From a virus: a DNA stretch of 41,670 bases. Under the pieces are notes generated by a model. It ran no database searches. It was given only the letters and a program-made list of their open reading frames with translations, and was not told the DNA's origin. A program made the translations under genes and the position numbers. The stretch lies in IMG/VR virus record IMGVR_UViG_3300045988_034731; one strand, written 5' to 3'. Within the stretch, counting starts at the first letter, position 1. The number at the start of each line of letters is the position of its first letter. Positions 1-41,670 of this stretch are shown here, piece after piece.

Positions 1-112
1 AGAGCAATATCATAAGCGGAAACTTTTATGGCGTAGATTTTGGGGATAATTTGTGGGTCGCTGCTGGCAGCACCGGCATGTATTACAGCACCGACGGGAA
101 GAACTGGACCCA
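1..112. repeat. Terminal direct repeat, identical to 41559-41670 (circular-closure overlap)
   Basis: Read base by base: agagcaatatcataagcgg...gggaagaactggaccca is present at both ends. The final base (a) distinguishes it from the internal near-copy at 189-225, which reads ggacccc. Confidence 0.95.
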
Positions 113-563
113 GGGCAATGTCGCAAGCTCCTTTTCCGGAGTGGCATACGCAGACGATTTGTGGGTCGCAGGCTCAGACGATGGCACCGGCATGTATTAC
201 AGCACCGACGGGAAGAACTGGACCCCGAGCAATATCACAAGTGGACGTTACACGTACTTCCATAATTCGAACGGTTTGTGGGTTGTGGCGTCCAACAATG
301 GTAACGGCATTTACTACAGCACCGACGGGAAGAACTGGACCCCGAGCAATATCACAAGTGGACGTTACTCCCCTCCTGTTCGAGGGGGAGAATTGTGGGT
401 TGTTGGATCAAGAACAGCAGATGGACTCAAATACAGTGCCGATGGAAAGAGCTGGACCCAGAGCAGCAATATTGTAAACGGCCGCTTTATGATGGTAGCA
501 TTTGCAGACGATTTGTGGGTCGCGGCTCGCTTAGGCGACAAAGGTCTGTACTACAGCGAATAA
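1..563 (+). CDS. C-terminal end of the giant tail-fibre/receptor-binding protein (continuation of 36971..41670 across the junction); Asp-box/BNR-like repeat blades
   Basis: Open from nt 3 in the same phase as the 36971 ORF once the ends are joined; TAA at 561-563. Contains about 38-aa repeats with LWV(A/V)...YYSTDGKNWT (S-x-D-x-G-x-x-W Asp-box motif). Confidence 0.85.
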   Translation, partial: SNIISGNFYGVDFGDNLWVAAGSTGMYYSTDGKNWTQGNVASSFSGVAYADDLWVAGSDDGTGMYYSTDGKNWTPSNITSGRYTYFHNSNGLWVVASNNGNGIYYSTDGKNWTPSNITSGRYSPPVRGGELWVVGSRTADGLKYSADGKSWTQSSNIVNGRFMMVAFADDLWVAARLGDKGLYYSE

Positions 564-581
564 CGCAGAAAGGAGAACGCC

Positions 582-896
582 ATGGAGCCTTACAATGACG
601 CAGCGGTGGCAAAGATCGAGGAGCGGGTGGATGACCACGGACGCCGCCTGGATGTGGCGGAAAAACGCCTGGACGAGCAGGACAAGCGCCTGGACAGCAT
701 CGCTGACCTGACGGCCTCTGTGCGGGTGCTTGCCACTCGCCAGGGGACCGTGGAGACTGACGTGAAGGAGATCAAGACGGAAGTCAAGGCCATCAACGCC
801 CGTCCCGGCAAGCGCTGGGACGGCATGGTGGACAAGCTGCTGGCCGTGCTGGCCGGAGCCTTCCTCACCTGGCTTCTGACGGGAGGGAGTATATGA
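582..896 (+). CDS. xhlA: XhlA-like haemolysin/lysis accessory protein (coiled coil plus C-terminal TM)
   Basis: RBS gaaaggag 7 nt upstream. N-terminal coiled coil (RLDVAEKRLDEQDKRLD) and C-terminal TM (LLAVLAGAFLTWLL). Sits at the head of the holin/endolysin cassette, as in PBSX-type prophages. Confidence 0.7.
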   Translation: MEPYNDAAVAKIEERVDDHGRRLDVAEKRLDEQDKRLDSIADLTASVRVLATRQGTVETDVKEIKTEVKAINARPGKRWDGMVDKLLAVLAGAFLTWLLTGGSI

Positions 897-1075
897 AGAA
901 GCGGGACAAGTACCTGCTGGCGGCCATCGTCAACCTCACCTGGTACTGCCTGGCGGTGTTGGTGCTGAGCGCCCTGGAGCGCACGGTGCCGGACAGCCTG
1001 ACGGTAGCATGGTTTGGGGCCTGGACGGCGGAGCTGGGCCTGCTGGCAGGCATCAAGATCAAGGACAGGGACTAA
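893..1075 (+). CDS. Small two-TM membrane protein, holin-like
   Basis: ATGA overlap with the upstream stop; RBS gggagggag. 60 aa with two hydrophobic segments, located in the lysis cassette. Confidence 0.55.
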   Translation: MKKRDKYLLAAIVNLTWYCLAVLVLSALERTVPDSLTVAWFGAWTAELGLLAGIKIKDRD

Positions 1076-1111
1076 CGGACAGCTCCCACAGGGAGCGGAA
1101 AGGAGCACAAT

Positions 1112-1330
1112 ATGAGTGAGACCATCATCAAGCGGCTGGGGACCCTCCTCAGCGTCAAGAGCATCGTGACCATCGTACTGACCGCCGTCTTCGCCTACCT
1201 GGCCCTCACCGGCGGTATCAGTCAGGAGTTCATGCTGATCTACACCACCATCATCGCCTTTTACTTCGGCACTCAGACGCAGAAGCTCAGCGATGTGGTG
1301 GCCCAGGACAGCACGGGAGAGCGCCGATGA
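1112..1330 (+). CDS. Holin (small two-TM protein with charged C-terminus)
   Basis: RBS gaaaggag. 72 aa with two TM segments and a polar tail. Its stop overlaps the endolysin start (ATGA). Confidence 0.6.
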   Translation: MSETIIKRLGTLLSVKSIVTIVLTAVFAYLALTGGISQEFMLIYTTIIAFYFGTQTQKLSDVVAQDSTGERR

Positions 1331-1815
1331 CGGCCCTCTCCCCCAGGACCAGAGCGGCGGTCCTCCAGATCGCCGCCTGGCAGATCGGGGTACTGGAGAG
1401 CCCTGCGGGGAGCAATCGGGTCAAGTACAACACGGAGTACTATGGCCGGGAGGTCCGGGGAGCGGCGTACCCCTGGTGCATGGCCTTCGTCTGGTGGGTC
1501 TTCCGGGAGGCGGGTTTCCACCTCTTCAAGACGGCCAGTTGCTCGGCCTTCGTTGGCCAGTATAAGGCCAAGTCCCCCGGCCAGATCGTCCGGGCCAACT
1601 ACCGGCCCGGGGACATCGTGTTCTTCGATTTCAGCGGCAAAAAGGCCAAGACGGAGCACGTGGGCATCGTGGAGAGCGTGGCGGCGGATGGGCGCCTCAC
1701 CACCATCGAGGGCAACACCGGCATGGGTAACGACGCCAACGGCGGCGCGGTCATGCGGCGGACCAGGAAGCAGGGCCTCGTCACCTGCGGTGTAAGACCG
1801 GGGTATCCAGATTAA
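1327..1815 (+). CDS. CHAP-domain peptidoglycan hydrolase (endolysin)
   Basis: Catalytic-Cys context AAYPWCMAFVWWVF, His context EHVGIVE, then TIEGNTG. Typical CHAP layout, immediately downstream of the holins. Confidence 0.85.
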   Translation: MTALSPRTRAAVLQIAAWQIGVLESPAGSNRVKYNTEYYGREVRGAAYPWCMAFVWWVFREAGFHLFKTASCSAFVGQYKAKSPGQIVRANYRPGDIVFFDFSGKKAKTEHVGIVESVAADGRLTTIEGNTGMGNDANGGAVMRRTRKQGLVTCGVRPGYPD

Positions 1816-1889
1816 AATTTGAGAGGAGGCAAGCCAGATGATGGCGACATCCGCACGGCTGCGCCGTGTCCTGCAAGTCCGGCGAGTAA

Positions 1890-2126
1890 ATGGACGCACA
1901 GCACCGGGAGATCAGAGCGCTGCTCTCCGGCATGGCCCCACGCCGGGCCACGGAGGCGGTCCGTGCGGCGGGCTTGCCGCCGGACGAGGAGACCTGCATC
2001 GTTGAGGTGGACGTCCTGGGCCGCAGCTGCCTGCAGACTGCCGCCCGGCTCAACCTCAGCGTGGACGGGCTCTACAAACTCCGCCGGAGGGCCTACGCCC
2101 ACCTGGCGGACGACATCAGAGGATAA
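1890..2126 (+). CDS. Small sigma-70 region-4-like HTH protein
   Basis: C-terminal HTH-like SCLQTAARLNLSVDGLYKLRRRAYAHL. Weak RBS, and a stronger RBS/ATG lies out of frame at 1838. Followed by a terminator. Confidence 0.5.
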   Translation: MDAQHREIRALLSGMAPRRATEAVRAAGLPPDEETCIVEVDVLGRSCLQTAARLNLSVDGLYKLRRRAYAHLADDIRG

Positions 2127-2129
2127 GAG

Positions 2130-2158
2130 GAGGCCGTGCCCAATTTGGGCACGGCCTC
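2130..2158. terminator. Bidirectional intrinsic terminator between convergent genes
   Basis: Perfect 12-bp stem gaggccgtgccc / gggcacggcctc with loop aattt, followed by ttt. Lies between the stops of 1890..2126 (+) and 2171..2869 (-). Confidence 0.75.
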
Positions 2159-2170
2159 TTTCGCGTTATT

Positions 2171-2869
2171 TTAGGGCTTCTTTTCCGGCTTCCGCTCTGG
2201 GAACTCCTGATAATACCACTCCAGGAACTTTCCGTGGGTTTGCTTCTCCGCCTCCTTCCGGATGGCGACGGCAACCTCTTTTTCTCGGCTTGATCCAAGG
2301 TAGTAGTTGATCCCCTTAAATGTGATCTCCGCTTTCCAGAGGCGCACAGATCGGTCATACGAGACGCCGACGGTCCCACTCGTGTTCCGTTTGTCGGGCG
2401 GCTGCATAAGCCCCTTCACGTCAGTTCCGTCGATAAAGTCGAGCTCTCTCTTTTCCCAGGCGGGGCGAATTGACTTTTGGTGGACCTCAGAAGAAAGACA
2501 ACCGCAGCTCTTGGTATACCCCTTGCGCAGATTGGTGGAGGCGATGCAGGCAGTATTCCCGCAGTCGCAGAGGCATTCCCAGATAACGCTGTGGCCCATG
2601 TGACGGTCCGTCCGGCGCAGCACCGTGAGCCGCCCGAAACGCTGGCCGGACAAATCCAGCAGATTTGTACCGGTCCGAGCACAGCCGCAGCTGGTGGTAT
2701 TCCCATTTGCCAGGTGGGCCGAGGTGACATAGGTTGTATTGCCGCAATCACAGCGGCACTCCCAGACAACCCGGTCAGAGACGCGGCGGTCAGTTTTAGC
2801 AATAACGGTCAGCCTTCCATATCGCTGACCTGGCTCGATGCGGCGGACCTTTCGCTTTTTCTCTTCCAC
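2171..2869 (-). CDS. DNA-binding protein with two Cys-rich zinc-ribbon-like modules and a C-terminal AP2-type domain
   Basis: GTG start with GGAGGTG RBS. Duplicated motif GRLTV..W.C.CDCGN(T)....L..G.T.SCGC. C-terminal SGTVGVSYDRSVRLWKAEITFKGINYYLGSSREKEVA resembles an AP2/ERF-type domain. Confidence 0.7.
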   Translation of the reverse strand: MEEKKRKVRRIEPGQRYGRLTVIAKTDRRVSDRVVWECRCDCGNTTYVTSAHLANGNTTSCGCARTGTNLLDLSGQRFGRLTVLRRTDRHMGHSVIWECLCDCGNTACIASTNLRKGYTKSCGCLSSEVHQKSIRPAWEKRELDFIDGTDVKGLMQPPDKRNTSGTVGVSYDRSVRLWKAEITFKGINYYLGSSREKEVAVAIRKEAEKQTHGKFLEWYYQEFPERKPEKKP

Positions 2870-2872
2870 GGC

Positions 2873-3214
2873 TCACACCTCCGGGCGGCGATAGTAGCCG
2901 GTTGCTTGAGCCAGCAAAAGCCGGACATAGTCCGGGCACTGGCTGTCGCCCCGCTCCCAATTCTCCACGGTGCGGTATGGGATCAGGTAGCGGAGAGCAA
3001 AGCTTGTGCGGGTGAGGCCAGTATAGGCCCGGATCTCCCGGATACTGGCGTGGGCCACATCCCAGAGGGCACCGAGGGCGCTGATCCGATGATCGGGCAC
3101 CTCAGCATCCGCGGCATCTCCCCATTCGGAGGACATCGCCCAATCGGAGACATACTCATCTCGATCATCCGTCTTTAGCGCGGCGCTGAAAAGTGCGCTG
3201 AATTTATCGTCCAT
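2873..3214 (-). CDS. HTH (XRE-like) transcriptional regulator
   Basis: IREIRAYTGLTRTSFALRYLIPYRTVENWERGDSQCPDYV is an HTH followed by the ENWE(R)G motif common in small XRE/antitoxin-type regulators. Translationally coupled to 2171..2869. Confidence 0.65.
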   Translation of the reverse strand: MDDKFSALFSAALKTDDRDEYVSDWAMSSEWGDAADAEVPDHRISALGALWDVAHASIREIRAYTGLTRTSFALRYLIPYRTVENWERGDSQCPDYVRLLLAQATGYYRRPEV

Positions 3215-3223
3215 ATCTCTCGG

Positions 3224-3415
3224 TCAAAAATCCCGGATCTCGTCCACGCAGATGGGGTCGCCCTCGTCGTCGATCACGGCGATGTAAGCGTCCTCGTACC
3301 CGTCGGCGCGGTACTTCTTGGCCATCTCGATAGCCTCGTCCATGTTGTTGCTGCCGGTGCCCCAATCGGTATCGTCGTTGTCCCGCATAACCGCATACCA
3401 CATAGTGTTCTTCAT
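3224..3415 (-). CDS. Small acidic hypothetical protein (63 aa), first gene of the leftward operon
   Basis: Internal ATG of track ORF 3224..3625, preceded by GGAGGAC at proper spacing. MKNTMWYAVMRDNDDTDWG... The longer N-terminal extension has no RBS. Confidence 0.6.
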   Translation of the reverse strand: MKNTMWYAVMRDNDDTDWGTGSNNMDEAIEMAKKYRADGYEDAYIAVIDDEGDPICVDEIRDF

Positions 3416-3458
3416 TTTTATGTCCTCCTGGGCTGTGCCCCTCTTGATTACATTACCC

Positions 3459-3486
3459 ATTATACACCAATTTGGGGTATTGTCAA
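3459..3486 (-). promoter_or_regulatory. Consensus sigma-A-type promoter facing left (TTGACA-16-TATAAT)
   Basis: The reverse complement of 3459-3486 reads ttgaca ataccccaaattggtg tataat. It drives the 3415-2171 operon. The spacer contains operator-like site O1. Confidence 0.7.
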
Positions 3487-3515
3487 GAGAAAATACACCA
3501 AATTGGTGTATTTTC
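3462..3515. promoter_or_regulatory. Two operator-like palindromes sharing the half-site TACACCAA
   Basis: O2 (3489-3515) is gaaaatacaccaa a ttggtgtattttc, with perfect 13-bp arms. O1 (3462-3480) is atacaccaatttggggtat, an imperfect version of the same dyad. Both lie in the divergent control region. Confidence 0.55.
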
Positions 3516-3588
3516 TGAGGTTTGGAGAGGTGCACAAATCCTGTGGAAGCTTTTGTGCGCTTTGCCACTTCCGCAGAATGCGGGCAGA

Positions 3589-3618
3589 ATCCGGGCAGTT
3601 TGGCTGCCCGGATTTTTT
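3589..3618 (+). terminator. Strong intrinsic terminator inside the leader, upstream of the rightward cassette
   Basis: atccgggcag tttgg ctgcccggat has a 10-bp perfect stem and is followed by ttttt. Preceded by hairpins at 3532-3558 (gcacaaa/tttgtgc) and 3571-3583 (ccgca/tgcgg). Confidence 0.7.
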
Positions 3619-3648
3619 GTACCATAAGGGAAGAAGGAAGGTGGTTAA

Positions 3649-3792
3649 ATGTTTGATCGCCTTATTGCCTGCGGCTTCACGGATCGCATGGCCTGGGACA
3701 TCATTATTGCTTACGCCAACGATCTGGACGGGCTGGCGCAGTACGTAAAAACCATTGAGCTGATGCATAGCGCTAGGGCGGATCATGTATAG
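3649..3792 (+). CDS. Small hypothetical protein (47 aa), not in the ORF track
   Basis: ATG 3649 preceded by ggaaggtgg. Translates as MFDRLIACGFTDRMAWDIIIAYANDLDGLAQYVKTIELMHSARADHV. Its end overlaps the next start. Confidence 0.4.
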   Translation: MFDRLIACGFTDRMAWDIIIAYANDLDGLAQYVKTIELMHSARADHV

Positions 3793-4168
3793 CTACTTTA
3801 ACCCAAACCCCAACGGGCGCAACGTTTCCGATTGCACCGTTCGGGCGATCTGCAAAGCAACCGGAAAGGACTGGGGCGAGGTTTATTTGGCGCTTTGCAT
3901 CCAGGGGTATTTGGACGGCGATCTTCCTAATGCCAACGCCTGCTGGGGCGCTTACCTTCGCAAGCTGGGGTATCGGAGGCATATCGTCCCAGATACTTGC
4001 CCGGATTGCTTCACGGTGGCGGATTTTGCGGCGGAAAGGCCGGTAGGCACATACATTTTGGCGCTATCCGGGCATGTGGTATGCGTACAGGATGGTGTGA
4101 TTTTTGATTCGTGGAATTCTAGCGGCGAAGTGCCGCTGTACTACTGGGAAAAAGAAACGGAGGCATAA
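3785..4168 (+). CDS. Hypothetical protein with possible Cys/His/Asp (papain-like) arrangement
   Basis: N-terminal NVSDCTVRAI (Cys), later LSGHVVCV (His) and FDSWN (Asp). The fold assignment is inference only. Confidence 0.6.
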   Translation: MYSYFNPNPNGRNVSDCTVRAICKATGKDWGEVYLALCIQGYLDGDLPNANACWGAYLRKLGYRRHIVPDTCPDCFTVADFAAERPVGTYILALSGHVVCVQDGVIFDSWNSSGEVPLYYWEKETEA

Positions 4169-4170
4169 AC

Positions 4171-4605
4171 ATGGCGTTTAATCCTTACTACCAAAACCCG
4201 TATTATCCTCAACCGATGCCTGATAACCTCATGCAGATGCGGCAGCAGCAGATGATGCAGCCGCAGATGCCACAGCCCGTTCCGCAGAATCCGGTGGCGC
4301 AAGGCAGCGTGCAGTGGGTAAGCGGCGAGCAGGAGGCAAGAGGCTATCTCATCGCTCCCAACTCTGCTGTGGCGCTGTGGGATTCCACCGCTCCGACTGT
4401 GTATCTCAAGCAAGCGGATGCAAGTGGCAAGCCGACGCTCAAGATTTACGACCTCGTAGAGCGCACAGAAACGGCTGCTCCTGCCACGCAAAAGGCGAGA
4501 GTGGAGTTTGTCACCCGTGAAGAATTTGACCGTCTGGCGGCGCTTGTTGGCGAATTAAAGGGCAAGAAGAAGCGCAAGGTTGAGGAGGACGAGGACGATG
4601 ACTAA
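4171..4605 (+). CDS. Hypothetical protein with Q/P/Y-rich N-terminus and acidic/basic tail
   Basis: MAFNPYYQNPYYPQPMPDNLMQMRQQQMMQPQMPQPVPQNP..., ending KGKKKRKVEEDEDDD. Starts 3 nt after the previous stop. Confidence 0.65.
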   Translation: MAFNPYYQNPYYPQPMPDNLMQMRQQQMMQPQMPQPVPQNPVAQGSVQWVSGEQEARGYLIAPNSAVALWDSTAPTVYLKQADASGKPTLKIYDLVERTETAAPATQKARVEFVTREEFDRLAALVGELKGKKKRKVEEDEDDD

Positions 4606-4816
4606 TCCGTTCATGGCCGCGCTGGGCGGCGGGCAGATGCCGGGGCCAATGGGCAACTTCGCACAGATGGTGCAGCAGTTTCAGCAATTCAAGGCGAACT
4701 TTCAGGGCGATCCAAAAGCAGAGGTCGAAAAGCTCTTGCAGAGCGGTAAGCTAAACCAGCAGCAGCTCAACCAGCTTCAGCAGATGGCAAAGCAGTTTCA
4801 AAGTCTGATGCGGTAA
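4598..4816 (+). CDS. Small Q-rich hypothetical protein (72 aa)
   Basis: ATG 4598 with GAGGAGG 9 nt upstream and an ATGACTAA overlap with the upstream stop. MTNPFMAALGGGQMPGPMGNFAQMVQQFQQF... Confidence 0.6.
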   Translation: MTNPFMAALGGGQMPGPMGNFAQMVQQFQQFKANFQGDPKAEVEKLLQSGKLNQQQLNQLQQMAKQFQSLMR

Positions 4817-4876
4817 TCATCAACACAAATCAACATCGTGGCCACGATTTGATAAATAATTAAAAGGAGTGATTTT

Positions 4877-5611
4877 ATGTCTCTTTCCGATGGCGGCGCT
4901 CCCATGCTGACCATGCCGGTCTCGCCTACCAACAACGGCGGCGGTTTCGGCTGGGGCGGTGACGGCGCATGGCTCATTATTCTCTTCCTCATTTTTGCCG
5001 TCTTTGGCTGGGGCGGCAACAGCTGGGGCAACAACGCTGGCAATTCCGGCGGCGTGGTCGATGGCTATGTGCTGACTTCTGATTTTGCTAATGTCGAGCG
5101 CAAGATCGACAGTGTAAATCAGGGCCTTTGCGACGGCTTTTACCAGCAGGCGCAGCTTGTCAACGGCACCAACATGGCGATGGCAAACGGCTTTGCACAG
5201 GCAGAGCTTTCCCGCAGCAACCAGCAGGCGGCGCTTATGCAGCAGCTCAACGCCATGCAGATGCAGGCCGCAGATTGCTGCTGCGAGAATCGCGCGGCTA
5301 TCGCGCAGGTGCGCTATGACATGGCAACGCAGGCGTGCGACACGCGCAACACCGTACAGAACGCCACGCGCGACATTATTGACGCGAACAACCAGAACAG
5401 CCGCGCCATCCTCGATTTCCTGACGCAGAGCAAGCTGTCCGACCTCCAGACCGAGAATCAGAATCTGAAGCTGGCGGCATCTCAGGCCGCGCAGAACAAC
5501 TATCTGATCTCGCAGCTGCGTCCGTGCCCTTCGCCTGCCTACATTACTTGTAACCCGTGGGCGGGCAGCGGTTACGGCGGCTGCGGCTGCAATCAGGGCT
5601 GCGGCTGCTGA
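4877..5611 (+). CDS. Membrane-anchored protein: Gly/Trp-rich YjcZ-like N-terminus with TM, Q/N-rich coiled coil with CCC motif, Cys/Gly-rich C-terminus
   Basis: RBS aaaaggag. NNGGGFGWGGDGAWLIILFLIFAVFGWGGNSWGNN; central ...MQAADCCCENRAAIAQV...; C-terminal CPSPAYITCNPWAGSGYGGCGCNQGCGC. Confidence 0.75.
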   Translation: MSLSDGGAPMLTMPVSPTNNGGGFGWGGDGAWLIILFLIFAVFGWGGNSWGNNAGNSGGVVDGYVLTSDFANVERKIDSVNQGLCDGFYQQAQLVNGTNMAMANGFAQAELSRSNQQAALMQQLNAMQMQAADCCCENRAAIAQVRYDMATQACDTRNTVQNATRDIIDANNQNSRAILDFLTQSKLSDLQTENQNLKLAASQAAQNNYLISQLRPCPSPAYITCNPWAGSGYGGCGCNQGCGC

Positions 5612-5679
5612 CAACTGCATAGCATAGCTTTTTGCCGACAACGGCAAAATGATCGGCCCCGTGCCGATACTGCGACAAC

Positions 5680-5712
5680 GCGGCGGGGCTATTGCCTCGC
5701 CGCTGTATTTTA
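5680..5712 (+). terminator. Candidate intrinsic terminator or attenuating hairpin after 4877..5611
   Basis: gcggcg gggctattgcct cgccgc (6-bp GC stem) followed by tgtatttta. Further hairpins at 5629-5646 (tttgccg acaa cggcaaa) and 5716-5731. Confidence 0.45.
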
Positions 5713-5752
5713 ACAGGGTCGATTTCGACCCCTTTAGAAAGGACTGATTATT

Positions 5753-6175
5753 TTGGCAGAGTACACAAACGCGAATATTGTAAGCGTAGCCGCAGGGCAG
5801 AACGTCCCCTTGACCGAAACGGCGGTCAATAGCAAGCCGTGTATCGTGCATCGCCAGGGCGCAGGCATTGTCACGCTGCGCGGCCTCACTAATCAAAATC
5901 GCGCCCTGTTTAGGATCTCCTTTGGCGGCAACATCGCTATTCCAACCGGAGGCACGGTCGAGGCCATCACGGCGGCGCTTGCCATCAACGGAGAGCCGCT
6001 GACCAGTGCAACGGCAACTGTCACGCCTGCGGCGGTAGAGAACTACTTTAACATTTATGTTTCCGCACAGGTTTGCGTCCCGAAAGGCTGCTGCCTGACG
6101 GTCGCAATGGAAAACACCAGCACTCAGGCCGTCAACTTCGCCAACTCGAATCTGACGGTTGAGAGAATCGCGTGA
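5753..6175 (+). CDS. BclA C-terminal-domain-like (TNF/C1q-type jelly-roll) protein without a collagen-like region
   Basis: TTG start with agaaagga 9 nt upstream. All-beta pattern QNVPLTETAV...LFRISFGGNIAIP...AALAINGEPLTSATA...NSNLTVERIA resembles, from memory, the exosporium BclA C-terminal domain (...IQVNGVPVPGT...SASIIIEKVA). Confidence 0.55.
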   Translation: MAEYTNANIVSVAAGQNVPLTETAVNSKPCIVHRQGAGIVTLRGLTNQNRALFRISFGGNIAIPTGGTVEAITAALAINGEPLTSATATVTPAAVENYFNIYVSAQVCVPKGCCLTVAMENTSTQAVNFANSNLTVERIA

Positions 6176-6188
6176 AAGGAGAATGGAC

Positions 6189-6563
6189 ATGAGTAAGAAA
6201 GCAATGTATGATCTTCGCAATATGCTGTGCGATGAGCTGGACGAACTGGCTCGCAAGGGCGAGCTGGGCGCCGGGGACCTGGAGATTGCCCACAAGCTGA
6301 CGGCTACCATCAAGAATATCGACAAGATCGAGATGATGGAAAGCGAGGGCTATTCCGGCACAGGCGACTGGGAGGCTGACATCCGTGGCACCTACGGCCA
6401 CGGCGATTCCTGGCGGGGCCGCCATCGGGATTCCCGCGGTAGGTATAGCCGCACTGGCGGGGCAGAGCATTTGCGGGAGCAGCTCAATGATATGATGCGG
6501 GAAACCGACGACGAGCGGGTAAAGGAGGCCCTTCGGCGGGCAATGTCCCTGATGGAGGGCTAA
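6189..6563 (+). CDS. Hypothetical helical protein with an Arg/Gly/Ser-rich centre
   Basis: ATG 6189 lies 7 nt after AAGGAG. MSKKAMYDLRNMLCDELDELARKGELGAGDLEIAHKL...RGRHRDSRGRYSRTGG... Confidence 0.65.
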   Translation: MSKKAMYDLRNMLCDELDELARKGELGAGDLEIAHKLTATIKNIDKIEMMESEGYSGTGDWEADIRGTYGHGDSWRGRHRDSRGRYSRTGGAEHLREQLNDMMRETDDERVKEALRRAMSLMEG

Positions 6564-6577
6564 GGGGGTGTAACCCC

Positions 6578-6919
6578 ATGATCGACGAGAACGAGCTCCG
6601 GCTATGGATCAGCCGCCTAGAAACGGAAGAATCCAGCTGGAACAACTACGAGAAACTAGCGGCGCTCTACATCATCCAGAACCAGCAAAAGAAAACGCCC
6701 GAAAGCACAGCAGCTCCGGTGATGTACTCCGCTGCGGCGGCTCCTTCCGTTATGGCGAGCGCTGACGTGGGAGAGTACGGCGATACCGATTTTCTCCGGG
6801 CCGTCGCTGGGAAGGACCCGGCAAAGGCATGGATAGTTGTGGATGAGCTGATGGATACGTTACGCATTGTAAACGAGCGGGTTTACAACAGCGTAATGCG
6901 GAAGATTCAGGCTCTTTAA
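6578..6919 (+). CDS. Hypothetical protein, last gene of the cassette
   Basis: RBS taaggggg. MIDENELRLWISRLETEESSWNNYEKLAALYII... Ends immediately before the att region. Confidence 0.65.
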   Translation: MIDENELRLWISRLETEESSWNNYEKLAALYIIQNQQKKTPESTAAPVMYSAAAAPSVMASADVGEYGDTDFLRAVAGKDPAKAWIVVDELMDTLRIVNERVYNSVMRKIQAL

Positions 6920-6926
6920 CTCCGCA

Positions 6927-6950
6927 AAATTGCACACGAAATTGCACACG
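6927..6950 (+). repeat. Tandem 12-nt repeat aaattgcacacg x2 (candidate integrase arm-type sites, left arm)
   Basis: Exact copies at 6927-6938 and 6939-6950. The same doublet recurs at 7156-7179, with an inverted copy at 7124-7134. Confidence 0.7.
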
Positions 6951-6994
6951 ACTTGATTCTTTCGTTGAATTTATGCGGTTTGTAAAGGTTTTAA

Positions 6995-7024
6995 GCAGGG
7001 GTTCAACTCCCCTCGCCTCCACCA
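6995..7024 (+). other. 3'-terminal fragment of a tRNA or tmRNA (T-arm, acceptor 3' strand, ACCA): probable attP core
   Basis: agggg ttcaact cccct (T stem-loop), then cgcctcc (acceptor 3' strand), then a + cca. No matching 5' acceptor strand (GG(A/G)GGCG) or anticodon arm lies upstream. Confidence 0.65.
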
Positions 7025-7025
7025 A

Positions 7026-7066
7026 AAGGAAAACCGAGGAATCTCAATGGTTCCCCGGTTTTCCTT
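7026..7066 (+). terminator. Hairpin/terminator following the tRNA-like 3' end
   Basis: aaggaaaaccg / cggttttcctt is an 11-bp stem with a 19-nt loop, followed by gatttt. Confidence 0.5.
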
Positions 7067-7123
7067 GATTTTATGCGGGTTTGGCGGCTCTTGCGTCTTG
7101 TAAATTTTACAAGTCTATTTTAG

Positions 7124-7179
7124 CGTGTGCAATTAAAAATCAATTTTTAAGGGAAAAATTGCACACGAAATTGCACACG
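7124..7179. repeat. Right-arm copies of the ttgcacacg motif (one inverted, two direct)
   Basis: cgtgtgcaatt at 7124-7134 is the inverted copy. aaattgcacacg occurs at 7156-7167 and 7168-7179. Located directly upstream of the integrase stop. Confidence 0.7.
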
Positions 7180-7187
7180 AAAATGGG

Positions 7188-8213
7188 CTATTCTTTCGGA
7201 GCGAACAACTCCTCAAAATGCCCGTCAATGATTTTATCAAACGCCTTTTCTTTTTCGGCGAGAGTGTGTTGGTATGTGGTTTTCAGCATGTTATTGGTAG
7301 CGTGGCCCATCCGCTTTATGCCGTACTTATCCGGGATGCCTTCCGCCAGCATGACGGATGCGTTAAAGTGCCGCAGATCGTGGAATCGGTAGTGCCTGAC
7401 TTTGGCCTTCTCGCAGATGCGGACAAAGCCACTATATAGCGCATGTCCGGAAAGGTTCACAATGTGTTCGCTTGTCTTCGGCTGCCTCTGGATTAAATCC
7501 AAAAGGTAGGGCGGAAGGTGTATCCTTCTGGTGCCGCTGTACGTTTTTACTCCTTTTTCAACAGGCCCGTTTTCACCGGCCACAATGGCCCTCCGGATTT
7601 GCAGATACTCACCATTGATATCATCCCAGCGCAGGCCAATAATCTCGGATGCCCGGAGGCCAAGCCAAATGGCAATCATAATTGGCAGCTCGTATTTTGT
7701 ACCTTTGCATGCGTTGGCAATGGCTACAGCGTCGGCCTCAGACGGTATCTCAATTTCCGTTTTTACTTTTTGTGGCATGGTTGTGCGTAAAGCCATTTCC
7801 GGCTTATACTCCGCAAGGATGGGGCTTAAAAATCCGTGTGCGTTTGCGATTGTCTTTGGCGTTTTTCCTTCCCTCGATAGCCTGTTTACCCAGCGTTGCA
7901 CTCGCTCTTGTGTGAGATCGGCTAAAACGATATTCTCAATATCCTTCATCAGATTTTTCCGGATGCGTTTATACCCAGCAATGGTGGACGGGGAAAGAAC
8001 CTCGCTTCTGGATTCGATGTATCGGTCGGCAGCTTCCCCAACTGTAAGTCTTCTTACAGGCTTTTGCGCCTCCACCATTTTTGTTTTGATGCCGGAGGCC
8101 CAAAATTGAGCCTCTTCCGCCGTATCAAAAGTGTTTCCAACTCGTTTCCCGTCAACCATGATCTGGATGCGGTATTTCCCCGATGGTAGTTTTATTGGCT
8201 CTGGAATTTTCAC
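7188..8213 (-). CDS. int: Tyrosine recombinase (phage integrase)
   Basis: GTG start with GGAGGA RBS. N-terminal SAM-like/arm-binding region. C-terminal catalytic motifs LRASE, HDLRH and GHATNNMLKTTYQH (Tyr nucleophile context). Confidence 0.95.
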   Translation of the reverse strand: MKIPEPIKLPSGKYRIQIMVDGKRVGNTFDTAEEAQFWASGIKTKMVEAQKPVRRLTVGEAADRYIESRSEVLSPSTIAGYKRIRKNLMKDIENIVLADLTQERVQRWVNRLSREGKTPKTIANAHGFLSPILAEYKPEMALRTTMPQKVKTEIEIPSEADAVAIANACKGTKYELPIMIAIWLGLRASEIIGLRWDDINGEYLQIRRAIVAGENGPVEKGVKTYSGTRRIHLPPYLLDLIQRQPKTSEHIVNLSGHALYSGFVRICEKAKVRHYRFHDLRHFNASVMLAEGIPDKYGIKRMGHATNNMLKTTYQHTLAEKEKAFDKIIDGHFEELFAPKE

Positions 8214-8283
8214 TTGCTTTTTCCTCCTGTTTTACTATAATGGAGGGGCAGATTGCTCCTGCATGGCGTCTGCGCCCTGATGG

Positions 8284-8313
8284 CCGCCTCCGGTATTTCG
8301 GTATCGGAGGCGG
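8284..8313. other. GC-rich hairpin between the HTH gene and int
   Basis: ccgcctccg / cggaggcgg is a 9-bp stem. The T-run lies only on the + side, so it is probably a weak terminator for the minus-strand transcript. Confidence 0.35.
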
Positions 8314-8322
8314 CTCCTCTTT

Positions 8323-8730
8323 TTATCCTTTGAAAAGGCCCATGCTTGGGTTCAGCAGGTCCAGAGTGATTCCATACACCAGCGCCAGGGCAAGAATCAA
8401 CAGCAGAGCAAAGATTACCCGGTTCTTGTGCTTAATGGCTTCGTTTAACAGCTTGTTCATGTCTTGCTCATGGCTTACTTGCTGAGTAAGTAAGGCTTCC
8501 TCCCGCTCCGTCAAATCCTCGCCTTTCGGCACGATCTCAAAATACCGGTCCAGGGACACTCCCAGGCTCTTGCAAATGGGCCCGACAGTGTAGACGGACG
8601 GCTGCTTGGATGCGCTGGAAAAGTAGTTGTTGACGGTCGAGATCGAGATGCCGGATTCGTCCGCTATGGTTTGTGCTGTTTTCCTTTGCGTTTCTCGCTC
8701 CTTCCAGCAAATGTCCTGGATGGTTTCCAT
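8323..8730 (-). CDS. XRE-family HTH protein with C-terminal transmembrane anchor
   Basis: RBS aaaggag. HTH is KTAQTIADESGISISTVNNYFS. C-terminal TM is VIFALLLILALALVYGITL. Confidence 0.8.
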   Translation of the reverse strand: METIQDICWKERETQRKTAQTIADESGISISTVNNYFSSASKQPSVYTVGPICKSLGVSLDRYFEIVPKGEDLTEREEALLTQQVSHEQDMNKLLNEAIKHKNRVIFALLLILALALVYGITLDLLNPSMGLFKG

Positions 8731-8843
8731 GAGGTACGCTCCTTTCGTTTGCCTGGTTTCTGGAAGATGCTACCAAGCCTGATTTTGCCAAATTCTTAAT
8801 AACTGGAGAGATTCTGCCTTTGCCTCGGCTTGCTCTGCCAACC

Positions 8844-8878
8844 GCCTACCTGCTACGATGCAGCCATAGCAGGTAGGC
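8844..8878. other. Perfect 11-bp inverted repeat in the intergenic region
   Basis: gcctacctgct (8844-8854) and agcaggtaggc (8868-8878), with a 13-nt loop, followed by ttgatgttt on the + strand. Confidence 0.5.
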
Positions 8879-9033
8879 TTGATGTTTGGCGGCTATCTGC
8901 TATAAGGCCCCTCTGCCGGTTGCAGGCGGCAGGGGGGCCAATCAGAACACAATTGCGATTGGCTCCCCAATCGATATAGTATTACATATTGGAATCTTGT
9001 TGTTGACTTGCGATTGCGAATTGTATAAACTGA

Positions 9034-9221
9034 TGGAAGAAGGCGGGAAATTGAAGGAACTGTTGTGTGCGGGATCTTCGGCGCTTGCGCCGGAAGACGT
9101 GCGGGAGAAGCTGAAAGCCGCAGTGCTTTTGCTTTCTGATGAGGAAAAAATAGCTCTGCTTGGTCAAATTAGGAGGATGAAAAATGGCAGAAAGCGTTAC
9201 TCCTCTAGCTACGATGACTGA
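9034..9221 (+). CDS. Possible small protein (62 aa), weakly supported
   Basis: ATG 9034 has no SD and sits 4 nt after a TTGACT-15-TATAAA promoter-like element (9004-9030). Converges on and overlaps the 3' end of 9209..9682. Confidence 0.3.
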
Positions 9222-9682
9222 AGCGTTTCGGAAGGTCCATGAGCTTGCTCCCTTTTGCTTTTCAGATATCCGATAAATCGTAGCATTTCCGCAACTTCTT
9301 CGACGGATGCGGCGGAAATAAAATCAAAAATTTCTTGCTCCACAGGACTAAGCGCTTCGCCTTTGGCGGAGCGCTTTTCTTCACTCTCCGCCGTCAGCTC
9401 CGCCACCAGCTCTTTCACCCTCTGGATATCCTCCAAGCACTTTGCGGTTTCTTCCGGGGTGCTGCCCTCGTGCAGGAGAATGTCGTTTGGCGTGGTTTTA
9501 AGCAGAATACACATGCAGGCGGCTTCTTCTGGGGACGGTAAATTATTGCCTCTTAAGACTTCGCTGTACCATGAACTGTATTTCCCAACTTTTCTTGAAA
9601 ACGCAGATTGATTCCATTCATTCGCTTTTCTTAAAATGTCGATTTTATTGCAATCAACATTTACGGTGTCACGCTTTGCCAT
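9209..9682 (-). CDS. cI-type XRE HTH repressor candidate with an acidic helical C-terminal domain
   Basis: RBS aaagga. HTH is WNQSAFSRKVGKYSSWYSEVLRG. Third gene of the leftward operon opposite the Cro-like gene. Confidence 0.8.
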   Translation of the reverse strand: MAKRDTVNVDCNKIDILRKANEWNQSAFSRKVGKYSSWYSEVLRGNNLPSPEEAACMCILLKTTPNDILLHEGSTPEETAKCLEDIQRVKELVAELTAESEEKRSAKGEALSPVEQEIFDFISAASVEEVAEMLRFIGYLKSKREQAHGPSETLQSS

Positions 9683-9699
9683 ATATATTGTCCTTTGAT

Positions 9700-9858
9700 T
9701 TACTTAATCCCTAACATTTTCCCAAACTTTCGTTGCCTTCCGGCTTTTGACATAGGGATTCCCGTAGATTTTGAGATCTTCTGTTTTGCTTTACTAATCC
9801 CAAGTGCGCGTTTCCAACTAAAAGACAAACCTGGGATTTTGAATGTTTTTTTCGCCAT
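9700..9858 (-). CDS. Small, very basic protein (52 aa)
   Basis: Internal ATG of track ORF 9700..10017, 13 nt after the stop of 9872..10327. MAKKTFKIPGLSFSWKRALGISKAKQKISKSTGIPMSKAGRQRKFGKMLGIK. Confidence 0.5.
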   Translation of the reverse strand: MAKKTFKIPGLSFSWKRALGISKAKQKISKSTGIPMSKAGRQRKFGKMLGIK

Positions 9859-9871
9859 AAATATACTCTTT

Positions 9872-10327
9872 CTATGGATTGCACGTTCCGCACGGGTCGT
9901 ATCCCGCCGCGGACGCTTCTTCCTTGCTATCAAAGTGGACAAGGTTTCCATCGTTAATTTTATCTGTCCAACGGCATGTCGGGCGGTGGTATTTATCACT
10001 TCCCACGCTGCCAACATATTTATACTGCTTCAAGCTTTCGCGAAATGCCTGCTCCGGCGATATTTCCGGTGCGCTTTCTGAATTTTGAGAAGTAGAGGGC
10101 AGGCCTGGTTGCAAATGTTCCGAATTGGGTTTTGTTCCCTCGGCGTTGGCATCACCGATGATAACGCTTGGGGCGTTTTCTTTTTTCACGGCCGGCTGCT
10201 CCATTACTGCCTGAGTGGTATCCGGCGTTTGTTTGGTGGGTTCCGCTGTATCTGGGGCAAATGCTCCAATTACTCCGAGAGCTGCAAGACCAATGACGAC
10301 TGATTTTGCCTTGACCTTGAATGCCAT
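9872..10327 (-). CDS. Secreted or membrane-anchored protein with a C-terminal sunset (Cys-rich, Ada-Zn-like) domain
   Basis: N-terminal signal/TM is KSVVIGLAALGVIGAFA, followed by a low-complexity linker. C-terminal KYHRPTCRWTDKINDGNLVHFDSKEEASAAGYDPCGTCNP matches the sunset-domain pattern. Confidence 0.8.
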   Translation of the reverse strand: MAFKVKAKSVVIGLAALGVIGAFAPDTAEPTKQTPDTTQAVMEQPAVKKENAPSVIIGDANAEGTKPNSEHLQPGLPSTSQNSESAPEISPEQAFRESLKQYKYVGSVGSDKYHRPTCRWTDKINDGNLVHFDSKEEASAAGYDPCGTCNP

Positions 10328-10415
10328 ATAAAGAGCCTCCGTTTAACAGAATATACAAAACAACGTGTCTAATTATGGTCAAAACACAAAAACTGCGATT
10401 TTCAAAGTTATAGCA

Positions 10416-10444
10416 TTGACAACTGCAAAAATCTCAGTTATAAT
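10416..10444 (+). promoter_or_regulatory. Perfect consensus early promoter TTGACA-17-TATAAT
   Basis: ttgaca (10416-10421), 17-nt spacer, tataat (10439-10444). Lies about 165 nt upstream of the Cro-like gene. Confidence 0.75.
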
Positions 10445-10609
10445 AGCCTTACAGAACTTAATCAAGGCAACAAAAAACCAAGCCCCCTCGGATTTCTCCG
10501 TTCTGCGGGCCTATCGCCGATATTTTGTTGGCTGACACTTACATAATAGAGGTGCGTTTTAAGTTTGTCAAGATAAAGTTCTTAATAACGCAGAAGGAGG
10601 GACAAAAGC

Positions 10610-10804
10610 TTGACATTAAGGGAGCTTAGGCTTGCGGCGGGCCTAATGCAAAGCGAGGTCGCAAAGAAGCTCAATGTGACTATCATTGCCGTGTCGAACT
10701 GGGAAAATGGAAAAAACGGTATTTCCCGGAAGTACCACAAGAAGCTGGCAAAGCTGTATGGCGTATCGGTGGAGGAGCTGATGGAATGCCGAGGACAAAG
10801 CTAG
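10610..10804 (+). CDS. Cro-like XRE HTH regulator
   Basis: TTG start 9 nt after AGGAGG. MTLRELRLAAGLMQSEVAKKLNVTIIAVSNWENGKN is a classic XRE HTH. Confidence 0.8.
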   Translation: MTLRELRLAAGLMQSEVAKKLNVTIIAVSNWENGKNGISRKYHKKLAKLYGVSVEELMECRGQS

Positions 10805-11043
10805 ATCGGTTTTCCAGGAACCCGGAGACTTACCGGAAGATGGTAAACCGGACAATTCGGGAGGCGATGGCCCGCCAGGAGGTAGCCCACAATAAGGAGC
10901 TGGGCGAGGCCATCGGCCTGTCGGAGACGCAGACGTGTAACCGCTTCAAGAAGGGTTGGAGCGCCTGGGAACTTTTCCGGATCAGCCAAGTCCTCCATTT
11001 TACGGAGGCGGAGGCGATCCGGCTGATGGGAGGACAATCATAA
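10786..11043 (+). CDS. Small HTH-like early regulator
   Basis: Overlaps the Cro-like gene's end. NKELGEAIGLSETQTCNRFKKG is a helix-turn-helix-like segment. Confidence 0.6.
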   Translation: MPRTKLDRFSRNPETYRKMVNRTIREAMARQEVAHNKELGEAIGLSETQTCNRFKKGWSAWELFRISQVLHFTEAEAIRLMGGQS

Positions 11044-11135
11044 TGGATGGATACACGCTGGCGCTGGTCATCATCGGGGCCGGGACGGCCACAGGCTGGG
11101 TGTTCCGGCTCATCGACAGGATCGAGGGGCGATGA
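11043..11135 (+). CDS. Possible 30-aa hydrophobic peptide (not in track)
   Basis: TAATG overlap upstream and ATGA overlap downstream. MDGYTLALVIIGAGTATGWVFRLIDRIEGR. Confidence 0.3.
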   Translation: MDGYTLALVIIGAGTATGWVFRLIDRIEGR

Positions 11136-11788
11136 AAGTTCTAGTTGCCTGCGAGGAATCGCAAGAAGTCTGCAAGGCGTTCCGGGCATTGGGGCATGAG
11201 GCATATTCCTGTGACATTCAGGAGCCGTCCGGCGGACACCCGGAGTGGCATATTCTGGACGATGCCGTGGACGTTGTCAATAGACCCGGGCTTATTACCA
11301 CAATGGACGGTGAAACGCATATTGTTACTTGGGATTTGCTGATCGCACACCCACCGTGCACATATCTCAGCAATGCAGGCGCGCGGCACTTGTGGAAGGG
11401 GCATCAACTGCAACCGGACAGGGTTATGCTTGGGATAAAGGCACGCGACTTTTTCATGGAGTTTTATCGGGCGGATATCCCACTTGTGGCGGTTGAGAAT
11501 CCTGTACCGAGCAAGCTTTTTGTAATGCCGGAATACTCGCAAATTATCCAGCCATATCAATTTGGACATCCGTACACAAAAAGAACGTGCTTATGGTTGA
11601 GAAATCTCCCACCGCTGGAGCCGACAAACATCGTTGAGCCGACAGCAACATGGTGTCCAAGTGGCAGTTACAGCCATAAGCATGGGGAACAGCATAAAGG
11701 TATGTTTACCACGGATAGAGCCAAAAACCGCGCAAAGACCTTCCCCGGCATCGCCAAAGCTATGGCGGAGCAATGGGGGTGTCTATGA
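11132..11788 (+). CDS. DNA cytosine-C5 methyltransferase-like protein (compact phage type)
   Basis: HPPCTYLS (motif IV PC-like) and VAVENPV (motif VI ENV-like). N-terminal VLVACEESQ replaces a canonical FxGxG motif. No long target-recognition region. Confidence 0.7.
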   Translation: MKVLVACEESQEVCKAFRALGHEAYSCDIQEPSGGHPEWHILDDAVDVVNRPGLITTMDGETHIVTWDLLIAHPPCTYLSNAGARHLWKGHQLQPDRVMLGIKARDFFMEFYRADIPLVAVENPVPSKLFVMPEYSQIIQPYQFGHPYTKRTCLWLRNLPPLEPTNIVEPTATWCPSGSYSHKHGEQHKGMFTTDRAKNRAKTFPGIAKAMAEQWGCL

Positions 11789-11850
11789 CCGCCTGGCACA
11801 ACGATCCCATTTCCCCCGAGCGGGCGGATTCCATGTAGGAGTTGGCCCGG

Positions 11851-11975
11851 ATGGCGGGTGTTACCGTGGGGACGTTGACCTCTTCCATCAGCCGCAGGAA
11901 CTAGAAAAGCGCCCTGGGAGGTCCAAGTATCATGTCGTATGGGTGCCCAGGGAAAAGTTTGAAGGAGGAAAAGCA
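11851..11975 (+). pseudogene. Disrupted HTH_17/excisionase-like ORF (frame change at about 11900)
   Basis: AGGAG-N9-ATG at 11851 gives MAGVTVGTLTSSISRRN, then TAG (11902). The -1 frame continues as ELEKRPGRSKYHVVWVPREKFE. Together these look like a MerR/Xis-type winged HTH. Confidence 0.3.
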
Positions 11976-12290
11976 ATGAACGAAGAAATGAAGATGACCC
12001 AGGAGCGGGAAGGCCGGATCCTGGAGGCTGCTATCGACACTTGGGGCACTGAGATGCAGATCGTCGTGGCCATCGAGGAGATGAGCGAGCTGACGAAGGC
12101 CCTCACCAAGTACATCCGGGCCGATGATGTCGCCACGATTGTGACCAATATCCGGGAGGAGATGGCCGACGTGGGAATCATGCTCAATCAGCTCTCCCTC
12201 ATTTTCGGCGATACCACCGAGGAGGAGATCCGCAAGCTGAACCGCCTGCGGCGGAGAATCGAGGATGTGACCGGTGAGACCCTTTTCTGA
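11976..12290 (+). CDS. MazG-like nucleotide pyrophosphohydrolase
   Basis: RBS gaaggagg. EEMSELTKALTKYIR....REEMADV are the paired E-rich metal-binding helices typical of small MazG/NTP-PPase proteins. Confidence 0.7.
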   Translation: MNEEMKMTQEREGRILEAAIDTWGTEMQIVVAIEEMSELTKALTKYIRADDVATIVTNIREEMADVGIMLNQLSLIFGDTTEEEIRKLNRLRRRIEDVTGETLF

Positions 12291-12291
12291 C

Positions 12292-12465
12292 ATGGATATC
12301 CCGGAGCGGCCATTGGAACCGCCGGATCCGGAGGCGGCGCCCTGCTGCCCCTGTTGCGGCGAGGAGTGCGAGACGCTGTACCGGGCGTTTTCCGGGGCCG
12401 TCGTTGGCTGCGAGAAGTGCGTGGACGCCCTGGACGCCTGGGAAAACCGGCATTTGGCAGACTAA
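12292..12465 (+). CDS. Small zinc-ribbon protein
   Basis: CCPCCGEEC...GCEKC gives two CxxC pairs. ATG lies 2 nt after the upstream stop. Confidence 0.55.
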   Translation: MDIPERPLEPPDPEAAPCCPCCGEECETLYRAFSGAVVGCEKCVDALDAWENRHLAD

Positions 12466-12491
12466 ATTTTGGGAAGCAATAGGAGGACAAC

Positions 12492-13082
12492 ATGAAGGAG
12501 ATCAAGGTTAAGCTGACATTTACGGAGCCCATCTTGGGGACGTCTCCGGCCAATCCTGATGTGTATCGGGAGTTCATCGGCAGCAAAAGCCCGGACGCTT
12601 TGAGTGTGGAGGATGAGGTCGCCGCTCTTGGTGCCGACGCTGTGGCGGATAAGGGCATGACGGTATTCCCTCGCCTGGACGATGGCACGCCGTTCCTCTA
12701 CGATTACCAGATCAAGGGATTTTTCAAGGATACCTGCGGTGGCCTTCGCAAAGTGAAGGGGACCGCAAGCGAGAAGATCAAGGCGTACAAGAAGGAAATT
12801 GACAAGCTGATTTTCCCGGAGCCCAGAACGATTCCTCTCCTGTTTGACGGCAAAATCGGTGAGTGTCAGCGCCCTCTGAGAGCGCAGACGGCGCAGGGGG
12901 AGCGCATCAGCCTTGCGATGAGTGAGGAGATTCCCGCCGGGGCGACGTGCGAGTTTACCGTTGTCTGCCTTTGCGACGATCACGAGAAGGCGGTCCGGGA
13001 ATGGCTGGATTATGGCCGTTTATCCGGTATCGGCCAGTGGCGCAATAGCGGGAAAGGTAGATTCCGCTGGGAGGAGCTGTAA
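12492..13082 (+). CDS. Conserved-looking hypothetical protein with a C-terminal GxGxxxxxGxG glycine-rich loop
   Basis: RBS aataggagg. The C-terminus LSGIGQWRNSGKGRFRWEEL (13026-13058 encodes GIGQWRNSGKG) resembles the RAMP/Cas6-type G-rich loop. Confidence 0.7.
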   Translation: MKEIKVKLTFTEPILGTSPANPDVYREFIGSKSPDALSVEDEVAALGADAVADKGMTVFPRLDDGTPFLYDYQIKGFFKDTCGGLRKVKGTASEKIKAYKKEIDKLIFPEPRTIPLLFDGKIGECQRPLRAQTAQGERISLAMSEEIPAGATCEFTVVCLCDDHEKAVREWLDYGRLSGIGQWRNSGKGRFRWEEL

Positions 13083-13531
13083 GCGACGGATCCGCTCCGA
13101 CTCGACTAGATGAGCAAAGGCTATGTTCCGAGCGTCACGGCGAAGGAACAGCTTGGCACGAAAAAGCGCTGAATGGAAATGGAAATGTTAGGAAACGCAT
13201 CCGCTGTGGATGGAACAGCAAGGGCAATGTTCCGCAACGAACTGCATTGGAGATGCGAAGCGCAGCACCGGAATAACTCGCAAAGGCGAGGCTTCGTGGA
13301 GCACGGCAACGGAAAGGCAGCGCGGGGTTCCGATTTGAGTGGCCCGGCAATGGGGGTGCATGGCACTGCGGAGAACAGCGACGGAAAAGCCGTGCAGAGA
13401 AATGTAGAGCGGCGGAATAGCAAGGCATTAAACTGCAATGGAATTGCCGAGGGTTGAGAAGCTGCGCAACGGAAGTGCCAAGAGATGCAAAGCAAAAGCA
13501 GTGGATATTGGGACATAAGGAGGACAAAGAC
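13083..13531 (+). other. ORF-poor, purine-rich (about 65-70% A+G on the + strand, by eye) non-coding region
   Basis: No ORF with an RBS is present; track ORF 13173..13457 lacks an SD and has odd composition. Dispersed short repeats include atgttccg x2, gcaacggaa x2 and ggaa(c/t)agcaagg(g)ca(a)t x2. Confidence 0.5.
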
Positions 13532-14425
13532 ATGACAGCACCGAAGGTGTGTGAGAACTGCGGGGCGGCCCTGGACGCCGGGGAGATCTGCGATTGCCGG
13601 GAGACGGCCCAGGACAGCGGATTGATCCGGCTGGTCCAGCTCCCTGTCATTGAGGAGCGGCTGCGGGACCTGAAGGAGGCCACGGAGCGGCGCACGGGCC
13701 AGGCCATGAGCATGGTATGCGCTCCGGAGACCCTGGCGGCGGTGAAGACCGTCCGGGCGGAGCTGAACCAGGAATTTGCGGAGATGGAGGCCCAGCGGAA
13801 GGCGGTGAAGGCCGCCATCATGGAGCCCTATGACCGCTTTGAGGCGGTTTACCGGGACTGCGTGGCGGTCCCCTTCCGCCAGGCGGACGCCGACCTGAAG
13901 GGGAAGATCGAGGCCACGGAGCGAGAGATCAAGGAACACTGTGAGGAGTATCTGCGGCACTACTTTGGGGAGCTCTGCGCCGCCCACGGGGTCGATTTCC
14001 TGAGCTATGAGCAGACCGGCGTGAAGGTGGACATGGCCTCGGCCCGTGCCAAGACCCCCAAGAAGCTCATGGAGCAGCTGCGGATGATGGTGGAGGGCTG
14101 CGCCCAGGCGATGGCCACCATCGACGGCATGGAGCATGGGGACGAGATCGCCGTGGAGTACAAGAAGTGCCTGGACCTGACCTTCGCCATTCAGCTGGTG
14201 ACCAAGCGGCACCAGCTGTTGGAGGCGGAGCGGCAGCGGAAGGCGGAAGCGGCGGAGGCCTGTGTCCGGCCCGTCCAGGAGACCCCGGAGGTAACGCCGG
14301 TCCCCAAGCGGGTGGAGAAGGCGGCTGTTGAGACCCTGACCTGCACCTTCACCGTGACGGCCACCCGGGAGCGGCTGAAGCTCCTGAAGAGTTTCCTGGA
14401 CAGCAACGGCTACAACTACAACTGA
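13532..14425 (+). CDS. DUF1351-like protein (RecT-associated) with an N-terminal zinc ribbon
   Basis: ATG 13532 after taaggagg. CENCGAALDAGEICDC, then a long helical region. Position immediately upstream of recT is as in many Firmicutes phages. Confidence 0.7.
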   Translation: MTAPKVCENCGAALDAGEICDCRETAQDSGLIRLVQLPVIEERLRDLKEATERRTGQAMSMVCAPETLAAVKTVRAELNQEFAEMEAQRKAVKAAIMEPYDRFEAVYRDCVAVPFRQADADLKGKIEATEREIKEHCEEYLRHYFGELCAAHGVDFLSYEQTGVKVDMASARAKTPKKLMEQLRMMVEGCAQAMATIDGMEHGDEIAVEYKKCLDLTFAIQLVTKRHQLLEAERQRKAEAAEACVRPVQETPEVTPVPKRVEKAAVETLTCTFTVTATRERLKLLKSFLDSNGYNYN

Positions 14426-14439
14426 GGAGGAGAACTGCC

Positions 14440-15315
14440 ATGAACGAGATGCAGAACTATGCCCCCAACGAGGGGATGGTCCCGAAGACGGTGAGTGCGG
14501 AGATGATGATCTCCCGGCAGGCCCAGGAGGTCCAGGCGGCGATGGTGGTGGCAAAGCGCTTCCCTCGGAACGAGGTGGAGAGCCACAACCGCATCCTCAA
14601 CGCCTGCAAGCGCAGGAGCCTGGCGGAGCGGGCGGTCTATGAGTATCCCCGTGGCGGGGAGAACGTCACCGGCCCCTCTATCCGCCTGGCGGAGGTCATG
14701 GCCCAGAACTGGGGCAACCTGGACTTCGGCATCACGGAACTGGAGCAGAAGGGCAACCGCTCCACAGTGATGGCCTACTGCTGGGACCTGGAGACCAATG
14801 TCCGGCAGACCAAGATTTTTGAAGTCCCCCACGTCCGGCAGACCAAGAATGGCACCAAGGCCCTGACGGACCCTCGGGACATCTACGAGATGGTGGCAAA
14901 CCAGGGCGCTCGGCGGCTGCGTGCCTGCATTCTGGGGATCATCCCCGGGGACGTGGTGGATGCCGCTGTTGACGCCTGCTCAAAGACGCTGCTGAGCGGC
15001 GGGGAGCCTCTGATCGACCGGATCCGCAAGATGGCGCAGGCGTTCCAGGAGGACTTCGGCGTGCCGCTGGAGTGCCTGGAAAAGTACATCGGCTGCAAGG
15101 CGGAGGCCTTCACCAGCCAGAGCATCGTGAAGCTGCGGGGGGTCTATACGGCCCTGAAGGATGGCCGGGCGGACCGGGAGCAGTATTTTGACCTGCCCAC
15201 TGTGGACGAGAAGACCGGCGAAGTGATGGAAGGGACCCCCGCTGAAACGGTCGGCACGCCGGATGACGGCAGGACCGACAGCGCTCCGAAGCGGGTGAGC
15301 CTGAGTGACCTGTAA
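14440..15315 (+). CDS. recT: RecT-family single-strand annealing protein
   Basis: GPSIRLAEVMAQNWGNLDFG...STVMAYCWDLETN...ARRLRACILGIIPGDVVD are characteristic RecT blocks. Confidence 0.9.
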   Translation: MNEMQNYAPNEGMVPKTVSAEMMISRQAQEVQAAMVVAKRFPRNEVESHNRILNACKRRSLAERAVYEYPRGGENVTGPSIRLAEVMAQNWGNLDFGITELEQKGNRSTVMAYCWDLETNVRQTKIFEVPHVRQTKNGTKALTDPRDIYEMVANQGARRLRACILGIIPGDVVDAAVDACSKTLLSGGEPLIDRIRKMAQAFQEDFGVPLECLEKYIGCKAEAFTSQSIVKLRGVYTALKDGRADREQYFDLPTVDEKTGEVMEGTPAETVGTPDDGRTDSAPKRVSLSDL

Positions 15316-15973
15316 TGTAATCGCAACTGGGTCTCAGGGCAACGCCGTGGTTCTGGATGGGACCATCCTTCTGGACTGCGGCGTGCCCTTCGGGGCGCTG
15401 GAGGAGGTCTGTCAGGACCTCTCCCTGGTGGTCCTGACCCACATCCACGGGGACCACTTCTGCCCGGAGACCATCAAGCGCCTGGCTTTTCTTCGGCCTG
15501 CGCTGCGCTTCCTCTGCCCGCCCTGGCTGCACCAACCATTGAGTTCCCTGGGCATCTATGAGCGGGTGATCGACGTGGCAAGCACGGCCTACCGGCTCTC
15601 CTACGGACGGCTGGGCGGGACCTGGCGCAATATTCAATTCGAGATGCAGCCCATTCCCCACGATGTCCCCAACTGCGCCTGGCATATCTTTGCGGATCGG
15701 GGCGGCCAGCGGGAGGCGGTCTTCTATGCTACGGACTGCGGCTCCCTGGATGGTGTGGAGGCCAGGGACTACGACCTCTACCTCATCGAGGCCAACTACG
15801 GCGAGGAGGAGATCCAGGAGCGGATGGCCCGGAAGCTGGCGGCAGGCGGGTATGCCTACGAGAGCCGCTGCATGGAGAGCCACCTGAGCCGGGAGCAGGC
15901 GGAAGCCTGGCTTGCCGCCAACGCCAAAGAGGGATGGAGTAAGGTGCTGTTTCTGCATCAGCACAGAGAGTGA
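15305..15973 (+). CDS. Metallo-beta-lactamase-fold hydrolase (probable recombination exonuclease partner)
   Basis: GTG start overlapping the recT end. LTHIHGDHF is the HxHxDH motif. Confidence 0.8.
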   Translation: MTCNVIATGSQGNAVVLDGTILLDCGVPFGALEEVCQDLSLVVLTHIHGDHFCPETIKRLAFLRPALRFLCPPWLHQPLSSLGIYERVIDVASTAYRLSYGRLGGTWRNIQFEMQPIPHDVPNCAWHIFADRGGQREAVFYATDCGSLDGVEARDYDLYLIEANYGEEEIQERMARKLAAGGYAYESRCMESHLSREQAEAWLAANAKEGWSKVLFLHQHRE

Positions 15974-15981
15974 GGCGAGAT

Positions 15982-16668
15982 ATGGAGCGAGGGCAATTTA
16001 CCTTCTACGCTTCCTTTGCCAAAGCGGCGGAGCGCATCCGGAAGAAGACGGACCGCTGCGACTTCTATGATGCCGTGAAGGACTACGCCATTTACGGGAA
16101 GGATCCGGAATGGGAGGCCCTTTCCGATACGGTAGCGGTGGCCTTCGAGTTGGTCCGGCCTACTCTGGACGCAAGCAAACGGAAAGCGGAGAACGGCAAA
16201 CGGGGAGGAGCCGCAAGCAAGCCGGAAGCAACCGGAAGCAAATCGAAGCAAAGTGAAAGCAAACCGGAAGCAAAGAAAAGCAAACCGAAGCAACCCGCAA
16301 GCGAGAAAGAGGGGGAGAAAGAGAATGAGAAAGAGGACGAATGTCCTCTCCCCCTTACCCCCCAGGGGGTAGCGGATTTTTCTCCAGCCCTTCAGGCGGC
16401 TGTAGATTCTTGGCTCCGGTATAAAACCGAGAAACGGCAGGGGTACAAGCCGGAAGGGCTGAAAAAGCTAATTGGGCAGATTCGGAACAACGCCAAGGTC
16501 TATGGCGAGGACGCTGTCATATCGCTCATCGACGACTGTATGGCGTCAAACTGGCAGGGGATTATTTTTGAGCAATTGAAGCGGCAACAGAACCGACCTG
16601 GCGGCCAGCGGGGGCAGGAGCGGAAGAGCTGGACGGACATCTGCGAGGAAATGGAGGGTGCCACATGA
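15982..16668 (+). CDS. Replisome organiser / DnaD-like replication initiation protein
   Basis: N-terminal QFTFYASFAKAAERI...FYDAVKDYAIYG, a K/S/E/P-rich linker, then C-terminal WLRYKTEKRQGYKPEGLKKLIGQI. Followed by a helicase loader. Confidence 0.65.
   Translation: MERGQFTFYASFAKAAERIRKKTDRCDFYDAVKDYAIYGKDPEWEALSDTVAVAFELVRPTLDASKRKAENGKRGGAASKPEATGSKSKQSESKPEAKKSKPKQPASEKEGEKENEKEDECPLPLTPQGVADFSPALQAAVDSWLRYKTEKRQGYKPEGLKKLIGQIRNNAKVYGEDAVISLIDDCMASNWQGIIFEQLKRQQNRPGGQRGQERKSWTDICEEMEGAT
16215..16293 (+). repeat. Eight phased AAGCAA iterons (spacing 10-11 bp): candidate origin of replication
   Basis: AAGCAA starts at 16215, 16226, 16236, 16246, 16257, 16268, 16278 and 16288. This falls within the low-complexity linker of the organiser gene. 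Confidence 0.75.
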
Positions 16669-17225
16669 CGGTGCAGGAGACTTCGATGGTGATGAACGTG
16701 CTGAACGCCGCCTATCCTGGCTTCTACGCCAAGTCCAGCGATGCGGAGCGCAAGCAGATCTTGAGCCTCTGGGCCGAGATGTTCCGGGAGGATGACGTTG
16801 CCCTGGTGGCTGCCGCCGTCAAGGCGCTCATCGTGGCGGAGGCGTCCAGCTTTCCGCCGACCATCGGGCAAGTCAAGGCCCGGCTGCGGCAAATCACCAC
16901 GCCCCAGGAGATGACCGAGGGCGAGGCGTGGGCCCTGGTGGCCGCCGCCATCCGCAACAGCGCCTATGATAGCCGCCGGGAGTTTGAGCGGCTGCCGGAG
17001 GCCGTGCGGCGCTTTGTGGGATCTCCCTCCCAGCTGCGGGAATGGGCCATGATGGACAGCGACACGGTACATAGCGTGGTGGCCTCCAACTTCCAGCGGA
17101 ATTTCCGGGTGCGGCAGAAGGCCGACCGGGAGATGACCGCTCTCCCGGCAGATGTCCGGGCCATGATTGGCGGTGCCGCATCAGCACTGCGGTTGGATGG
17201 CTCGAAGGAGGAGCTGGATGGTTGA
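16665..17225 (+). CDS. Replicative helicase loader/inhibitor (SPP1 G39P-like)
   Basis: MVMNVLNAAYPGFYAKSSDAERKQILSLWAEMFREDDVALVAAAVKALI...SSFPPTIGQV matches the pattern of this family, from memory. Confidence 0.65.
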   Translation: MTVQETSMVMNVLNAAYPGFYAKSSDAERKQILSLWAEMFREDDVALVAAAVKALIVAEASSFPPTIGQVKARLRQITTPQEMTEGEAWALVAAAIRNSAYDSRREFERLPEAVRRFVGSPSQLREWAMMDSDTVHSVVASNFQRNFRVRQKADREMTALPADVRAMIGGAASALRLDGSKEELDG

Positions 17226-17358
17226 CCATGTGCGTGTGGTGGTAGACGTCTACGGGGTAGACGACTACATGGCGACAAAGGAATCCGTAGCTATGATGCT
17301 GGAACCGCTTGGGAATGTCCGGGTGGTACAGGTGATTGCGGACGGGAAAACGAGTTAG
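17218..17358 (+). CDS. Small hypothetical protein (46 aa)
   Basis: ATG 17218 after gaaggaggag. Overlaps the upstream stop. Confidence 0.45.
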   Translation: MVDHVRVVVDVYGVDDYMATKESVAMMLEPLGNVRVVQVIADGKTS

Positions 17359-17367
17359 GAGGACACA

Positions 17368-17670
17368 ATGACCAGAGAAGAAATTTTAGCGGCCGCCCAG
17401 AAGTGCGTCTGCGGCGACCGGGAGCAGGACTACGGCAACCCGGAACGGTCTTTCGGGGTCATCGGGCAGTTTTGGGAGACTTACCTGCGAGAGAAGTGCC
17501 TGGTACGGCGCAGCGGGCCTGTGGAGGCACAGGTCCTCCCGGAGGACGTGGCGGCGATGATGTGCCTTTTCAAGATTGCCCGTATCGCCACGGGGCACGG
17601 CAAGGCGGACAACTGGATTGACTTGGCCGGGTACGCAGCCTGCGGCGGGGAGCTGGAGGCGAAAGGATGA
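17368..17670 (+). CDS. DUF6378-like phage protein
   Basis: RBS taggagg. GDREQDYGNPERSFGVIGQFWETYL...DVAAMMCLFKIARIATGHGKADNWIDLAGYAA. Confidence 0.6.
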   Translation: MTREEILAAAQKCVCGDREQDYGNPERSFGVIGQFWETYLREKCLVRRSGPVEAQVLPEDVAAMMCLFKIARIATGHGKADNWIDLAGYAACGGELEAKG

Positions 17671-18026
17671 AGCAGTCCGCATACCTCATCCAGCAGCGGG
17701 AGACCCGGCGGAGGCTGGTTCAGGCGGCGGAGCGGGTGACCCAGCAGCTCATGCTGGACACCCTGCAGGTGACGCTCCACCAGGAGTTCGGCTTCGGCTA
17801 CGACCGGATCAAGCGGCTGACGGATGCCTGGAGCAAGACCTACAACCAGTTCCACGACGCTCTGGACGGCGGGACGGAAGCCGACTACTGGCAGGAGAAA
17901 TTGGACCGGCTCTTAATGGACCTGCTGCGGGACCACCAGGCGCTCATTCCCTTCGGGGAGCGCTATCCGGAGATCCGGGAGATCACATACGGCCCCAGGC
18001 GGGCCGGAAAGGAGGGGAAGGCATGA
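17667..18026 (+). CDS. Hypothetical early protein
   Basis: ATGA overlap with the upstream gene. Coherent helical sequence in a co-directional gene string. Confidence 0.6.
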   Translation: MKQSAYLIQQRETRRRLVQAAERVTQQLMLDTLQVTLHQEFGFGYDRIKRLTDAWSKTYNQFHDALDGGTEADYWQEKLDRLLMDLLRDHQALIPFGERYPEIREITYGPRRAGKEGKA

Positions 18027-18430
18027 GTGCCAGAAGGCCCTATGTGGAGAAGCGGCTTACCCTCTTCCGTACCTGCGGCACCTGTGGGAGATCTATCGTG
18101 ACCACGGCGGACACGCCCTGGGTGCGGCAGGTGCCCCGGGATGGGAAGAAGATGGCCACGACCTACTACTGCTCCGAGGGCTGCTATGCTGCCAGTTACA
18201 AGCATATCGGCTGGTTTGACGGGAAAGCGGAGGAGCGCCGCCGCCTGAAAGACCGGAACCGGGATCCGGAGAAGGAACGGGAGCGCGGGCGGCGTTACTA
18301 CGCCGCCCACCGGGAGGATCGGGTGGAAGCTGCCAGGCAGCGCCGCCTTGCGAACCCCGGACTTGCCGAGGCCGACAACGCCTACTACCGGCGGAAACGG
18401 AAGCTGATGGCGGAGGGGGTGCAGGTATGA
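18023..18430 (+). CDS. Zinc-ribbon protein with an Arg-rich C-terminal region
   Basis: ATG 18023 after ggaggggaag. CGTCGRS...YYCSEGC, then an RRRLKDRNRDPEKERERGRRYY tail. Confidence 0.6.
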   Translation: MSARRPYVEKRLTLFRTCGTCGRSIVTTADTPWVRQVPRDGKKMATTYYCSEGCYAASYKHIGWFDGKAEERRRLKDRNRDPEKERERGRRYYAAHREDRVEAARQRRLANPGLAEADNAYYRRKRKLMAEGVQV

Positions 18431-18729
18431 GAGGGGAATACATCCGCAGAGCGGACGCTATGGGGAAGATCACCTCCTCCGAGACGCAGAAGGCGCTGCG
18501 GGCTATGACCGGTGAGGAGGCGTATGTGGCCGTCGTTGGTATCCTGAATGAGCTTCCGGCGGCAGACGTACTGCCGGTGGTGCATGGGCGGTGGGTAACG
18601 CACTATCGAAGCGGAACGCCTGTTGCGAGGGGGTATGTATCAACGTGCTGCGATATGTGGAACAACCGCAAGAGCGATTACTGCCCCAACTGCGGGGCCA
18701 AGATGGACGGGGGTAACGAAAATGTATAA
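18427..18729 (+). CDS. Hypothetical protein with a C-terminal zinc-ribbon (paralog 1)
   Basis: PVVHGRWV...DYCPNCGAKMDG. Confidence 0.6.
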   Translation: MRGEYIRRADAMGKITSSETQKALRAMTGEEAYVAVVGILNELPAADVLPVVHGRWVTHYRSGTPVARGYVSTCCDMWNNRKSDYCPNCGAKMDGGNENV

Positions 18730-19003
18730 ACCGTTAGCCGACAGCACTCTACTTAGGATGCCCAAAAAGGAGATTATCGAACTACTCCGCACCGCAGAAC
18801 ATAACGCAAAGGTATCTCAGGAATGGGTGAACCAGCAAGCGGAGAACCTCAAGGACTGGGAACCGGTGGTGCATGGGCGGTGGATTCCGTTTCACAGCGA
18901 GATTGCGGGAGATATTCAGTACTGCTCCGTCTGCGAGATAGGGTCTGCAGCCAAAACAGACTACTGCTCCAACTGCGGGGCCCGGATGGACGGTGCCACA
19001 TGA
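18722..19003 (+). CDS. Hypothetical protein with a C-terminal zinc-ribbon (paralog 2)
   Basis: PVVHGRWI...DYCSNCGARMDG. Shares an exact 21-nt DNA block, ccggtggtgcatgggcggtgg, with paralog 1. Confidence 0.6.
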   Translation: MYKPLADSTLLRMPKKEIIELLRTAEHNAKVSQEWVNQQAENLKDWEPVVHGRWIPFHSEIAGDIQYCSVCEIGSAAKTDYCSNCGARMDGAT

Positions 19004-19055
19004 TGGATACTTACATCTATTGCAACCATGGCAAGCAAAAGGACGGTGACGGCTG

Positions 19056-19514
19056 ATGTCGCTGACATCAGCAGACCTGGCCAGGATGGGGCCAAAGGCG
19101 CAGCGGCAAGTGCTGCAAAAGCTGGGAGCGCAGCAGAGGCCCAGGGAGAAAAGGACAAACAAGTACCACGCCAAGCCGACAGACATATGGATGCCGGATG
19201 GCACGGTAAGGAATTTTGCCAGCGAGAAGGAGGCGGCAAGGTTCCGGGAGCTGGATTTGCTGCAACGAGCGGGCCAGATTACGGGCTTGCGCTGCCAGGT
19301 GCCGTTTGAGCTGATCCCCCGGCAAAAAAGAGCCGATGGAAAATGGGAAAATCCCTGTACCTACATTGCCGATTTCGTGTACCGGGACGGCTGCAAAGTG
19401 GTGGTGGAGGACGTAAAGGGCTACGATGATTCCAAGAGCGCCGCTTACAGGCTGTTTGTTATCAAGCGGAAGCTGATGCTGATGGTGCATGGGATTACAA
19501 TCAAAGAAATTTAG
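19056..19514 (+). CDS. DUF1064-like protein (putative Holliday-junction resolvase-type nuclease)
   Basis: NKYHAKPT...DGTVRNFASEKEAARFRELDLLQRAGQITGLRCQVPFEL...YIADFVY....VVEDVKG matches the DUF1064 pattern. Confidence 0.7.
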   Translation: MSLTSADLARMGPKAQRQVLQKLGAQQRPREKRTNKYHAKPTDIWMPDGTVRNFASEKEAARFRELDLLQRAGQITGLRCQVPFELIPRQKRADGKWENPCTYIADFVYRDGCKVVVEDVKGYDDSKSAAYRLFVIKRKLMLMVHGITIKEI

Positions 19515-19526
19515 GAGGAACAAAAA

Positions 19527-19823
19527 ATGGAAGCGAAAAACAATCAGATGTACGTTGTGCGGTGCGCACAGGCAGGCGTTTTCTTCGGGCAAATCAAAGA
19601 GCGCAATGGCGACGAAGTGACGATGACCAACGTGCGGAAGCTGTGGTACTGGGATGGGGCCTGCGCCGTAGAGCAGCTGGCGGTAGATGGGACGAAGAAA
19701 CCTGACGACTGCAAATTTACCGTCATGGTGTCCGAAATGGTCCTTACGGGTGTGATCCAGATTTTGGCCTGCACGGATAAGGCGGCAGAATCTTTGGCCG
19801 CTGTGAGGGAGTGGAAAAGATGA
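19527..19823 (+). CDS. Hypothetical early protein
   Basis: RBS taggagg. [15 protein letters not shown]...[17 protein letters not shown]. Confidence 0.6.
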
Positions 19824-20440
19824 TGCTTGATGATAAGATCAAGGCATTTCTTTCTGTGAGCTTGGGCTGGGGCTCGGGCTGGGGCTCGGGCTCGGGCGAT
19901 GACTCGGGCTCGGGCTGGGGCTGGGGCTCGGGCTGGGGCTCGGGCTTGGGTTCGGGCTCGGGCTGGGGCTCGGGCGTTACTCAGGTCGATGGCAAAAACG
20001 TCTATCAAATTGATGGAACGCCCACGCTGATCTACTCCATCCGCGGGAACGTCGCTCACGGGGCAATCCTCAATGGCGATTTAACACTTACTCCGTGCTA
20101 CGTGGTAAAGCAGGATAATCTTTTCGCCCACGGGGAAACGCTTCGGGAAGCAATGGAAGCCCTGCGAGATAAGCTCTTTGAGGATATGCCGGAAGAGGAA
20201 AGAATCGGCGCTTTTCTGGCCGAAACCGAGTGCGGCAAGAAATATCCCAACCAGCATTTTTATGATTGGCATCATCGCCTCACAGGGAGCTGCGACATGG
20301 GGCGGAAAGCGTTTGCCAAAGATCACGGGATCGACGTGGAGAACGGAACCATGACGCTGGAGGAATTTTTGGAGCTCACTGAAAATTCCTATGGCGGCGA
20401 TGTTATCCGGCACGTTAAGGAAAGGCTGGCGAAAAAGTGA
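19820..20440 (+). CDS. Protein with an N-terminal (G-S-G-W)n repeat and a conserved-looking C-terminal domain
   Basis: ATG 19820 (ATGA overlap, RBS gagggag). [38 protein letters not shown], then [26 protein letters not shown]... Confidence 0.7.
19864..19975 (+). repeat. Tandem 6/12-nt coding repeat (ggctcg/ggctgg)n
   Basis: About 112 nt built from gggctggggctcgggc units. It encodes the GSGW repeat. Confidence 0.85.
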
Positions 20441-21030
20441 AACGAAATGTTTGGGAGATAACGTACATCGTATGGATAGTTTTTATGGTGGGCTTGCTGC
20501 TTTTTTGGCCCGCCAGAGCTGCCGAAGACACGGAATGCACGGGAAATCACACGGAAGAGGCGGAGGAACGCACGGAGTGCGTGATCGAGGAGCTGGAAGA
20601 GGATCCCGAGAACGAGTACATCGAGGCGGCGCTTTACGCCTCCGGATACTTCTGGGAGGACGTGCCGCTTGACGGAGATACCCAGGCATTTCTTCGGGCG
20701 GCTTGCGAGGAGACCGGCATCCCCTATGAGCTGGCTCTGGCCGTAATCCGGCAGGAGACGGAGTTTCACAATGTCACGGGCGACGATGGGCGCAGCGTAG
20801 GCTATATGCAGGTGCAGCGGCGCTGGCACGAGGACCGGATGGCCCGCTTGGGTGTGACGGATCTCACGGACCCTTACGGCAATTTTCGGGTGGGCTGTGA
20901 CTACATGGCGGAGCTGCTGGGGAAATATCCGCTGGAAGAGGCGTTGACGGCCTACAACAGCGGGAAGCCCGGGAAGAGTGCCTATGCCTCCAATGTCCTG
21001 GCGCATATGGAGGCGTACTATGGCGATTAA
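20437..21030 (+). CDS. Membrane-anchored lytic transglycosylase (SLT domain)
   Basis: GTG start (GTGA overlap). TM is ITYIVWIVFMVGLLLFW. SLT motifs are AVIRQETEFHNV (catalytic Glu context), GYMQV and AYNSG. Confidence 0.8.
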   Translation: MKRNVWEITYIVWIVFMVGLLLFWPARAAEDTECTGNHTEEAEERTECVIEELEEDPENEYIEAALYASGYFWEDVPLDGDTQAFLRAACEETGIPYELALAVIRQETEFHNVTGDDGRSVGYMQVQRRWHEDRMARLGVTDLTDPYGNFRVGCDYMAELLGKYPLEEALTAYNSGKPGKSAYASNVLAHMEAYYGD

Positions 21031-21406
21031 ATGCAAAAGGTGTGTCCATCGCAGCGACAGGGGCTCTGTCAACGCATGTAATTATCAGCAGAACACGGGG
21101 CACTGCAAAATCGTGACAGTAGTCCGGGATGATGGCACGGAATACAAGACCGTCTCATCCGCGGAGGACTGCGCATTCTTTGAGCCTGGGCGTCGGCGGA
21201 AGCCTGATGTCGAAACATGGAGGCTGGCCCCAGCTGTTGCGAAGATCGACTATAGGCTGATCTACAAGCTGTATCTGCAAGGGCTCACAGATAGGGCGGT
21301 TGCGGAAAAGGTCGGATGCAATGACAACACCGTATGGGCATGGCGGAAGAAGAATAATCTGCCGGCCAACCGGTACAAGAAGGCGCACGGAGCATTATCT
21401 TCGTGA
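21020..21406 (+). CDS. Cys-rich N-terminus plus C-terminal HTH protein
   Basis: ATG 21020. CKRCVHRS...ACNYQQNTGHC. C-terminal LTDRAVAEKVGCNDNTVWAWRKKNNLP. Confidence 0.6.
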   Translation: MAIKCKRCVHRSDRGSVNACNYQQNTGHCKIVTVVRDDGTEYKTVSSAEDCAFFEPGRRRKPDVETWRLAPAVAKIDYRLIYKLYLQGLTDRAVAEKVGCNDNTVWAWRKKNNLPANRYKKAHGALSS

Positions 21407-21430
21407 CCTCACGAAAATGGTCTGCCTGCT

Positions 21431-21480
21431 GGGGGAGCGGGAGAGGAAGGGGGGTAGGGGGGATGGAGAGGGTGAGGGGG
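21431..21480 (+). other. Polypurine / G-tract element (six G3-6 runs in 50 nt)
   Basis: G runs at 21431-35, 21439-41, 21449-54, 21457-62, 21470-72 and 21476-80, on the sense strand of an intergenic gap. Confidence 0.7.
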
Positions 21481-21539
21481 CCTGTGGTGATGATGGGTAA
21501 TAGAGAAGCAGAAGGCTTAGGGAGGGGAGGCATGATGGA

Positions 21540-21848
21540 ATGAGCAAACCGCGATACCCGTGGTGGGGATATGTCAAAGCAATCATTCGGCAGTATAACG
21601 GGGGAAAGTTTACCCCAGTGTCCGCCTCCCAGATAGCGGAGTATCAGGCGGTCCGGGATGCGGTAGAGCAGACGGAAGCCATGAGCGGCGGCAAGGAGCG
21701 TATCTGGCTTGTGCGGATCGTGTTTTGGGAGCGGACGCATACCCTGGAGGGAGCGGCGCTGGAAGTGCATTGCTCAGAGCGTACCGCCCGCCGGTGGCAT
21801 ACGGATTTTATCCTTTTGGTTGCCAAAAAAAGAGGGCTTTTGGATTGA
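21540..21848 (+). CDS. Candidate late-gene transcriptional activator (sigma-70 region-4-like HTH, RinA/ArpU-type position)
   Basis: RBS ggaggggagg. TLEGAALEVHCSERTARRWHTDFILLVAKKRG is an HTH. It is the last protein gene before the packaging module. Confidence 0.6.
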   Translation: MSKPRYPWWGYVKAIIRQYNGGKFTPVSASQIAEYQAVRDAVEQTEAMSGGKERIWLVRIVFWERTHTLEGAALEVHCSERTARRWHTDFILLVAKKRGLLD

Positions 21849-22937
21849 AAGTTGGACTTAAAAAGCCATTGACTTGTGTTACAGTGGGAGATGGGAGGAT
21901 ATTCCTTCCACCTCCCACTTCCATTTCTGCCGCCCGTGCGGCGGTCCGTCCTCCTTCTGCCGCACGGGAATATGCCGCACGCACGATGCAGCCCAACGAT
22001 CAGGGCCGAGAGGCCGCACCTCTCATGCGGTACAGCATGTTTGATGCAGGGTCGCTCCCTTCCGTGCAAGCCGGACGGAACACAGACCGATAGTAACTGC
22101 GACACGACGGAGAGCAACGCCGGATAGCCCACAATGAGAGGGCGCGCGGAACACGACGCAACGGGACTTCGAGAGCCTGAGAAATCGTGGCACAAAGTAA
22201 GGGGCTGGCCGTCATAGTCCCTACCCAGGAATGGTCGCTGAAAACTACGCACGCGGGGGAGCGAGCTCCCTATCTCGATGGACGTGTCTGTGGATTGTGT
22301 CCGAAGCGCCTGTGTGGCGTCGGACCCGAGGTCGTAAGATAATCTAAGCGGCAAGACGGCCAAAATCAGGCCCCTCAGCGGGCAGCACGGAGACGTGCGC
22401 AAACATGACAGAACTCCCCGCACCTCTCAACGATGTGTCCCAGGGGAGACGTTTGCAGACGGAAGCTGGGTGGATGCAGCTCCGTGGGATACTTCGGGTT
22501 CGCAGGTTCAAATCCTGCCGTCTGCACAATGCGTATGGTATCACGCCCCGGCAGCTATGATTGCGTAAGTCCGATAACGAGCCTTGCCTGTGCGCTGTAT
22601 GGAAGCGGCAGGTCGAAGTATTTATTATTTAGCTGGACCCGGCTTGTGTAAAAGAAACGGATGCGACCGACATACCGGCGCAGGGCTGAAAAGTTCCGTG
22701 GTTATCCGGCGCTGCTGTCTTTGCGAGGAGGCTGAGGCGGTAAATGGATGTGGTGTGGTGACGGCAATCGAGAGATTAGGCCGTTGTGTAGGCCAGGCCG
22801 AACAGAGCGCAGCGCCGGAGACTGTGTAAGTATCACGCGCCCCTTGCGGGCATAGAGTAGCCCTTCGGGGTGGGTAAAGTCTGCCGTAATCAGGCCAAGG
22901 GGTGGGGGCCGGTAGCAAAACGAAAGGGAGTGAGCGT
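21849..22937 (+). ncRNA. Candidate large structured non-coding RNA or leader (about 1.1 kb, no credible ORF)
   Basis: Only compositionally implausible ORFs are present, on either strand. It is dense in GC-rich hairpins: 21884-21918 (14/15 bp), a GAGA tetraloop hairpin at 22385-22398, a cUUCGg hairpin at 22860-22871, 22839-22851, and alternative pairings such as cccgtgcggc / gccgcacggg. It also has an embedded tRNA-like element. Confidence 0.45.
22455..22526 (+). ncRNA. tRNA-like element: canonical acceptor stem and T-arm, plausible D-arm, non-canonical anticodon arm
   Basis: gcagacg...cgtctgc is a 7-bp acceptor stem. gcagg ttcaaat cctgc is a T-arm with GTTCAAATC. gctg ggtggatg cagc is a D-arm. 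The 17-nt anticodon-arm region cannot form a 5-bp stem, and no encoded CCA is present. Confidence 0.5.
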
Positions 22938-23375
22938 ATGGCTGGCGGAGCGCCAAGAAAATGGAAAAGCGTAAAGGCAATGCAGGAGGCCATTGACGCT
23001 TACTTCAAAGCGTGCGAGGGTAAGCCGTTTATCGGCGATGACGGATGCGCTGTGCGAGATAAATACGGCATGCCAATCATTATCAACGCAAAGCCGCCGA
23101 CAATCACGGGGCTTGCGTTGGCACTTGGATTCACTGGCAGACAAGCCCTGCTGGATTATCAAGCAAGGCCAGAGTTCGCGGACACGGTTACGCGCGCGAA
23201 GTCCCGATGCGAGGAATACGCCGAATCTAGGCTCTACGATAAGGACGGGGCAAACGGGGCGAAATTTTCGCTTGGGTGCAATTTCGGATGGAACTCCGAA
23301 AACGAAAAGAGCGGCGATCCTGCGGCGCTTGCTGCGCTGCTTGCGGCGTTAAAGGGAAACGGGAATGCGGATTAA
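22938..23375 (+). CDS. terS: Terminase small subunit
   Basis: ATG 22938 after gaaagggag. RKWKSVKAMQEAIDAYF...KPPTITGLALALGFTGRQALLDY is a typical terS HTH block. Overlaps the terL start. Confidence 0.8.
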   Translation: MAGGAPRKWKSVKAMQEAIDAYFKACEGKPFIGDDGCAVRDKYGMPIIINAKPPTITGLALALGFTGRQALLDYQARPEFADTVTRAKSRCEEYAESRLYDKDGANGAKFSLGCNFGWNSENEKSGDPAALAALLAALKGNGNAD

Positions 23376-24597
23376 ATCGCTCTCCGAGAAACAGCGCCAA
23401 ATCATGGATTTTGTGGACAGTGAAGATATGGCGCTGATTTGCGACGGCTCTGTTCGTTCTGGCAAAACTACCATTATGACGATGGCGTTTGTGCTGTGGG
23501 CGATGCAGAACTACGACCGCACGAATTTCGCTATTTGCGGGAAGACGGTGCAGGCGGCAGAGCGAAATATCTTAAAACCGTTGATGGAAATTGACGGGCT
23601 GGGTGTTGCGCTGTCCATGCATTACAAGGTTTCCACGAGAATTTTAACCGTTCGGTGCGGGGATAGGAAAAATTGGTTTTACTTATTCGGCGGTAAGGAT
23701 GAAAGCTCGTATATGCTCATACAAGGCATCACGCTTGCCGGTGTCTTATTCGATGAAGTGGCACTTATGCCGCGTTCGTTCGTGGAGCAAGCGCTTTCCC
23801 GTGCGATTTCATTTGAGCATCCGAAGTATTTTTTTAACTGCAACCCCGAATCACCGCAGCATTGGTTTTACAAAGAGTGGATTGAAAACGAACGGGAGAA
23901 TACGCAGCACATTCACTTCCTATTGGAAGATAACCCAATTCTCACACCGCAGATGATTGAGAGGACAAAGGCCATGTATAGCGGCGTGTTCTACGACCGA
24001 TACATTCGCGGCCTGTGGGTAGTGGCCGAGGGGCTGATTTATCCCATGTTTGGCGAGAGCTGCATTGTGGACGAGCTGCCGGAAAAGGGAGAATACTATG
24101 TTTCCTGCGACTACGGAACACTTAACCCGTTTTCCGCAGGGCTGTGGCGCTGGGACGGCAAGACGGCCACGCGCATCCGCGAGTATTACTATTCCGGGCG
24201 CGAGAACCAGAAAAACAAGACGGACGAGGAATATGCCGACGAAATTAAAAAGCTCATCGGCGAGGCGGATGTCAAAAGCATTATCGTCGACCCGTCTGCC
24301 GCCTCGTTTATCGAAGTTTTGCGGCGCCGCGGTTATATGGTGCGAAAGGCCAACAACGACGTAACCAACGGCATTATGACTACAGCGCGATTTTTGCAGG
24401 ATGGCATTCTCAAGGTGCATCGTGGCTGCAAAGACTGCATCCGCGAGTTTGGTTTATATCGGTGGGACGAAAAATCCGCCGATGACAGGCCGATCAAGGA
24501 AAACGACCACGCAATGGATGAAACACGGTATTTTGCTTATACGGTCCTGAAGAACAAGGCGTATCGGCGCGAGTATACACCACTTTGGAACAGATAG
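23365..24597 (+). CDS. terL: Terminase large subunit (PBSX-type)
   Basis: Walker A is CDGSVRSGKT and Walker B-like is VLFDEV. C-terminal nuclease block is IVDPSAASFI...DHAMDETRY. Confidence 0.95.
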   Translation: MRIKSLSEKQRQIMDFVDSEDMALICDGSVRSGKTTIMTMAFVLWAMQNYDRTNFAICGKTVQAAERNILKPLMEIDGLGVALSMHYKVSTRILTVRCGDRKNWFYLFGGKDESSYMLIQGITLAGVLFDEVALMPRSFVEQALSRAISFEHPKYFFNCNPESPQHWFYKEWIENERENTQHIHFLLEDNPILTPQMIERTKAMYSGVFYDRYIRGLWVVAEGLIYPMFGESCIVDELPEKGEYYVSCDYGTLNPFSAGLWRWDGKTATRIREYYYSGRENQKNKTDEEYADEIKKLIGEADVKSIIVDPSAASFIEVLRRRGYMVRKANNDVTNGIMTTARFLQDGILKVHRGCKDCIREFGLYRWDEKSADDRPIKENDHAMDETRYFAYTVLKNKAYRREYTPLWNR

Positions 24598-24632
24598 GAC
24601 GGTGAGCGGCTATCAAAACATATAACGACCTT

Positions 24633-25988
24633 GTGGCGGTCGGTGAAAGCGAGCAGGCACGCATTGAATTTATCCGCAGCGCGATCAACGAGCACCGCGA
24701 GAGCACGGCGTATAAAACGGCGGTGGATGCGGAGGAATACTATAACGGCCTGAATCCGACCATTAACCGCTATGAAAAGATCATCTACGATATGCAGGGC
24801 CGCAGCCACATGGATATGTGGACGGCGAACCACAAGCTGGCCAGCCGGTTCTTCGGCTTGGCGGTCGATCAAGAGGTTTCGTATTTGCTTGGCAACGGTG
24901 TGACCTTTGCGGAGAAGGAAACACCGAAAAAACTATGCCCGGACTTCGATCAGGAAGTCATGGATGCAGCGCGTGAGGCGAAAATTGCGGGCGTGTCCTT
25001 CGGTTTCTGGGATTTGACGCATTTGCGTGTGTTCTCCCTGCTTGAGTTCGTCCCCCTCTATGATGAAGAGGACGGCGCGATGAAAGCCGGTATCCGGTTC
25101 TGGCAAGTGGCGCCGGATAAGCCCTTGAGAGCGACGCTGTACGAGATCGACGGCTTTACCGAGTATTTCCAGCCGAAAAACAAGAGCATGGAAGTGATGC
25201 AGCCAAAGCGCAGCTATAAGCTAATTGAGCGCAAGGCGGAGGTAGGCGAAACCGAAATCTATGACGGGGGGAATTATCCGAGTTTCCCCATCGTGCCGCT
25301 GAAAAACAACAAGCGGTGCCTTTCCGAGATCGCAGGCAAGCGCAACACCATTGACGCGCTTGACCTTGCGTCCTCGAACATGGTCAACAATGTGGATGAG
25401 GGCAACCTGATTTATTGGGTGCTGTCTAACTGCAACGGCATGGACGATCTCGACGATGCAAAGTTTGTGGAGCGCTTGAAAACCACCCATGTTGCCCACG
25501 CCAACGGCGATGATGGCGCGAAGGTGGAGAGCGAGACCATCGAGGCACCGTATGAGGGCACCAGCAGCACCATTGACATGCTGAAAAAGAAGCTCTATGA
25601 GGATTTCCAGTGCTTTGACGCGGCGGCGGTATCTGCCGGCAACCAGACGGCGACCGCGATCAAGGCCAGCTATGCGCCTCTTGATTTGAAAACGGACAAG
25701 TTTGAATCCGAGGTCACGCGGTTTATTTTGGAAATCCTGCGTTTGGCAGGCATTGAGGATCAGCCGAGTTATACGCGCAATCAGATTATCAACAAGAGCG
25801 AAGAAACGCAGAACATTCTTCTGGGCGCGGCGTATTACGATGACGAGTACATCACAAAGAAGCTGCTGACCATCAATGGTGACATTGACCAGTACGAGGA
25901 CATGGCAAAGCGGAAGGCGGCGGAGGAGATTGACCGGAGCTTTGCGAAACCGGATGCGCCGGAGGTGAACGGCGATGGCGACCAGTGA
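24633..25988 (+). CDS. Portal protein (SPP1 gp6-like)
   Basis: GTG start. 451 aa, positioned after terL, with an acidic C-terminus. Confidence 0.85.
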   Translation: MAVGESEQARIEFIRSAINEHRESTAYKTAVDAEEYYNGLNPTINRYEKIIYDMQGRSHMDMWTANHKLASRFFGLAVDQEVSYLLGNGVTFAEKETPKKLCPDFDQEVMDAAREAKIAGVSFGFWDLTHLRVFSLLEFVPLYDEEDGAMKAGIRFWQVAPDKPLRATLYEIDGFTEYFQPKNKSMEVMQPKRSYKLIERKAEVGETEIYDGGNYPSFPIVPLKNNKRCLSEIAGKRNTIDALDLASSNMVNNVDEGNLIYWVLSNCNGMDDLDDAKFVERLKTTHVAHANGDDGAKVESETIEAPYEGTSSTIDMLKKKLYEDFQCFDAAAVSAGNQTATAIKASYAPLDLKTDKFESEVTRFILEILRLAGIEDQPSYTRNQIINKSEETQNILLGAAYYDDEYITKKLLTINGDIDQYEDMAKRKAAEEIDRSFAKPDAPEVNGDGDQ

Positions 25989-27453
25989 CCTCGGCCACAA
26001 GCTGACCGACAAGGAGCTTGCAAAGCTGGAACGGCTCATTGCAAAACTGTACCGCGAGGCTGGGAAAGAGCTGCAAGCTACTATCGACGCATATTTTGAG
26101 CAGTTCGCCAAGCGCGACGAGGAAATGAAAGCTCTGATCGGCACCGTGCAGAACGGTAAGGAATGGACGGAGGCCGACTATAAGCAATGGCGGCTGAACC
26201 AGATCGGGCGCGGCGAACGCTATCAGGCCATGCGTGATAAGGTGGCACACCGCGTGACCGACGCAAACGCTGTGGCGGTGTCCTACACCAACGATGCAAC
26301 GCCCGGTATCTACTCCCTCAACCGCAACTATTCGGCGTACACCATCGAGCAGGCCGCGGGCAACGTCGGCTTTGACCTGTGGGACGAGCAGACGGTGAAA
26401 CGGCTCATGGTAGAGCAGCCGGAGTTGATGCCATATTACCCGCAAAAACGGGCCCTGAAGCGGGGCATTGATCTAGCGTGGGGCAAAAAACAAATCACGG
26501 CCAGCGTGACGAGCTCCATCCTTCAAGGGAAGAGCATCAAAGGCATGGCGGATGATTTGCAGCGGCACATCACCAACATGAACCGGGATAGCGCCATCCG
26601 CACCGCCCGCACCGCTGTTACAGGAGCACAGAACGCTGGACGCATGGACAGCTACGCAGCGGCGCAAAAAATTGGCATCAAGCTTAAACGGGAGTGGGTG
26701 GCTACGCTGGATGGCCGCACCCGCCACGCTCACGCCATGTTGGATGGGCAGCAGGCGGATATTGATAAGCCCTTTAAGGCTGATGGCTACGAGATCATGT
26801 TTCCCGGCGATACGTCGGCACCAGGTTATCTTGTGTATAATTGCCGATGTACGCTCATTGCTGCCGTGGAAGGAATAGATACTTCTGGAGGGTTGCGACG
26901 GACACGTGACGGATTGATTCCCAATATGACTTATGCACAATGGGAGGCATCAAAACAAGGGTACGCAGAGAAGCAGCTATCCAAGTATCACAACGGTGGC
27001 AATTCCGGCGAAAAAGATGCAACCAAAAACTATTTAAAAAGTGCAACACCGCGCATGGGAAAAGTCAGATATGAGAACGGTTATAGGCAGAAAAATCATG
27101 GTGTTGAGATCCAAGTGGCGAACCAAATCCATGAAAAGTTTGGCGGGAAAATTGTGTTGCTGAAAGAATCGGCGATACCGGGGGTTAAACGCCCGGACAT
27201 GACGTGGAGGGGAAAAGAATGGGAGATTAAGTCCATTTCATCGGCAAAGGCGGCAGATAGCGCATTGCGAAAAGCAATCAAACAAATCCATGGGAACCCG
27301 GGCGGCGTAATTTTTGATGCTACGGAGACGGTCGACTTGCAAAAACTAATATCTGTTCTAGATGCGAGAGCAAAAAGAAGTAAAACTTTTTCGGCAGATA
27401 TAATCGTAATGCAAAACGGTAAATTTGCTTTCGCAAAAAGATATAAAAAATGA
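25975..27453 (+). CDS. MuF/SPP1-gp7-type head morphogenesis protein fused to a C-terminal PD-(D/E)xK nuclease-like toxin module
   Basis: The MuF hallmark is WVATLDGRTRHAHAMLDGQ...FPGD...YNCRCTL. The C-terminal 130 aa include VKRPDMTWRGKEWEIKS (PD at 27193-27198, E-I-K at 27223-27231) and GGVIFDATE. GC content drops visibly after about 26930. Confidence 0.8.
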   Translation: MATSDLGHKLTDKELAKLERLIAKLYREAGKELQATIDAYFEQFAKRDEEMKALIGTVQNGKEWTEADYKQWRLNQIGRGERYQAMRDKVAHRVTDANAVAVSYTNDATPGIYSLNRNYSAYTIEQAAGNVGFDLWDEQTVKRLMVEQPELMPYYPQKRALKRGIDLAWGKKQITASVTSSILQGKSIKGMADDLQRHITNMNRDSAIRTARTAVTGAQNAGRMDSYAAAQKIGIKLKREWVATLDGRTRHAHAMLDGQQADIDKPFKADGYEIMFPGDTSAPGYLVYNCRCTLIAAVEGIDTSGGLRRTRDGLIPNMTYAQWEASKQGYAEKQLSKYHNGGNSGEKDATKNYLKSATPRMGKVRYENGYRQKNHGVEIQVANQIHEKFGGKIVLLKESAIPGVKRPDMTWRGKEWEIKSISSAKAADSALRKAIKQIHGNPGGVIFDATETVDLQKLISVLDARAKRSKTFSADIIVMQNGKFAFAKRYKK

Positions 27454-27561
27454 GGTAACCCCCCACCAGAACGGGCGGAGGATTACCTCGGAAAAACGGA
27501 AACAAAGTTTCCTCACCAATATTATATGCGCACATTGCGGAATAGTCAAGAGGGTAAACAC

Positions 27562-27966
27562 ATGGACATTGAAATTCACAATAACAGCAAGGCGGTCTCT
27601 GCGGGGATCAAGGCGGCGCTGCTGCGGGGACTTGAAAAAGTCGGACTGGTGGCAGAGGGATACGCGAAAAAGCTGTGCCCTGTTGACACCGGCAACTTGC
27701 GGAACAGCATTACCCATATGATAGACGAGCAGGGACCAACGGCAATCATCGGCACGAACAATGAGTATGCCGCTTACGTCGAGCTTGGCACGGGCATTTA
27801 CGCCGAAGGCGGCGGAGGACGTCCTACACCGTGGGTGTATCAGGACGCAAAGGGCAATTGGCATTACACGCGCGGTAACAAGGCACAGCCATTCCTAAAG
27901 CCAGCTGCCGCCGACCATGCAGGGCAGTATCGGGACATTCTGGAAAGCGAGCTGAAAAATGGATAA
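27562..27966 (+). CDS. HK97 gp10-family neck/tail-completion protein
   Basis: AKKLCPVDTGNLRNSI...YAAYVELGTG...QPFLKPA are gp10-family motifs. Uses the internal ATG of track ORF 27526..27966. Confidence 0.7.
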   Translation: MDIEIHNNSKAVSAGIKAALLRGLEKVGLVAEGYAKKLCPVDTGNLRNSITHMIDEQGPTAIIGTNNEYAAYVELGTGIYAEGGGGRPTPWVYQDAKGNWHYTRGNKAQPFLKPAAADHAGQYRDILESELKNG

Positions 27967-28062
27967 GGACTTTATCAAAAAGGTAAAACCCGCGAGGTAC
28001 AGCGGTTTTTATACAATCTATCGCCGCGACGGACTGCGGACAAGGGAAAGGAAGATAGAACA

Positions 28063-28668
28063 ATGGCACTGACACGCAAACTTTTGAAGGGGATGGGTCT
28101 CACCGACGAGCAGGTGGATACCATCATCGAGGCGCATACCGATACCGTGGATGGCTTGAAAGCTGACGTCAGCAAGTACAAGGCGGACGCGGAGAAGCTG
28201 CCCGGCGTCCAGAAGCAGTTGGACGACCTCAAGGCGGCAGGCGATGGCGGTTACAAGGAAAAGTACGAGAAGGAACACTCAGCCTTTGAAGCCTTTAAGA
28301 CTGACATCACGGCAAAGGAGAGCAAGGCGGCGAAGGAAAAGGCCGTCCGGGCTTACTTTGAGAGCAAAAACATCACCGGCGCGAATCTCGACCTTGCGAT
28401 GCGCGGCTGCGGCGAGGAAATGGCCGCATTGGAGCTGGACGGCGAGAAGATTAAGGACACCAAGGCCCTTGATGCACTCGTGGACGGCACCTACAAGGGG
28501 CTTGTCTCCACCACGCAGACGCACGGGGCGAATCCCGCCAACCCCCCGGCGAACACCGGCGGTGGCGCAATGACTAAAGACCAGATCATGCAAATCAAGG
28601 ACAGAGCGGAGCGCCGCGCGGCAATCGCTGCAAACATCAATCTTTTTGAAAATAAGAACGGAGGCTAA
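28063..28668 (+). CDS. Scaffolding protein (GP20-like)
   Basis: LLKGMGLTDEQVDTIIEAHTDTVDGLK, highly helical and charged, immediately upstream of the capsid gene. Confidence 0.8.
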   Translation: MALTRKLLKGMGLTDEQVDTIIEAHTDTVDGLKADVSKYKADAEKLPGVQKQLDDLKAAGDGGYKEKYEKEHSAFEAFKTDITAKESKAAKEKAVRAYFESKNITGANLDLAMRGCGEEMAALELDGEKIKDTKALDALVDGTYKGLVSTTQTHGANPANPPANTGGGAMTKDQIMQIKDRAERRAAIAANINLFENKNGG

Positions 28669-28670
28669 TT

Positions 28671-29810
28671 ATGGCTGCTGAAACTAACCTCATCAAGAAA
28701 AATGATCTCGCCCGTGTGCGGGAAATCGAATTCACCGAAATGTTTGGCTACTCCATCAAGAAACTGATGGAGGCCCTGGGCGTCACCCGGAAGATCGCAA
28801 AGCAGGCCGGTACTGTGCTCAAGAGCTACAAGGCGACCGGCACGCTCGAGAGCGGCGTTGTGGCCGAGGGTGACACCATCCCCCTCTCCCACTACAAGAC
28901 CGAGGCTGTGAACTACAAGGAGATCACGCTCAAGAAGTGGCGCAAGGCCACCTCTGCCGAGGCGATCACCGATCGCGGCTACGATCAGGCGGTGGAGATG
29001 ACTACCGACGAAATGCTCAAGGATGTGCAGAAGGGCATCCGCAAGAGCTTCTTTGACTTCCTCTCGACCGGCACCGGCGCGGTGAGCGGGAAGAACTTCC
29101 AGACTGTTCTCGCGCAGGCTTGGGGCAATCTGCAGGTCCTTTTCGAGGACGACGAGATCGGCGCGGTCTACTTCATGAATCCGCTGGACGTTGCGGATTA
29201 CCTGTCTACGGCCAACATCACTGTGCAGACCGCGTTCGGCATGAGCTACGTCGAGAACTTCCTTGGCCTCGGCACGCTCATCATGAACGCCAGCGTCCCC
29301 AAGGGCAAGATCTACGCTACGGCGAAGGACAACATCGTCCTCTACTACATCCCCGTCAACGGCGCGGATCTGCAGGAGGTATTTACCTTTACCACCGACG
29401 CGACCGGCTACATCGGCATCCACGAAGAGCCCGACTATACCAATATGACGGCCTCCGACACCGTTATCAACGGCATGGAGCTGTTTGCCGAGCGGATCGA
29501 CGGCGTTGTGGTTGGCACCATCGACAGCGGCACCCTGGGCGCTCTGACGGTGACTTCTGCCGCTGGCACCAAGAGCGGTGATACCAAGCTGACCGTTTCC
29601 CCCGCTAAGGCTGCTGCGGGCAACAAGTATAAGTACACGTCCGGCTCCTCTGCCGCGACCGTTGCTTACGGCGACAACGTCGCCGGTTGGAACGATTGGA
29701 ACGGCAAGAGCGACCTGACCATTGCGACCGGCCAGACCGTGACCGTGGTCGAGTGCGACGGCAACTACCACGCGCTCAAGAGCGGCAGTGCAACCGTGAC
29801 GGCGAAGTGA
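28671..29810 (+). CDS. Major capsid protein with a C-terminal Ig-like extension
   Basis: 379 aa directly after the scaffold gene. C-terminal ~90 aa (LGALTVTSAAGTKSGDTKLTVSP...VTVVECDGNYHALKSGSATVTAK) look like a bacterial Ig-like domain. Confidence 0.8.
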   Translation: MAAETNLIKKNDLARVREIEFTEMFGYSIKKLMEALGVTRKIAKQAGTVLKSYKATGTLESGVVAEGDTIPLSHYKTEAVNYKEITLKKWRKATSAEAITDRGYDQAVEMTTDEMLKDVQKGIRKSFFDFLSTGTGAVSGKNFQTVLAQAWGNLQVLFEDDEIGAVYFMNPLDVADYLSTANITVQTAFGMSYVENFLGLGTLIMNASVPKGKIYATAKDNIVLYYIPVNGADLQEVFTFTTDATGYIGIHEEPDYTNMTASDTVINGMELFAERIDGVVVGTIDSGTLGALTVTSAAGTKSGDTKLTVSPAKAAAGNKYKYTSGSSAATVAYGDNVAGWNDWNGKSDLTIATGQTVTVVECDGNYHALKSGSATVTAK

Positions 29811-29827
29811 GAATGGAGGGCGGCGTA

Positions 29828-30262
29828 ATGCTTGAAAACGTTTTGCAACACTTGAACAACTGGTTCCTTGTAGATGTCCACGAGGGCGAGTTTGTGGTGA
29901 GAAACGGCAGCATTACGCTGCCTTTTCTCCAAACCAACCAGTATTTCCGGATCGTCGGTTCCGTTTTCAACGATGGCTTGCACCAGTACCCGGTAGGGGA
30001 TTTGGTGGATGAGACGTTTACAGGCTCTATTTGGGCGCTTGCCGTTCCTGGGGCGGTGGTGTCACTTTCTGGCGAAATCGAGGAATGGCAGAAGAAAAAC
30101 GGAGCCATCGTCACAAGCCCATACACGTCGGAATCGTTTGGCGGGTATAGCTATACCAAAGCCAGCGGGGGGAAGGCGGATACCAGCGCTGTTACTGGCT
30201 GGCAGGACGCTTTCCGAGGCCGATTAAATTCCTGGCGGAAAATCAAGGGGGTGGAACCGTGA
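29828..30262 (+). CDS. Head-tail connector/adaptor protein (putative)
   Basis: ATG 29828 lies 7 nt after GGAGGG. Assigned by position after the capsid gene. Confidence 0.55.
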   Translation: MLENVLQHLNNWFLVDVHEGEFVVRNGSITLPFLQTNQYFRIVGSVFNDGLHQYPVGDLVDETFTGSIWALAVPGAVVSLSGEIEEWQKKNGAIVTSPYTSESFGGYSYTKASGGKADTSAVTGWQDAFRGRLNSWRKIKGVEP

Positions 30263-30618
30263 GTTTACTGGACGATTTTGCCCACAAGTGCATTTTGATG
30301 GAGAAAAAGCGCACGCCTGACGGCGCGGGCGGCTACATCACCGCATGGGAAGAGGGCGCGGAGTTCCTCAATTACCAGTCTCTTGACACATCTATGGAGG
30401 CGCGCAAGGCAGAAAAGGACGGTGTGACCTCGGTATATTCCGCGCTGGTCAATCAGAGCGTTCCCATCGAGTATAACGATTATTTCCGCGATACGGAAAC
30501 GGGGATTACCTATCGCGTGACCTCAAATCCCGAGGAAAAAAACGCACCGAGGTCTGCTGGCGCAATCATTAAGGCCCTGAAATTTTTCACCGCGGAGCGA
30601 AAGGAGCTGCCGAAATGA
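30259..30618 (+). CDS. Head closure / head-tail joining protein (putative)
   Basis: GTGA overlap with the upstream gene. About 119 aa, as is typical for this slot. Confidence 0.55.
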   Translation: MSLLDDFAHKCILMEKKRTPDGAGGYITAWEEGAEFLNYQSLDTSMEARKAEKDGVTSVYSALVNQSVPIEYNDYFRDTETGITYRVTSNPEEKNAPRSAGAIIKALKFFTAERKELPK

Positions 30619-30983
30619 CAAAGGACAAGGCGCTCCATGCGTGGTTTTCTCAATTCCTCCCGGCGTATCCGACCTCCAACGTGCCGAAGGACGCGACCTT
30701 CCCGTGGCTGACCTATGAGCTTATCACAGGATCATGGGAGAGCGGCGAGATCGCGCTGACGGTCAACCTCTGGGATTACACCGAGAGCGAGGCCGTACCG
30801 AACGCTAAGGCGCAGGAGATCTCCGACGCAATCGGCATGGGCGGCTGTATGGTCGCCTATGACGGCGGCGCTATGTGGATCAAGCGCGGGTCCCCGTGGT
30901 GTCAGAATATCGCGGACGAAAGCGATAAAAACATCAAGCGGCGGTATCTCAACATCACGGTTGAGTTCCTGTCGCAAAACTGA
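30615..30983 (+). CDS. Tail terminator / tail completion protein (putative)
   Basis: ATGA overlap. Last small gene before the major tail protein. Confidence 0.55.
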   Translation: MTKDKALHAWFSQFLPAYPTSNVPKDATFPWLTYELITGSWESGEIALTVNLWDYTESEAVPNAKAQEISDAIGMGGCMVAYDGGAMWIKRGSPWCQNIADESDKNIKRRYLNITVEFLSQN

Positions 30984-30998
30984 TGAAAGGACAACGAC

Positions 30999-31586
30999 AT
31001 GAAATTTACCAAGATTCCTTCTGATGCGTTTCAGAAGCTCCAGATTAACGCTGGTATCCTGACGACCGATTTCACACCGGCTACCGGCACCATCGGCGAG
31101 GCGGGGCAGATCGGCGCAACGACCGGCGGCGTCAACTTTACCGCCACGCCGACCTATTCGGACTTTGGCGAGGATATCGACAACTGCCCCAAGAACATGA
31201 AGGAGCTAAAAAAGCTCGATTCGTGGGAGGTCAAGATGACCGGCACGTTTGTCAATGCCGATACCGCCATTGCAAAGCGGCTGTGCGGCGCGGCTGACAT
31301 CGGGACGACCGACACGACCAAGGTCACGCCGCGCAACGACCTCAAGGACGCGGACTTTGATGATATCTGGCTCGTGGGCGATTACTCCGACAAGAACGGC
31401 GAAACCAACGGCGGCTTTATCGCGATCAAGCTGCTCAACGCGCTTTCCACGGGCGGCTTCCAGCTCAAGACGGCGGACAAGGCCAAGGGCCAGTTTGCGT
31501 TTGAGTTTACCGGGCACTACTCCATGAGCGCGCAGGACACCGTTCCCTTTGAAATTTACATCAAGGCCGGCACGGCGGAGGCGTAA
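30999..31586 (+). CDS. Major tail (tube) protein
   Basis: 195 aa, beta-rich, directly upstream of the G/G-T chaperone pair and the tape measure gene. Confidence 0.75.
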   Translation: MKFTKIPSDAFQKLQINAGILTTDFTPATGTIGEAGQIGATTGGVNFTATPTYSDFGEDIDNCPKNMKELKKLDSWEVKMTGTFVNADTAIAKRLCGAADIGTTDTTKVTPRNDLKDADFDDIWLVGDYSDKNGETNGGFIAIKLLNALSTGGFQLKTADKAKGQFAFEFTGHYSMSAQDTVPFEIYIKAGTAEA

Positions 31587-31955
31587 ATGAAACTTTCCGA
31601 TCTTAGTACCGAAAAAGCGGCTGATGTGTTGTGTGAAATCAGCGTTTATACTCTGTCGATTCTCGGAGATGAGAAACTTCGTGAATCGCTGAGAAATGGA
31701 ATCGACAAAACGGGCGCTGAAACATTTGCAGAAAAGTATGCATTTGCAACTGAGAAGATTACCGCTCTGCTCCCTGTGCTTTTGAAAACGCATCGAAATG
31801 ATCTTTTTGGCATTATCGCTGCTGTAAATAGCATTTCTGCCGATGTAGTGGCGAAGCAAAATGTCATGGTTACGCTTAACCAGTTCAAGGAAATCATGAG
31901 AGACGAGGAAATGATCTCTTTTTTCAGGTCGTGCGCGCGGGAGAATGGCAAGTAA
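31587..31955 (+). CDS. Tail assembly chaperone (gpG analogue)
   Basis: Lies between the major tail protein and the tape measure gene. Contains the slippery heptamer near its 3' end. Confidence 0.75.
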   Translation: MKLSDLSTEKAADVLCEISVYTLSILGDEKLRESLRNGIDKTGAETFAEKYAFATEKITALLPVLLKTHRNDLFGIIAAVNSISADVVAKQNVMVTLNQFKEIMRDEEMISFFRSCARENGK

Positions 31956-32239
31956 CGGCGGCACTCTTGCGCGTGCCTAAACTACACGCGCGCGCATTGA
32001 TAAAACTTTTGCCGAGGCTAATTGCCGAGCAACAAAAAGATGCCGCATACCGCATCTATGTGACCGACGCGCTGCGCATTGTGGCCGAAAACACGGCACA
32101 ATACGTGGGCGGGAACTATATCAAGGCGCGATACGCGGACATGATTGAGCCGAAAAAGCAGGACAACCGGACGTGCGAAGAAATCACCGCCGATATTGTC
32201 GCGCGGTGCGGATTGGAGGTGAAACATGAATCTACTTGA
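31587..32239 (+). CDS. G-T fusion tail assembly chaperone produced by -1 frameshifting at 31919-31925
   Basis: Track ORF 31931..32239 is in the -1 frame relative to 31587..31955. It has no RBS of its own and ends just inside the tape measure gene. Confidence 0.6.
31919..31925 (+). promoter_or_regulatory. -1 programmed frameshift slippery heptamer T_TTT_TTC
   Basis: In the zero frame it reads tc-t ttt ttc (S F F). The -1 frame reads FFQVVRAGEWQ... and stays open to 32239. Confidence 0.7.
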
Positions 32240-33731
32240 TTTATTTGTCAAGATCAGCGTAGACGACGGAGACGTAGACAAGGGCTTTTCAGAAACGAGC
32301 AGCAAAGCAGAAACGCTTGCAGGGAAACTGAAAGGCGGGCTTGCTACGGCGGCTAAGGTCGGCGGCGCTGCGATTGCGGCGGCTGGCGCGGCTGCGGTTG
32401 CCATTACAAAACAGGCCGTAGAAAATTACGGCGAATATGAGCAGCTGGTCGGTGGCGTGGAAACGCTTTTTAAATCCTCTGCCGATACCGTGATGCAGTA
32501 CGCACAGAACGCATACCAGACGGCGGGCATGAGCGCGAACGAGTACATGACCACCGTGACGGCGTTTTCCGCGTCGCTGCTGCAATCGATGGGCGGCGAC
32601 ACGGACGCGGCAGCGGAAAAGGCGAATCTGGCCATTACCGACATGAGCGACAACGCGAACAAGATGGGTTCCAGCATGGAATCTATCCAGAATGCGTATT
32701 CCGGTTTCGCCAAGCAAAACTATACCATGCTCGATAACCTCAAGCTCGGCTATGGCGGCACGAAGGAGGAAATGCAGCGGCTTTTGGACGATGCGAACGC
32801 CTTAAACGCCGCGCAAGGCAATTACACCGACTACACCATCGACAGCTACGCGGACATCGTTGACGCTATCCATACCGTGCAGACGGAAATGGGCATCACG
32901 GGAACAACGCAGCTGGAAGCCAGCACGACGATCCAAGGATCTATCGCGTCGATGAAAGCGGCGTATGACAACTTTATCACGGGACTTGGCGATGAAAACG
33001 CCGACATGGCGGAACTCATTACAAACCTTTTGGGCAGCACCGTGACGGTGGCGGAAAATCTCTTGCCGGTCGTTGAGAGAATCCTTGAAAACATCGGCGT
33101 TGTGGTGCAGGAAAAAGGCCCTGAAATGATTGAGAAATTTGTCGGCTATGCCGTCGAAAAACTGCCGCAGGTCATTGAGCTGGGCATGAAGATGGTGTTG
33201 GCGATCGTCAGCGGCCTTGCCAAAAATTTTCCGCAGATCGTTCGGTCGGTGCTTGACATGATGGCGACCATTGTAAAGACCTTCGTTTCCTCGCTCCCCA
33301 ATATCGTAAATGTCGGCAAACAGATCGTGAAGGGCTTGTGGGAAGGCATCAAGGCAATGGGCAGCTGGATCAAGGAAAAAGTCGGCAGCTTTTTCTCCGG
33401 AATTGTTTCAGGCGTAAAGAGCAAGCTTGGGATTCATTCCCCGTCTCGAGTATTTGCAGGGATCGGCGAGAATATGGCGCTGGGCCTTGGCGAGGGCTGG
33501 GAGAACGAATACGGCGACATCAAGCGGAATATTACGAGCAACCTCGACTTTGGGACGGCAAGCATCGGCACGGAACGGTCTGTTTTTGGGAAATTGCAGG
33601 GCGCAATCTCTTCTTTCGGAGGCATGGGCGGCGATATCAACATCGTTGTGCAGTCTGTGCTTGACGGGAAGGTGATCGGCGAGACGGCTTATAAATACAA
33701 CCGCCAAATGCAGCGGGCGATGGGGGTGTGA
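32226..33731 (+). CDS. Tape measure protein
   Basis: 501 aa, Ala/Gly-rich helical with TM-like segments (GGAAIAAAGAAAVAI). Canonical position. Confidence 0.85.
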   Translation: MNLLDLFVKISVDDGDVDKGFSETSSKAETLAGKLKGGLATAAKVGGAAIAAAGAAAVAITKQAVENYGEYEQLVGGVETLFKSSADTVMQYAQNAYQTAGMSANEYMTTVTAFSASLLQSMGGDTDAAAEKANLAITDMSDNANKMGSSMESIQNAYSGFAKQNYTMLDNLKLGYGGTKEEMQRLLDDANALNAAQGNYTDYTIDSYADIVDAIHTVQTEMGITGTTQLEASTTIQGSIASMKAAYDNFITGLGDENADMAELITNLLGSTVTVAENLLPVVERILENIGVVVQEKGPEMIEKFVGYAVEKLPQVIELGMKMVLAIVSGLAKNFPQIVRSVLDMMATIVKTFVSSLPNIVNVGKQIVKGLWEGIKAMGSWIKEKVGSFFSGIVSGVKSKLGIHSPSRVFAGIGENMALGLGEGWENEYGDIKRNITSNLDFGTASIGTERSVFGKLQGAISSFGGMGGDINIVVQSVLDGKVIGETAYKYNRQMQRAMGV

Positions 33732-34099
33732 GCATGAATGTGACTTTCCAAATTGGCTCGCTTGATTTAAGCAAGCGCCTTTCTACCTATGCGGTGCAGA
33801 TGGAAGTTTCCTATGGCAGAGTGCTGAAAACGATGGATGGGGTGGAACACGCAGTGCGGAGCCCGGACCGGGCCATTGTTTCCACGAGTTTTTTCCCCAT
33901 GACGGACGCAGAGGCGGAGGCGCTGTATGGCGCATTAAACAGCAGCGCCGTCACCGTGAAATTCAGCAATCCGTATACAAAGTCCGTAGAAACCCGAACT
34001 ATGCGGGTGGTAAGTAACCTGGACGCCGCTTTTGCGCTGAAATCCATAGACGGTAACGTGCGCTATAAAGGCGGCACGATCCAACTGAGGGCAAGATAA
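33728..34099 (+). CDS. Small tail/baseplate component
   Basis: GTGA overlap after the tape measure gene. 123 aa, beta-rich. Confidence 0.55.
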   Translation: MSMNVTFQIGSLDLSKRLSTYAVQMEVSYGRVLKTMDGVEHAVRSPDRAIVSTSFFPMTDAEAEALYGALNSSAVTVKFSNPYTKSVETRTMRVVSNLDAAFALKSIDGNVRYKGGTIQLRAR

Positions 34100-34788
34100 T
34101 GCAAACGACTAGCGCATTATGGAAAACACTCCTACAGGATAAAACGCACTGGAAAGAGCAAAAAATCAGCATTGGCCAGACGGAATACGATAAAGAGAAA
34201 ATCGTAAGCCTCTCCGTTTCGGCAGCGCTGTTCGGGGGACGGGTAGCAACCGTCGGGAGCTGTGTTTCTGCTCAATTAAGCCTTGTTTTGTGGAATCCTG
34301 GCAGCATTCCAAGGAATGCGGAGGTAAAAGCGTATACGCGATTGAGCAACGGGACGCAATCCTCGGAATGGCTGCAAGTCGGCGTTTTTTACATCGATAC
34401 CAGGGATATTGATCCCGATGCAAATACCATTACCCTATCTTGCTATGACGCCATGCTCAAAGCGGAGCAGACGTTTTTAATGGAAGGCGATACAGGCGAG
34501 TGGCCTAGGACGCAGCAAGCGGTTGTAAACGCCATTTGCACCCGCATGGGGGTGGAGCTGGATAGCCGGACGGTTATCAACTCCACCTACATGGTGGAGT
34601 ACCCCAACGACTATACCATGCGGGAGATTTTGGGCTATATCGCCGCCGCTCACGGCGGCTGCTGGATCATCACACCGGCGGGCAAGCTGCGGCTGGTGAC
34701 CCTGGGCGGCCTCCCGGCAGAAACAAATTACCTCGTGGATGAGTACGGCAACACAATCACGATGGGAGGGGTGAGAATCCTTGTCTGA
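34099..34788 (+). CDS. Distal-tail/baseplate protein (putative)
   Basis: TAATG overlap. 229 aa, in the Dit/Tal slot. Confidence 0.6.
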   Translation: MQTTSALWKTLLQDKTHWKEQKISIGQTEYDKEKIVSLSVSAALFGGRVATVGSCVSAQLSLVLWNPGSIPRNAEVKAYTRLSNGTQSSEWLQVGVFYIDTRDIDPDANTITLSCYDAMLKAEQTFLMEGDTGEWPRTQQAVVNAICTRMGVELDSRTVINSTYMVEYPNDYTMREILGYIAAAHGGCWIITPAGKLRLVTLGGLPAETNYLVDEYGNTITMGGVRILV

Positions 34789-36154
34789 CAAACTCTACTT
34801 GGGGCGGCAGATCACGGATTTTTCTGCCCCTCCCAAATTTTCTCCCTATAGCCGGGTAACGATCTGGTACGACGACGAGAACGCCTACACCGCCGGAGAC
34901 GATACCGGGCGGACGCTGGAGGTGGACTGCCCCTGGGCCACCCAGGCGATGGCCAACAACCTCCTGGCCGCCGTCTCCGGCTACGCATACCAGCCGTTTT
35001 CCGCTTCTGGCGCCATCCTGGACCCTGCGGCGGAGCTGGGCGATGCCATTACCGTCAACGGCATCTACAGCCTCCTGGCGACCATCGACACCACGGCGGA
35101 CGCCCTGGACAGCGCTGATATCGGCGCTCCCGGGGAGGAGGAAGTGGATCACGAGTACCCGTACCTCTCCCCGCAGGACCGGGCGCTGAAACGCAAGGTA
35201 GCTTTGGGGGCCCTGTACTACGGAACCCGGATCACCCGAAACAAAGGCTTGGAAATCGTGAAAACGGACGGGGAGACGGAGAAAGCCCGTGTGATCCTCA
35301 ACGCCGACACCCTGGCCTTCTACAACGACGATGGCGACGAGGCCCTGTACTTCGACGCCGCAGCGGGCAAGTACAAATTCCGGGGCATCATCAACGTCAA
35401 CGACAAGTTCCTAGTGGACAAGGACGGCAACGTTACCCTGGGCGGCAACGTGGTATTTACTGGCGAAAGCAGCTTTACCCTGGTCAAGTACTCCACGGAC
35501 AAGGAGACCTGGGTGGACGAGTGGGACGAGGCCTGGGAAAACACCAGCACGGAGGTGTGGGCCAAGTACAGCTACAACGCCGGGACCACCTGGACCTCCC
35601 CTATCCTGGTCCAAGCGAAAAACGGTGAGCAGGGGCCTGCCGGGTCCTCCGCCAGCGTTACCTTCGCCAACATCAAGGCCGCTCTGATGCGGGCCGCTTC
35701 CACGGAGGATACCTTCATCACGGCGGACGAGTTCGGAAGCCCCAACATTTACGGCGGCAAAATCTACGGCGCTGAGATCTACGCAGGCAGCGGGGACAGC
35801 GACGAAGGCTACGCCGCCATGACGGCCAACGGCTTCGACGTGGTTTCCTCCGGAGATTTGCACAAGATCGGCCTGGGCTTGGAAACCATCGGAAGCATCG
35901 ATTACCCGTATCTCATTCTGGGCGCAGGGTCCGGCGATACAGGCTCGGACAACGGGGTCGTGAAGAAATTTACCACGGGTATCTGGATCGGGGACAGCAG
36001 CGCCATCGGCGTGGCGAATTCCAGCCAGATCACCGGAACGGGGATTTTTATTTCCTTCGGCTCGAACACCATCTACCAGGTGAAAAACGGGGCGATGTCC
36101 GAAATTGGTTCCGGCAGCGGCGGCGAAGTCACCGTCCGGGCCGTATGGGGGTGA
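34781..36154 (+). CDS. Tail-associated structural protein (Tal-like slot)
   Basis: TTG start overlapping the upstream end. 457 aa, beta-rich with Gly-rich loops. Confidence 0.65.
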   Translation: MSDKLYLGRQITDFSAPPKFSPYSRVTIWYDDENAYTAGDDTGRTLEVDCPWATQAMANNLLAAVSGYAYQPFSASGAILDPAAELGDAITVNGIYSLLATIDTTADALDSADIGAPGEEEVDHEYPYLSPQDRALKRKVALGALYYGTRITRNKGLEIVKTDGETEKARVILNADTLAFYNDDGDEALYFDAAAGKYKFRGIINVNDKFLVDKDGNVTLGGNVVFTGESSFTLVKYSTDKETWVDEWDEAWENTSTEVWAKYSYNAGTTWTSPILVQAKNGEQGPAGSSASVTFANIKAALMRAASTEDTFITADEFGSPNIYGGKIYGAEIYAGSGDSDEGYAAMTANGFDVVSSGDLHKIGLGLETIGSIDYPYLILGAGSGDTGSDNGVVKKFTTGIWIGDSSAIGVANSSQITGTGIFISFGSNTIYQVKNGAMSEIGSGSGGEVTVRAVWG

Positions 36155-36160
36155 TCGGAA

Positions 36161-36802
36161 GTGGCTACAAGCGTATTCCCCGGCAGCTGGGAGTGTGATT
36201 ACACCAACACCACCATCACGGCGAGAGTTACTGATCCGGATGAATACTCCTATTTCTCCTGGTCCCTCCGGACTGCGGATGGTAACACAACCCTGCAATC
36301 CCGTGGGTACTCTCTCGCGCGGACGGTATCGTTTGGCGGCCTAACTCCTGCAACAACGTATCGCGTCTATATGTCTTGGTCACACTCGACAACTGGCGAA
36401 GGCAATTACGATTACGAGTACGTCACGACGCAGGCAGTGGAGCCTCAACCGGAGCGCCCTGCCAACTGGGAATGGACATCTACCGTGGCGGCAAATGCAG
36501 AAGTCCCGCTCACCTTGGAAGCAGATGGGACGTATCTTGCCAAATACCTCACGGCAGCGGAGTGGGACGGATTTATTGCCCGCTGCATCGAATTTGCACA
36601 GTATCTGGGGATGTCCGTCTCCGGCTCTCAGATCAGCACCACTCCTGGCACCAACATGGAGGCCAGCGACGTGAATGCTGTGATCGATCTCTTGACCACC
36701 ATGGATCCCCCCACGTCGCCTCCAGCCAAGGTTGCCGCCGGAGATGTGATCTCGGCGGCGACCATCAATGGGCTGAAAAACAGCCTCAACAGCATCACCT
36801 AG
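36161..36802 (+). CDS. Structural protein with an N-terminal fibronectin-type-III-like domain
   Basis: GTG start. VSFGGLTPATTYRVYMSW is an FN3-like strand motif. Confidence 0.6.
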   Translation: MATSVFPGSWECDYTNTTITARVTDPDEYSYFSWSLRTADGNTTLQSRGYSLARTVSFGGLTPATTYRVYMSWSHSTTGEGNYDYEYVTTQAVEPQPERPANWEWTSTVAANAEVPLTLEADGTYLAKYLTAAEWDGFIARCIEFAQYLGMSVSGSQISTTPGTNMEASDVNAVIDLLTTMDPPTSPPAKVAAGDVISAATINGLKNSLNSIT

Positions 36803-36816
36803 AAAGGAGAAATCCC

Positions 36817-36978
36817 ATGGATAAATCGAAGATCATCCGCATGGCGGCTGGTATCCGGGACGCCGCGCGGCACGTCACCGTAGCGGGCGAGGAGAACTGG
36901 ACGAACATGCTGGGCATCGTGCAGACGGCGGAGGCCATCATTGCGGAGGCCAGGAAGGAGGAGACTGCCAATGGCTGA
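36817..36978 (+). CDS. Small helical protein (53 aa) preceding the fibre gene
   Basis: ATG 36817 after aaaggaga. Overlaps the fibre start by 8 nt. Confidence 0.5.
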   Translation: MDKSKIIRMAAGIRDAARHVTVAGEENWTNMLGIVQTAEAIIAEARKEETANG

Positions 36979-39900
36979 CAAGAGCATCAACGATCTCCCG
37001 GCGGTAGAATCTCTGGCCGACGATGGCCTCCTGCCGGTATACCAGGACGGCGGGGCCAAGCGCCTCACGGGCGCCCAGCTCTCCCAGTACGCCGGGGATG
37101 CCGCTGTAGACGCCGTAACGGAGCAGGCCGAGGAGATTACCAAGGCGGCGACCAAGACGGCCACGGAAGCGGCCACGGCGGCAGCTTCCTCCGCTTCGGC
37201 TGCGGCCGGAAGCGCCGCAACGGCGAAGGCCAACGCCGACGCCGTGGACCCGGACGCCATCAACAGCCGGATCGCGGCGAAGGCGGACAACCTGTACTTT
37301 GACGAGGACACCAAGCTCCTCTACCTCACCTCCGGCGGGGAGATCATCGGGGACGGCATCAAGGTCTCCGTGGGAGGCTCCGGCGGCGGGGGCGGCAGCG
37401 ACAACAACGCCGTACTCACCCTCAGCAACACCACGGGATGGATTTTTAAGTCAATCGCAATGGGCGCGGCCTGCCCTCTCAGCGTCTCCTGGAGCTCTCT
37501 GGAGGACGGCCTGGCTACCGGGGGCGGCGTCCTCAAAGTCACCGTAAATGGGGCTCAGAAGCTCACGCAGCAGGTGGCGCAGGGCGCTGTGACGGTGGAT
37601 GTGGGCTCGTATCTCTCCCCCGGCACCAACGCCGTCAAGGTCAACATCAGCGACGTGTACGGCAACAGCCGGACCCTCTCCTTCTCCATCACGGCGGTGG
37701 CGCTCTCCCTCAGCTCCTCCTTCGACGCTTCGGTGCCCTACACCGGGGCCATCGCCTATCCGTACACCCCCACCGGCACGGCGACCAAGGTCATGCACTT
37801 CAAGCTGGACGGTGTGGAGCTGGAGACGGTGACGGTGACGGCATCCGGGCGGCAGCAGACTTACACCATCCCGGCGCAGACTCACGGAAGCCACAGCCTG
37901 GAGGTGTGGTTCACGGCCACGGTGGACGGCGAGAGCGTCAGCTCCAACGTCCTGCGCTACGACCTTATCTGCACGGTGGAGGGCACCACCACTCCCATCA
38001 TCGCCTCCGCCTGGCAGCAGGCCACGGCGGAGCAGTACAGCACCCTGTCCATCCCCTACATCGTGTACAATCCCTCCGGCCTCACGGCGGAGATCACCCT
38101 CAAGGTGGGAAGCACCGTCCTCAAGACCCTGACGGTGGACCGGACGGAGCAGGTGTGGAGCTATCGGGCGGACGAGGTGGGGGCTCTGAGCCTGTCCATC
38201 GTCTGCGGCAGCGTCACCAAGACCTTTACCACCACCGTGACGGAGAGCACCGTCAACGTGGAGGCGGAGACGGCGGACTTGGCCCTGCACCTCACCGCCT
38301 CCGGGCGGAGTAACACGGAGGCCAACAAGTCCAGCTGGAGCTACGGCAGCATCGCCGCAAGCCTCACGGGCTTCAACTGGACTTCCGACGGCTGGACGAC
38401 CGACGCCGACGGCATCACGGCCTTGCGGGTGGCGGGCGACGCCCGTGTGACCATTCCCCTGCAGATCTTCGCCCAGGACTTCCGGACCACCGGCAAGACC
38501 ATCGAGCTGGAGTTTGCCACCCGGGATGTCATGGACTACGACGCCACCGTGATCTCCTGTCTCTCCGGAGGCCGGGGCATCAAGGTGACGGCGCAGAAAG
38601 CATCCCTGACCTCTGAGCAGAGCGAGGTCTCCACCCAGTACAAGGAGGACGAGCACGTCCGCCTGGCCTTCGTGGTGGAAAAACGTGCGGAAAACCGTCT
38701 GATCCTGGTCTACATCAACGGCATCCTCTCCGGCGCGGTGCAGTACCCCGCGGACGATGACTTCTCCCAGAGCAGCCCCGTGGGCATCTCCATCGGCTCC
38801 AACTCCTGCACCACGGACATCTACGGCATCCGGGTCTACAACAACAGCCTCACCCGCTACCAGGTCCTCAACAACTGGATCGCGGACAGCCAGGCCATCG
38901 ACGATCTCCTGGCCCGATATCAGCGCAACAAGGTCTATGATGACTACGGCCAGATCGTGATCGATGACCTTCCCCAGGACCTCCCGTACCTCATCCTGGA
39001 GGGGCCGGAGCTACCCCAGTACAAAGGCGACAAGAAGACCGTCTCCGGCAGCTTCGTGGACCCCACGGACAGCTCCCGGAACTTCACGTTTACCGGGGCC
39101 AGCATCAACGTGCAGGGCACCAGCTCCCAGTATTACGCCCGGAAGAATTACAAAGTCACCTTCAAGGGCGGCTTTGTGGTGGACGGCGTGACGGCGGCCA
39201 AGTACGCCCTGCGGCCCGGCGCTATCCCCGTTGACACCTTCACCTTCAAGGCAGACGTAGCAAGCTCTGAGGGGGCCAACAACGTGGAGCTGGTACGGCT
39301 CTACAACGACGCCTGCCCCTACCAGACGCCGCCCCAGGAGGCCAACAGCGCCGTCCGGCAGGGCATCGACGGCTTCCCCATGGTGATCTTCTGGCGGCAC
39401 GGCGACGAGACCACCTTCCTGGGCAAGTACAACTTCAACAACGACAAGGGCACCCCGGAGGTCTACGGCTTCGCCGAAGGGGACGAGAGCTGGGAAATCC
39501 TCAACAACACCAGCGACCGGGTTTTGTGGAAAAGCGCCGACTTCACGGGCGACTGGACCGGCGACTTCGAGGGCCGCTACCCGGACGGCAACACAGACAC
39601 CACGAAGCTGGCCGCTCTCGCCGCCTGGCTTGTGAGCACAGATCAGAGCGCCGTGACCAGCGACGCCGACAAGGCCGCCCGCCTGGCGAAGTTCAAATCG
39701 GAGCTTCCGGACCACCTGGAGCTACAGAGCGCCCTCTTCTACTACCTCTTTACGGAGCTCTTCCTGATGGTGGACAGCCGGGCGAAGAACGCCTTCCCGT
39801 CCCACCTGGGGCCGGACAAGTGGTGCTGGCTCCCCTATGACTTCGATACCGCCATCGGCACCAACAACGAGGGCGCCCTGGTCTTCGGTTATGCCCTGGA

Positions 39901-41670
39901 GGACATTGACCAGGTGGGCACGGCGGACGTCTTCAACGGCCAGAACTCGGTCATGTGGGTCAACCTCCGGCAGGCATACGGAGCGGAGATCGCCGCCATG
40001 TACCAGTCTCTCCGTTCCACCGGGAAGCTCTCCTACGCTCTCGTGGAAGAGATGTTTGAGACCCATCAGGCCAAGTGGCCGGAGGCCATTTTCAACGAGG
40101 ACGCCTACTTCAAGTATTTGCAGCCCCTCATCGAGGACGGCACCTCCGCCTACCTCTCCATGCTCCAAGGCAGCAAGGCGGAGCAGCGTAAGTGGTGGCT
40201 CTACAACCGCTTCCGCTATCTGGACGCTAAGTACAACGCCGGGGACGCCCTGACGGACACCATTACCCTGCGTGGCTACGCCAAAGACAATATCTCCGTG
40301 ACGCCCTACGCCGACATCTACGCCTCCATCAAGTACGGCTCCTACCTCGTCCAGAAGCGGGCCCTGCGGGGCAGCAGTTACGTGCTGGAGTGCCCCCTGG
40401 ATAACGTCAACGACACGGAAATCTACGTGTACAGCGCCTCCCAGCTCAAGGCCATTGGCGACCTCAGCGGCCTGAAGGTGGGCTACGCCGAGTTCAGCCT
40501 GGCGACCCGGCTCCAGAGTCTCAAGCTGGGCGACAGCGCCGAGAGCTACAGCAACCCCAACCTGACGGAGCTGTACCTGGGCAACAACCGCCTCCTCACC
40601 ACCCTGGACGTGCGCAACTGCCCCAACCTCACCATGGCGGTGGATGTCTCCGGCTGCACCGGCCTGGAACACGCCTACTTTGACGGCACCGCCATCACCG
40701 GCCTGACCCTCCCCAACGGCGGCGTCCTCAAAACGCTGCACCTGCCCGCCACCGTCACCAACCTCACCGTCCGCAACCAGGGCGGCATCACGGACTTCTC
40801 TATGCCTGCCTATTCGGCCATCACCACCCTGCGGGTGGAGAACTCCCCCGCCATCCCGGCCAAGGACATTCTCTCCGCCATGGCGGCCAACAGCCGTGTC
40901 CGGCTCCTGGGCGTCAGCTGGAGCTTTGACACGGCGGCGGACATCCTCTCCCTGCTGGATACCCTGGACACCATGCGGGGCCTGGACGAGCAGGGCAACA
41001 ACGTGGATAAGGCCCAGGTCAGCGGCACGGTCTCCACCACCAACATCACCGGGGCCCAGTTGGCGGACATCCACAGCCGCCACCCCGACCTCACGGTGGT
41101 GTATCAGCACATCACCTCGCAGCTCAAGTTCTACAACGGCACTACGCTCCTCCAGACCGTGGACGTGGTAGACGGCGGCGACGGGGCCTATACCGGCAGC
41201 ACACCCACCAAAGCCAGCACGGCCCAGTACAGCTACACCTTCGCCGGTTGGTCCCTGACGGACGGCGGCCCGGTGGATGCCAACGCCACCAAGGCCGTGA
41301 CAGCGGACCGGAACGTCTACGCCGCCTTTACCGCAACCGTGCGGACCTACACCGTGCGCTTCTACAACGGTTCCACCCTCCTCCAGACGTCCACCAACAT
41401 CCCCTACGGCGGCAGCGCCAGCTATACCGGGACCGCACCCACCAAGGAAGGGGACTACGAGTTCACGGGATGGAGTCCCAGCCCCAGCAACATCACGGGA
41501 GATACCAACTGCTATGCGCAGTTCCGGTTTACGGGGTTGCCGGGGATTGCGTGGACCCAGAGCAATATCATAAGCGGAAACTTTTATGGCGTAGATTTTG
41601 GGGATAATTTGTGGGTCGCTGCTGGCAGCACCGGCATGTATTACAGCACCGACGGGAAGAACTGGACCCA
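36971..41670 (+). CDS. Giant multidomain tail-fibre/receptor-binding protein, running off the window end and continuing at 1..563 (1,716 aa in total). Domain order: LamG-like, CotH kinase-like, LRR-like, two Listeria-Bacteroides repeats, Asp-box blades.
   Basis: I translated frame 2 from ATG 36971 to 41670 codon by codon and found no stop. Approximate domain positions: LamG-like about 38270-38880, CotH-like about 38950-40240, LRR-like about 40440-40900, Flg_new-type repeats about 41110-41535, blades from about 41540. Confidence 0.9.
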   Translation, partial: MADKSINDLPAVESLADDGLLPVYQDGGAKRLTGAQLSQYAGDAAVDAVTEQAEEITKAATKTATEAATAAASSASAAAGSAATAKANADAVDPDAINSRIAAKADNLYFDEDTKLLYLTSGGEIIGDGIKVSVGGSGGGGGSDNNAVLTLSNTTGWIFKSIAMGAACPLSVSWSSLEDGLATGGGVLKVTVNGAQKLTQQVAQGAVTVDVGSYLSPGTNAVKVNISDVYGNSRTLSFSITAVALSLSSSFDASVPYTGAIAYPYTPTGTATKVMHFKLDGVELETVTVTASGRQQTYTIPAQTHGSHSLEVWFTATVDGESVSSNVLRYDLICTVEGTTTPIIASAWQQATAEQYSTLSIPYIVYNPSGLTAEITLKVGSTVLKTLTVDRTEQVWSYRADEVGALSLSIVCGSVTKTFTTTVTESTVNVEAETADLALHLTASGRSNTEANKSSWSYGSIAASLTGFNWTSDGWTTDADGITALRVAGDARVTIPLQIFAQDFRTTGKTIELEFATRDVMDYDATVISCLSGGRGIKVTAQKASLTSEQSEVSTQYKEDEHVRLAFVVEKRAENRLILVYINGILSGAVQYPADDDFSQSSPVGISIGSNSCTTDIYGIRVYNNSLTRYQVLNNWIADSQAIDDLLARYQRNKVYDDYGQIVIDDLPQDLPYLILEGPELPQYKGDKKTVSGSFVDPTDSSRNFTFTGASINVQGTSSQYYARKNYKVTFKGGFVVDGVTAAKYALRPGAIPVDTFTFKADVASSEGANNVELVRLYNDACPYQTPPQEANSAVRQGIDGFPMVIFWRHGDETTFLGKYNFNNDKGTPEVYGFAEGDESWEILNNTSDRVLWKSADFTGDWTGDFEGRYPDGNTDTTKLAALAAWLVSTDQSAVTSDADKAARLAKFKSELPDHLELQSALFYYLFTELFLMVDSRAKNAFPSHLGPDKWCWLPYDFDTAIGTNNEGALVFGYALEDIDQVGTADVFNGQNSVMWVNLRQAYGAEIAAMYQSLRSTGKLSYALVEEMFETHQAKWPEAIFNEDAYFKYLQPLIEDGTSAYLSMLQGSKAEQRKWWLYNRFRYLDAKYNAGDALTDTITLRGYAKDNISVTPYADIYASIKYGSYLVQKRALRGSSYVLECPLDNVNDTEIYVYSASQLKAIGDLSGLKVGYAEFSLATRLQSLKLGDSAESYSNPNLTELYLGNNRLLTTLDVRNCPNLTMAVDVSGCTGLEHAYFDGTAITGLTLPNGGVLKTLHLPATVTNLTVRNQGGITDFSMPAYSAITTLRVENSPAIPAKDILSAMAANSRVRLLGVSWSFDTAADILSLLDTLDTMRGLDEQGNNVDKAQVSGTVSTTNITGAQLADIHSRHPDLTVVYQHITSQLKFYNGTTLLQTVDVVDGGDGAYTGSTPTKASTAQYSYTFAGWSLTDGGPVDANATKAVTADRNVYAAFTATVRTYTVRFYNGSTLLQTSTNIPYGGSASYTGTAPTKEGDYEFTGWSPSPSNITGDTNCYAQFRFTGLPGIAWTQSNIISGNFYGVDFGDNLWVAAGSTGMYYSTDGKNWT
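41559..41670. repeat. Terminal direct repeat, identical to 1-112
   Basis: Same evidence as for 1-112. Confidence 0.95.

Follow-up and report, generated by a model that had tools for sequence, protein, structure and literature searches.

The window analysed here is the whole 41,670-nucleotide viral sequence held as IMG/VR record IMGVR_UViG_3300045988_034731. Between its lysis genes and attP lie eight tightly packed, co-directional ORFs (o1-o8), as a sequence-only reading of this DNA had described, in the following setting:

582-896: XhlA-like lysis gene, upstream of o1-o8
Among the lysis genes upstream of o1-o8: two small TM proteins
1327-1815: CHAP endolysin, a lysis gene upstream of o1-o8
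3649-6919, + strand: the o1-o8 block
3649-3792, + strand: o1, 47-aa helical protein
3785-4168, + strand: o2, 127-aa alpha/beta protein (phrog_3754, E 1e-34)
4171-4605, + strand: o3, Q/P/Y-rich N-terminus, conserved beta-rich core, Lys-rich then acidic tail
4598-4816, + strand: o4, 72-aa Gln/Lys-rich helical protein
4877-5611, + strand: o5, 244-aa protein (phrog_16490, E 3e-44)
5753-6175, + strand: o6, stand-alone jelly roll of 140 aa, TNF/C1q-like and of BclA-CTD/ExsFA type
6189-6563, + strand: o7, helical segments at both termini, disordered centre rich in Arg/Gly/Tyr/Ser (phrog_28802, E 4e-11)
6578-6919, + strand: o8, 113-aa protein; helical ends conserved, Ala/Ser-rich centre variable
6927-7181, no strand: attP, a tmRNA 3' end copy with flanking paired direct repeats
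7188-8213: Tyr integrase, after attP

A conserved cassette at the prophage end

The eight + strand ORFs are real genes. All of them are under purifying selection (dN/dS 0.0-0.5 each), and six (o2-o7) match PHROG families with E-values of 1e-11 to 1e-53, every one of which is annotated as 'unknown function'. They form the final block before attP, where the copy of the tmRNA 3' end (6949-7024; Rfam tmRNA, E 3e-6) is flanked by the paired direct repeats AAATTGCACACGAAATTGCACACGA at 6927-6950 and 7157-7181. In a 1.25-Mb contig with an integrated copy, the prophage stops directly after o8, and the cassette is its last block.

We examined more than 110 related loci and scored gene order where a locus was long enough to show the genes. 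All 80 IMG/VR loci, three GenBank phages and most of the 30 genome loci share the order o2-o8; the surrounding genes for lysin, holin, integrase and the distal tail vary. Thus, the genes travel as a unit, the opposite of homologues scattered individually. The earlier description of the block as a moron holds for its position at the prophage end but not for the variability that the term implies, as every relative examined has kept the cassette, with o6 more conserved than any other gene of the region. Within one phage lineage with common head and tail genes the cassette belongs to the core, and its carrier is a very common human-gut prophage. Distant relatives (L107, L110-L112) have only o5-o6(-o7) and lack the leader RNA described below; therefore, the full cascade is clade-specific. 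In a decayed prophage, the leader, o6 and o7 are still intact.

Predicted control of the cassette

The region upstream of o1 contains the following features:

1890-2126, + strand: sig4, 78-aa sigma-70-region-4-like HTH protein, final gene of the lysis unit
2127-2161, + strand: intrinsic terminator after sig4, closing the lysis/sig4 transcription unit
2171-3511, - strand: inserted cassette, lineage-specific and not part of the module
2171-2869, - strand: HNH-endonuclease-family/AP2-like gene of the insertion
2873-3214, - strand: 113-aa HTH protein of the insertion
3224-3415, - strand: 63-aa acidic protein of the insertion
3486-3459, - strand: promoter of the insertion, 12/12 sigma-70 consensus
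3462-3480 and 3493-3511: palindromic operators of the insertion, bracketing the minus-strand promoter
3573-3601, + strand: three direct repeats (GCAGAAT, GCAGAAT, GCAGTTT), predicted sig4 binding sites
3587-3619, + strand: hairpin and T-run, overlapping repeat 3 and the promoter spacer
3620-3625, + strand: -10-like hexamer TACCAT of P_o1, predicted module promoter element
3636-3644, + strand: o1 RBS, downstream of the P_o1 -10

The sequence-only reading had given the module an operator/promoter at 3459-3511 and, as its regulator, the divergent three-gene operon, and we reject both assignments. The perfect sigma-70 promoter lies on the minus strand and drives the divergent genes, which match phrog_374 and phrog_25567, and the gene previously called AP2/Zn-ribbon falls in an HNH-endonuclease PHROG. 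Because this divergent cassette is limited to the closest (L003/L008-type) relatives, with other lineages having different cargo or none at the joint, and because of its HNH-endonuclease PHROG gene, we regard it as an insertion.

A better candidate regulator is sig4, which most loci retain upstream of the module. It matches Pfam Sigma70_r4_2 at an E-value of 7e-5 that lies under the gathering score, and a low-GC relative matches Sigma70_r4. The terminator that follows it has a 16-bp stem (-31.6 kcal/mol, z -7.7), and an equivalent hairpin and T-run lie 3' of sig4 in the other lineages inspected. The three repeats are spaced by exactly 11 bp, the third covers the -35 position of the o1 promoter, and the array occurs once within the window; with up to two mismatches, such an array is found in 38 of 44 lineages versus 1.5% of shuffles. 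The repeat sequences fall into five classes, each with its own sig4 HTH half. This C-terminal half co-varies with repeat class (AUC 0.993), whereas the N-terminal half and the promoter-adjoining o1 recombine freely (AUC 0.81, with identical sequences across repeat classes). Physical linkage could explain part of the co-variation, yet o1, which is nearer the repeats, is less associated. Based on these sequence patterns, we predict that sig4 is the cognate regulator of the module promoter, although it could act as a repressor instead of an activator. The cassette has nine genes, is predicted to regulate itself and moves as a unit.

The lineages inspected have a TAYNAT hexamer (TACCAT, TACTAT, TATGAT, TATCAT or TATTAT) at a constant spacing from the start codon of o1, and we infer that TACCAT is the -10 element of P_o1. 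No sigma-K or sigma-E type consensus, as judged by eye, is conserved at the module promoter across lineages; no sporulation-type promoter was seen for the module, nor any sign of sporulation-specific control. The hairpin at 3587-3619 (-22.4 kcal/mol, z -6.3) is found in repeat classes A, B and E and is missing from class C. It had been read as capping a leader; it instead overlaps repeat 3 and the -35 position, outside the transcribed leader, and is likely an insulating terminator against upstream transcription. Because sig4 is the final gene of the lysis unit, gene order predicts that the module is expressed very late in the lytic cycle and not, as had been proposed, in the lysogen.

A second level of control may lie between o5 and o6:

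5625-5755, + strand: structured RNA leader of o6
5630-5637/5642-5649, + strand: P1 hairpin
5653-5657/5663-5667, + strand: P2 hairpin
5680-5689/5694-5703, + strand: P3 terminator, with U-run 5704-5713
5716-5721/5726-5731, + strand: P4 (optional)
5656-5660 and 5663-5666 with 5681-5689, + strand: alternative antiterminator pairing
5737-5743, + strand: o6 RBS

A covariance model of the leader gives a single match per locus, always on the + strand, at 44-116 bits in 58 of 64 loci, and among 119 further IMG/VR contigs with the P2 sequence the o6 gene then follows on the same strand in 112. Within the alignment 98.3% of cells are paired versus 40-64% in slid controls, compensatory changes occur in 16 of 23 pairs, and the folding z-score is -5.1. 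For the antiterminator, 97.2% of cells are paired, against 41-56% in slid controls, and most of 17 diverse sequences, when folded as truncated transcripts, contain this helix at minimum energy; with compensatory cells numbering only three, the antiterminator rests mainly on sequence conservation and energy calculations. Rfam gave no match in this stretch at E<=10, and the leader is predicted to be an undescribed RNA switch.

The cassette proteins

The low-complexity character noted earlier for o3 (Q/P/Y-rich), o4 (Q-rich) and o5 (Gly/Trp-rich TM, CCC and Cys/Gly tail) is plain in the translations. Homologues of o1 have 40-49 aa in the lineages inspected (dN/dS 0-0.26), o3 (phrog_21718, E 1e-32) and o4 (phrog_22984, E 5e-20) each have dN/dS of about 0.1, and o8 has syntenic homologues in most loci (dN/dS 0.12-0.22). 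In the distant relatives L110 and L112, o7 has an enlarged centre and reaches 200-220 aa. The residues Asp16-Cys17, His97 and Asp108 of o2 are invariant. Its AF2 model (pLDDT 93.5) has weak Foldseek matches in the PDB, namely Josephin-2 (the best, prob 0.51), Tae4, TssM and the PaTox protease, and we suspect a minimal papain-like fold.

The o5 family has more than 7,900 90%-identity clusters. Its N-terminal region contains a Gly/Trp-flanked hydrophobic segment (about aa 31-45), and the remainder comprises a long helical region rich in Asn, Gln and Ala, where a CCC motif is invariant, a stretch rich in Pro, and the C-terminal Cys/Gly tail. The YjcZ likeness proposed earlier finds no support in NCBIfam or Pfam, and no relatives of o5 were found in the PDB or Pfam. 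The profile matches of o5, to viral fusion-protein coiled coils, are of the weakest kind, with non-significant E-values of 0.35-0.7. These matches, the N-terminal membrane segment, a coiled coil and Cys-mediated oligomers would suit a spanin- or fusion-like protein that, helped by the others, breaches an outer envelope layer; the architecture recalls Rz-type i-spanins, and holin/endolysin genes lie directly upstream. We nevertheless consider a role in lysis or egress highly improbable, as the hosts are monoderm Clostridia without an outer membrane, a separate promoter and attenuator are unexpected for lysis genes, and no lysis role is known for a BclA-like trimer.

The protein o6 (phrog_20016, E 8e-53) belongs to a family of 7,603 90%-identity clusters and 556 50%-identity clusters, mostly of about 135-160 aa apart from fragments. 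Its AF2 model (pLDDT 97.2) is a TNF/C1q jelly roll, and the best 19 Foldseek matches in the PDB are all Bacillus spore-surface proteins (F-BclA, ExsFA/BxpB and BclA; TM 0.68-0.76), so the earlier guess of a BclA-like domain holds. Pfam BclA_C is matched by 3 of 63 o6 relatives. Phage fibre knobs, too, commonly have a TNF-like fold.

A possible late-assembled layer and its alternatives

The resemblance of o6 to exosporium and spore-appendage proteins raises the possibility that, when a lysogen sporulates, its mother cell expresses the cassette, which adds an ExsFA/BclA-like layer to the host spore, anchored and cross-linked by the Cys-rich (o5) and Tyr/Gln-rich partners. The Clostridial hosts, the similar size of GerE to the small HTH protein sig4, and the intact remnant in the decayed prophage would fit, as would the N-termini of the cassette proteins, none of which shows a signal peptide in the translations, likewise a trait of coat and exosporium proteins. 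We regard such conversion as rather unlikely, given that the -10 element is of the sigma-A-like TAYNAT type, that sig4 is wired to the lysis unit and matches Sigma70_r4 and not the GerE/LuxR Pfam family, and that our literature search found no report of phage-encoded exosporium proteins. Furthermore, o5-o6 pairs also occur in contigs binned, unreliably, as 'Bacilli' and Anaeroplasmatales, which are often non-sporulating.

It is quite unlikely that trimers of o6 decorate finished particles or form an auxiliary fibre knob, with o5/o7 serving as their stalk or adaptor. TNF/C1q-like knobs do occur at phage and giant-virus fibre tips (phi812 central spike, cyanophage A-1(L) short fibre, fibritin whiskers), particles would be present at the predicted time of expression, and the cassette is core to a lineage that shares head and tail genes. 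However, the cassette is not within the structural module and has a promoter and attenuator of its own, the membrane-type segment and Cys clusters of o5 are unusual for virion proteins, and o6 is conserved far beyond usual receptor-binding proteins. The phage already has a fibre of roughly 1,600 aa, in which the CotH domain noted earlier is confirmed, the distal tail genes beside the cassette are unrelated between loci, and a cassette remnant survives without the phage.

Also suggested earlier was a superinfection-exclusion or defence system; that the prophage expresses such a defence at the envelope level seems improbable. The position beside the lysogeny genes, the membrane protein o5 and retention in the decayed prophage are in keeping with it. 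However, none of ten proteins tested matched a PADLOC defence family (best E 0.04), eight genes under two-tier control far exceed the needs of known exclusion systems, defence cargo usually varies among related phages whereas this cassette is fixed, and its regulator is tied to the lysis unit.

Our best guess is that the cassette builds a protein layer or fibre that is expressed late, assembled inside the cell and anchored in a membrane. The whole explanation, which we put forward tentatively as possible, is an autonomous accessory operon, with a dedicated regulatory cascade, in a widespread temperate tailed-phage lineage whose hosts are gut Oscillospiraceae and related Clostridia. The lysis transcription unit ends in sig4 and its terminator, and sig4 would most likely bind the three 11-bp-phased repeats, the promoter-proximal one standing in for a -35 box upstream of the TAYNAT -10, and so switch on o1-o5. 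RNA polymerase would next meet the leader, in which P2 and the GC-rich terminator may compete with the antiterminator helix; because of this competition, o6-o8 would be made only if some signal favours read-through.

Of the products, o5 may be a cytoplasmic membrane anchor, held by its hydrophobic segment, with a long helical Cys-bearing stalk, o6 a BclA/ExsFA-like trimer, o3 (Gln/Tyr/Pro-rich), o4 (Gln/Lys-rich) and o7 (Arg/Gly/Tyr-rich) linker or matrix components, and o2, a small Cys-His-Asp protein, a factor that processes or cross-links the others. The earlier proposal of surface-layer building thus stands in part: o6 does have the spore-surface fold, and the partners rich in Cys, Tyr and Gln would suit a layer that assembles itself or is cross-linked, but the absence of secretion signals argues against the vegetative-cell surface. 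It suggests assembly inside the producing cell, similar to that of coat and exosporium proteins in the mother cell, and the place of sig4 in the lysis unit suggests that this happens in the final phase of the lytic cycle. Candidate target surfaces are the inner membrane face, a forespore and progeny particles.

Position and conservation of the cassette

The window is a circular assembly with an exact 112-nt direct repeat at 1-112 and 41559-41670, so that the true genome is ~41.56 kb. It is the genome of a temperate phage, and the module of eight open reading frames (ORFs), o1 to o8, sits at its "right end". The sequence-only reading had put this module between the lysis genes and attP, and this is where it lies, with the CHAP endolysin upstream and a tmRNA-type attP downstream.

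Features of the region around the cassette
36971 onwards, wrapping to 563: tail fibre of ~1,600 aa, spanning the circular junction
After the end of the tail fibre and before the endolysin: XhlA-like gene, then two small membrane proteins
1327-1815: CHAP endolysin
1890-2126: sig4, a 78-aa sigma-70-region-4-like gene
2127-2161: strong terminator, directly after sig4
2171-3415, minus strand: divergent three-gene block
3649-6919, plus strand: the eight ORFs o1 to o8
6927-6950 and 7157-7181: tandem repeat AAATTGCACACGAAATTGCACACGA, two copies flanking the tmRNA-derived attP core
6949-7024: copy of the tmRNA 3' end (attP core), flanked by paired direct repeats
7188-8213, minus strand: tyrosine integrase

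The two AAATTGCACACGAAATTGCACACGA repeats are likely arm-type binding sites of the integrase. In a 1.25-Mb metagenomic contig that holds an integrated copy, the prophage ends directly after o8 and host housekeeping genes follow. The tail fibre carries a Pfam CotH domain (aa 900-991) together with repeated YYSTDGKNWT motifs.

Six of the eight ORFs match PHROG families, all of unknown function, with E values from 1e-11 to 1e-53, and dN/dS against several relatives ranges from 0 to 0.5 for all eight ORFs and for sig4. Synteny was compared across 80 IMG/VR loci, three GenBank phage records (including Dulem virus 33), and 30 GTDB genome loci, and the order of o2-o8 is constant wherever a locus is long enough. 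The sequence-only reading had allowed for homologs scattered singly in unrelated contexts; we find the opposite, with o2-o8 travelling together in the loci examined. The lysin, holins, integrase, and repressor of cassette-bearing loci are often unrelated, as are the distal tail genes in the more distant carriers. At 90% identity, o6 forms at least 7,603 clusters and o5 and o2 more than 7,800 each, and IMG/VR contigs with o6 number more than 586 and derive mostly from the human gut. The hosts are mainly Oscillospiraceae and other Clostridia; carriers include prophages of Hominenteromicrobium, and RefSeq "hypothetical proteins" of this genus are close relatives. No described system corresponds to the complete cassette, yet few gene sets are more common among the human-gut prophages of this group, and despite this abundance every one of its genes is annotated as hypothetical.

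Foreign DNA is inserted in some lineages at three joints, sig4|o1, o4|o5, and o5|o6, and at such a joint Dulem virus 33 carries an insert with an endonuclease annotation. The most distant relatives (L107 and L110-L112, with o6 42-51% identical) keep only o5-o6, plus o7 in two of them. Because this is all that they retain, o5-o6(-o7) is likely to be the functional core of the cassette. Directly after o5-o6-o7, two of these loci carry a small ImmA/IrrE-like metalloprotease ORF with an HEIxH motif in place of o8 (L110:11077-11301 and L112:11039-11344).

Morons and lysogenic-conversion cassettes are familiar at prophage ends, examples being lambda bor and lom and, in Gram-positive prophages, genes for toxins and immune evasion that lie between lysis genes and attR. 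The interpretation of our module as a moron holds for its location, with lysis genes on one side and the attachment site on the other, and for its own predicted promoter, but not for variable presence, since o2-o8 occur in every related locus that is long enough. Unlike the variable cargo of morons, the cassette has an order and content that are fixed across the lineage, and it differs further in comprising eight genes and in having a predicted regulator coupled to the lytic late unit. We describe it as a prophage-end accessory operon. A role in exclusion or defence, which the sequence-only reading had also entertained, is very improbable in our estimation: known defence families are unmatched, the best hit in a scan of PADLOC-DB having an E value of 0.043 with no matched stretch.

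sig4 and the predicted promoter of o1

The product of sig4 matches Pfam Sigma70_r4_2 at E 7e-5 (22.7 bits, under the cut-off of 25.7), one of its relatives matches Sigma70_r4 at E 2e-4, and GerE/LuxR (PF00196) is absent among its Pfam matches. Upstream of o1, most lineages inspected have in common three direct repeats with 11-bp spacing, the third of which lies ~17-18 bp upstream of a TAYNAT hexamer that itself lies ~25 nt before the o1 start codon.

Elements between sig4 and o1
2171-3511, minus strand: insert cassette with an HNH-endonuclease-family/AP2-like gene, a 113-aa HTH protein, and a 63-aa acidic protein
3486..3459, minus strand: sigma-70 promoter, 12/12 consensus, serving the divergent block
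3462-3480 and 3493-3511: palindromes (ATACACCAAATTGGTGTAT) bracketing the minus-strand promoter
3573-3601: tri-repeats GCAGAAT, GCAGAAT, GCAGTTT
3620-3625: hexamer TACCAT (TAYNAT type)

Tri-repeats with at most two mismatches are present in 38 of 44 non-redundant upstream regions, compared with 1.5% of shuffles. Five classes can be distinguished by repeat sequence (GCAGAAT, CACTTT, TGACCA, GGGCAWWW, and GACCT-type), and a distinct version of the C-terminal HTH half of sig4 accompanies each. Identity in this C-terminal half predicts the repeat class with an AUC of 0.993, and the maximum identity between classes is 0.70. Different classes have the N-terminal half of sig4 and the promoter-adjacent o1 in common (AUC 0.81), and identical sequences of these occur in more than one class. 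The association of repeat class and HTH half persists whether sig4 is 95 or 1,865 bp from o1. We infer from this covariation that sig4 recognizes the tri-repeats, with linkage as a partial alternative explanation. Since the o1 promoters have no canonical -35, the predicted role of sig4 is most likely that of an activator or a surrogate for -35 recognition. The window holds no second tri-repeat array, which led us to reject general activation of late genes by sig4. Upstream of o1, a promoter for a sporulation sigma factor was likewise rejected, as the sole element common to all lineages is the sigma-A-like TAYNAT; inspection by eye found no conserved sigma-K-type -10 there.

A hairpin with a T-run stands directly 3' of sig4 in the lineages inspected, and nothing terminator-like occurs between sig4 and the endolysin. 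Thus, the lysis transcription unit seems to end with sig4, and from this placement o1-o8 would be "post-late" genes. That the cassette provides a lysis accessory strikes us as highly unlikely. In the interval 1838-1890, a short ORF that begins at 1838 has a strong ribosome-binding site (RBS; GAGAGGAGG) and overlaps the start of sig4, whose own RBS is weak, in another frame; it may serve in translational coupling or regulation of sig4.

Alt of lactococcal phage TP901-1 and the RinA/ArpU-type proteins are phage activators that recognize tandem repeats in front of a late promoter. The sig4 system resembles these in pairing a small phage HTH protein with phased direct repeats that end at the -35 of a promoter without a canonical -35, and in its modular specificity. 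It differs in that sig4 is a sigma region-4-like domain only, 78 aa in length, is encoded at the end of the late/lysis unit, and has its sole predicted site in the genome at an accessory cassette rather than at structural genes.

Two regulatory elements that the sequence-only reading had assigned to this interval take on a different meaning. It had proposed an operator/promoter and a divergent regulator operon for the module; the promoter in question is on the minus strand, and the block that it serves is an HNH-type insert missing in most lineages. The largest gene of the block belongs to an HNH-endonuclease PHROG, and the block is confined to the closest relatives, other cargo or none being found at the sig4|o1 joint elsewhere. 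On the sequence comparison, the block is an insertion and not the regulator of the module. Cargo at this joint in other lineages has different palindromes in the same arrangement, which suggests a family of self-regulated mobile inserts. The second element, a terminator said to cap a leader, corresponds to a hairpin at 3587-3619 that overlaps the third repeat and the promoter spacer; we predict that it probably insulates the o1 promoter from upstream transcription. A counterpart of this hairpin is absent in the TGACCA class.

The leader RNA between o5 and o6

The spacer between o5 and o6 is conserved down to relatives with 50% o6 identity and encodes a leader RNA (5625-5755) with hairpins P1 to P4, of which P3 is a terminator (5680-5703, U-run 5704-5713). 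The sequence of P1 varies freely, and all 8 of its pairs co-vary. It is joined to P2 (UCGGC-CCCGU-GCCGA, in which the third pair alternates between G-C, A-U, and C-G) by AUGNU. P2 is followed by the junction UACU(G)ACAACAAC, the terminator, an optional P4, and the o6 RBS. The terminator is a 10-bp GC-rich stem with a U-run (-23.1 kcal/mol), and 7 of its 10 pairs show compensatory change. A covariance model built from 32 sequences finds the leader at 58 of 64 loci (44-116 bits), with exactly one copy per locus and always on the plus strand. In the leader alignment 98.3% of cells are paired, a level reached by none of 500 shuffles and compared with 40-64% in slid registers, and compensatory changes affect 16 of 23 pairs (130 cells). 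A search with the P2 sequence recovered 119 further IMG/VR contigs, in 112 of which o6 lies downstream on the same strand.

The loop and 3' arm of P2 offer the 5' arm of the terminator an alternative pairing partner. In this candidate antiterminator, 97.2% of cells are paired versus 41-56% in slid registers, with only 3 compensatory cells, so that the case for it is made mostly by conservation. For most of 17 diverse sequences, it is part of the minimum-energy fold when the transcript ends before the 3' arm of the terminator, and full-length transcripts fold as P1, P2, and terminator.

Minimal variants of the leader have no space for a promoter between the terminator and the RBS. We therefore predict that expression of o6-o8 must depend on read-through. 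Some relatives encode an additional conserved helical protein of 68-74 aa (MKTIDELKQEF...) between the leader and o6 (L021:5795-6001, L044, L088, L090, and L100), and its position there would place it under the putative attenuator as well. Two other explanations of the spacer were rejected. A promoter within or downstream of the leader is contradicted by the minimal variants and by the sequence GATACT, which varies at key positions. An NUG at 5650-5652, in the P1/P2 junction, is invariant in 55 of 55 distinct leaders (mostly AUG, else UUG or CUG), and in the window a 32-codon ORF (5649-5747) begins there, spans the terminator, and has its stop 5 nt short of the start of o6. A leader peptide starting at this NUG is contradicted by changes of reading frame between lineages, the absence of a Shine-Dalgarno sequence, and amino acid changes caused by the covariation of P2.

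The leader has much in common with terminator/antiterminator attenuators such as riboswitch platforms and protein-mediated leaders: a GC-rich intrinsic terminator immediately upstream of the o6 RBS, a candidate upstream pairing with the terminator 5' arm that would be mutually exclusive with it, a putative anti-antiterminator hairpin (P2), and strong covariation. Unlike described attenuators, it matches no Rfam family (Rfam 15 over 5612-5755, no match at E<=10), and its conserved "sensor" is small, consisting of P1, P2, and two junctions. Furthermore, it lies inside an operon, between o5 and o6, unlike attenuators at an operon's 5' end. We propose it as a candidate new attenuator family. In the cascade that we envisage, the late unit would supply sig4, sig4 would switch on o1-o5, and regulated read-through of the leader would then yield o6-o8; this regulatory architecture we consider probable.

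Protein folds and a possible surface layer

Sequence methods (Pfam, NCBIfam, and PDB sequence search) leave the window's o6 unplaced. A full HMMER scan of 1.8 billion representatives yielded 556 o6 family clusters at 50% identity, mostly of about 135-160 aa apart from fragments, in which o6 is a stand-alone domain. Pfam PF18573 (BclA_C) is matched by 3 of 63 aligned family members (best E 7.3e-7), and the window's o6 does not match it at E<=1. An AlphaFold2 model built on the family alignment (pLDDT 97.2) is a TNF/C1q-like jelly roll in Foldseek comparisons with the PDB (TM 0.68-0.76, E about 1e-6, probability 1.0). The 19 best-ranked matches all come from Bacillus spore surfaces, namely ExsFA, BxpB, and the C-terminal domains of F-BclA and BclA; EDA/TNF/C1q proteins rank below them and phage fibre knobs lower still. 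The guess of a BclA C-terminal domain, made from the sequence alone, is thus borne out at the level of the fold. Its BFVD neighbors are uncharacterized gut-metagenome phage proteins of 130-145 aa, two of which are named "BclA protein". That the cassette provides a virion accessory, as its carriage by a phage and the fibre knobs lower in the ranking might be taken to mean, seems to us distinctly improbable.

The proteins of the Bacillus cereus group that share this jelly roll (PDB 7r1m, 8d02, 1wck, 9h38, and 9h3d) act as the exosporium basal-layer anchor (ExsFA/BxpB), the nap fibre tip (BclA), and the F-ENA tip fibrillum (F-BclA). Like ExsFA/BxpB, o6 is a stand-alone domain of ~140 aa without collagen stalk or signal peptide; it has no GXX repeats, its family includes no collagen-like stalk, and its architecture resembles these proteins more than collagen-stalked BclA. 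As in the Bacillus exosporium, its neighbors are Cys-rich and low-complexity proteins. The differences are that sequence identity is only 10-14%, that o6 is encoded by phages in Oscillospiraceae rather than by Bacillus, that ExsY/CotY, CotE, and collagen-like partners were not detected with the cassette, and that its predicted control is by a phage HTH protein and an RNA attenuator instead of sigma-K/GerE. On these comparisons, o6 belongs only in part to the BclA/ExsFA family: the fold is shared, the BclA_C profile is matched by a few family members, the collagen stalk is lacking, and trimerization and an exosporium-type location are putative.

Scans of all eight proteins against Pfam, NCBIfam, and PADLOC gave nothing above chance, Pfam scans of distant homologs of o3, o4, o5, o7, and o8 gave nothing, and PDB sequence and profile searches with o2, o5, o6, and o7 were empty, so that o5 has no detectable relative of known structure. 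In o5, a conserved N-terminus and a Gly/Trp-flanked hydrophobic segment precede a long helical region, rich in Asn/Gln/Ala and containing an invariant CCC, and a Pro-rich stretch and a Cys/Gly tail follow. The likeness to YjcZ once suggested for o5 finds no NCBIfam or Pfam match at E<=1. The model of o2 (pLDDT 93.5) has invariant Asp16-Cys17, His97, and Asp108. Its Foldseek matches are papain-like and weak (Josephin-2, with probability 0.51 and TM 0.45, Tae4, TssM, and PaTox protease), and for this reason we only tentatively regard the modeled o2 as a candidate papain-like processing or cross-linking enzyme. The proteins o3, o4, o7, and o8 are partly low-complexity, with Q/P/Y-rich, Q/K-rich, and R/G/Y/S-rich segments, and direct reading of the translations revealed no N-terminal signal peptide in any of the eight.

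Spore coats and exosporia are cross-linked through the Tgl transglutaminase, the Cys-rich proteins CotY/ExsY and CdeC/CdeM, and Tyr-rich coat proteins. The cassette offers an analogy to this chemistry and only an analogy, with a Cys-His-Asp protein (o2) beside Gln/Lys-, Tyr-, and Cys-rich proteins that have no secretion signals; no sequence or significant structural match to the cross-linking proteins was found in Pfam, NCBIfam, PDB, or Foldseek searches. The fixed eight-gene operon, the cognate HTH/repeat pair, the internal terminator-based RNA, and the ExsFA/BclA-fold protein are each shown or strongly supported. In the assembly model that we build on them, o5 would anchor the structure in the membrane or form its stalk, o6 would cap it as a trimer, o3, o4, and o7 would serve as linkers or matrix, and o2 would act as a processing or cross-linking enzyme; assembly would take place inside the cell because secretion signals are absent. 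We hold this assembly model to be doubtful, and the explanation that joins regulation and assembly to be somewhat short of an even prospect.

A bolder version, which we regard as unlikely, is that the phage carries a "coat-building kit" for a self-assembling exosporium-like protein layer inside a dying or sporulating cell. A very-late cascade, with a free-standing sigma region-4 domain (sig4) replacing -35 recognition and then an RNA switch of a new attenuator class, would make a Cys-rich stalk held in the membrane (o5), a trimer of ExsFA/BclA type (o6), matrix proteins of low complexity, and an enzyme for processing or cross-linking. The layer might surround host spores, amounting to phage-driven remodelling of the spore surface, or alternatively progeny particles, where it would correspond, in a bacterial setting, to viral occlusion bodies and aid persistence in the gut. 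Conversion of the spore surface by a lysogen cassette, in keeping with the Bacillus spore-surface proteins that lead the o6 comparison, is rather unlikely, as no sporulation-type promoter is conserved; a literature search on sporulation in Hominenteromicrobium yielded nothing useful. In the literature searched, we found no description of phage-encoded BclA/ExsFA-like cassettes.

Our analysis ties the cassette to a Bacillus exosporium protein fold and offers tractable handles in a transcription factor/operator pair with predicted lineage-swapped specificity, an undescribed candidate terminator/antiterminator RNA, and the putative o5-o6(-o7) core. If the coat-like assembly is true, phages would have a new means of changing the surface or persistence of either gut Clostridia or their own particles. 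Even without a coat, the sig4/repeat system and the RNA would be new regulatory parts for genetically hard organisms.

Within the region, o6 shows the strongest conservation, in protein sequence as well as at synonymous sites, with dS of 0.2-0.37 in pairs in which o2, o7, and o8 are saturated (dS >1). This low dS may point to recent exchange of a mosaic block or to very high expression of the gene; the 3' part of o5, the leader, and o6 together have the look of a mosaic segment that was shared recently or is constrained at the nucleotide level.

A decayed prophage is found among host metabolic genes on a 120-kb Oscillospiraceae contig (CAKUMO010000002; L091:8600-10820). In this remnant, o5 is truncated by an IS-type transposase and the RNA leader, o6 (83% identical), and o7 are intact, which could represent either domestication or slow decay.

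Follow-up and report, generated by a model that had tools for sequence, protein, structure and literature searches.

Structured RNA cassettes, probably punctuated by tRNA-like genes, at the head of the packaging operon in a temperate phage of gut Clostridia

What fills the roughly 1.1 kb that lie between an HTH gene and terS in this prophage? The window, by which we mean the whole 41,670-nt stretch of viral DNA analysed here, carries the prophage genes integrase, G39P, terS, terL, portal and MuF. The interval in question begins after the gene of a weakly RinA-like HTH protein (3' end at 21848) and ends at terS (GP3_package, phrog_606; start at 22938), which are the flanking genes that an initial annotation of this DNA had named as a late-regulator candidate and terS. 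The interval had also been described as a non-coding stretch, and this description holds. Mechanical open reading frames do exist within 21849-22937, the longest being one of 259 aa on the minus strand; as coding sequences they were rejected, since Pfam gave no match for the three longest and homologous loci differ by 1-, 2- and 4-nt indels that break the frames, as well as by entire module swaps. Prediction of sigma-70 promoters and intrinsic terminators on the plus strand between 21400 and 23100 gave none. Most of this non-coding stretch is structured RNA under selection, which explains the recurrent gene desert of about 1 kb 5' of terS in these phages. Its parts are as follows.

21849-22937, between the HTH gene and terS: intergenic region of about 1.1 kb.
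21849-21972, plus strand: module A, two very stable hairpins (21884-21918; 21933-42 with 21959-68) directly 3' of the RinA-like gene.
21970-22035, plus strand: 5' half of module B, a GGCC-GAGA-GGCC hairpin and a CCGCA-CCUCUCA-UGCGG hairpin.
22036-22407, plus strand: insert of 372 nt that splits module B, with ends CATGTTTG ... CAAACATG.
22049-22176, plus strand: R3-like segment, homologous to the 3' part of an RNA of about 350 nt in locus L336.
22171-22372, plus strand: R1, a pseudoknotted RNA of about 195 nt, of a family absent from Rfam.
22370-22398, plus strand: two spacer hairpins 3' of R1, GCCCCUCAGCGGGC and GCACG-GAGA-CGUGC.
22408-22454, plus strand: 3' half of module B, a CUCCCC...GGGGAG hairpin with loop CCUCUCAACGAUG, ending at the 5' end of the tRNA-like gene.
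22455-22529, plus strand: non-canonical tRNA-like gene (Rfam tRNA match to 22455-22526).
22530-22855, plus strand: D, a structured RNA of about 325 nt, of a second family absent from Rfam.
22856-22937, plus strand: module E, a cUUCGg hairpin (22860-71), a core of about 60 nt, then the terS ribosome-binding site.

Local hairpins are easily found in this interval, and every one listed in the initial annotation is present with coordinates exact or within 1 nt. They comprise a 35-nt hairpin at 21884-21918 with 14 of 15 pairs formed, one being G-U; a 10-bp pairing of CCCGUGCGGC (21933-42) with GCCGCACGGG (21959-68), which competes with a local gccgc/gcggc hairpin; a GGGAG-CGA-CUCCC hairpin at about 22256-22270; a GAGA-loop hairpin at 22385-22398; GCCCC..CGGGC stems at 22370-22383 and 22839-22851; and a cUUCGg hairpin at 22860-22871. 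The region is hairpin-dense in this sense, and for most of its length not in the sense of folding energy beyond chance. Relative to dinucleotide shuffles, the minimum free energy gave z-scores of -4.8 for 21849-21972 and -3.3 for 21969-22035, with values of +0.9 for 22036-22170, -1.0 for 22171-22372, +0.1 for 22530-22855 and +1.1 for 22856-22937, against a mean of -0.7 in 200-nt windows across the whole 41.7 kb. Because R1, D and the insert are no stabler than their shuffled counterparts, we rejected folding energy as evidence, and the case for structure rests on comparison, for which a set of about 330 related phage loci was used.

R1, the first of the two new folds, has a topology supported by covariation: hairpins P1 and P2, a P2 loop that pairs with the 3' tail as a pseudoknot, one long-range helix, and a domain that varies.

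22175-22191, plus strand: R1 helix P1, with a GAAA loop.
22197-22206 paired with 22216-22224, plus strand: R1 helix P2.
22207-13 with 22355-61, plus strand: R1 pseudoknot, P2 loop GGCCGUC with 3' tail GACGGCC.
22234-39 with 22347-52, plus strand: R1 long-range helix Pa, GUCGCU with AGCGGC.
22235-46 and 22341-51, plus strand: R1 invariant blocks, UCGCUGAAAACU and AAUCUAAGCGG.
22250-22332, plus strand: R1 variable three-hairpin domain.

Across 60 distinct sequences, 94.3% of the cells of the R1 consensus are paired, compared with 30-43% when the partners are slid; two-sided changes occur in 14 of 27 pairs, and 4 of the 5 pseudoknot pairs show compensatory change. The family was found in at least 119 IMG/VR contigs. 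The window copy scores 90.6 bits (E = 3e-28) against the R1 covariance model, in whose seed alignment it is included, and is the most divergent member, others reaching up to 205 bits; its membership follows from all helices and invariant blocks being located by coordinates, and its J2/a segment reads CCCAGGAAUGG where the consensus has AUGGAAAUGACAAUG. Rfam 15 returned no match for the window copy at E<=10 or for a canonical copy at E<=5. An HDV-like or theta ribozyme was considered for R1 and rejected, as the topology differs and Rfam holds no match, and the RNA 3' of R1 (GCGGCAU...AUGCCGCACCA) was likewise rejected as a skipping-rope motif, Rfam making no call at E<=5. A pattern scan of a 596-Gb genome collection, in which about 33 chance matches were expected, gave hits in Vibrio, Yersinia, Methanosarcina and others that did not fit the model and were discarded. 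Bacteria that do carry R1 include Pseudoflavonifractor sp. Marseille-P3106, Intestinimonas and Faecalicatena contorta.

The second fold, D, combines a conserved 5' domain with a 3' domain closed by a long-range helix.

Conserved 5' domain of D, about 170 nt, plus strand: contains CCUGUGCGCUGUAUGRAAGCGGCAGG (22586-22611).
22589-99, 22657-67 and 22683-97, plus strand: blocks of the D 5' domain, UGUGCGCUGUA, ACGGAUGCGAC and GGGCUGAAAAGUUCC.
22683-97, plus strand: D hairpin GGGCU-GAAA-AGUUC.
22705-15 with 22809-19, plus strand: D long-range helix closing the 3' domain, UCCGGCGCUGC with GCAGCGCCGGA.
22839-51, plus strand: D terminal hairpin.

D occurs in at least 119 viral contigs, among which there are 104 distinct copies. 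In its 76-pair consensus, pairing reaches 99.2%, whereas controls with slid partners give 34-43%, and two-sided changes are seen in 10 pairs. The long-range helix, located by an anchored search for helices in each sequence, is built in the same place from at least five unrelated sequence versions; RNAalifold, applied to a diverse alignment of D (A6), missed it, as the D subtypes are not correctly aligned by MAFFT. Indels of 1 and 4 nt among the copies leave no conserved open reading frame, and D has no match in Rfam 15. All D subtypes begin immediately 3' of a CCA or CAA end, and the window copy, a member of the family, starts at 22530 right after ...GCACAA. The covariation in both families shows R1 and D to be folded RNAs selected for base pairing. 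The initial annotation had pointed to covariation among homologous loci as a check, and compensatory pairing is strong for both; its suggestion of a new RNA class stands for part of the region, in the form of two families without an Rfam 15 match, and fails for the region as one RNA.

Between R1 and D lies the tRNA-like gene, with a 7-bp acceptor stem (GCAGACG/CGUCUGC), an A-U rather than a G-U at position 3:70, a D arm of AGCU...AGCU and a normal T arm (GCAGG-UUCAAAU-CCUGC). By inspection its "anticodon" stem has only 3 bp (CCG/CGG) under a 10-nt loop, so that a canonical arm of 5 bp and 7 nt with a readable anticodon is absent from 22455-22529, and its 3' end is ACAA, not CCA. The Rfam tRNA model (RF00005) passes marginally at 22455-22526 (29.5 bits, gathering score 29, E = 0.029), and ARAGORN found neither a tRNA nor a tmRNA there. 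A tmRNA (RF00023, including permuted forms) was rejected at 18.9 bits, far below the gathering score of 47, the match covering only the T arm and acceptor without a tag. Genes homologous to it, alike in build but with loops of 10-12 nt that are unrelated in sequence, occur in 43 loci that are not close relatives, and in the closest relatives the gene differs only in the loop (UGGGAUACUU vs UGUAGAGUAU). The embedded tRNA-like module of the initial annotation is thus real, and is a separate gene and not a domain of a larger RNA. It is the only tRNA-like gene in the window.

The 5' part of the interval is composite. Module A varies at only 4 positions in 124 nt among the 7 of 7 relatives that share the upstream gene, a near-invariance that leaves no covariation information; blastn did not find it in 80 terS-anchored loci, and it may be a regulatory region or the 5' end region of the array. 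The halves of module B are directly joined in eight loci (L001, L039, L040, L057, L065, L066, L073 and L080), in each of which a tRNA 5' end follows immediately 3'. The 12-mer CCGCACCTCTCA occurs in two copies, at 22014 and 22418. An abiF RNA (RF03085) was rejected for 22414-22449 (20.6 bits vs a gathering score of 37, E = 1.6), the match being confined to the loop CCUCUCAACGAUG. Relatives with an intact module B have none of the 372-nt insert, which is present in L083, L084, L086 and L088 and partial in L087 and L089; its borders are ambiguous by 4 nt owing to an ACAG duplication. The insert was rejected as a group I intron or other mobile element, as Rfam gave no group I or II intron match on it at E<=10 and its inverted ends are not conserved: L086 has lost the 8-nt complementarity of the termini (A-U to G-G), and L089 lacks the right end. 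Borders resembling those of an intron, with a U and a terminal G, fall within the 4-nt ambiguity of the junction.

Judged by homology, the insert combines an R3-like fragment with R1. A scan with 20-mers found the R3-like sequence in 9 viral contigs. Its homologue in L336 (10080-10430, minus strand) lies between the 3' end of a tRNA-like gene (…CCACCA) and a tRNA, and differs from the window segment by compensatory changes such as GCCC/GGGC vs GUCC/GGAC. The spacer hairpins 3' of R1 are limited to window-type relatives and are lacking in L087 and L089; in L088, the hairpin GCGCG-GCGA-CGCGC represents one compensatory change relative to the window. The window R1 is atypical in having this R3-like fragment, and not a tRNA, on its 5' side, inside a split leader, and it could be a decaying or fused variant. 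Module E, at the other end, has homologues in 169 loci. Its core, GGGGYGGGUAAAGUCUGC...GGCCAAGGGGYGGGGGCYGGUAGCAAAA, always lies 10-20 nt 5' of the first gene of the packaging operon, for which there are at least six gene types, and is more than 95% conserved at most positions in an alignment of 91 distinct copies, a variation too low for a structure test.

These parts do not travel together. When the region was compared by blastn with 89 related loci and scored for module presence, absence and junctions, blocks were seen to come and go independently with sharp junctions, and breakpoints coincide exactly with module ends, as in L087 and L089. Counts in 80 terS-anchored loci gave 31 with R1, 13 with D and 3 with both, where 5 would be expected if they were independent, so that no contiguous RNA of at least 500 nt with co-inherited parts emerges. 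Neither R1 nor D is present in 39 of the 80, and tRNAs or tRNA-like genes occupy the same slot in 34. In relatives the slot also holds drum (L022), skipping-rope (L039) or DUF3800-VIII (L088, L089) motifs, of which Rfam detects none in the window. By this comparison the cassettes are separate evolutionary units that are swapped among related phages. The single RNA of about 1.1 kb that the initial annotation put forward as a candidate does not survive, as the modules recombine independently and their borders coincide with tRNA ends, and neither does the homology to the large ornate RNAs GOLLD and ROOL that it raised. With Rfam 15, GOLLD (RF01998) and ROOL (RF03087) gave no match at gathering score in the whole window or in 25 related loci, and none at E<=10 in 21400-23400 or 22010-22430; for introns the region was equally negative at E<=10, and tmRNA remained below threshold. 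The context invoked for that homology, a prophage, a tRNA neighbourhood and the head of a packaging operon, does match the places where GOLLD and ROOL occur.

The borders of the cassettes are informative in themselves. A CCA or CAA lies directly 5' of R1 in about 92 of 107 distinct copies. In L213, R1 sits exactly between two tRNAs (tRNA-Gly 26-99, R1 98-280, tRNA-Thr 277-353), and it is likewise sandwiched in L112; elsewhere it lies 3' of tRNA-Gln (L113, L115, L149) or tRNA-Met (L214). D follows tRNA-Gly in L001 (tRNA 3109-3190, D from 3192) and is itself followed by a tRNA 5' end in L299. In the relatives, R1 and D ends thus match, to the nucleotide, the preceding CCA 3' end and the +1 position of the next tRNA or tRNA-like gene, and the encoding on one strand among tRNA genes, of the type seen for RNAC and RNAD of T4, is found there as well. 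For R1, adjacency to a tRNA 3' end is seen in relatives, not in the window. The R1 copies of large AT-rich phages and of bacterial genomes lie within tRNA arrays.

Considered together, these data lead us to favor, with a probability of about 0.65, an accessory island of non-coding RNAs: a tRNA-punctuated, one-strand array of cassettes at the head of the packaging/late operon. The order in the window begins with a leader of two hairpins and continues with R1, to which an R3-like fragment is fused on the 5' side, the tRNA-like RNA and D. With no internal promoter or terminator and a RinA-like gene upstream, the array would be transcribed as one precursor. That modules and tRNAs end at exactly the same places suggests excision, and the geometry would suit cleavage by host RNase P at tRNA 5' ends and trimming of 3' ends by RNase Z or exonucleases, such that the tRNA and tRNA-like elements would serve as punctuation and stand-alone RNAs would be released. 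This exact punctuation yields a directly testable processing model. The released RNAs might then be trans-acting, dispensable and exchangeable accessory factors in late infection, and by analogy their likeliest field of action may be host translation, the tRNA pool, or host defences directed at tRNA or other RNA.

A bolder extension of the accessory-island reading, which we regard as a long shot, is that R1 and possibly D constitute a new functional class of RNA acting on or with tRNAs. A ribozyme in this class would mature or protect the ends of neighbouring tRNAs, and a decoy would inhibit host tRNA-targeting defence nucleases or tRNA-processing enzymes. If true, the array would serve gut Clostridia phages as a modular RNA island for counter-defence or for the takeover of translation, and the unrelated folds R1, D, R3, drum, skipping-rope and DUF3800-VIII would be interchangeable solutions.

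It is unlikely, in our assessment, that the cassettes act in cis as a late-operon leader, modifying RNA polymerase in the manner of put- or EAR-like processive antitermination or controlling terS translation, and are not free RNAs. The lack of a promoter or terminator inside the region keeps such a role a candidate; the cassettes share the strand of the RinA-like regulator and terS between which they lie, some R1 copies end 10-25 nt 5' of a ribosome-binding site and start codon, and module E invariably adjoins the first late gene. However, close relatives that share the same terS can do without any of the modules except E, and the presence/absence polymorphism of the modules argues against an essential cis-regulatory role, as do the many loci without R1 and D. 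The genes downstream are also heterogeneous: those 3' of R1 include two terS types, a ParB-like gene and small ORFs, at distances from 23 to more than 1000 nt, and this diversity led us to reject a riboswitch or gene-specific leader for R1. R1 within tRNA arrays of large AT-rich phages and bacterial genomes, at least one such array, in L149, with no long ORF within about 3.8 kb downstream, and the exact match of module and tRNA ends are further points against a leader. The cassettes are probably neither cis-regulators of terS nor packaging signals.

Distinctly unlikely is a reading in which the cassettes are selfish or decaying, as remnants of tRNA arrays and mobile RNA-like inserts that at present do nothing for the phage. 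The window tRNA-like gene is degenerate by tRNA criteria, R1 resides in a module-splitting insert that has inverted ends of 8 nt and a duplication of 4 nt, and truncated copies exist of both R1 (L048, 5' half only) and D (L106, L289, L327). Against this, evolution has preserved structure in at least 60 distinct copies of R1 and at least 100 of D, spanning backgrounds of 38-62% GC and several Clostridia families, which indicates purifying selection on the fold, and even the divergent window R1 retains all helices and invariant blocks.

We consider it very improbable that the conservation reflects a DNA-level element, such as a pac or cos site or binding sites for the terS product or the late regulator. 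The position directly 5' of terS, the two GGGGYGGG boxes of module E within a core so conserved that informative covariation is lacking, and the near-invariance of module A among relatives with the same regulator gene would suit such an element. But substitutions in R1 and D are compensatory in helices that tolerate G-U and are strand-specific, which is a signature of RNA and not of protein-DNA contacts; a pac site needs far less than about 1 kb, and many phages with the same terS lack the modules. A cos or pac site could be sought only in module E, with its near-invariance; this module could alternatively contain the true late promoter, which would make the array the 3' part of the transcript before it and not a late leader. 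Finally, that the interval is one ornate RNA of about 1.1 kb, a GOLLD/ROOL homologue or similar new class folding and acting as a single molecule, is hardly credible: the long ORF-free prophage interval beside a tRNA-like element, its many helices, and a 20-nt, 85% complementarity between 22110-22129 and the D helix arm at 22700-22719, readable as an inter-domain contact, speak for it, but the comparative data already largely refute it, with the Rfam searches negative, modules that also occur apart and in different orders, breakpoints exactly at module ends, and tRNAs that elsewhere bound R1 and D individually.

Among known systems, RNAC and RNAD of phage T4 are the best analogue for the likely mode of working of this locus. 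They lie within the T4 tRNA cluster on the same strand and are cut from a common precursor by tRNA-processing enzymes. They have no detectable homology with R1 or D, processing at our locus is an inference, and T4 is a virulent E. coli myovirus whereas the phages described here are temperate phages of gut Clostridia in which the array heads the packaging operon. The function of RNAC and RNAD is still unknown (PMC9697503). GOLLD and ROOL, found in Firmicutes prophages typically beside tRNA genes and possibly co-transcribed with them (PMC5737381), resemble R1 and D as prophage-borne structured non-coding RNAs of no assigned function in a tRNA neighbourhood. However, R1 and D share neither sequence nor structure homology with them, and are separate cassettes of about 195 and 325 nt, whereas GOLLD and ROOL are single molecules of about 580-800 nt, for which multimeric cages have been reported (bioRxiv 10.1101/2024.12.08.627333).

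Theta ribozymes, which are minimal HDV-like ribozymes adjoining gut-phage tRNAs and proposed to process tRNA 3' trailers (PMC10879173), are similar in being structured, pseudoknotted RNAs of gut Caudoviricetes whose 5' end abuts a phage tRNA 3' end. R1 differs in being about three times larger, in having an H-type pseudoknot (hairpin loop with 3' tail) and a long-range helix where theta has a nested double pseudoknot, and in matching no Rfam family, including any HDV-like models that Rfam holds; the tRNAs 5' of R1 mostly encode CCA, unlike the theta-associated tRNAs, of which only 4.5% do (PMC10879173). The drum, skipping-rope and DUF3800-I to XI motifs are orphan RNAs of complex fold (Weinberg et al. 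2017, PMC5737381), and drum, skipping-rope and DUF3800-VIII share the slot in relatives of the window phage. A single genomic position thus seems open to many unrelated folds in exchange for one another. R1 and D differ from these motifs in fold, the window has none of them, and no DUF3800 gene is present among the 18 window ORFs scanned. Phage tRNAs are also known to act as counter-defence (PMC10264068, PMC11555353), and such arrays resemble the locus in their exchangeable accessory RNA genes on one strand and recurrent variation of the anticodon loop. In contrast, the window tRNA-like gene has no assignable anticodon, R1 and D are not tRNAs, and the link to defence is one of analogy.

Our literature search, which lay outside the Fremin & Bhatt catalogues (PMC8040213, PMC10690425), returned no description of the R1 invariant blocks or of these tRNA-adjacent RNAs. 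By comparative support, R1 and D are two abundant, well-founded folds that are new relative to Rfam 15, each present in more than 100 gut-phage contigs. Both also occur, possibly within prophages, in genomes attributed to Pseudoflavonifractor, Intestinimonas, Faecalicatena and Clostridia related to these. GOLLD, ROOL, drum, skipping-rope and the T4 RNAs have for years been orphan tRNA-adjacent phage RNAs without a function; this locus presents orphan RNAs as an exchangeable array of cassettes whose units are delimited by tRNA ends, and if the cassettes are functionally equivalent, their comparison could help to reveal what this whole class of phage RNAs does.

The interval 21849-22937 is organised as cassettes whose ends coincide with tRNA ends, and in two of its RNAs, R1 and D, selection acts on the fold at the RNA level. 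The window is a temperate siphovirus-type prophage, as judged from an integrase and a G39P-type replication protein upstream and from terS with terL, a portal of the SPP1 type and a MuF-like protein behind it. The interval and its borders are arranged as follows.

21540-21848, HTH protein gene (102 aa), upstream border of the interval
21849-21972, module A
21970-22035 and 22408-22454, module B, split
22036-22407, insert within module B
22049-22176, fragment resembling R3, an RNA of another contig
22171-22372, R1 (~195 nt)
22455-22529, tRNA-like gene with a 7-bp acceptor stem, a D arm and a normal T arm
22530-22855, D (~325 nt)
22856-22937, module E
22938-23375, terS (GP3_package, phrog_606)

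The HTH protein matches phrog_36 and, below threshold, the RinA late-activator family (TIGR01636, 21.8 bits; cutoff 31.9). Mechanical ORFs are present in the interval, the longest of them have no Pfam match, and homologous loci differ from it by non-triplet indels and module swaps, so that it is non-coding. Every local structure listed in the initial annotation is present on inspection of the sequence, at coordinates exact or off by 1 nt. The hairpins that led to the description "hairpin-dense" exist, but density alone does not make them significant in a genome of 56-60% GC: measured against dinucleotide shuffles, only the first ~190 nt stand out (z = -4.8 and -3.3; genome-wide mean MFE z = -0.7), the remainder is no more stable than the shuffles, and the two hairpins of module A are the only thermodynamically exceptional structures. 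The observation is real, yet taken by itself only in part beyond chance. Elsewhere, the 200-nt windows 1201-1400, 2001-2200, 5601-5800 and 8801-9000 reach MFE z of -4 to -6, exceeding all of the interval except module A.

The only feature that Rfam 15 recovers from the whole window at gathering thresholds is a tRNA at 22455-22526, which passes marginally (29.5 bits, threshold 29), and ARAGORN finds neither tRNA nor tmRNA there. With the cutoff relaxed to E<=10, none of the GOLLD, ROOL, intron, RNase P and riboswitch models matches the interval, which removes the proposed GOLLD/ROOL homology; the interval's only matches are chance microRNA ones on the long hairpin, a hairpin resembling abiF RNA (20.6 bits, gathering threshold 37) and a tmRNA match confined to T arm and acceptor. 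The abiF-like hairpin (22414-22449) has the same 13-nt loop, CCUCUCAACGAUG, as the abiF RNA consensus, and the 12-mer CCGCACCTCTCA occurs twice, at 22014 and 22418.

Comparison by blastn with relatives (80 viral contigs obtained via terS, seven via the upstream HTH gene and two GenBank uncultured faecal phage records) resolves the interval into discrete blocks that are independently present, absent or re-ordered. The halves of module B, 372 nt apart in the window, adjoin in eight relatives as a ~115-nt two-hairpin "leader" that runs precisely up to the 5' end of a tRNA. Ordinary tRNA genes occupy the slot before terS in 34 of the 80 loci, and Rfam orphan motifs, reportedly orphan RNAs from Weinberg 2017, are also found there (L-numbers denote related phage loci or contigs).

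L022 2436-2541, drum
L039 2906-3000, skipping-rope
L088 2675-2738 and L089 5240-5303, DUF3800-VIII

Among these 80 terS-anchored loci, which were chosen without regard to R1 or D, 31 have R1, 13 have D, three have both (five expected) and 39 have neither. In recombinant relatives the breakpoints fall exactly at module ends; in L087 the R1 tail is fused to a different RNA, and in L089 the spacer 3' of R1 is deleted. Independent occurrence and breaks at module ends are the main argument against the one large RNA envisaged by the initial annotation. Of that reading, structured non-coding RNA, part of it in new classes, stands; GOLLD or ROOL and a single molecule do not.

A distant relative, L085, has only two short blocks in common with the insert, TCGCTGAAAACT and AATCTAAG. 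A scan of IMG/VR for these blocks separated by a 70-100-nt gap matched at least 119 contigs, with 42 distinct R1 cores among the matches listed, and in a scan of the genome collection true copies came from Pseudoflavonifractor, Intestinimonas, Ca. Pelethomonas and Faecalicatena contorta genomes as well as from MAGs of Lachnospiraceae and Eubacteriales; the other genome matches are as numerous as chance predicts for a pattern of 20 bases in 596 Gb, and they fail the covariance model. This model, built from 27 diverse copies, matches 38 of the 89 anchor loci and essentially all true pattern loci. From 5' to 3', the R1 fold comprises:

P1 hairpin
P2 hairpin, whose loop pairs with the 3' tail as an H-type pseudoknot
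conserved joining segment
long-range helix in which nUCGCU pairs with AGCGRn'
asymmetric internal loop, invariant, with GAAAA opposite ACAAUCUA
variable domain, made up of two or three hairpins

In an alignment of 60 distinct sequences fitted to the model, standard pairs occupy 94.3% of cells, compared with 30-43% when partners are slid by 1-3 columns; 14 of 27 pairs are changed on both sides, compensatory pairs make up four of the five in the pseudoknot, and the closing pair of the long-range helix is C-G in 42, G-C in nine and A-U in seven. An independent MAFFT alignment shows these helices and covariations too. The window copy keeps all helices and both invariant blocks and represents the most divergent subtype (90.6 bits versus up to 205); Rfam has no family for it at E<=10, or for a canonical copy at E<=5. 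Natural deletion variants with a far shorter variable domain (L066 2935-3088 and L020 3656-3804; 149-154 nt in total) delimit a minimal R1 core, and L048 3600-3691 consists only of P1, P2 and the joining segment.

In about 92 of 107 distinct copies, R1 comes directly after the last nucleotide of a ...CCA or ...CAA 3' terminus, and ARAGORN confirms exact tRNA/R1 abutment in distant phages and genomes.

L213, tRNA-Gly 26-99, R1 98-280, tRNA-Thr 277-353
L112, tRNA-Ser, R1, tRNA-Leu
L113, L115 and L149 (91-143-kb contigs, 38-39% GC), tRNA-Gln then R1
L214, tRNA-Met then R1

The identity of this tRNA is not fixed (Gln, Met, Gly, Ser, Trp and Thr are all seen), and R1 is followed next by either the 5' end of a further tRNA(-like) element or a ribosome-binding site. 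Heterogeneity of the first downstream genes rules out a gene-specific riboswitch. In many loci (e.g., L011 2938-3035) a ~95-nt RNA lies directly 3' of R1, with a 7-bp terminal stem, an encoded 3' ACCA (GCGGCAU...AUGCCGC-ACCA) and no normal T loop; Rfam makes no call on it at E<=5, so skipping-rope was rejected, and it may be another unannotated tRNA-like family. The window copy of R1 is unusual in being preceded by the 128-nt segment 22049-22176 in place of a tRNA. This segment is homologous, with compensatory differences, to the 3' part of R3.

L336 10080-10430, minus strand, R3 (~350 nt), flanked by a tRNA-like 3' end (...CCACCA) and by a tRNA

The 372-nt insert is thus a composite of cassettes. 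R3 lies upstream of a probable thyX gene, so identified on visual reading of its translation, which shows an RHR...S motif, and its 5' neighbour gives weak permuted tmRNA matches (15-19 bits, far below threshold).

D starts directly after the tRNA-like 3' end in the window, after tRNA-Gly in L001 and after ...ACCA in other subtypes. Scanning for two of its invariant blocks matched at least 119 contigs, with 104 distinct copies among the matches listed; Rfam has no match to it. The 5' ~170 nt are highly conserved, and the 3' domain exists as several subtypes of one common architecture. For close relatives, the RNAalifold consensus has 76 pairs, 99.2% paired against 34-43% in slid controls, with ten pairs changed on both sides, a count that alone is moderate support since many of the changes are common to one clade. 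Stronger evidence for the fold comes from the long-range helix closing the 3' domain, of which at least five versions, unrelated in sequence, occupy one and the same position.

Version 1 (window), UCCGGCGCUGC / GCAGCGCCGGA
Version 2, CCGGCAUUGC / GCAAUGCCGG
Version 3, CGUACAGAACC / GGUUCUGUACG
Version 4, UGGGUACCACCGUGC / GCGUGGUGGUACCCG
Version 5, UCGGGUGCCGG / CCGGCACCCGA

An inner hairpin, GACGGC-AAUC-GAGA-GAUU-A-GGCCGUU, is replaced by GGCGG-UUGUC-UUAG-GACAA-AGCCGC in another subtype. The L160 and L136 copies carry a clean 21-nt deletion of exactly the GCGCAGGGCUGAAAAGUUCCGU hairpin, and those of L106, L289 and L327 are truncated or recombined 3' of the 5' domain. Over 20 nt, 22110-22129 in the R3-like fragment is 85% complementary to 22700-22719 in the 5' arm of the D long-range helix, and the R3 stretch AGAGC..ACGCCGGA resembles D's own 3' arm, AGAGCGCAGCGCCGGA; the complementarity could have arisen by chance, the sequence being GC-rich, or could reflect common ancestry or contact between the two RNAs.

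The tRNA-like gene at 22455-22529 has an "anticodon" stem of just 3 bp, a 10-nt loop and an encoded 3' end ACAA. Its closest relatives differ from it only within that loop, and similarly built homologues, with loops of 10-12 nt, are found at 43 other loci, many of which have the gene directly 5' of R1. The initial annotation saw an embedded tRNA-like module here; the gene forms a distinct family and is no domain of a larger RNA. Other tRNA-like genes in arrays upstream of terS (L073 3640-3708, L076 3524-3592, L042 2997-3065 and L150) reach 52-55 bits against the Rfam tRNA model and are ARAGORN-negative; in them GCGC-CAGGAGGUAU-GCGC takes the place of the anticodon arm, with a perfect Shine-Dalgarno-like AGGAGG in the loop, and the module B loops contain CACCUCUCA, which is partly complementary to it. 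Many array tRNAs called by ARAGORN in L011-L013, L015, L022, L027, L029, L052, L071, L085, L115, L134, L149 and L214 are odd in having A34 anticodons (atc, aat, aaa), lengths of 80-91 nt or 2- or 4-nt "anticodons" (aa, ta, cc, ggaa), which suggests that these phages carry a broad set of tRNA-like RNAs that are unusual or do not decode.

The flanking modules are of another character. Module A has four variable positions in 124 nt among seven relatives with the RinA-like gene and is absent elsewhere. Module E has homologues in 169 loci, always 10-20 nt upstream of the first packaging-operon gene irrespective of which gene that is, and its ~60-nt core, with two GGGGYGGG boxes, is more than 95% conserved at most positions (91 distinct copies aligned). 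No plus-strand sigma-70 promoter or intrinsic terminator was found in 21400-23100. Either module could carry a late promoter or operator, and module E is a candidate late promoter/operator, pac-related site or constrained leader.

We infer that the whole array would be transcribed as one precursor, from which RNase P and 3'-processing enzymes would free the individual RNAs, with tRNA(-like) genes serving as punctuation; the freed RNAs would be dispensable accessory factors acting in trans. By analogy with phage tRNAs (PMC10264068, PMC11555353), a role tied to tRNA-targeting host defences is suggested. Theta ribozymes (PMC10879173) offer a precedent for structured RNA abutting phage tRNA 3' ends, though the topology of R1 differs, and cleavage leaving a cyclic phosphate on A76 seems unattractive for R1 because CCA ends are encoded upstream of it.

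Our literature search found no paper describing the R1 or D motifs, though they may sit among the thousands of unnamed candidates of PMC8040213 and PMC10690425. GenBank matches to the motifs are unannotated faecal phage contigs only. R1 and D are new RNA families of a kind already known, that of structured orphan RNAs located near phage tRNAs, and what is new beyond the families is the exchangeable, tRNA-punctuated cassette array heading a late operon. In phage T4, RNAC and RNAD are encoded in the tRNA cluster. Both are late RNAs of unknown function (PMC9697503), and they are the closest functional analogues of the array RNAs, with GOLLD, ROOL, drum and skipping-rope (PMC5737381) also close.

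Follow-up and report, generated by a model that had tools for sequence, protein, structure and literature searches.

The window analyzed here, a 41,670-nt stretch of viral DNA (IMG/VR record IMGVR_UViG_3300045988_034731), probably encodes a MuF polymorphic toxin, carried by a temperate phage and constantly accompanied by a cis-antisense small RNA rather than by a neighboring immunity protein. We put the probability of this reading as a whole at roughly 0.6, including the assignment of the host phage, best explained as a temperate phage of gut Clostridia with an Oscillospiraceae-like host. The protein architecture, a MuF part joined to a CdiA-CT-type nuclease, has already been published (Jamet et al. 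2017; PMC5576092). The previously overlooked part is a conserved antisense RNA-like unit in the gap behind the toxin gene (Table 1).

Table 1 Features of the MuF-toxin locus, in positions of the window
Feature	Position	Strand	Details
Large terminase	23365-24597		Late operon, upstream of portal and MuF-toxin gene
SPP1-type portal	24633-25988		Late operon, directly before MuF-toxin gene
MuF-toxin gene	25975-27453	+	492 aa; SPP1 gp7-like minor head protein
Phage_Mu_F domain	26491-26859	+	Residues 173-295; PF04233; includes LDGRTRHAHAMLDGQ and YNCRCTL
Variable cassette block	26700-27590		From identity profile against L001; intergenic gap included
Low-GC tract	26900-27525		0.37-0.49 versus about 0.57 for the whole window
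PD-(D/E)XK nuclease module	27064-27450	+	Residues ~364-492; CdiA_C / 1026b CdiA-CT tRNase type, by profile and model
Predicted catalytic residue E378	27106-27108
Predicted catalytic residue D408	27196-27198
Predicted catalytic residue E417	27223-27225
Predicted catalytic residue K419	27229-27231
Predicted cis-antisense small RNA	27445-27514	-	About 70 nt; promoter, hairpins, U-tract
AUUUUUU tract	27445-27451	-	After the hairpin; complement of AAAAAAT
Terminator-type hairpin	27452-27489	-	16 uninterrupted pairs, 6-nt loop; begins inside the toxin stop codon
5' stem-loop of predicted RNA	27498-27512	-	GGAAAC/GUUUCC
-10 box TATAAT	27521-27526	-	Predicted from consensus and conservation
-35 box TTGACT	27544-27549	-	17-nt spacer; abuts the gp10 Shine-Dalgarno sequence on the other strand
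gp10-like gene	27562-27966	+	HK97 gp10-like head-tail connector, 134 aa; structural

Genomic context of the MuF-toxin gene

The MuF-toxin ORF agrees exactly in coordinates, strand and length with the first-pass annotation of this DNA, which had also assigned it a MuF/SPP1-gp7 N-terminus. Database matches bear this assignment out: residues 173-295 match Pfam Phage_Mu_F (PF04233; E 3.7e-18) and the top PHROG for the ORF is PHROG 115 'minor head protein' (E 2.9e-35). The gene occupies the expected place in the packaging module, after terminase and portal, and the window carries an integrase (7188-8213) and HTH repressors as temperate-phage traits. The downstream neighbor at 27562, earlier called a gp10-family structural protein, is indeed one (Pfam HK97-gp10, E 9.5e-9; PHROG 5 'tail completion or Neck1', E 4.5e-22), with a start backed by the alignment of relatives and by a conserved AAGAGG Shine-Dalgarno sequence. 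As an immunity gene it was ruled out, being structural and retaining 75-90% identity across toxin alleles that are only 56-71% identical, that is, without co-variation with the toxin.

The C-terminal module matches CdiA-CT-type nucleases

Profile comparisons and structure modeling confirmed the C-terminal ~130 residues as a predicted PD-(D/E)XK nuclease domain of the CdiA_C / 1026b CdiA-CT type. Against Pfam CdiA_C (PF18451), the window's protein scored 18.2 bits (E 0.0028, residues 405-482), below the cut-off of 26.6, with an alignment spanning model positions 1-80 of 81. CdiA_C was also matched by 20 of 21 close homologues (E <= 0.01) and 51 of 74 distant ones (E <= 0.001), with a best value of 2.6e-09. 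An AlphaFold model of the module (pLDDT 88.4, pTM 0.84) gave a sole significant Foldseek match in the PDB, the Burkholderia pseudomallei 1026b CdiA-CT (4G6V_A; E 9.9e-4, probability 1.0), at TM-scores of only 0.51/0.59 and a sequence identity of only about 14%. The order of secondary-structure elements is that listed for 4G6V, and the E...PD...(D/E)xK spacing of 30 and 9 residues resembles that of E187/D214/D223 in the latter (27 and 9). Matches in BFVD comprised minor capsid proteins, a 'CDI toxin-like protein' and a 'tRNA nuclease CdiA C-terminal domain-containing protein'. With CdiA_C in the homologues and 4G6V_A as the structural match, the restriction endonuclease fold of CdiA-CT tRNase type, which the first-pass annotation had named, was the right one.

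The C-terminal sequence quoted there, with its PD...E-x-K arrangement, is likewise present and its residues are conserved among homologues. P407-D408 and E417-x-K419 are invariant or nearly so across homologues, and E378, D408, E417 and K419 are invariant in every alignment made; these covered the closest relatives and the top-scoring portion of a toxin-domain family of 938 clusters at 50% identity. Carriers of this family are mostly phages of human-gut Clostridia. The module also occurs on Phage_min_cap2 and VG15 proteins, standalone, and in a DUF3791-DUF3990 operon. The 4G6V toxin cleaves tRNA-Ala with Mg2+ (PMC9086364); by analogy, the present domain may be a Mg-dependent nuclease with tRNA as its cleavage target, and we infer that it would be toxic and delivered into cells.

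Cassette-like variation and GC content

Sequence comparison among near-identical phages showed the toxin module to behave as a putatively mobile low-GC cassette, discrete and variable. DNA identity between the window and the near-identical phage L001 is 50-70% across about 26700-27590, flanked by 90-97% upstream and 80-96% downstream. Discrete toxin alleles also exist among 80 same-lineage phages: their identity to the window's allele is about 56-71%, and the MuF N-terminal parts that carry them mostly retain 80-90%. The alleles seen all represent one fold family, and none in the lineage had been exchanged for an unrelated toxin.

Between about 26900 and 27525 the GC content is 0.37-0.49, down from about 0.58, much as previously described (a fall from ~26930, with ~37% at 27361-27420); a direct count gave 22 of 60 (36.7%) for 27360-27419. 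Segments of equal length with GC as low or lower make up only 1.1%. The toxin module has a GC content of 0.429 (GC3 0.433), compared with 0.563 (GC3 0.669) in the MuF part of the same ORF. Region 9400-10400 is likewise low in GC. Across loci, toxin GC was below that of the toxin's own upstream kilobase in 154 of 154 cases, whatever the background; low GC is therefore no sign of a recent swap into the window phage. The horizontally swapped cassette of the first-pass annotation thus stands as a discrete low-identity block relative to L001, without the GC content as a mark of recency.

No immunity ORF adjoins the toxin gene

The toxin gene had been described as lacking an adjacent immunity gene, and such an ORF is absent in all related loci examined. 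Toxin stop and gp10 are separated by a 108-nt gap (27454-27561); of the 80 loci in the lineage that show both genes, 77 have a gap of 106-111 nt. The earlier statement that the gap holds no ORF is correct in that none lies within it, but the gap is not empty, as it contains a predicted antisense promoter, hairpins and a terminator. Three ORFs cross it. Two, 27425-27721 (+) and 27358-27864 (-), have tblastn matches in relatives only where they overlap gp10, and 27320-27535 (-) has no tblastn match in relatives. No minus-strand ORF ending at the hairpin was detected among the related loci examined. The next gene varies with the background and can be gp10, large terminase, small terminase, scaffold or others.

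An immediately downstream cognate immunity gene is a usual trait of MuF toxins, although outside their domain-based definition by Jamet et al.; it was found neither in the window nor in relatives. The published criterion for downstream immunity is only an ORF under 150 aa (Jamet et al. 2017; PMC5576092), so the 134-aa gp10 gene would falsely pass.

A conserved antisense RNA-like unit

The minus strand of the gap carries the elements of a small RNA gene with a predicted sigma-70 / sigma-A promoter. The transcription start near 27514 was deduced from the -10 box and the 3' end was placed in the U-tract, so that the predicted RNA overlaps the toxin ORF by only about 9 nt. On the plus strand, the complementary AAAAAAT encodes the two lysines (K-K) that end the toxin and supplies the first base of its stop codon. 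Relatives feature compensatory GGGAAC/GUUCCC variants of the 5' stem-loop.

Comparative data at the sequence level showed this candidate RNA element to be conserved, specific, strand-oriented and covarying. Of 47 distinct sequences, 44 have a hairpin after the stop codon, and compensatory changes affect 9 of 13 pairs, a level reached by none of 500 shuffles. Minus-strand promoters were identified in 50 of 70 distinct sequences, compared with 7.7 (maximum 15) after shuffling and 9 on the plus strand; by eye, all 11 of 11 independent loci have TTG(A/C)(C/A)N, a 17-nt spacer and a TA(T/C)A-type -10 box. A covariance model gave one strong minus-strand match per source, at the toxin 3' end, in 57 of 57 viral sources (448 kb; counting loci that contain the toxin 3' end and including the window, which matches at 27442-27494 (-) with 62.6 bits). 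The only extra strong matches were second copies in L147 and L007. The model also matches 9 of 9 prophages in named genomes and 2 of 2 non-MuF contexts, and the unit was essentially nowhere else in about 600 kb searched; the 16-base hairpin core is also present in unrelated terminators and GC-rich coding DNA. No Rfam family reached its gathering score. The only match, BTnc201 (29.9 bits versus a gathering score of 105), was weak and not reproduced in 8 distant loci. The same arrangement was observed in Faecalibacterium phage Aster, a cultured phage with a named host.

Alternative readings of strand, partner and role

In the window, the folding energy of the hairpin is -35.9 kcal/mol for the minus strand, compared with -24.2 for the plus strand, and the minus strand is more stable by about 10 kcal/mol in every variant. 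Paired cells amount to 94.9% on the minus and 74.0% on the plus strand, G-U cells number 65 on the minus strand versus 0 in the opposite sense, and the covariance model scores the minus strand at 41-67 bits and the plus strand at no more than 33. The covariation and the 65-to-0 excess of G-U cells show the minus-strand RNA to be the form under selection. This asymmetry already disfavors action on the plus strand, as a late-mRNA terminator, attenuator or stabilizer, or action as a DNA recombination site, which we regard as very unlikely. G-T pairs are tolerated in single-stranded DNA hairpins too, and in the Aster-like group a plus-strand U-rich stretch (UAUUUAUUAUAUA) follows the hairpin, making some bidirectional termination conceivable, but the lineage of the window lacks a plus-strand U-tract at this point and a promoter of fixed geometry is conserved upstream on the minus strand. 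An unlikely though credible alternative is a classical toxin with its protein immunity gene at another site of the prophage, such as the lysogeny-expressed block 9209-10327 (-), with the antisense unit being a mere insulating terminator and promoter of no bearing on the toxin. The experimentally studied Apk2 MuF toxins own cognate protein immunities (PMC12226406), region 9400-10400 is low in GC, and contig 035073, with the window's backbone but a toxin only 58% identical, also departs from the window in 9209-10327 (-), 2171-2869 (-) and 11132-13082. Known immunity families, however, were not found in 30 non-structural ORFs, and both the cargo ORFs at 3224-6919 and the repressor at 8323-8730 retain 91-100% identity despite the differing toxin allele; of the immunity candidates suggested earlier, those at 3649-6919 and 8323-8730 thus fail to co-vary with the toxin. 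The window and phage Aster have as common proteins only the toxin module and a tape-measure protein. Moreover, an insulator would not be expected to track the toxin domain into MuF, min_cap2, VG15 and standalone contexts, across which promoter, 17-nt spacing and covarying stem are all intact.

Other readings concern the protein. It might be an injected effector for host takeover or counter-defense, akin to 'polyvalent proteins', and not an inter-bacterial weapon; made late in a soon-lysing cell, it would need no immunity and would target host RNA as the following infection begins. We judge this possible but on balance improbable. Iyer et al. 2017 (PMC5512222) proposed that MuF-fused enzymatic domains are effectors delivered with phage DNA; in addition, the gene sits in the late packaging operon, the toxin domain also occurs in an operon with DUF3990 and DUF3791, and these phages carry a tRNA or tRNA-like gene. 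Left unexplained are the discrete toxin alleles on a conserved backbone, which are typical of toxin-immunity arms races, and the constant association of a dedicated antisense unit with the domain. As regards the RNA, an injected effector is compatible with our preferred explanation. A non-toxic role of the C-terminal extension, in head structure or DNA binding, might be argued from MuF C-terminal domains predicted to be inactive (PMC5512222), but is highly improbable given the catalytic E, D, (D/E) and K invariant in all alignments made, a fold and, by way of the homologues, a Pfam family that are those of a proven tRNase toxin, and the foreign composition, several alleles, and standalone and non-MuF occurrences of the module.

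Proposed function of the antisense unit

In the preferred reading, a toxin partnered by a cis-antisense RNA, the MuF/gp7 part would, if SPP1 gp7 is a guide, incorporate a small number of protein copies into the capsid, and packaged copies would enter the next cell together with the DNA. The unit filling the 108-nt gap, with its sigma-A-type promoter, 5' stem-loop and intrinsic terminator, would yield a cis-antisense RNA of about 50-70 nt. This RNA is presumably transcribed and likely targets the toxin mRNA, with which it would pair just past the stop codon, restraining expression of the toxin in the lysogen or the producing cell. Such antitoxin-like action would parallel that of type I antitoxin RNAs in Bacillus prophages, which are convergent with the toxin and overlap it at the 3' end. 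The RNA could limit the lysogen's own toxin synthesis and not neutralize toxin injected by a superinfecting phage; because injected protein would escape neutralization, it would be no replacement for classical immunity. More tentatively, and in our view doubtfully, the unit could be an RNA antitoxin or immunity factor proper, either a type I-like silencer or a G-U-rich, tRNase-binding substrate mimic (type III-like). If so, the mobile cassette would consist of 'toxin domain plus RNA' and protein immunity would be dispensable for the family.

Comparison with known systems

The locus shares with the cd13442 / CdiA-CT(1026b)-type MuF toxins of Jamet et al. 2017 (PMC5576092) the MuF N-terminus, the post-portal position in the packaging module, the temperate phage, a C-terminal nuclease also found in CDI systems and a variable toxin on a conserved N-terminus. 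It differs from them in that the adjacent ORF, here and in all relatives examined, is a structural or packaging gene, and in its antisense RNA-like constant neighbor, which is not described in that work. Features common to the 1026b CdiA-CT/CdiI pair (4G6V) are the PD-(D/E)XK fold, element order, a similar acidic-residue spacing and, by way of the homologues, Pfam CdiA_C, whereas the lysine takes the classical (D/E)xK position here and a later one in 4G6V (K242), delivery would be by phage capsid and not by a type V secretion system, and a CdiI-like gene is absent. The Apk2 toxins with their IapK and Aph1 immunities, experimentally validated examples of MuF toxins, are likewise prophage MuF fusions, but with a different chemistry ((p)ppApp synthetase) and with two immunity genes directly downstream, compared with none here (PMC12226406). 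Polyvalent or injected effectors (Iyer et al. 2017; PMC5512222) similarly comprise a MuF-fused enzymatic domain presumed to be delivered with DNA; the present protein has a single effector domain and allelic diversification, and that framework predicts no dedicated adjacent regulator.

Type I toxin-antitoxin systems of Bacillus subtilis prophages (txpA/RatA, bsrG/SR4, bsrE/SR5, yonT/SR6; PMC7430163) also reside in Firmicutes prophages and have a convergent RNA gene. Their transcripts are complementary at the 3' ends, and RNase III cleavage occurs at the stop codon or slightly downstream of it (PMC7430163). The predicted antisense RNA gene described here is similarly convergent with the toxin transcript and overlaps its 3' end. 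Type I RNAs are longer (100-220 nt, with at least about 100 nt complementary to the toxin mRNA) than the about 50-70 nt predicted here, and their toxins are small hydrophobic membrane peptides of 30-60 aa, a trait absent from this ~130-aa nuclease domain of a 492-aa virion protein. Unlike in B. subtilis, the toxin lies within a polycistronic late mRNA. Type I systems thus provide a working analogy, with no membership claimed. In the type III system ToxIN, an RNA antitoxin binds an endoribonuclease toxin, and ToxI is a tandem repeat array located upstream of toxN on the same strand and processed by the toxin. The present locus resembles ToxIN in combining a nuclease toxin with a small structured RNA, and differs in having a single downstream antisense hairpin without repeats.

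Significance

Polymorphic toxins are normally seen as two-gene modules, and immunity candidates are usually chosen by adjacency. A large family here departs consistently from this pattern, having no adjacent immunity ORF and an antisense RNA-like unit in every context examined. As a practical warning, the rule that a downstream ORF of <150 aa represents immunity scores a head-tail connector gene as immunity at this locus. If the RNA controls or neutralizes the toxin, the principle of RNA antitoxins would apply to phage-delivered polymorphic toxins as well, which would explain how producer cells tolerate the nuclease and define a new class of phage small RNA.

A MuF head protein with a CdiA-type nuclease module

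The 492-aa ORF named in the first-pass annotation is present in the window as described. The MuF domain that had been proposed is borne out by Pfam, with Phage_Mu_F at residues 173–295 (E = 3.7e-18), and by PHROG, where the top match is 'minor head protein'. The layout of positions 1–10400 indicates a temperate phage. Related prophages occur in gut Clostridia, comprising Oscillospiraceae (closest), Gemmiger, Lachnospiraceae, Eubacterium and Clostridium MAGs, and a cultured relative is available in the Faecalibacterium phage Aster.

Features of the window around the MuF-toxin gene, in the lysis and lysogeny region and in the antisense unit
Feature	Coordinates	Strand	Remark
XhlA-like holin	582–896		
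CHAP endolysin	1327–1815		
~12 small unannotated ORFs	2171–6919		one block
Tyrosine integrase	7188–8213	minus	
HTH repressors	8323–8730 and 9209–9682	minus	
tRNA-like element	22455–22526	plus	in ORF-poor 22100–22900
Large terminase	23365–24597		late operon, upstream of MuF gene
SPP1-type portal	24633–25988		late operon, directly before MuF gene
MuF-toxin gene	25975–27453	plus	492 aa
HK97 gp10-like connector gene, then scaffold-like gene, then capsid-like gene			downstream of MuF-toxin gene
Terminator hairpin	27452–27489	minus (RNA)	starts inside toxin stop codon
AUUUUUU tract		minus	directly after hairpin
Promoter-like site TTGACT, 17 nt, TATAAT	27549–27521	minus	

The C-terminal toxin module of the window protein covers positions 1–80 of the 81-position Pfam model CdiA_C (PF18451) at 18.2 bits against a cut-off of 26.6; the same model is matched by 20 of 21 close homologues and 51 of 74 full-length representatives. 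Sequence and profile searches against PDB sequences returned only chance matches, so that the link to a known structure required fold comparison. An AlphaFold model of the module, built with 21 homologues as input, was confident (pLDDT 88.4, pTM 0.84), and Foldseek gave a sole significant match in the PDB, 4G6V_A (E = 9.9e-4, probability 1.00, TM 0.51/0.59), the CdiA-CT of B. pseudomallei 1026b, whose order of elements the model reproduces from fragment residue 29 on. The 4G6V toxin is a Mg-dependent PD-(D/E)XK tRNase with tRNA-Ala as substrate, according to a review (PMC9086364) that also supplied the active-site data. E378, D408, (D/E)417 and K419 were invariant among the family members aligned. 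The model places them in helix 1, ahead of core strand 2 and in core strand 3, as in classical PD-(D/E)XK enzymes, and they are predicted to constitute the active site.

Matches in a viral structure library comprised minor capsid proteins, a 'CDI toxin-like protein' and a 'tRNA nuclease CdiA C-terminal domain-containing protein'. An exhaustive profile search with the module yielded 938 clusters (50% identity) at E ≤ 0.001. Among the 150 matches listed out of these 938, nearly all carry the module at the extreme C-terminus, and the N-terminal partners in 74 full-length proteins sampled were Phage_Mu_F, Phage_min_cap2 or VG15. Because cd13442, the 1026b CdiA-2 tRNase domain, is already among the MuF toxin domains of Jamet et al. 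2017 (PMC5576092), the protein architecture was known. The window protein adds a new member to a family already described.

Some variants of this architecture were seen. In L001, a close relative, an in-frame TAA (5983–5985) stands between a MuF part of 330 aa and a toxin module of 154 aa that has its own ATG. This could be explained by a nonsense mutation or a sequencing error, or the two parts could be genuinely separate; toxin ORFs of ~150 aa that stand alone also exist (P0020–P0025). The distant locus L119 has, 175–1257 nt past the toxin stop codon, a second ORF of 360 aa that by eye may be MuF-like (GANCRHSYWPY). The tRNA-like element at 22455–22526 reaches 29.5 bits with the Rfam tRNA model (gathering score 29) and receives no tRNA call from ARAGORN. 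Pairing is perfect in both its 7-bp acceptor stem and its T-arm (GGUUCAAAUCC), but the anticodon arm is degenerate, with a 3-bp stem and a 10-nt loop. The element is ~80% conserved in four related loci (L012, L059, L048 and L039), with a compensatory change in the acceptor stem, and the equivalent position of L001, the closest relative (1280–1354), holds a genuine tRNA-Gln(UUG). This may matter here, given that the toxin is predicted to cut tRNA.

The toxin module is a low-GC allelic cassette

GC content drops, as had been noted, from ~0.58 to 0.37–0.49 over roughly 26900–27525. The toxin module has a GC of 0.429 (GC3 0.433) versus 0.563 (GC3 0.669) for the MuF part of the same ORF, and just 1.1% of equal-length windows are as low. 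The module remains at ~0.43–0.44, against 0.56–0.57 in its own upstream kilobase, in 154 of 154 loci. Composition thus marks it as foreign everywhere rather than as a recent import into one phage: of the swapped cassette proposed earlier, a variable module that keeps its foreign composition in every background stands, whereas recent import into this phage does not.

In the 80 IMG/VR loci of this phage lineage, identity is mostly 80–90% for the MuF N-terminal part and mostly 75–90% for gp10, and the toxin modules form discrete alleles that share about 71, 68, 58 and 56% identity with that of the window. Compared with L001, which has a 96% identical portal, DNA identity is 90–97% up to ~26420, 50–70% over ~26700–27590 and 80–96% thereafter. 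The remaining patches of the window with GC as low as that of the module (0.41–0.43) are 9400–9650, 10150–10400 and ~6850–6950. The first two patches lie in the lysogeny region, where the minus-strand ORFs 9209–9682 (HTH_31), 9700–10017 and 9872–10327 (Ada_Zn_binding) form a block that is replaced in the otherwise similar contig 035073.

No immunity gene lies next to the toxin

The reported lack of an adjacent immunity gene extends beyond the window, since the toxin–gp10 gap measures 106–111 nt in 77 of the 80 lineage loci showing both genes. In the window it spans 27454–27561 (108 nt), and no ORF lies within it; ORFs running across it either match relatives only at the gp10 overlap or have no counterpart there. 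Elsewhere the toxin is followed by the large terminase (Aster), the small terminase, scaffold or other genes. Within the lineage, gp10 does not co-vary with the toxin allele, and its 134-aa gene would falsely pass the immunity criterion of the founding survey, a downstream ORF of <150 aa (PMC5576092). Pfam detected no known immunity families in 30 non-structural ORFs of the window, and a tblastn comparison revealed no immunity gene common to the window and Aster, the two sharing only the toxin module and the tape-measure protein.

Two further locations were considered and rejected. The gp10–scaffold junction (window 27966–28063; equivalent in L001–L087) is a variable insertion site with gaps of about 100–1660 nt, and in L001 it holds extra small ORFs of 85 and 48 aa that the window lacks. 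Insertions there show no relation to the toxin allele, and under every allele most phages lack one. L054, the only lineage member with an enlarged toxin–gp10 gap (526 nt), has, on the downstream side of the antisense unit described below, an ORF of 66 aa (5583–5783) predicted to contain two membrane helices, a candidate confined to this single locus.

The first-pass annotation had also pointed to small ORFs in 3649–6919 and 8323–10327. Co-variation of this cargo with the toxin could be judged from contig 035073, the only contig giving both the toxin and the lysogeny regions; it has the same backbone as the window and another toxin allele. Its scaffold and capsid genes are 99–100% identical to those of the window and its toxin only 58%. 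The cargo ORFs in 3224–6919 are 91–100% identical and the repressor at 8323–8730 is 96% identical despite the divergent toxin, which makes them poor candidates for allele-specific immunity and leaves, from the regions proposed, 9209–10327 (−), which differs. Immunity may reside in this block or in the other two that differ between the contigs, 2171–2869 (−) and 11132–13082.

A conserved antisense unit follows the toxin stop codon

The gap, previously taken as empty, holds a conserved antisense unit of predicted promoter, small stem-loop and terminator hairpin on the minus strand. The hairpin follows the toxin stop codon in every allele of the lineage and is kept in distant phages whose toxins are only 37–50% identical (44 of 47 distinct sequences). 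Its outer stem shows compensatory variants, including GAGGUAA/UUACCUC, GAGCCG/CGGCUC, GAACCCG/CGGGUUC and AGAAACCUUAG/CUAAGGUUUCU. Between promoter and terminator, many lineages including that of the window have a second small stem-loop with retained pairing and variable sequence. A minus-strand sigma-70-type promoter precedes the hairpin in 50 of 70 distinct sequences, compared with a mean of 7.7 (maximum 15) in shuffles and 9 for the plus strand of the same region; its −10 box usually ends 5–9 nt ahead of the first stem. Eleven loci outside all models show, by eye, TTG(A/C)(C/A)N, a 17-nt spacer and a TA(T/C)A-type −10, often with an extended TG.

Covariation was assessed on an alignment of 24 distinct hairpin sequences. 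RNAalifold predicted 13 pairs, nine of them with compensatory changes. Standard pairs occupy 94.9% of cells; slid controls gave 45–62%, and by any measure none of 500 shuffles reached the observed value. The wobble pairs decide the strand as minus, with 65 G–U cells in the minus-strand RNA versus 0 in the opposite sense and 94.9% versus 74.0% of cells pairing. Folding of three divergent variants was ~10 kcal/mol better for the minus strand. Among 17 diverse representatives, no minus-strand ORF ends at the hairpin, which argues against its being the terminator of a convergent immunity or other protein-coding gene.

A covariance model built on the terminator hairpin and searched on both strands gave exactly one strong match (41–67 bits) in each of 57 sources (448 kb), always on the minus strand at the toxin 3′ end. 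The only extra matches were second copies in two loci, one in tandem with the first (L147, 3487–3531 (−)) and one ~150 nt further downstream (L007, 4326–4376 (−)); neither the window nor the complete Aster genome contained further ones. The model also matched nine of nine prophages of named genomes and both non-MuF contexts, a DUF3791–DUF3990–CdiA_C operon and a locus beside a GDSL lipase. In the compact operon (L314, 119–1169), genes for DUF3791 (72 aa), DUF3990 (116 aa) and a standalone CdiA_C toxin (161 aa) overlap at their stop and start codons, and the antisense element lies at the toxin 3′ end, placing the cassette in a non-MuF setting. A prophage remnant (L002 and L003), in which a truncated 230-aa MuF-toxin ORF, gp10 and scaffold adjoin bacterial RpiR/SIS regulator genes, keeps the element at 64.2 bits in L002.

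The 16-base hairpin core proved unsuitable as a marker, with only 26 of 118 viral matches at toxin ends; the full covariance model is specific. No Rfam family matched the unit at its gathering score, and a weak match to BTnc201 in the window is absent from distant loci and was read as terminator-like resemblance. The literature searched contained no description of an antisense RNA tied to MuF toxins. A different RNA, the GP20-b cis-regulatory element (RF03003), occurs in the distant toxin-bearing phages L138 (5629–5688, 53.9 bits) and L007 (4521–4582, 33.9 bits), in the latter just upstream of a scaffold-like gene, and was not detected in the window.

Proposed role of the antisense unit

Toxin domain and antisense unit together make up a single conserved cassette. 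Transcription of the unit would yield an RNA of ~70 nt in the window (27514 to about 27445) and ~50 nt in Aster-like phages. As an exact complement of the late mRNA immediately beyond the toxin stop codon, this RNA would be expected to act on the toxin cistron in cis. The fixed G–U positions may keep the plus-strand hairpin weak, allowing late transcription and translation to pass through. The nearest working model is provided by the type I antitoxin RNAs of B. subtilis prophages. Their genes are convergent with the toxin gene, and pairing of the 3′ ends of the antitoxin RNA and the toxin mRNA makes RNase III cut at the stop codon or close to it (PMC7430163). In contrast to type I systems, the predicted RNA of the antisense unit is short and the toxin is unlike type I toxins. 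A type III-like mode, with the RNA binding the nuclease, is possible; the single feature pointing to it is the sequence-conserved, G–U-rich inner stem. Antisense action on the mRNA, for its part, cannot protect a lysogen from toxin protein injected by another phage.

Overall, the finding of the first-pass annotation is real and its reading essentially right. It stands out through the conserved antisense unit, of which Rfam and the literature searched appear to hold no description and which, judged from sequence, is predicted to take the place of the expected adjacent immunity ORF across the family.

Follow-up and report, generated by a model that had tools for sequence, protein, structure and literature searches.

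Giant phage proteins of ~2000 aa that combine a CotH domain with Laminin_G_3 were described in 2017/18 (PMC5758913), and 'category f1' of Wu et al. (2018) corresponds to the Hankyphage-type DGR variable proteins. A CotH-like kinase also occurs in the viral DGR-target cluster PC_00012 (Roux et al. 2020; bioRxiv 10.1101/2020.04.01.020958), phage CotH kinases were called 'currently unstudied' by Benler et al. (2021; PMC8008677), and giant proteins with LamG, CotH and LRR were listed as Hankyphage-type DGR targets ('domain group 3') by Macadangdang et al. (2024). Phage proteins named 'CotH kinase family protein' are already present in RefSeq and UniProt. The Hankyphage homologue is a DGR target and has been termed tail fiber. 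Two large proteins encoded just 5' of the DGR cassette were detected in PEG-precipitated Hankyphage particles, and the preparation used for mass spectrometry also held non-structural proteins; gene order and size, rather than accession, suggest that the 'Minor tail protein' (15 peptides, >250 kDa fraction) is the homologue.

Here we report a gene of this type from the virus record IMGVR_UViG_3300045988_034731, of which a window of 41,670 nt (the whole stretch of DNA that was analysed) was available. The gene very probably lies in the tail-fibre slot and encodes a genuine CotH fold whose catalytic residues are intact, and our main reading is that it encodes a tail fibre whose CotH domain is a catalytically competent phosphotransferase (probability roughly 0.55). 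The first-pass annotation implied that such a protein was new; the same architecture has been reported since 2017 (Wu 2018; Roux 2020; Benler 2021; Macadangdang 2024). Its narrower statement stands, as kinase activity has not been demonstrated for any phage fibre in the literature searched, which yielded no functional study or biochemical data on phage CotH.

The gene crosses the ends of the window and was located as follows:

36971..41670, plus strand: giant tail-fibre gene, first 1566 codons, running past the window end
1..563, plus strand: 3' end of the fibre gene after the wrap-around, encoding Asp-box beta-propeller blades

The frame-1 translation of 36971-41670 is open for all 1566 codons, contains every peptide quoted in the first-pass annotation and agrees with its coordinates for the catalytic motifs (DSRAKN, aa 935-940, nt 39773-39790; YDFD, aa 956-959, nt 39836-39847). 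The gene end that had been placed at 41670 is an artefact of the window cut, because the gene goes on at window 1-563, where the codons begin at nt 3 and the stop codon occupies 561-563. On the source contig (L006) the fibre gene was called at 12873-17927. Window positions 1-119 are identical (100%) to the end of this contig, which gives a circle of 41,906 bp; the window covers this circle except for 236 nt, which are absent between window 41670 and window 1, and the genome is essentially complete. When window 1-563 is joined across the gap, the full fibre comprises ~1832 aa. The PHROGs matched by the ORF (14959/24896/9915) carry no functional annotation.

The gene order is TerL, portal, MCP, MTP, TMP, Dit-like, 457 aa, 213 aa, 53 aa, fibre and lysis genes, with the following features next to the fibre:

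32226-33731: tape measure gene, upstream of the distal tail genes
34099..36802, plus strand: distal tail genes, with PHROG tail protein matches
34099-34788, plus strand: Dit-like gene
34781-36154, plus strand: gene of the 457-aa protein
36161-36802, plus strand: gene of the 213-aa protein
36817..36978, plus strand: 53-aa gene directly 5' of the fibre (gene call on L006-L009), with an 8-nt overlap with the fibre start
36971..37084, plus strand: N-terminal fibre segment of ~38 aa, a putative baseplate-docking anchor, shared with an alternative fibre
582..1815, plus strand: lysis cassette directly 3' of the fibre
582-896, plus strand: XhlA/hemolysin-like gene (phrog_937, 1e-10)
1327-1815, plus strand: endolysin gene (phrog_21357, 5.5e-29)

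This location in the structural operon, past the tape measure and distal tail genes, is that of a tail fibre. Sibling phages (L007-L009) have an identical Dit, and their upstream genes (457, 213 and 53 aa) match in length and position, the 53-aa gene doing so whichever fibre comes next. Their fibre slot is occupied by a 312-aa collagen-repeat protein, with which the fibre N-terminus shares 36 of 54 residues, identity being near-complete over about the first 38 aa. The sibling comparison thus shows the conserved attachment segment and exchangeable distal part of a tail fibre; an analogue of the N-terminal segment is the anchoring domain of T5 pb1 (residues 1-40; PMC12750041). The fibre identity is also supported by two other phages: Lacticaseibacillus phage R3.3 has a fusion of CotH to the baseplate domain BppU_N, and in a P2-like Klebsiella phage CotH fills the fibre slot, with baseplate genes on one side and tail-collar genes on the other.

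These observations leave little room for a protein outside the virion, such as a giant adhesin of the prophage, surface-located or secreted, or a kinase that manipulates the host, with expression from the late region; we consider such a protein very improbable. Manipulation of host signalling was proposed for DGR-target relatives by Roux et al. (bioRxiv 10.1101/2020.04.01.020958), the Hankyphage particle preparation was impure, and incorporation of the present fibre into virions is suggested by synteny; its tail-fibre context is well supported though indirect. Such a protein is at odds with the position of the gene exactly between distal tail genes and lysis cassette, with the anchor common to the collagen-like fibre, with the two CotH proteins of R3.3 and the P2-like phage, and with an N-terminus that has no apparent signal peptide or transmembrane segment in the translation as read by eye.

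The phage is best explained as siphovirus-type with gut Clostridia as hosts, and its fibre as modular. The fibre cassette has its closest relatives in genomes of Oscillibacter and Dysosmobacter, matches to bacterial loci at the nucleotide level are limited to 37198-41410, and GC3 of the fibre gene is 0.886 as compared with 0.63-0.82 in adjoining genes. The LamG-CotH(-LRR) block is best explained as a conserved cassette, mobile among gut phages that are unrelated to each other and infect Gram-positive as well as Gram-negative bacteria.

The fibre is a non-DGR member of the known Hankyphage-type LamG+CotH+LRR giant proteins. It is homologous to the Hankyphage protein (Bacteroides phage p00, BK010646, 2245 aa) over aa 200-1377 (27% identity, E 1e-102), with the same LamG - CotH - LRR order, the same catalytic columns and the same location after tape measure, hub and minor tail genes. 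The two differ in host lineage (Clostridia here, Bacteroides for Hankyphage) and in the tip: Hankyphage, like some other lineages, has here a C-type lectin that is diversified by a DGR and carries a variable repeat, whereas the present protein ends at window 563 with an Asp-box beta-propeller and had no Pfam match to CLec, FGE-sulfatase or DUF1566. Unlike Hankyphage, the genome has no reverse transcriptase (RT): tblastn with the Hankyphage RT found nothing in the window or on the source contig at E <= 1, and with the same query 14 of 80 related loci proved to contain an RT. Close relatives of the fibre (68-74% identity) do have a downstream DGR RT, as in Hankyphage. The lack of both an RT in the near-complete genome and a C-type-lectin variable tip speaks against a DGR variable protein in the present case. 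A 1673-aa hypothetical protein of NatCom_3357 (PV036416.1, Ca. Heliusvirales) is 62.6% identical over 91% of the window ORF and, like the fibre, precedes holin and endolysin; it gives CotH, LRR and Flg_new signals and has no annotated RT nearby, but differs in its BspA-type LRR_5 tip (53.9 bits) and in a tail module with a longer tape measure.

The fibre is predicted to begin at its N-terminus with a short peptide for docking to the baseplate, followed by an Ala-rich segment, beta-rich domains, a lectin of the ConA/LamG type and an atypical kinase of the CotH type; an LRR-like solenoid and a pair of Flg_new repeats then lead to the exchangeable C-terminal tip, an Asp-box beta-propeller:

37361..38275, plus strand: beta-rich region (aa ~131-435), possibly Ig-like or CBM-like, weak matches only
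38279..38839, plus strand: ConA-like/LamG-type lectin jelly-roll (aa ~437-623), from AF2, Foldseek and Hankyphage homology
38987..40252, plus strand: CotH-type atypical kinase domain (aa ~673-1094), from Pfam, AF2 and Foldseek
39113..39148, plus strand: invariant QGTSSxxYxxKN block of the N-lobe (aa 715-726)
39248..39256, plus strand: K760-A-D762, closing a beta-strand of the N-lobe, with a candidate nucleotide-binding Lys
39773..39790, plus strand: catalytic loop D935-S-R-A-K-N940, aligned with D224-GFVH-N229 of 5JD9 chain A
39836..39847, plus strand: Y956-D957-F-D959, DFG-equivalent metal-binding motif, aligned with W-D247-Y-D249 of 5JD9
40448..40960, plus strand: LRR-like solenoid (aa ~1160-1330), sub-threshold
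41174..41482, plus strand: two Flg_new (Listeria-Bacteroides) beta-repeats (aa ~1402-1504), sub-threshold
41531..41670, plus strand: start of the Asp-box beta-propeller tip, which resumes past the 236-nt gap

The CotH-like block recognised in the first-pass annotation was confirmed by two of the checks proposed there. The Pfam search matched CotH (PF08757) with 26.1 bits for the whole ORF and 30.1 bits for the fragment, above the gathering score of 23.8; the direct match spans only positions ~149-242 of the 322 in the profile, which form the catalytic core. This marginal match is backed by relatives that cover the full model, such as P0079 (44% identical; 51.2 bits, profile 1-320), and by the AF2 model of aa 640-1120 (pLDDT 83.5, pTM 0.83), for which Foldseek ranked the B. 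cereus CotH kinase (5JD9/5JDA) first among PDB structures (E 3.8e-11, probability 1.00, TM 0.71-0.72 normalised to the target) and the next matches, PI3K and HipA, were ~10^7-fold weaker. The match is not due to chance, at a sequence identity of only ~11% to the solved CotH. Spore CotH (B. subtilis; B. cereus 5JD9/5JDA) and the fibre domain have the fold, the Pfam family, the D-x4-N motif and the metal-binding Asp in common. The former is a stand-alone coat protein of ~360 aa, whereas the latter is part of a multidomain predicted virion protein of ~1832 aa; the phage clade has additional invariant motifs (QGTSS, K-A-D, NFNxDK), and the spore substrates CotB and CotG are absent here.

The order proposed in the first-pass annotation, with CotH between the lectin and LRR-like repeats in a protein of the tail-fibre slot, was recovered, and its individual modules fared differently. 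The LamG-type lectin had no direct Laminin_G_3 match in the fibre and was substantiated by an all-beta AF2 model (pLDDT 93.1) with a ConA-like jelly-roll, whose top Foldseek matches (E 1e-10) were to botulinum and tetanus toxins, in their lectin-like HCN subdomains, and by 31% identity (E 2e-41) to a segment of the Hankyphage protein with a Laminin_G_3 score of 36.2 bits. LRR-like repeats are plausible: relatives match LRR_4, LRR_8 and LRR_EndoS and pass LRR models, and the sole, weak PDB match of the family profile in this stretch is an LRR protein, but LRR_4 reaches only 13.5-18.7 bits at aa 1196-1229 of the fibre itself (gathering score 27). The same holds for the Flg_new repeats, whose motifs YTFAGWS and YEFTGWSP are present but score below the Pfam cutoffs (Flg_new 23.1 bits in two stretches, GA 27, E 8e-5; Flg_new_2 17.3 bits vs 23.6). 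The Asp-box blades are evident from their repeat period: the end of the window holds one complete box (YSTDGKNWT), and the source contig and window 3-563 add at least 8 further blades (repeats of the form ...MYYSTDGKNWT... up to the stop codon), with the pattern YS(T/A)DGK(N/S)WT, a period of 38-40 aa and the ending S-x-D-G-K-x-W-T. Pfam BNR had no match in the fibre, and DUF6242 scored 28.9 bits (GA 29). Among relatives, median identity is 8% in the propeller tip and 46% in the beta-rich region, where CBM_56 and CE2_N matched with E > 0.1.

The assignment of D-x4-N and YDFD as catalytic and metal-binding elements, made in the first-pass annotation, agrees with the alignment to B. cereus CotH, in which D935, N940 and D957 pair with D224, N229 and D247; the substitutions of catalytic positions that would have indicated a pseudokinase were not seen. 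The catalytic loop was aligned with 5JD9 via a phage R3.3 bridge and by direct profile alignment, and the two agreed. B. cereus D224 was equated with B. subtilis D228 through the identical spacing of 23 residues to the second Asp (D224 to D247, D228 to D251), as compared with 22 residues in the fibre (D935 to D957). D228Q and D251A are the catalytic-dead mutants of B. subtilis CotH; the fibre thus has the catalytic-loop Asp with an Asn five residues on, and D957 of YDFD in place of the metal-binding D251. Kinase catalytic loops come after helix alpha-E, and the loop of the AF2 model comes after helix 279-291.

D935 is kept in 254 of 256 homologues and in 78/78 genome loci, N940 in 257/257 and 79/79, and D957 and D959 in 187 of 188 homologues and 79/79 loci, these 77-79 independent loci coming from Clostridia, Bacteroidales, Coriobacteriia and Chryseobacterium. 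In the N-lobe, Q715, G716, S718, S719, K725 and N726 are invariant in alignment A2 and in 77/77 loci, and K760 (K121 of the fragment), which closes model strand E117-121, is kept in 244 of 245 homologues and 77/77 loci. The N-lobe sequence alignment to 5JD9, which has a negative score and is unreliable, weakly places the QGTSS block against the 'YRGAHIREFEKKSY' region and an Asn of B. cereus CotH opposite K760. CotH is the most constrained segment of the fibre, with 87 of 410 columns invariant and a median identity of 64% as compared with 8-13% at the two termini.

Pseudokinases usually lose the catalytic D, N and D residues. In the fibre family these are 99-100% invariant across Clostridia, Bacteroidales and Chryseobacterium, which is not expected from a host-specific ligand and makes it rather unlikely that CotH is a binding module or pseudoenzyme, i.e. 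a second adhesin beside lectin and tip that retains its pocket and acidic residues for a ligand, e.g. a surface polymer whose phosphate is bridged by a metal, or a protein of the host. Such a role would suit the flanking binding modules (ConA/LamG lectin, LRR, Flg_new), the absence of an ATP source outside the cell, and the clade-specific invariant QGTSS, K760 and NFNxDK, which were not seen in B. cereus CotH in the weak alignment. A precedent is given by the Mucorales invasins CotH3 and CotH7, which are reported to be surface-exposed adhesins with a CotH-family domain that bind GRP78 on the target cell (PMC6561750); these are eukaryotic and GPI-anchored, and their binding is attributed to a peptide motif. 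The first-pass annotation placed the domain in a receptor-binding protein; a part of CotH in this function is doubtful, because the domain belongs to the conserved body and not to the variable tip. Since the CotH block is a conserved mobile cassette whereas the tip varies and is DGR-diversified in some lineages, host specificity probably resides in the tip and perhaps the lectin, not in CotH.

For the preferred catalytically competent domain, we infer a Mg-nucleotide-dependent phosphotransferase rather than a dead scaffold. An active kinase displayed on the virion, with virion proteins as substrates during assembly or host surface glycans or proteins reached through the lectin at adsorption, is a tentative proposal. 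Of these, we prefer, equally tentatively, assembly within the cell: CotH would work inside the infected cell late in infection, where ATP is available, on the fibre itself or on other virion or envelope components, on the model of B. subtilis CotH, which phosphorylates structural coat proteins so that they can assemble. As a second choice, it would act on glycans or proteins of the cell surface during adsorption. Given the scarcity of ATP outside cells, a kinase on the virion would have no obvious cosubstrate at that stage; to our knowledge, the fibre enzymes described so far need none.

The same supply problem weighs on an enzyme that acts at the cell surface during adsorption and modifies or cleaves the receptor polymer in the manner of tailspike depolymerases and deacetylases, which we regard as unlikely. 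Its chemistry might be glycan or protein phosphorylation with an extracellular or virion-bound nucleotide, or a non-kinase reaction on a kinase fold, such as AMPylation or the transfer or cleavage of phosphodiesters in teichoic acids or capsules. Tail fibres with enzymatic activity are common, and kinase-fold enzymes phosphorylate sugars (FAM20B, POMK, WaaP) or perform other chemistry (SelO, SidJ). The intact, invariant catalytic residues and the adjoining lectin, which could position a glycan substrate, would fit such an enzyme; however, a single cassette serves phages of Gram-positive and Gram-negative hosts with differing surface polymers, and only kinase-type residues were seen, with nothing pointing to other chemistry.

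If an active kinase is indeed displayed on the virion, the protein would be the first phage tail fibre with a described enzymatic activity that depends on nucleotides. This would also provide a function for a cassette that occurs in Hankyphage and, across gut phages, in >2,600 protein clusters (the CotH domain matched 2618 cluster representatives at E <= 1e-3). Phosphorylation of virion proteins would then be a phage analogue of CotH-driven spore-coat patterning.

Other phage CotH proteins include R3.3 WBM89858 (BppU_N + CotH), the P2-like Klebsiella gp13 ('CotH kinase family protein'), Bacillus phage G gp353 and crAss-like 'spore coat protein-like' proteins, which, like the fibre, carry CotH in tail or baseplate proteins. 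They are 21-29% identical and have other partner domains, and the LamG-LRR cassette was not detected in any of these four groups. D296, K300, N301, D318 and D320 (fragment numbering) are invariant in an alignment in which the domains of R3.3, the Klebsiella phage and phage G are represented.

An open reading frame of 1566 codons runs on the plus strand from position 36971 to the end of the window and encodes a giant protein with all the genomic hallmarks of a tail fibre; its conserved body includes a domain with the CotH fold, in which the tested catalytic residues are intact and under strong purifying selection. All peptides quoted in the first-pass annotation, which had placed a CotH kinase domain between a LamG domain and LRR-like repeats of a tail fibre, were present in this frame, and their coordinates were correct. 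Judged by their PHROGs matches, the genes upstream constitute a siphovirus-type structural operon.

Features of the fibre gene and the upstream operon (amino acids are numbered from 36971)
23365, large terminase (PHROGs)
24633, portal (PHROGs)
upstream operon, head morphogenesis protein (PHROGs)
28671, major head protein (PHROGs)
30999, major tail protein (PHROGs)
32226-33731, tape measure (PHROGs)
34099, Dit-like tail protein (PHROGs)
34781, further tail-associated protein (PHROGs)
36161-36802, 213-aa gene (gene calls on four contigs)
36817-36978, 53-aa gene (gene calls on four contigs); its stop overlaps the fibre start codon by 8 nt
39773-39790, plus strand, motif DSRAKN (aa 935-940)
39836-39847, plus strand, motif YDFD (aa 956-959)

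A mechanically defined frame of 200 aa (36376-36978) is probably no gene, and the called 213-aa and 53-aa genes were preferred. The tape measure is short (501 aa vs. 1059 aa in NatCom_3357, a phage with a related fibre), which implies a short tail; the two phages show one fibre cassette mounted on quite different tails.

The Pfam model CotH (PF08757; gathering score 23.8) matched the entire frame with 26.1 bits and the isolated CotH block with 30.1 bits, but the match spans only the catalytic core (model positions ~150-240 of 322) and is weak if taken alone. An AlphaFold2 model of the block (aa 640-1120) was confident (pLDDT 83.5, pTM 0.83), and its best matches in the PDB were the B. cereus CotH kinase structures 5JD9 and 5JDA (E 3.8e-11, probability 1.00; TM 0.71-0.72, normalised to CotH), followed by PI3K and HipA kinases (E ~1e-3). 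The block has 752 word-indexed homologues, some with precomputed PF08757 assignments and one with the NCBI name 'CotH kinase family protein', and an exhaustive search recovered 2618 cluster representatives (E <= 1e-3; clusters at 50% identity), mostly proteins of 1500-2900 aa. A relative that is 44% identical to the CotH domain (P0079) matched the whole CotH model (positions 1-320) with 51 bits. A viral structure library contained at least 20 phage proteins with the CotH fold, several of them named 'CotH kinase protein' or 'Spore coat protein H kinase fold'. The homologues with their full-model relative, the fold match to 5JD9 and 5JDA, and the folds in the viral library together make the CotH identity firm. 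A chance Pfam match, conceivable in view of the marginal score and partial coverage, was ruled out by the fold search and the full-length matches in relatives.

Sequence searches of PDB chains did not reach CotH with the domain itself, with profiles of the two family alignments around it (A1, A2), or with the domains of a Klebsiella phage and phage G. The domain of Lacticaseibacillus phage R3.3 was the sole query that did (E 0.25), and was used as a bridge. NCBIfam gave no CotH name for the fibre protein or its relatives. Several crAss-like phages (cr272_1, cr273_1, cr52_1, cr107_1, crAss002) encode proteins with a sequence match to the N-lobe alone (fragment residues 39-195) or the C-lobe alone (264-478), which are annotated as 'internalin-like', 'transferase' or 'spore coat protein-like'; some of them align across the whole CotH domain in Foldseek.

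In B. subtilis CotH, the substitutions D228Q and D251A are each inactivating (PMC7821199). The B. cereus chain in the R3.3 alignment reads ...FTQNF-D224-GFVH-N229-YALYHNDETNLFEVIPW-D247-Y-D249-ATWGRD, and since the 23 residues from D224 to D247 equal the spacing from D228 to D251 in B. subtilis, D224 was taken as the catalytic-loop Asp and D247 as the DFG-equivalent Asp. The bridge alignment was verified by local profile alignment of the B. cereus fragment to the A1 and A2 HMMs, where D224, N229 and D247 fall under the v-D-s-R-a-K-N and Y-D-x-D columns, which identifies D935, N940 and D957 as their equivalents in the fibre. Alignment of the N-lobe to 5JD9 was unreliable. In the predicted structure, the D-x4-N loop comes after a helix (fragment residues 279-291) and is separated from Y-D-x-D by two short strands, an order that agrees with a kinase C-lobe.

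Among 264 retrieved homologues, conservation was extreme at D935 (254/256), K939 (255/256), N940 (257/257), and D957 and D959 (187/188 each), and the same columns were 100% conserved in 77-79 independent loci from species-representative genomes. They were also invariant in an alignment with the domains of Hankyphage (Bacteroides phage p00), Bacillus phage G, the Klebsiella P2-like phage and the Lacticaseibacillus phage, which are 21-30% identical. With D935, N940 and D957 intact and no substituted catalytic position in the alignment, the catalytic motifs recognised in the first-pass annotation held; by these alignments, the family as a whole shows next to no variation at the catalytic Asp, Asn and Asp, a residue-level demonstration that is new here. 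This conservation speaks against a rival reading in which the domain serves in binding only, as do the fungal CotH invasins. We infer instead that the fibre CotH is a competent Mg-nucleotide phosphotransferase.

The domains that flank CotH in the first-pass annotation were recovered to different degrees. The region aa 437-623, which lacks a direct Pfam match, was assigned to the ConA/LamG-type lectins on the basis of its predicted structure (pLDDT 93.1), which matches the lectin-like HCN subdomains of clostridial neurotoxins (E 1e-10), and of its 31% identity (E 2e-41) to a Hankyphage segment that passes Laminin_G_3 with 36.2 bits; the proposed lectin beside CotH was thus borne out. LRR repeats at aa ~1196-1229 and Flg_new repeats at aa ~1402-1504 scored below threshold but are plausible, with support from relatives. 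The proposed Asp-box blades belong to a propeller that starts at the end of the window (41531-41670; last residues YSTDGKNWT) and continues at the other end of the sequence. Positions 1-119 of the window match the final 119 nt of the source contig (L006) exactly, and the offsets imply a contig of 41,961 bp with a 55-nt terminal overlap, i.e., a circle of 41,906 bp. The window is therefore a circularly permuted, nearly complete genome, with 236 nt missing between positions 41670 and 1. Positions 3-563 continue the frame with five further Asp-box blades and a stop, so that the full fibre protein comprises ~1832 aa (36971-41670, the gap, and 3-563); an XhlA-like gene and then an endolysin follow. 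The coding region of the propeller contains exact repeats of 119 nt with a period of 348 nt (L006 17461-17579 = L006 17809-17927 = window 1-119). The blade count could therefore be mis-assembled through collapse of repeats in the short-read assembly, which might also have affected the circular junction.

When the Dit-like protein was looked up, it led to the source contig and to three sibling phages whose Dit protein is identical and which also have the 457-aa, 213-aa and 53-aa genes at the same lengths and positions. In the siblings, the slot that corresponds to position 36971 onward (L007 12873-16742; L008 3806-8209; L009 7655-11524) has the same start coordinate and is filled by a collagen-repeat protein of 312 aa plus six or seven small ORFs, after which come holin and endolysin. 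The CotH giant shares only its first ~38 residues with this collagen-like protein (36/54 identical overall). Fibres are expected to keep the attachment peptide conserved and to exchange the distal part, as seen here, and the anchoring domain of T5 pb1 (residues 1-40; PMC12750041) is a comparable case. In other phages, CotH shares a protein with the baseplate domain BppU_N (Lacticaseibacillus phage R3.3) or stands in the fibre slot under the RefSeq name 'CotH kinase family protein' (P2-like Klebsiella phage). The Hankyphage homologue (aa 200-1377, 27% identity, E 1e-102) is a 2245-aa target of a diversity-generating system (DGR), located after tape measure, hub and minor tail genes, and Vendrell-Fernandez et al. 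refer to it as the tail fiber. Hankyphage particle preparations contained both large proteins encoded at this place, along with non-structural proteins; gene order and gel fraction suggest an assignment of the DGR target to one of the two entries. Synteny, the shared N-terminus and the other phages thus provide indirect but consistent support for the CotH giant as a tail fibre, and a non-virion role is the weakest of the rival explanations.

The R3.3 protein (WBM89858, L005 2036-5191; 1051 aa, annotated as 'hypothetical') combines BppU_N (57.5 bits) with a C-terminal CotH (79 bits) and represents a compact CotH baseplate protein from a cultured phage. The product of gp13 in Klebsiella phage ST437-OXA245phi4.1 (L003 2128-4077) has a full-length CotH (70.8 bits, profile positions 2-322) and is encoded between baseplate genes and the tail collar fibre protein.

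In an alignment of 22 full-length relatives, the LamG-CotH core had a median identity of 61-72%, with 87 of 410 CotH columns invariant, as against 13% for the N-terminal anchor and 8% for the C-terminal tip. The tips of the relatives are BspA-type LRR_5, DUF6273, DUF285 or other propellers. A DGR reverse transcriptase lies just downstream in 14 of 80 genome loci, 3-4.5 kb from the CotH domain (L012, L014, L017, L025, L026, L028, L029, L049-L051, L054, L068, L072, L073), including relatives 68-74% identical to the fibre protein; within the clade, versions diversified by a DGR are interspersed with DGR-free ones. No DGR reverse transcriptase was found in the present genome, a result that is meaningful because the genome is essentially complete; together with a C-terminus that is not a lectin, it led us to reject the fibre as a DGR target.

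At the nucleotide level, the window resembles bacterial genome loci only at positions 37198-41410. The fibre gene (36971-41670) has a G + C content of 63.7% and an unusually high GC3 (0.886), as against 54.7% G + C in the rest of the structural module (23365-36970) and only 51% in its own propeller tail (1-563). The distinct composition and the limits of similarity suggest that at least three origins are combined in a mosaic. Loci with the cassette come from Clostridia, Bacteroidales, Coriobacteriia, Chryseobacterium and one Succinivibrionaceae MAG. Core conservation, swapped tips, host spread, the confined nucleotide similarity and the composition identify LamG-CotH(-LRR) as a mobile, conserved payload with specificity at the tips, and CotH action must be largely independent of the type of host envelope. 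This host spread speaks against a rival role at the cell surface during adsorption, by phosphorylation of glycans or proteins or by other chemistry. [quoted passage not shown]

The first-pass annotation had implied that CotH on a fibre is novel, but the architecture has been reported repeatedly: as ~2000-aa phage DGR targets with CotH and Laminin_G_3 as main motifs (Wu et al. 2018; PMC5758913), as viral cluster PC_00012 with a CotH-like kinase (Roux et al. 2020; bioRxiv 10.1101/2020.04.01.020958), as phage CotH kinases of which 'these proteins are currently unstudied' (Benler et al. 2021; PMC8008677), and as LamG with CotH (Macadangdang et al. 2024). In view of these reports, the present fibre is a DGR-free case, from a Clostridia phage, of a known but uncharacterised architecture; we found no functional study of a phage fibre CotH kinase in the literature, where a search for tail fibres with kinase domains gave unrelated papers only, and the question of its role is real, if not first uncovered here. 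New are the complete-genome, DGR-free example from a Clostridia phage and the recognition of LamG-CotH as a conserved payload with swapped tips. Giant fibres with CotH are very common in gut phages (2618 clusters, at least 207 species-level genomes), and Hankyphage occurs in about a third of whole-community metagenomes, according to its source paper. If active, the kinase would represent a new class of virion-associated enzyme. The invariant residues, the payload pattern and the DGR-free genome make the question experimentally approachable, as do cultured strains with CotH-domain homologues of 67-75% identity in their genomes, namely Dysosmobacter sp. HCP28S3_G4, Zongyangia hominis NSJ-54 and Hespellia stercorisuis DSM 15480.
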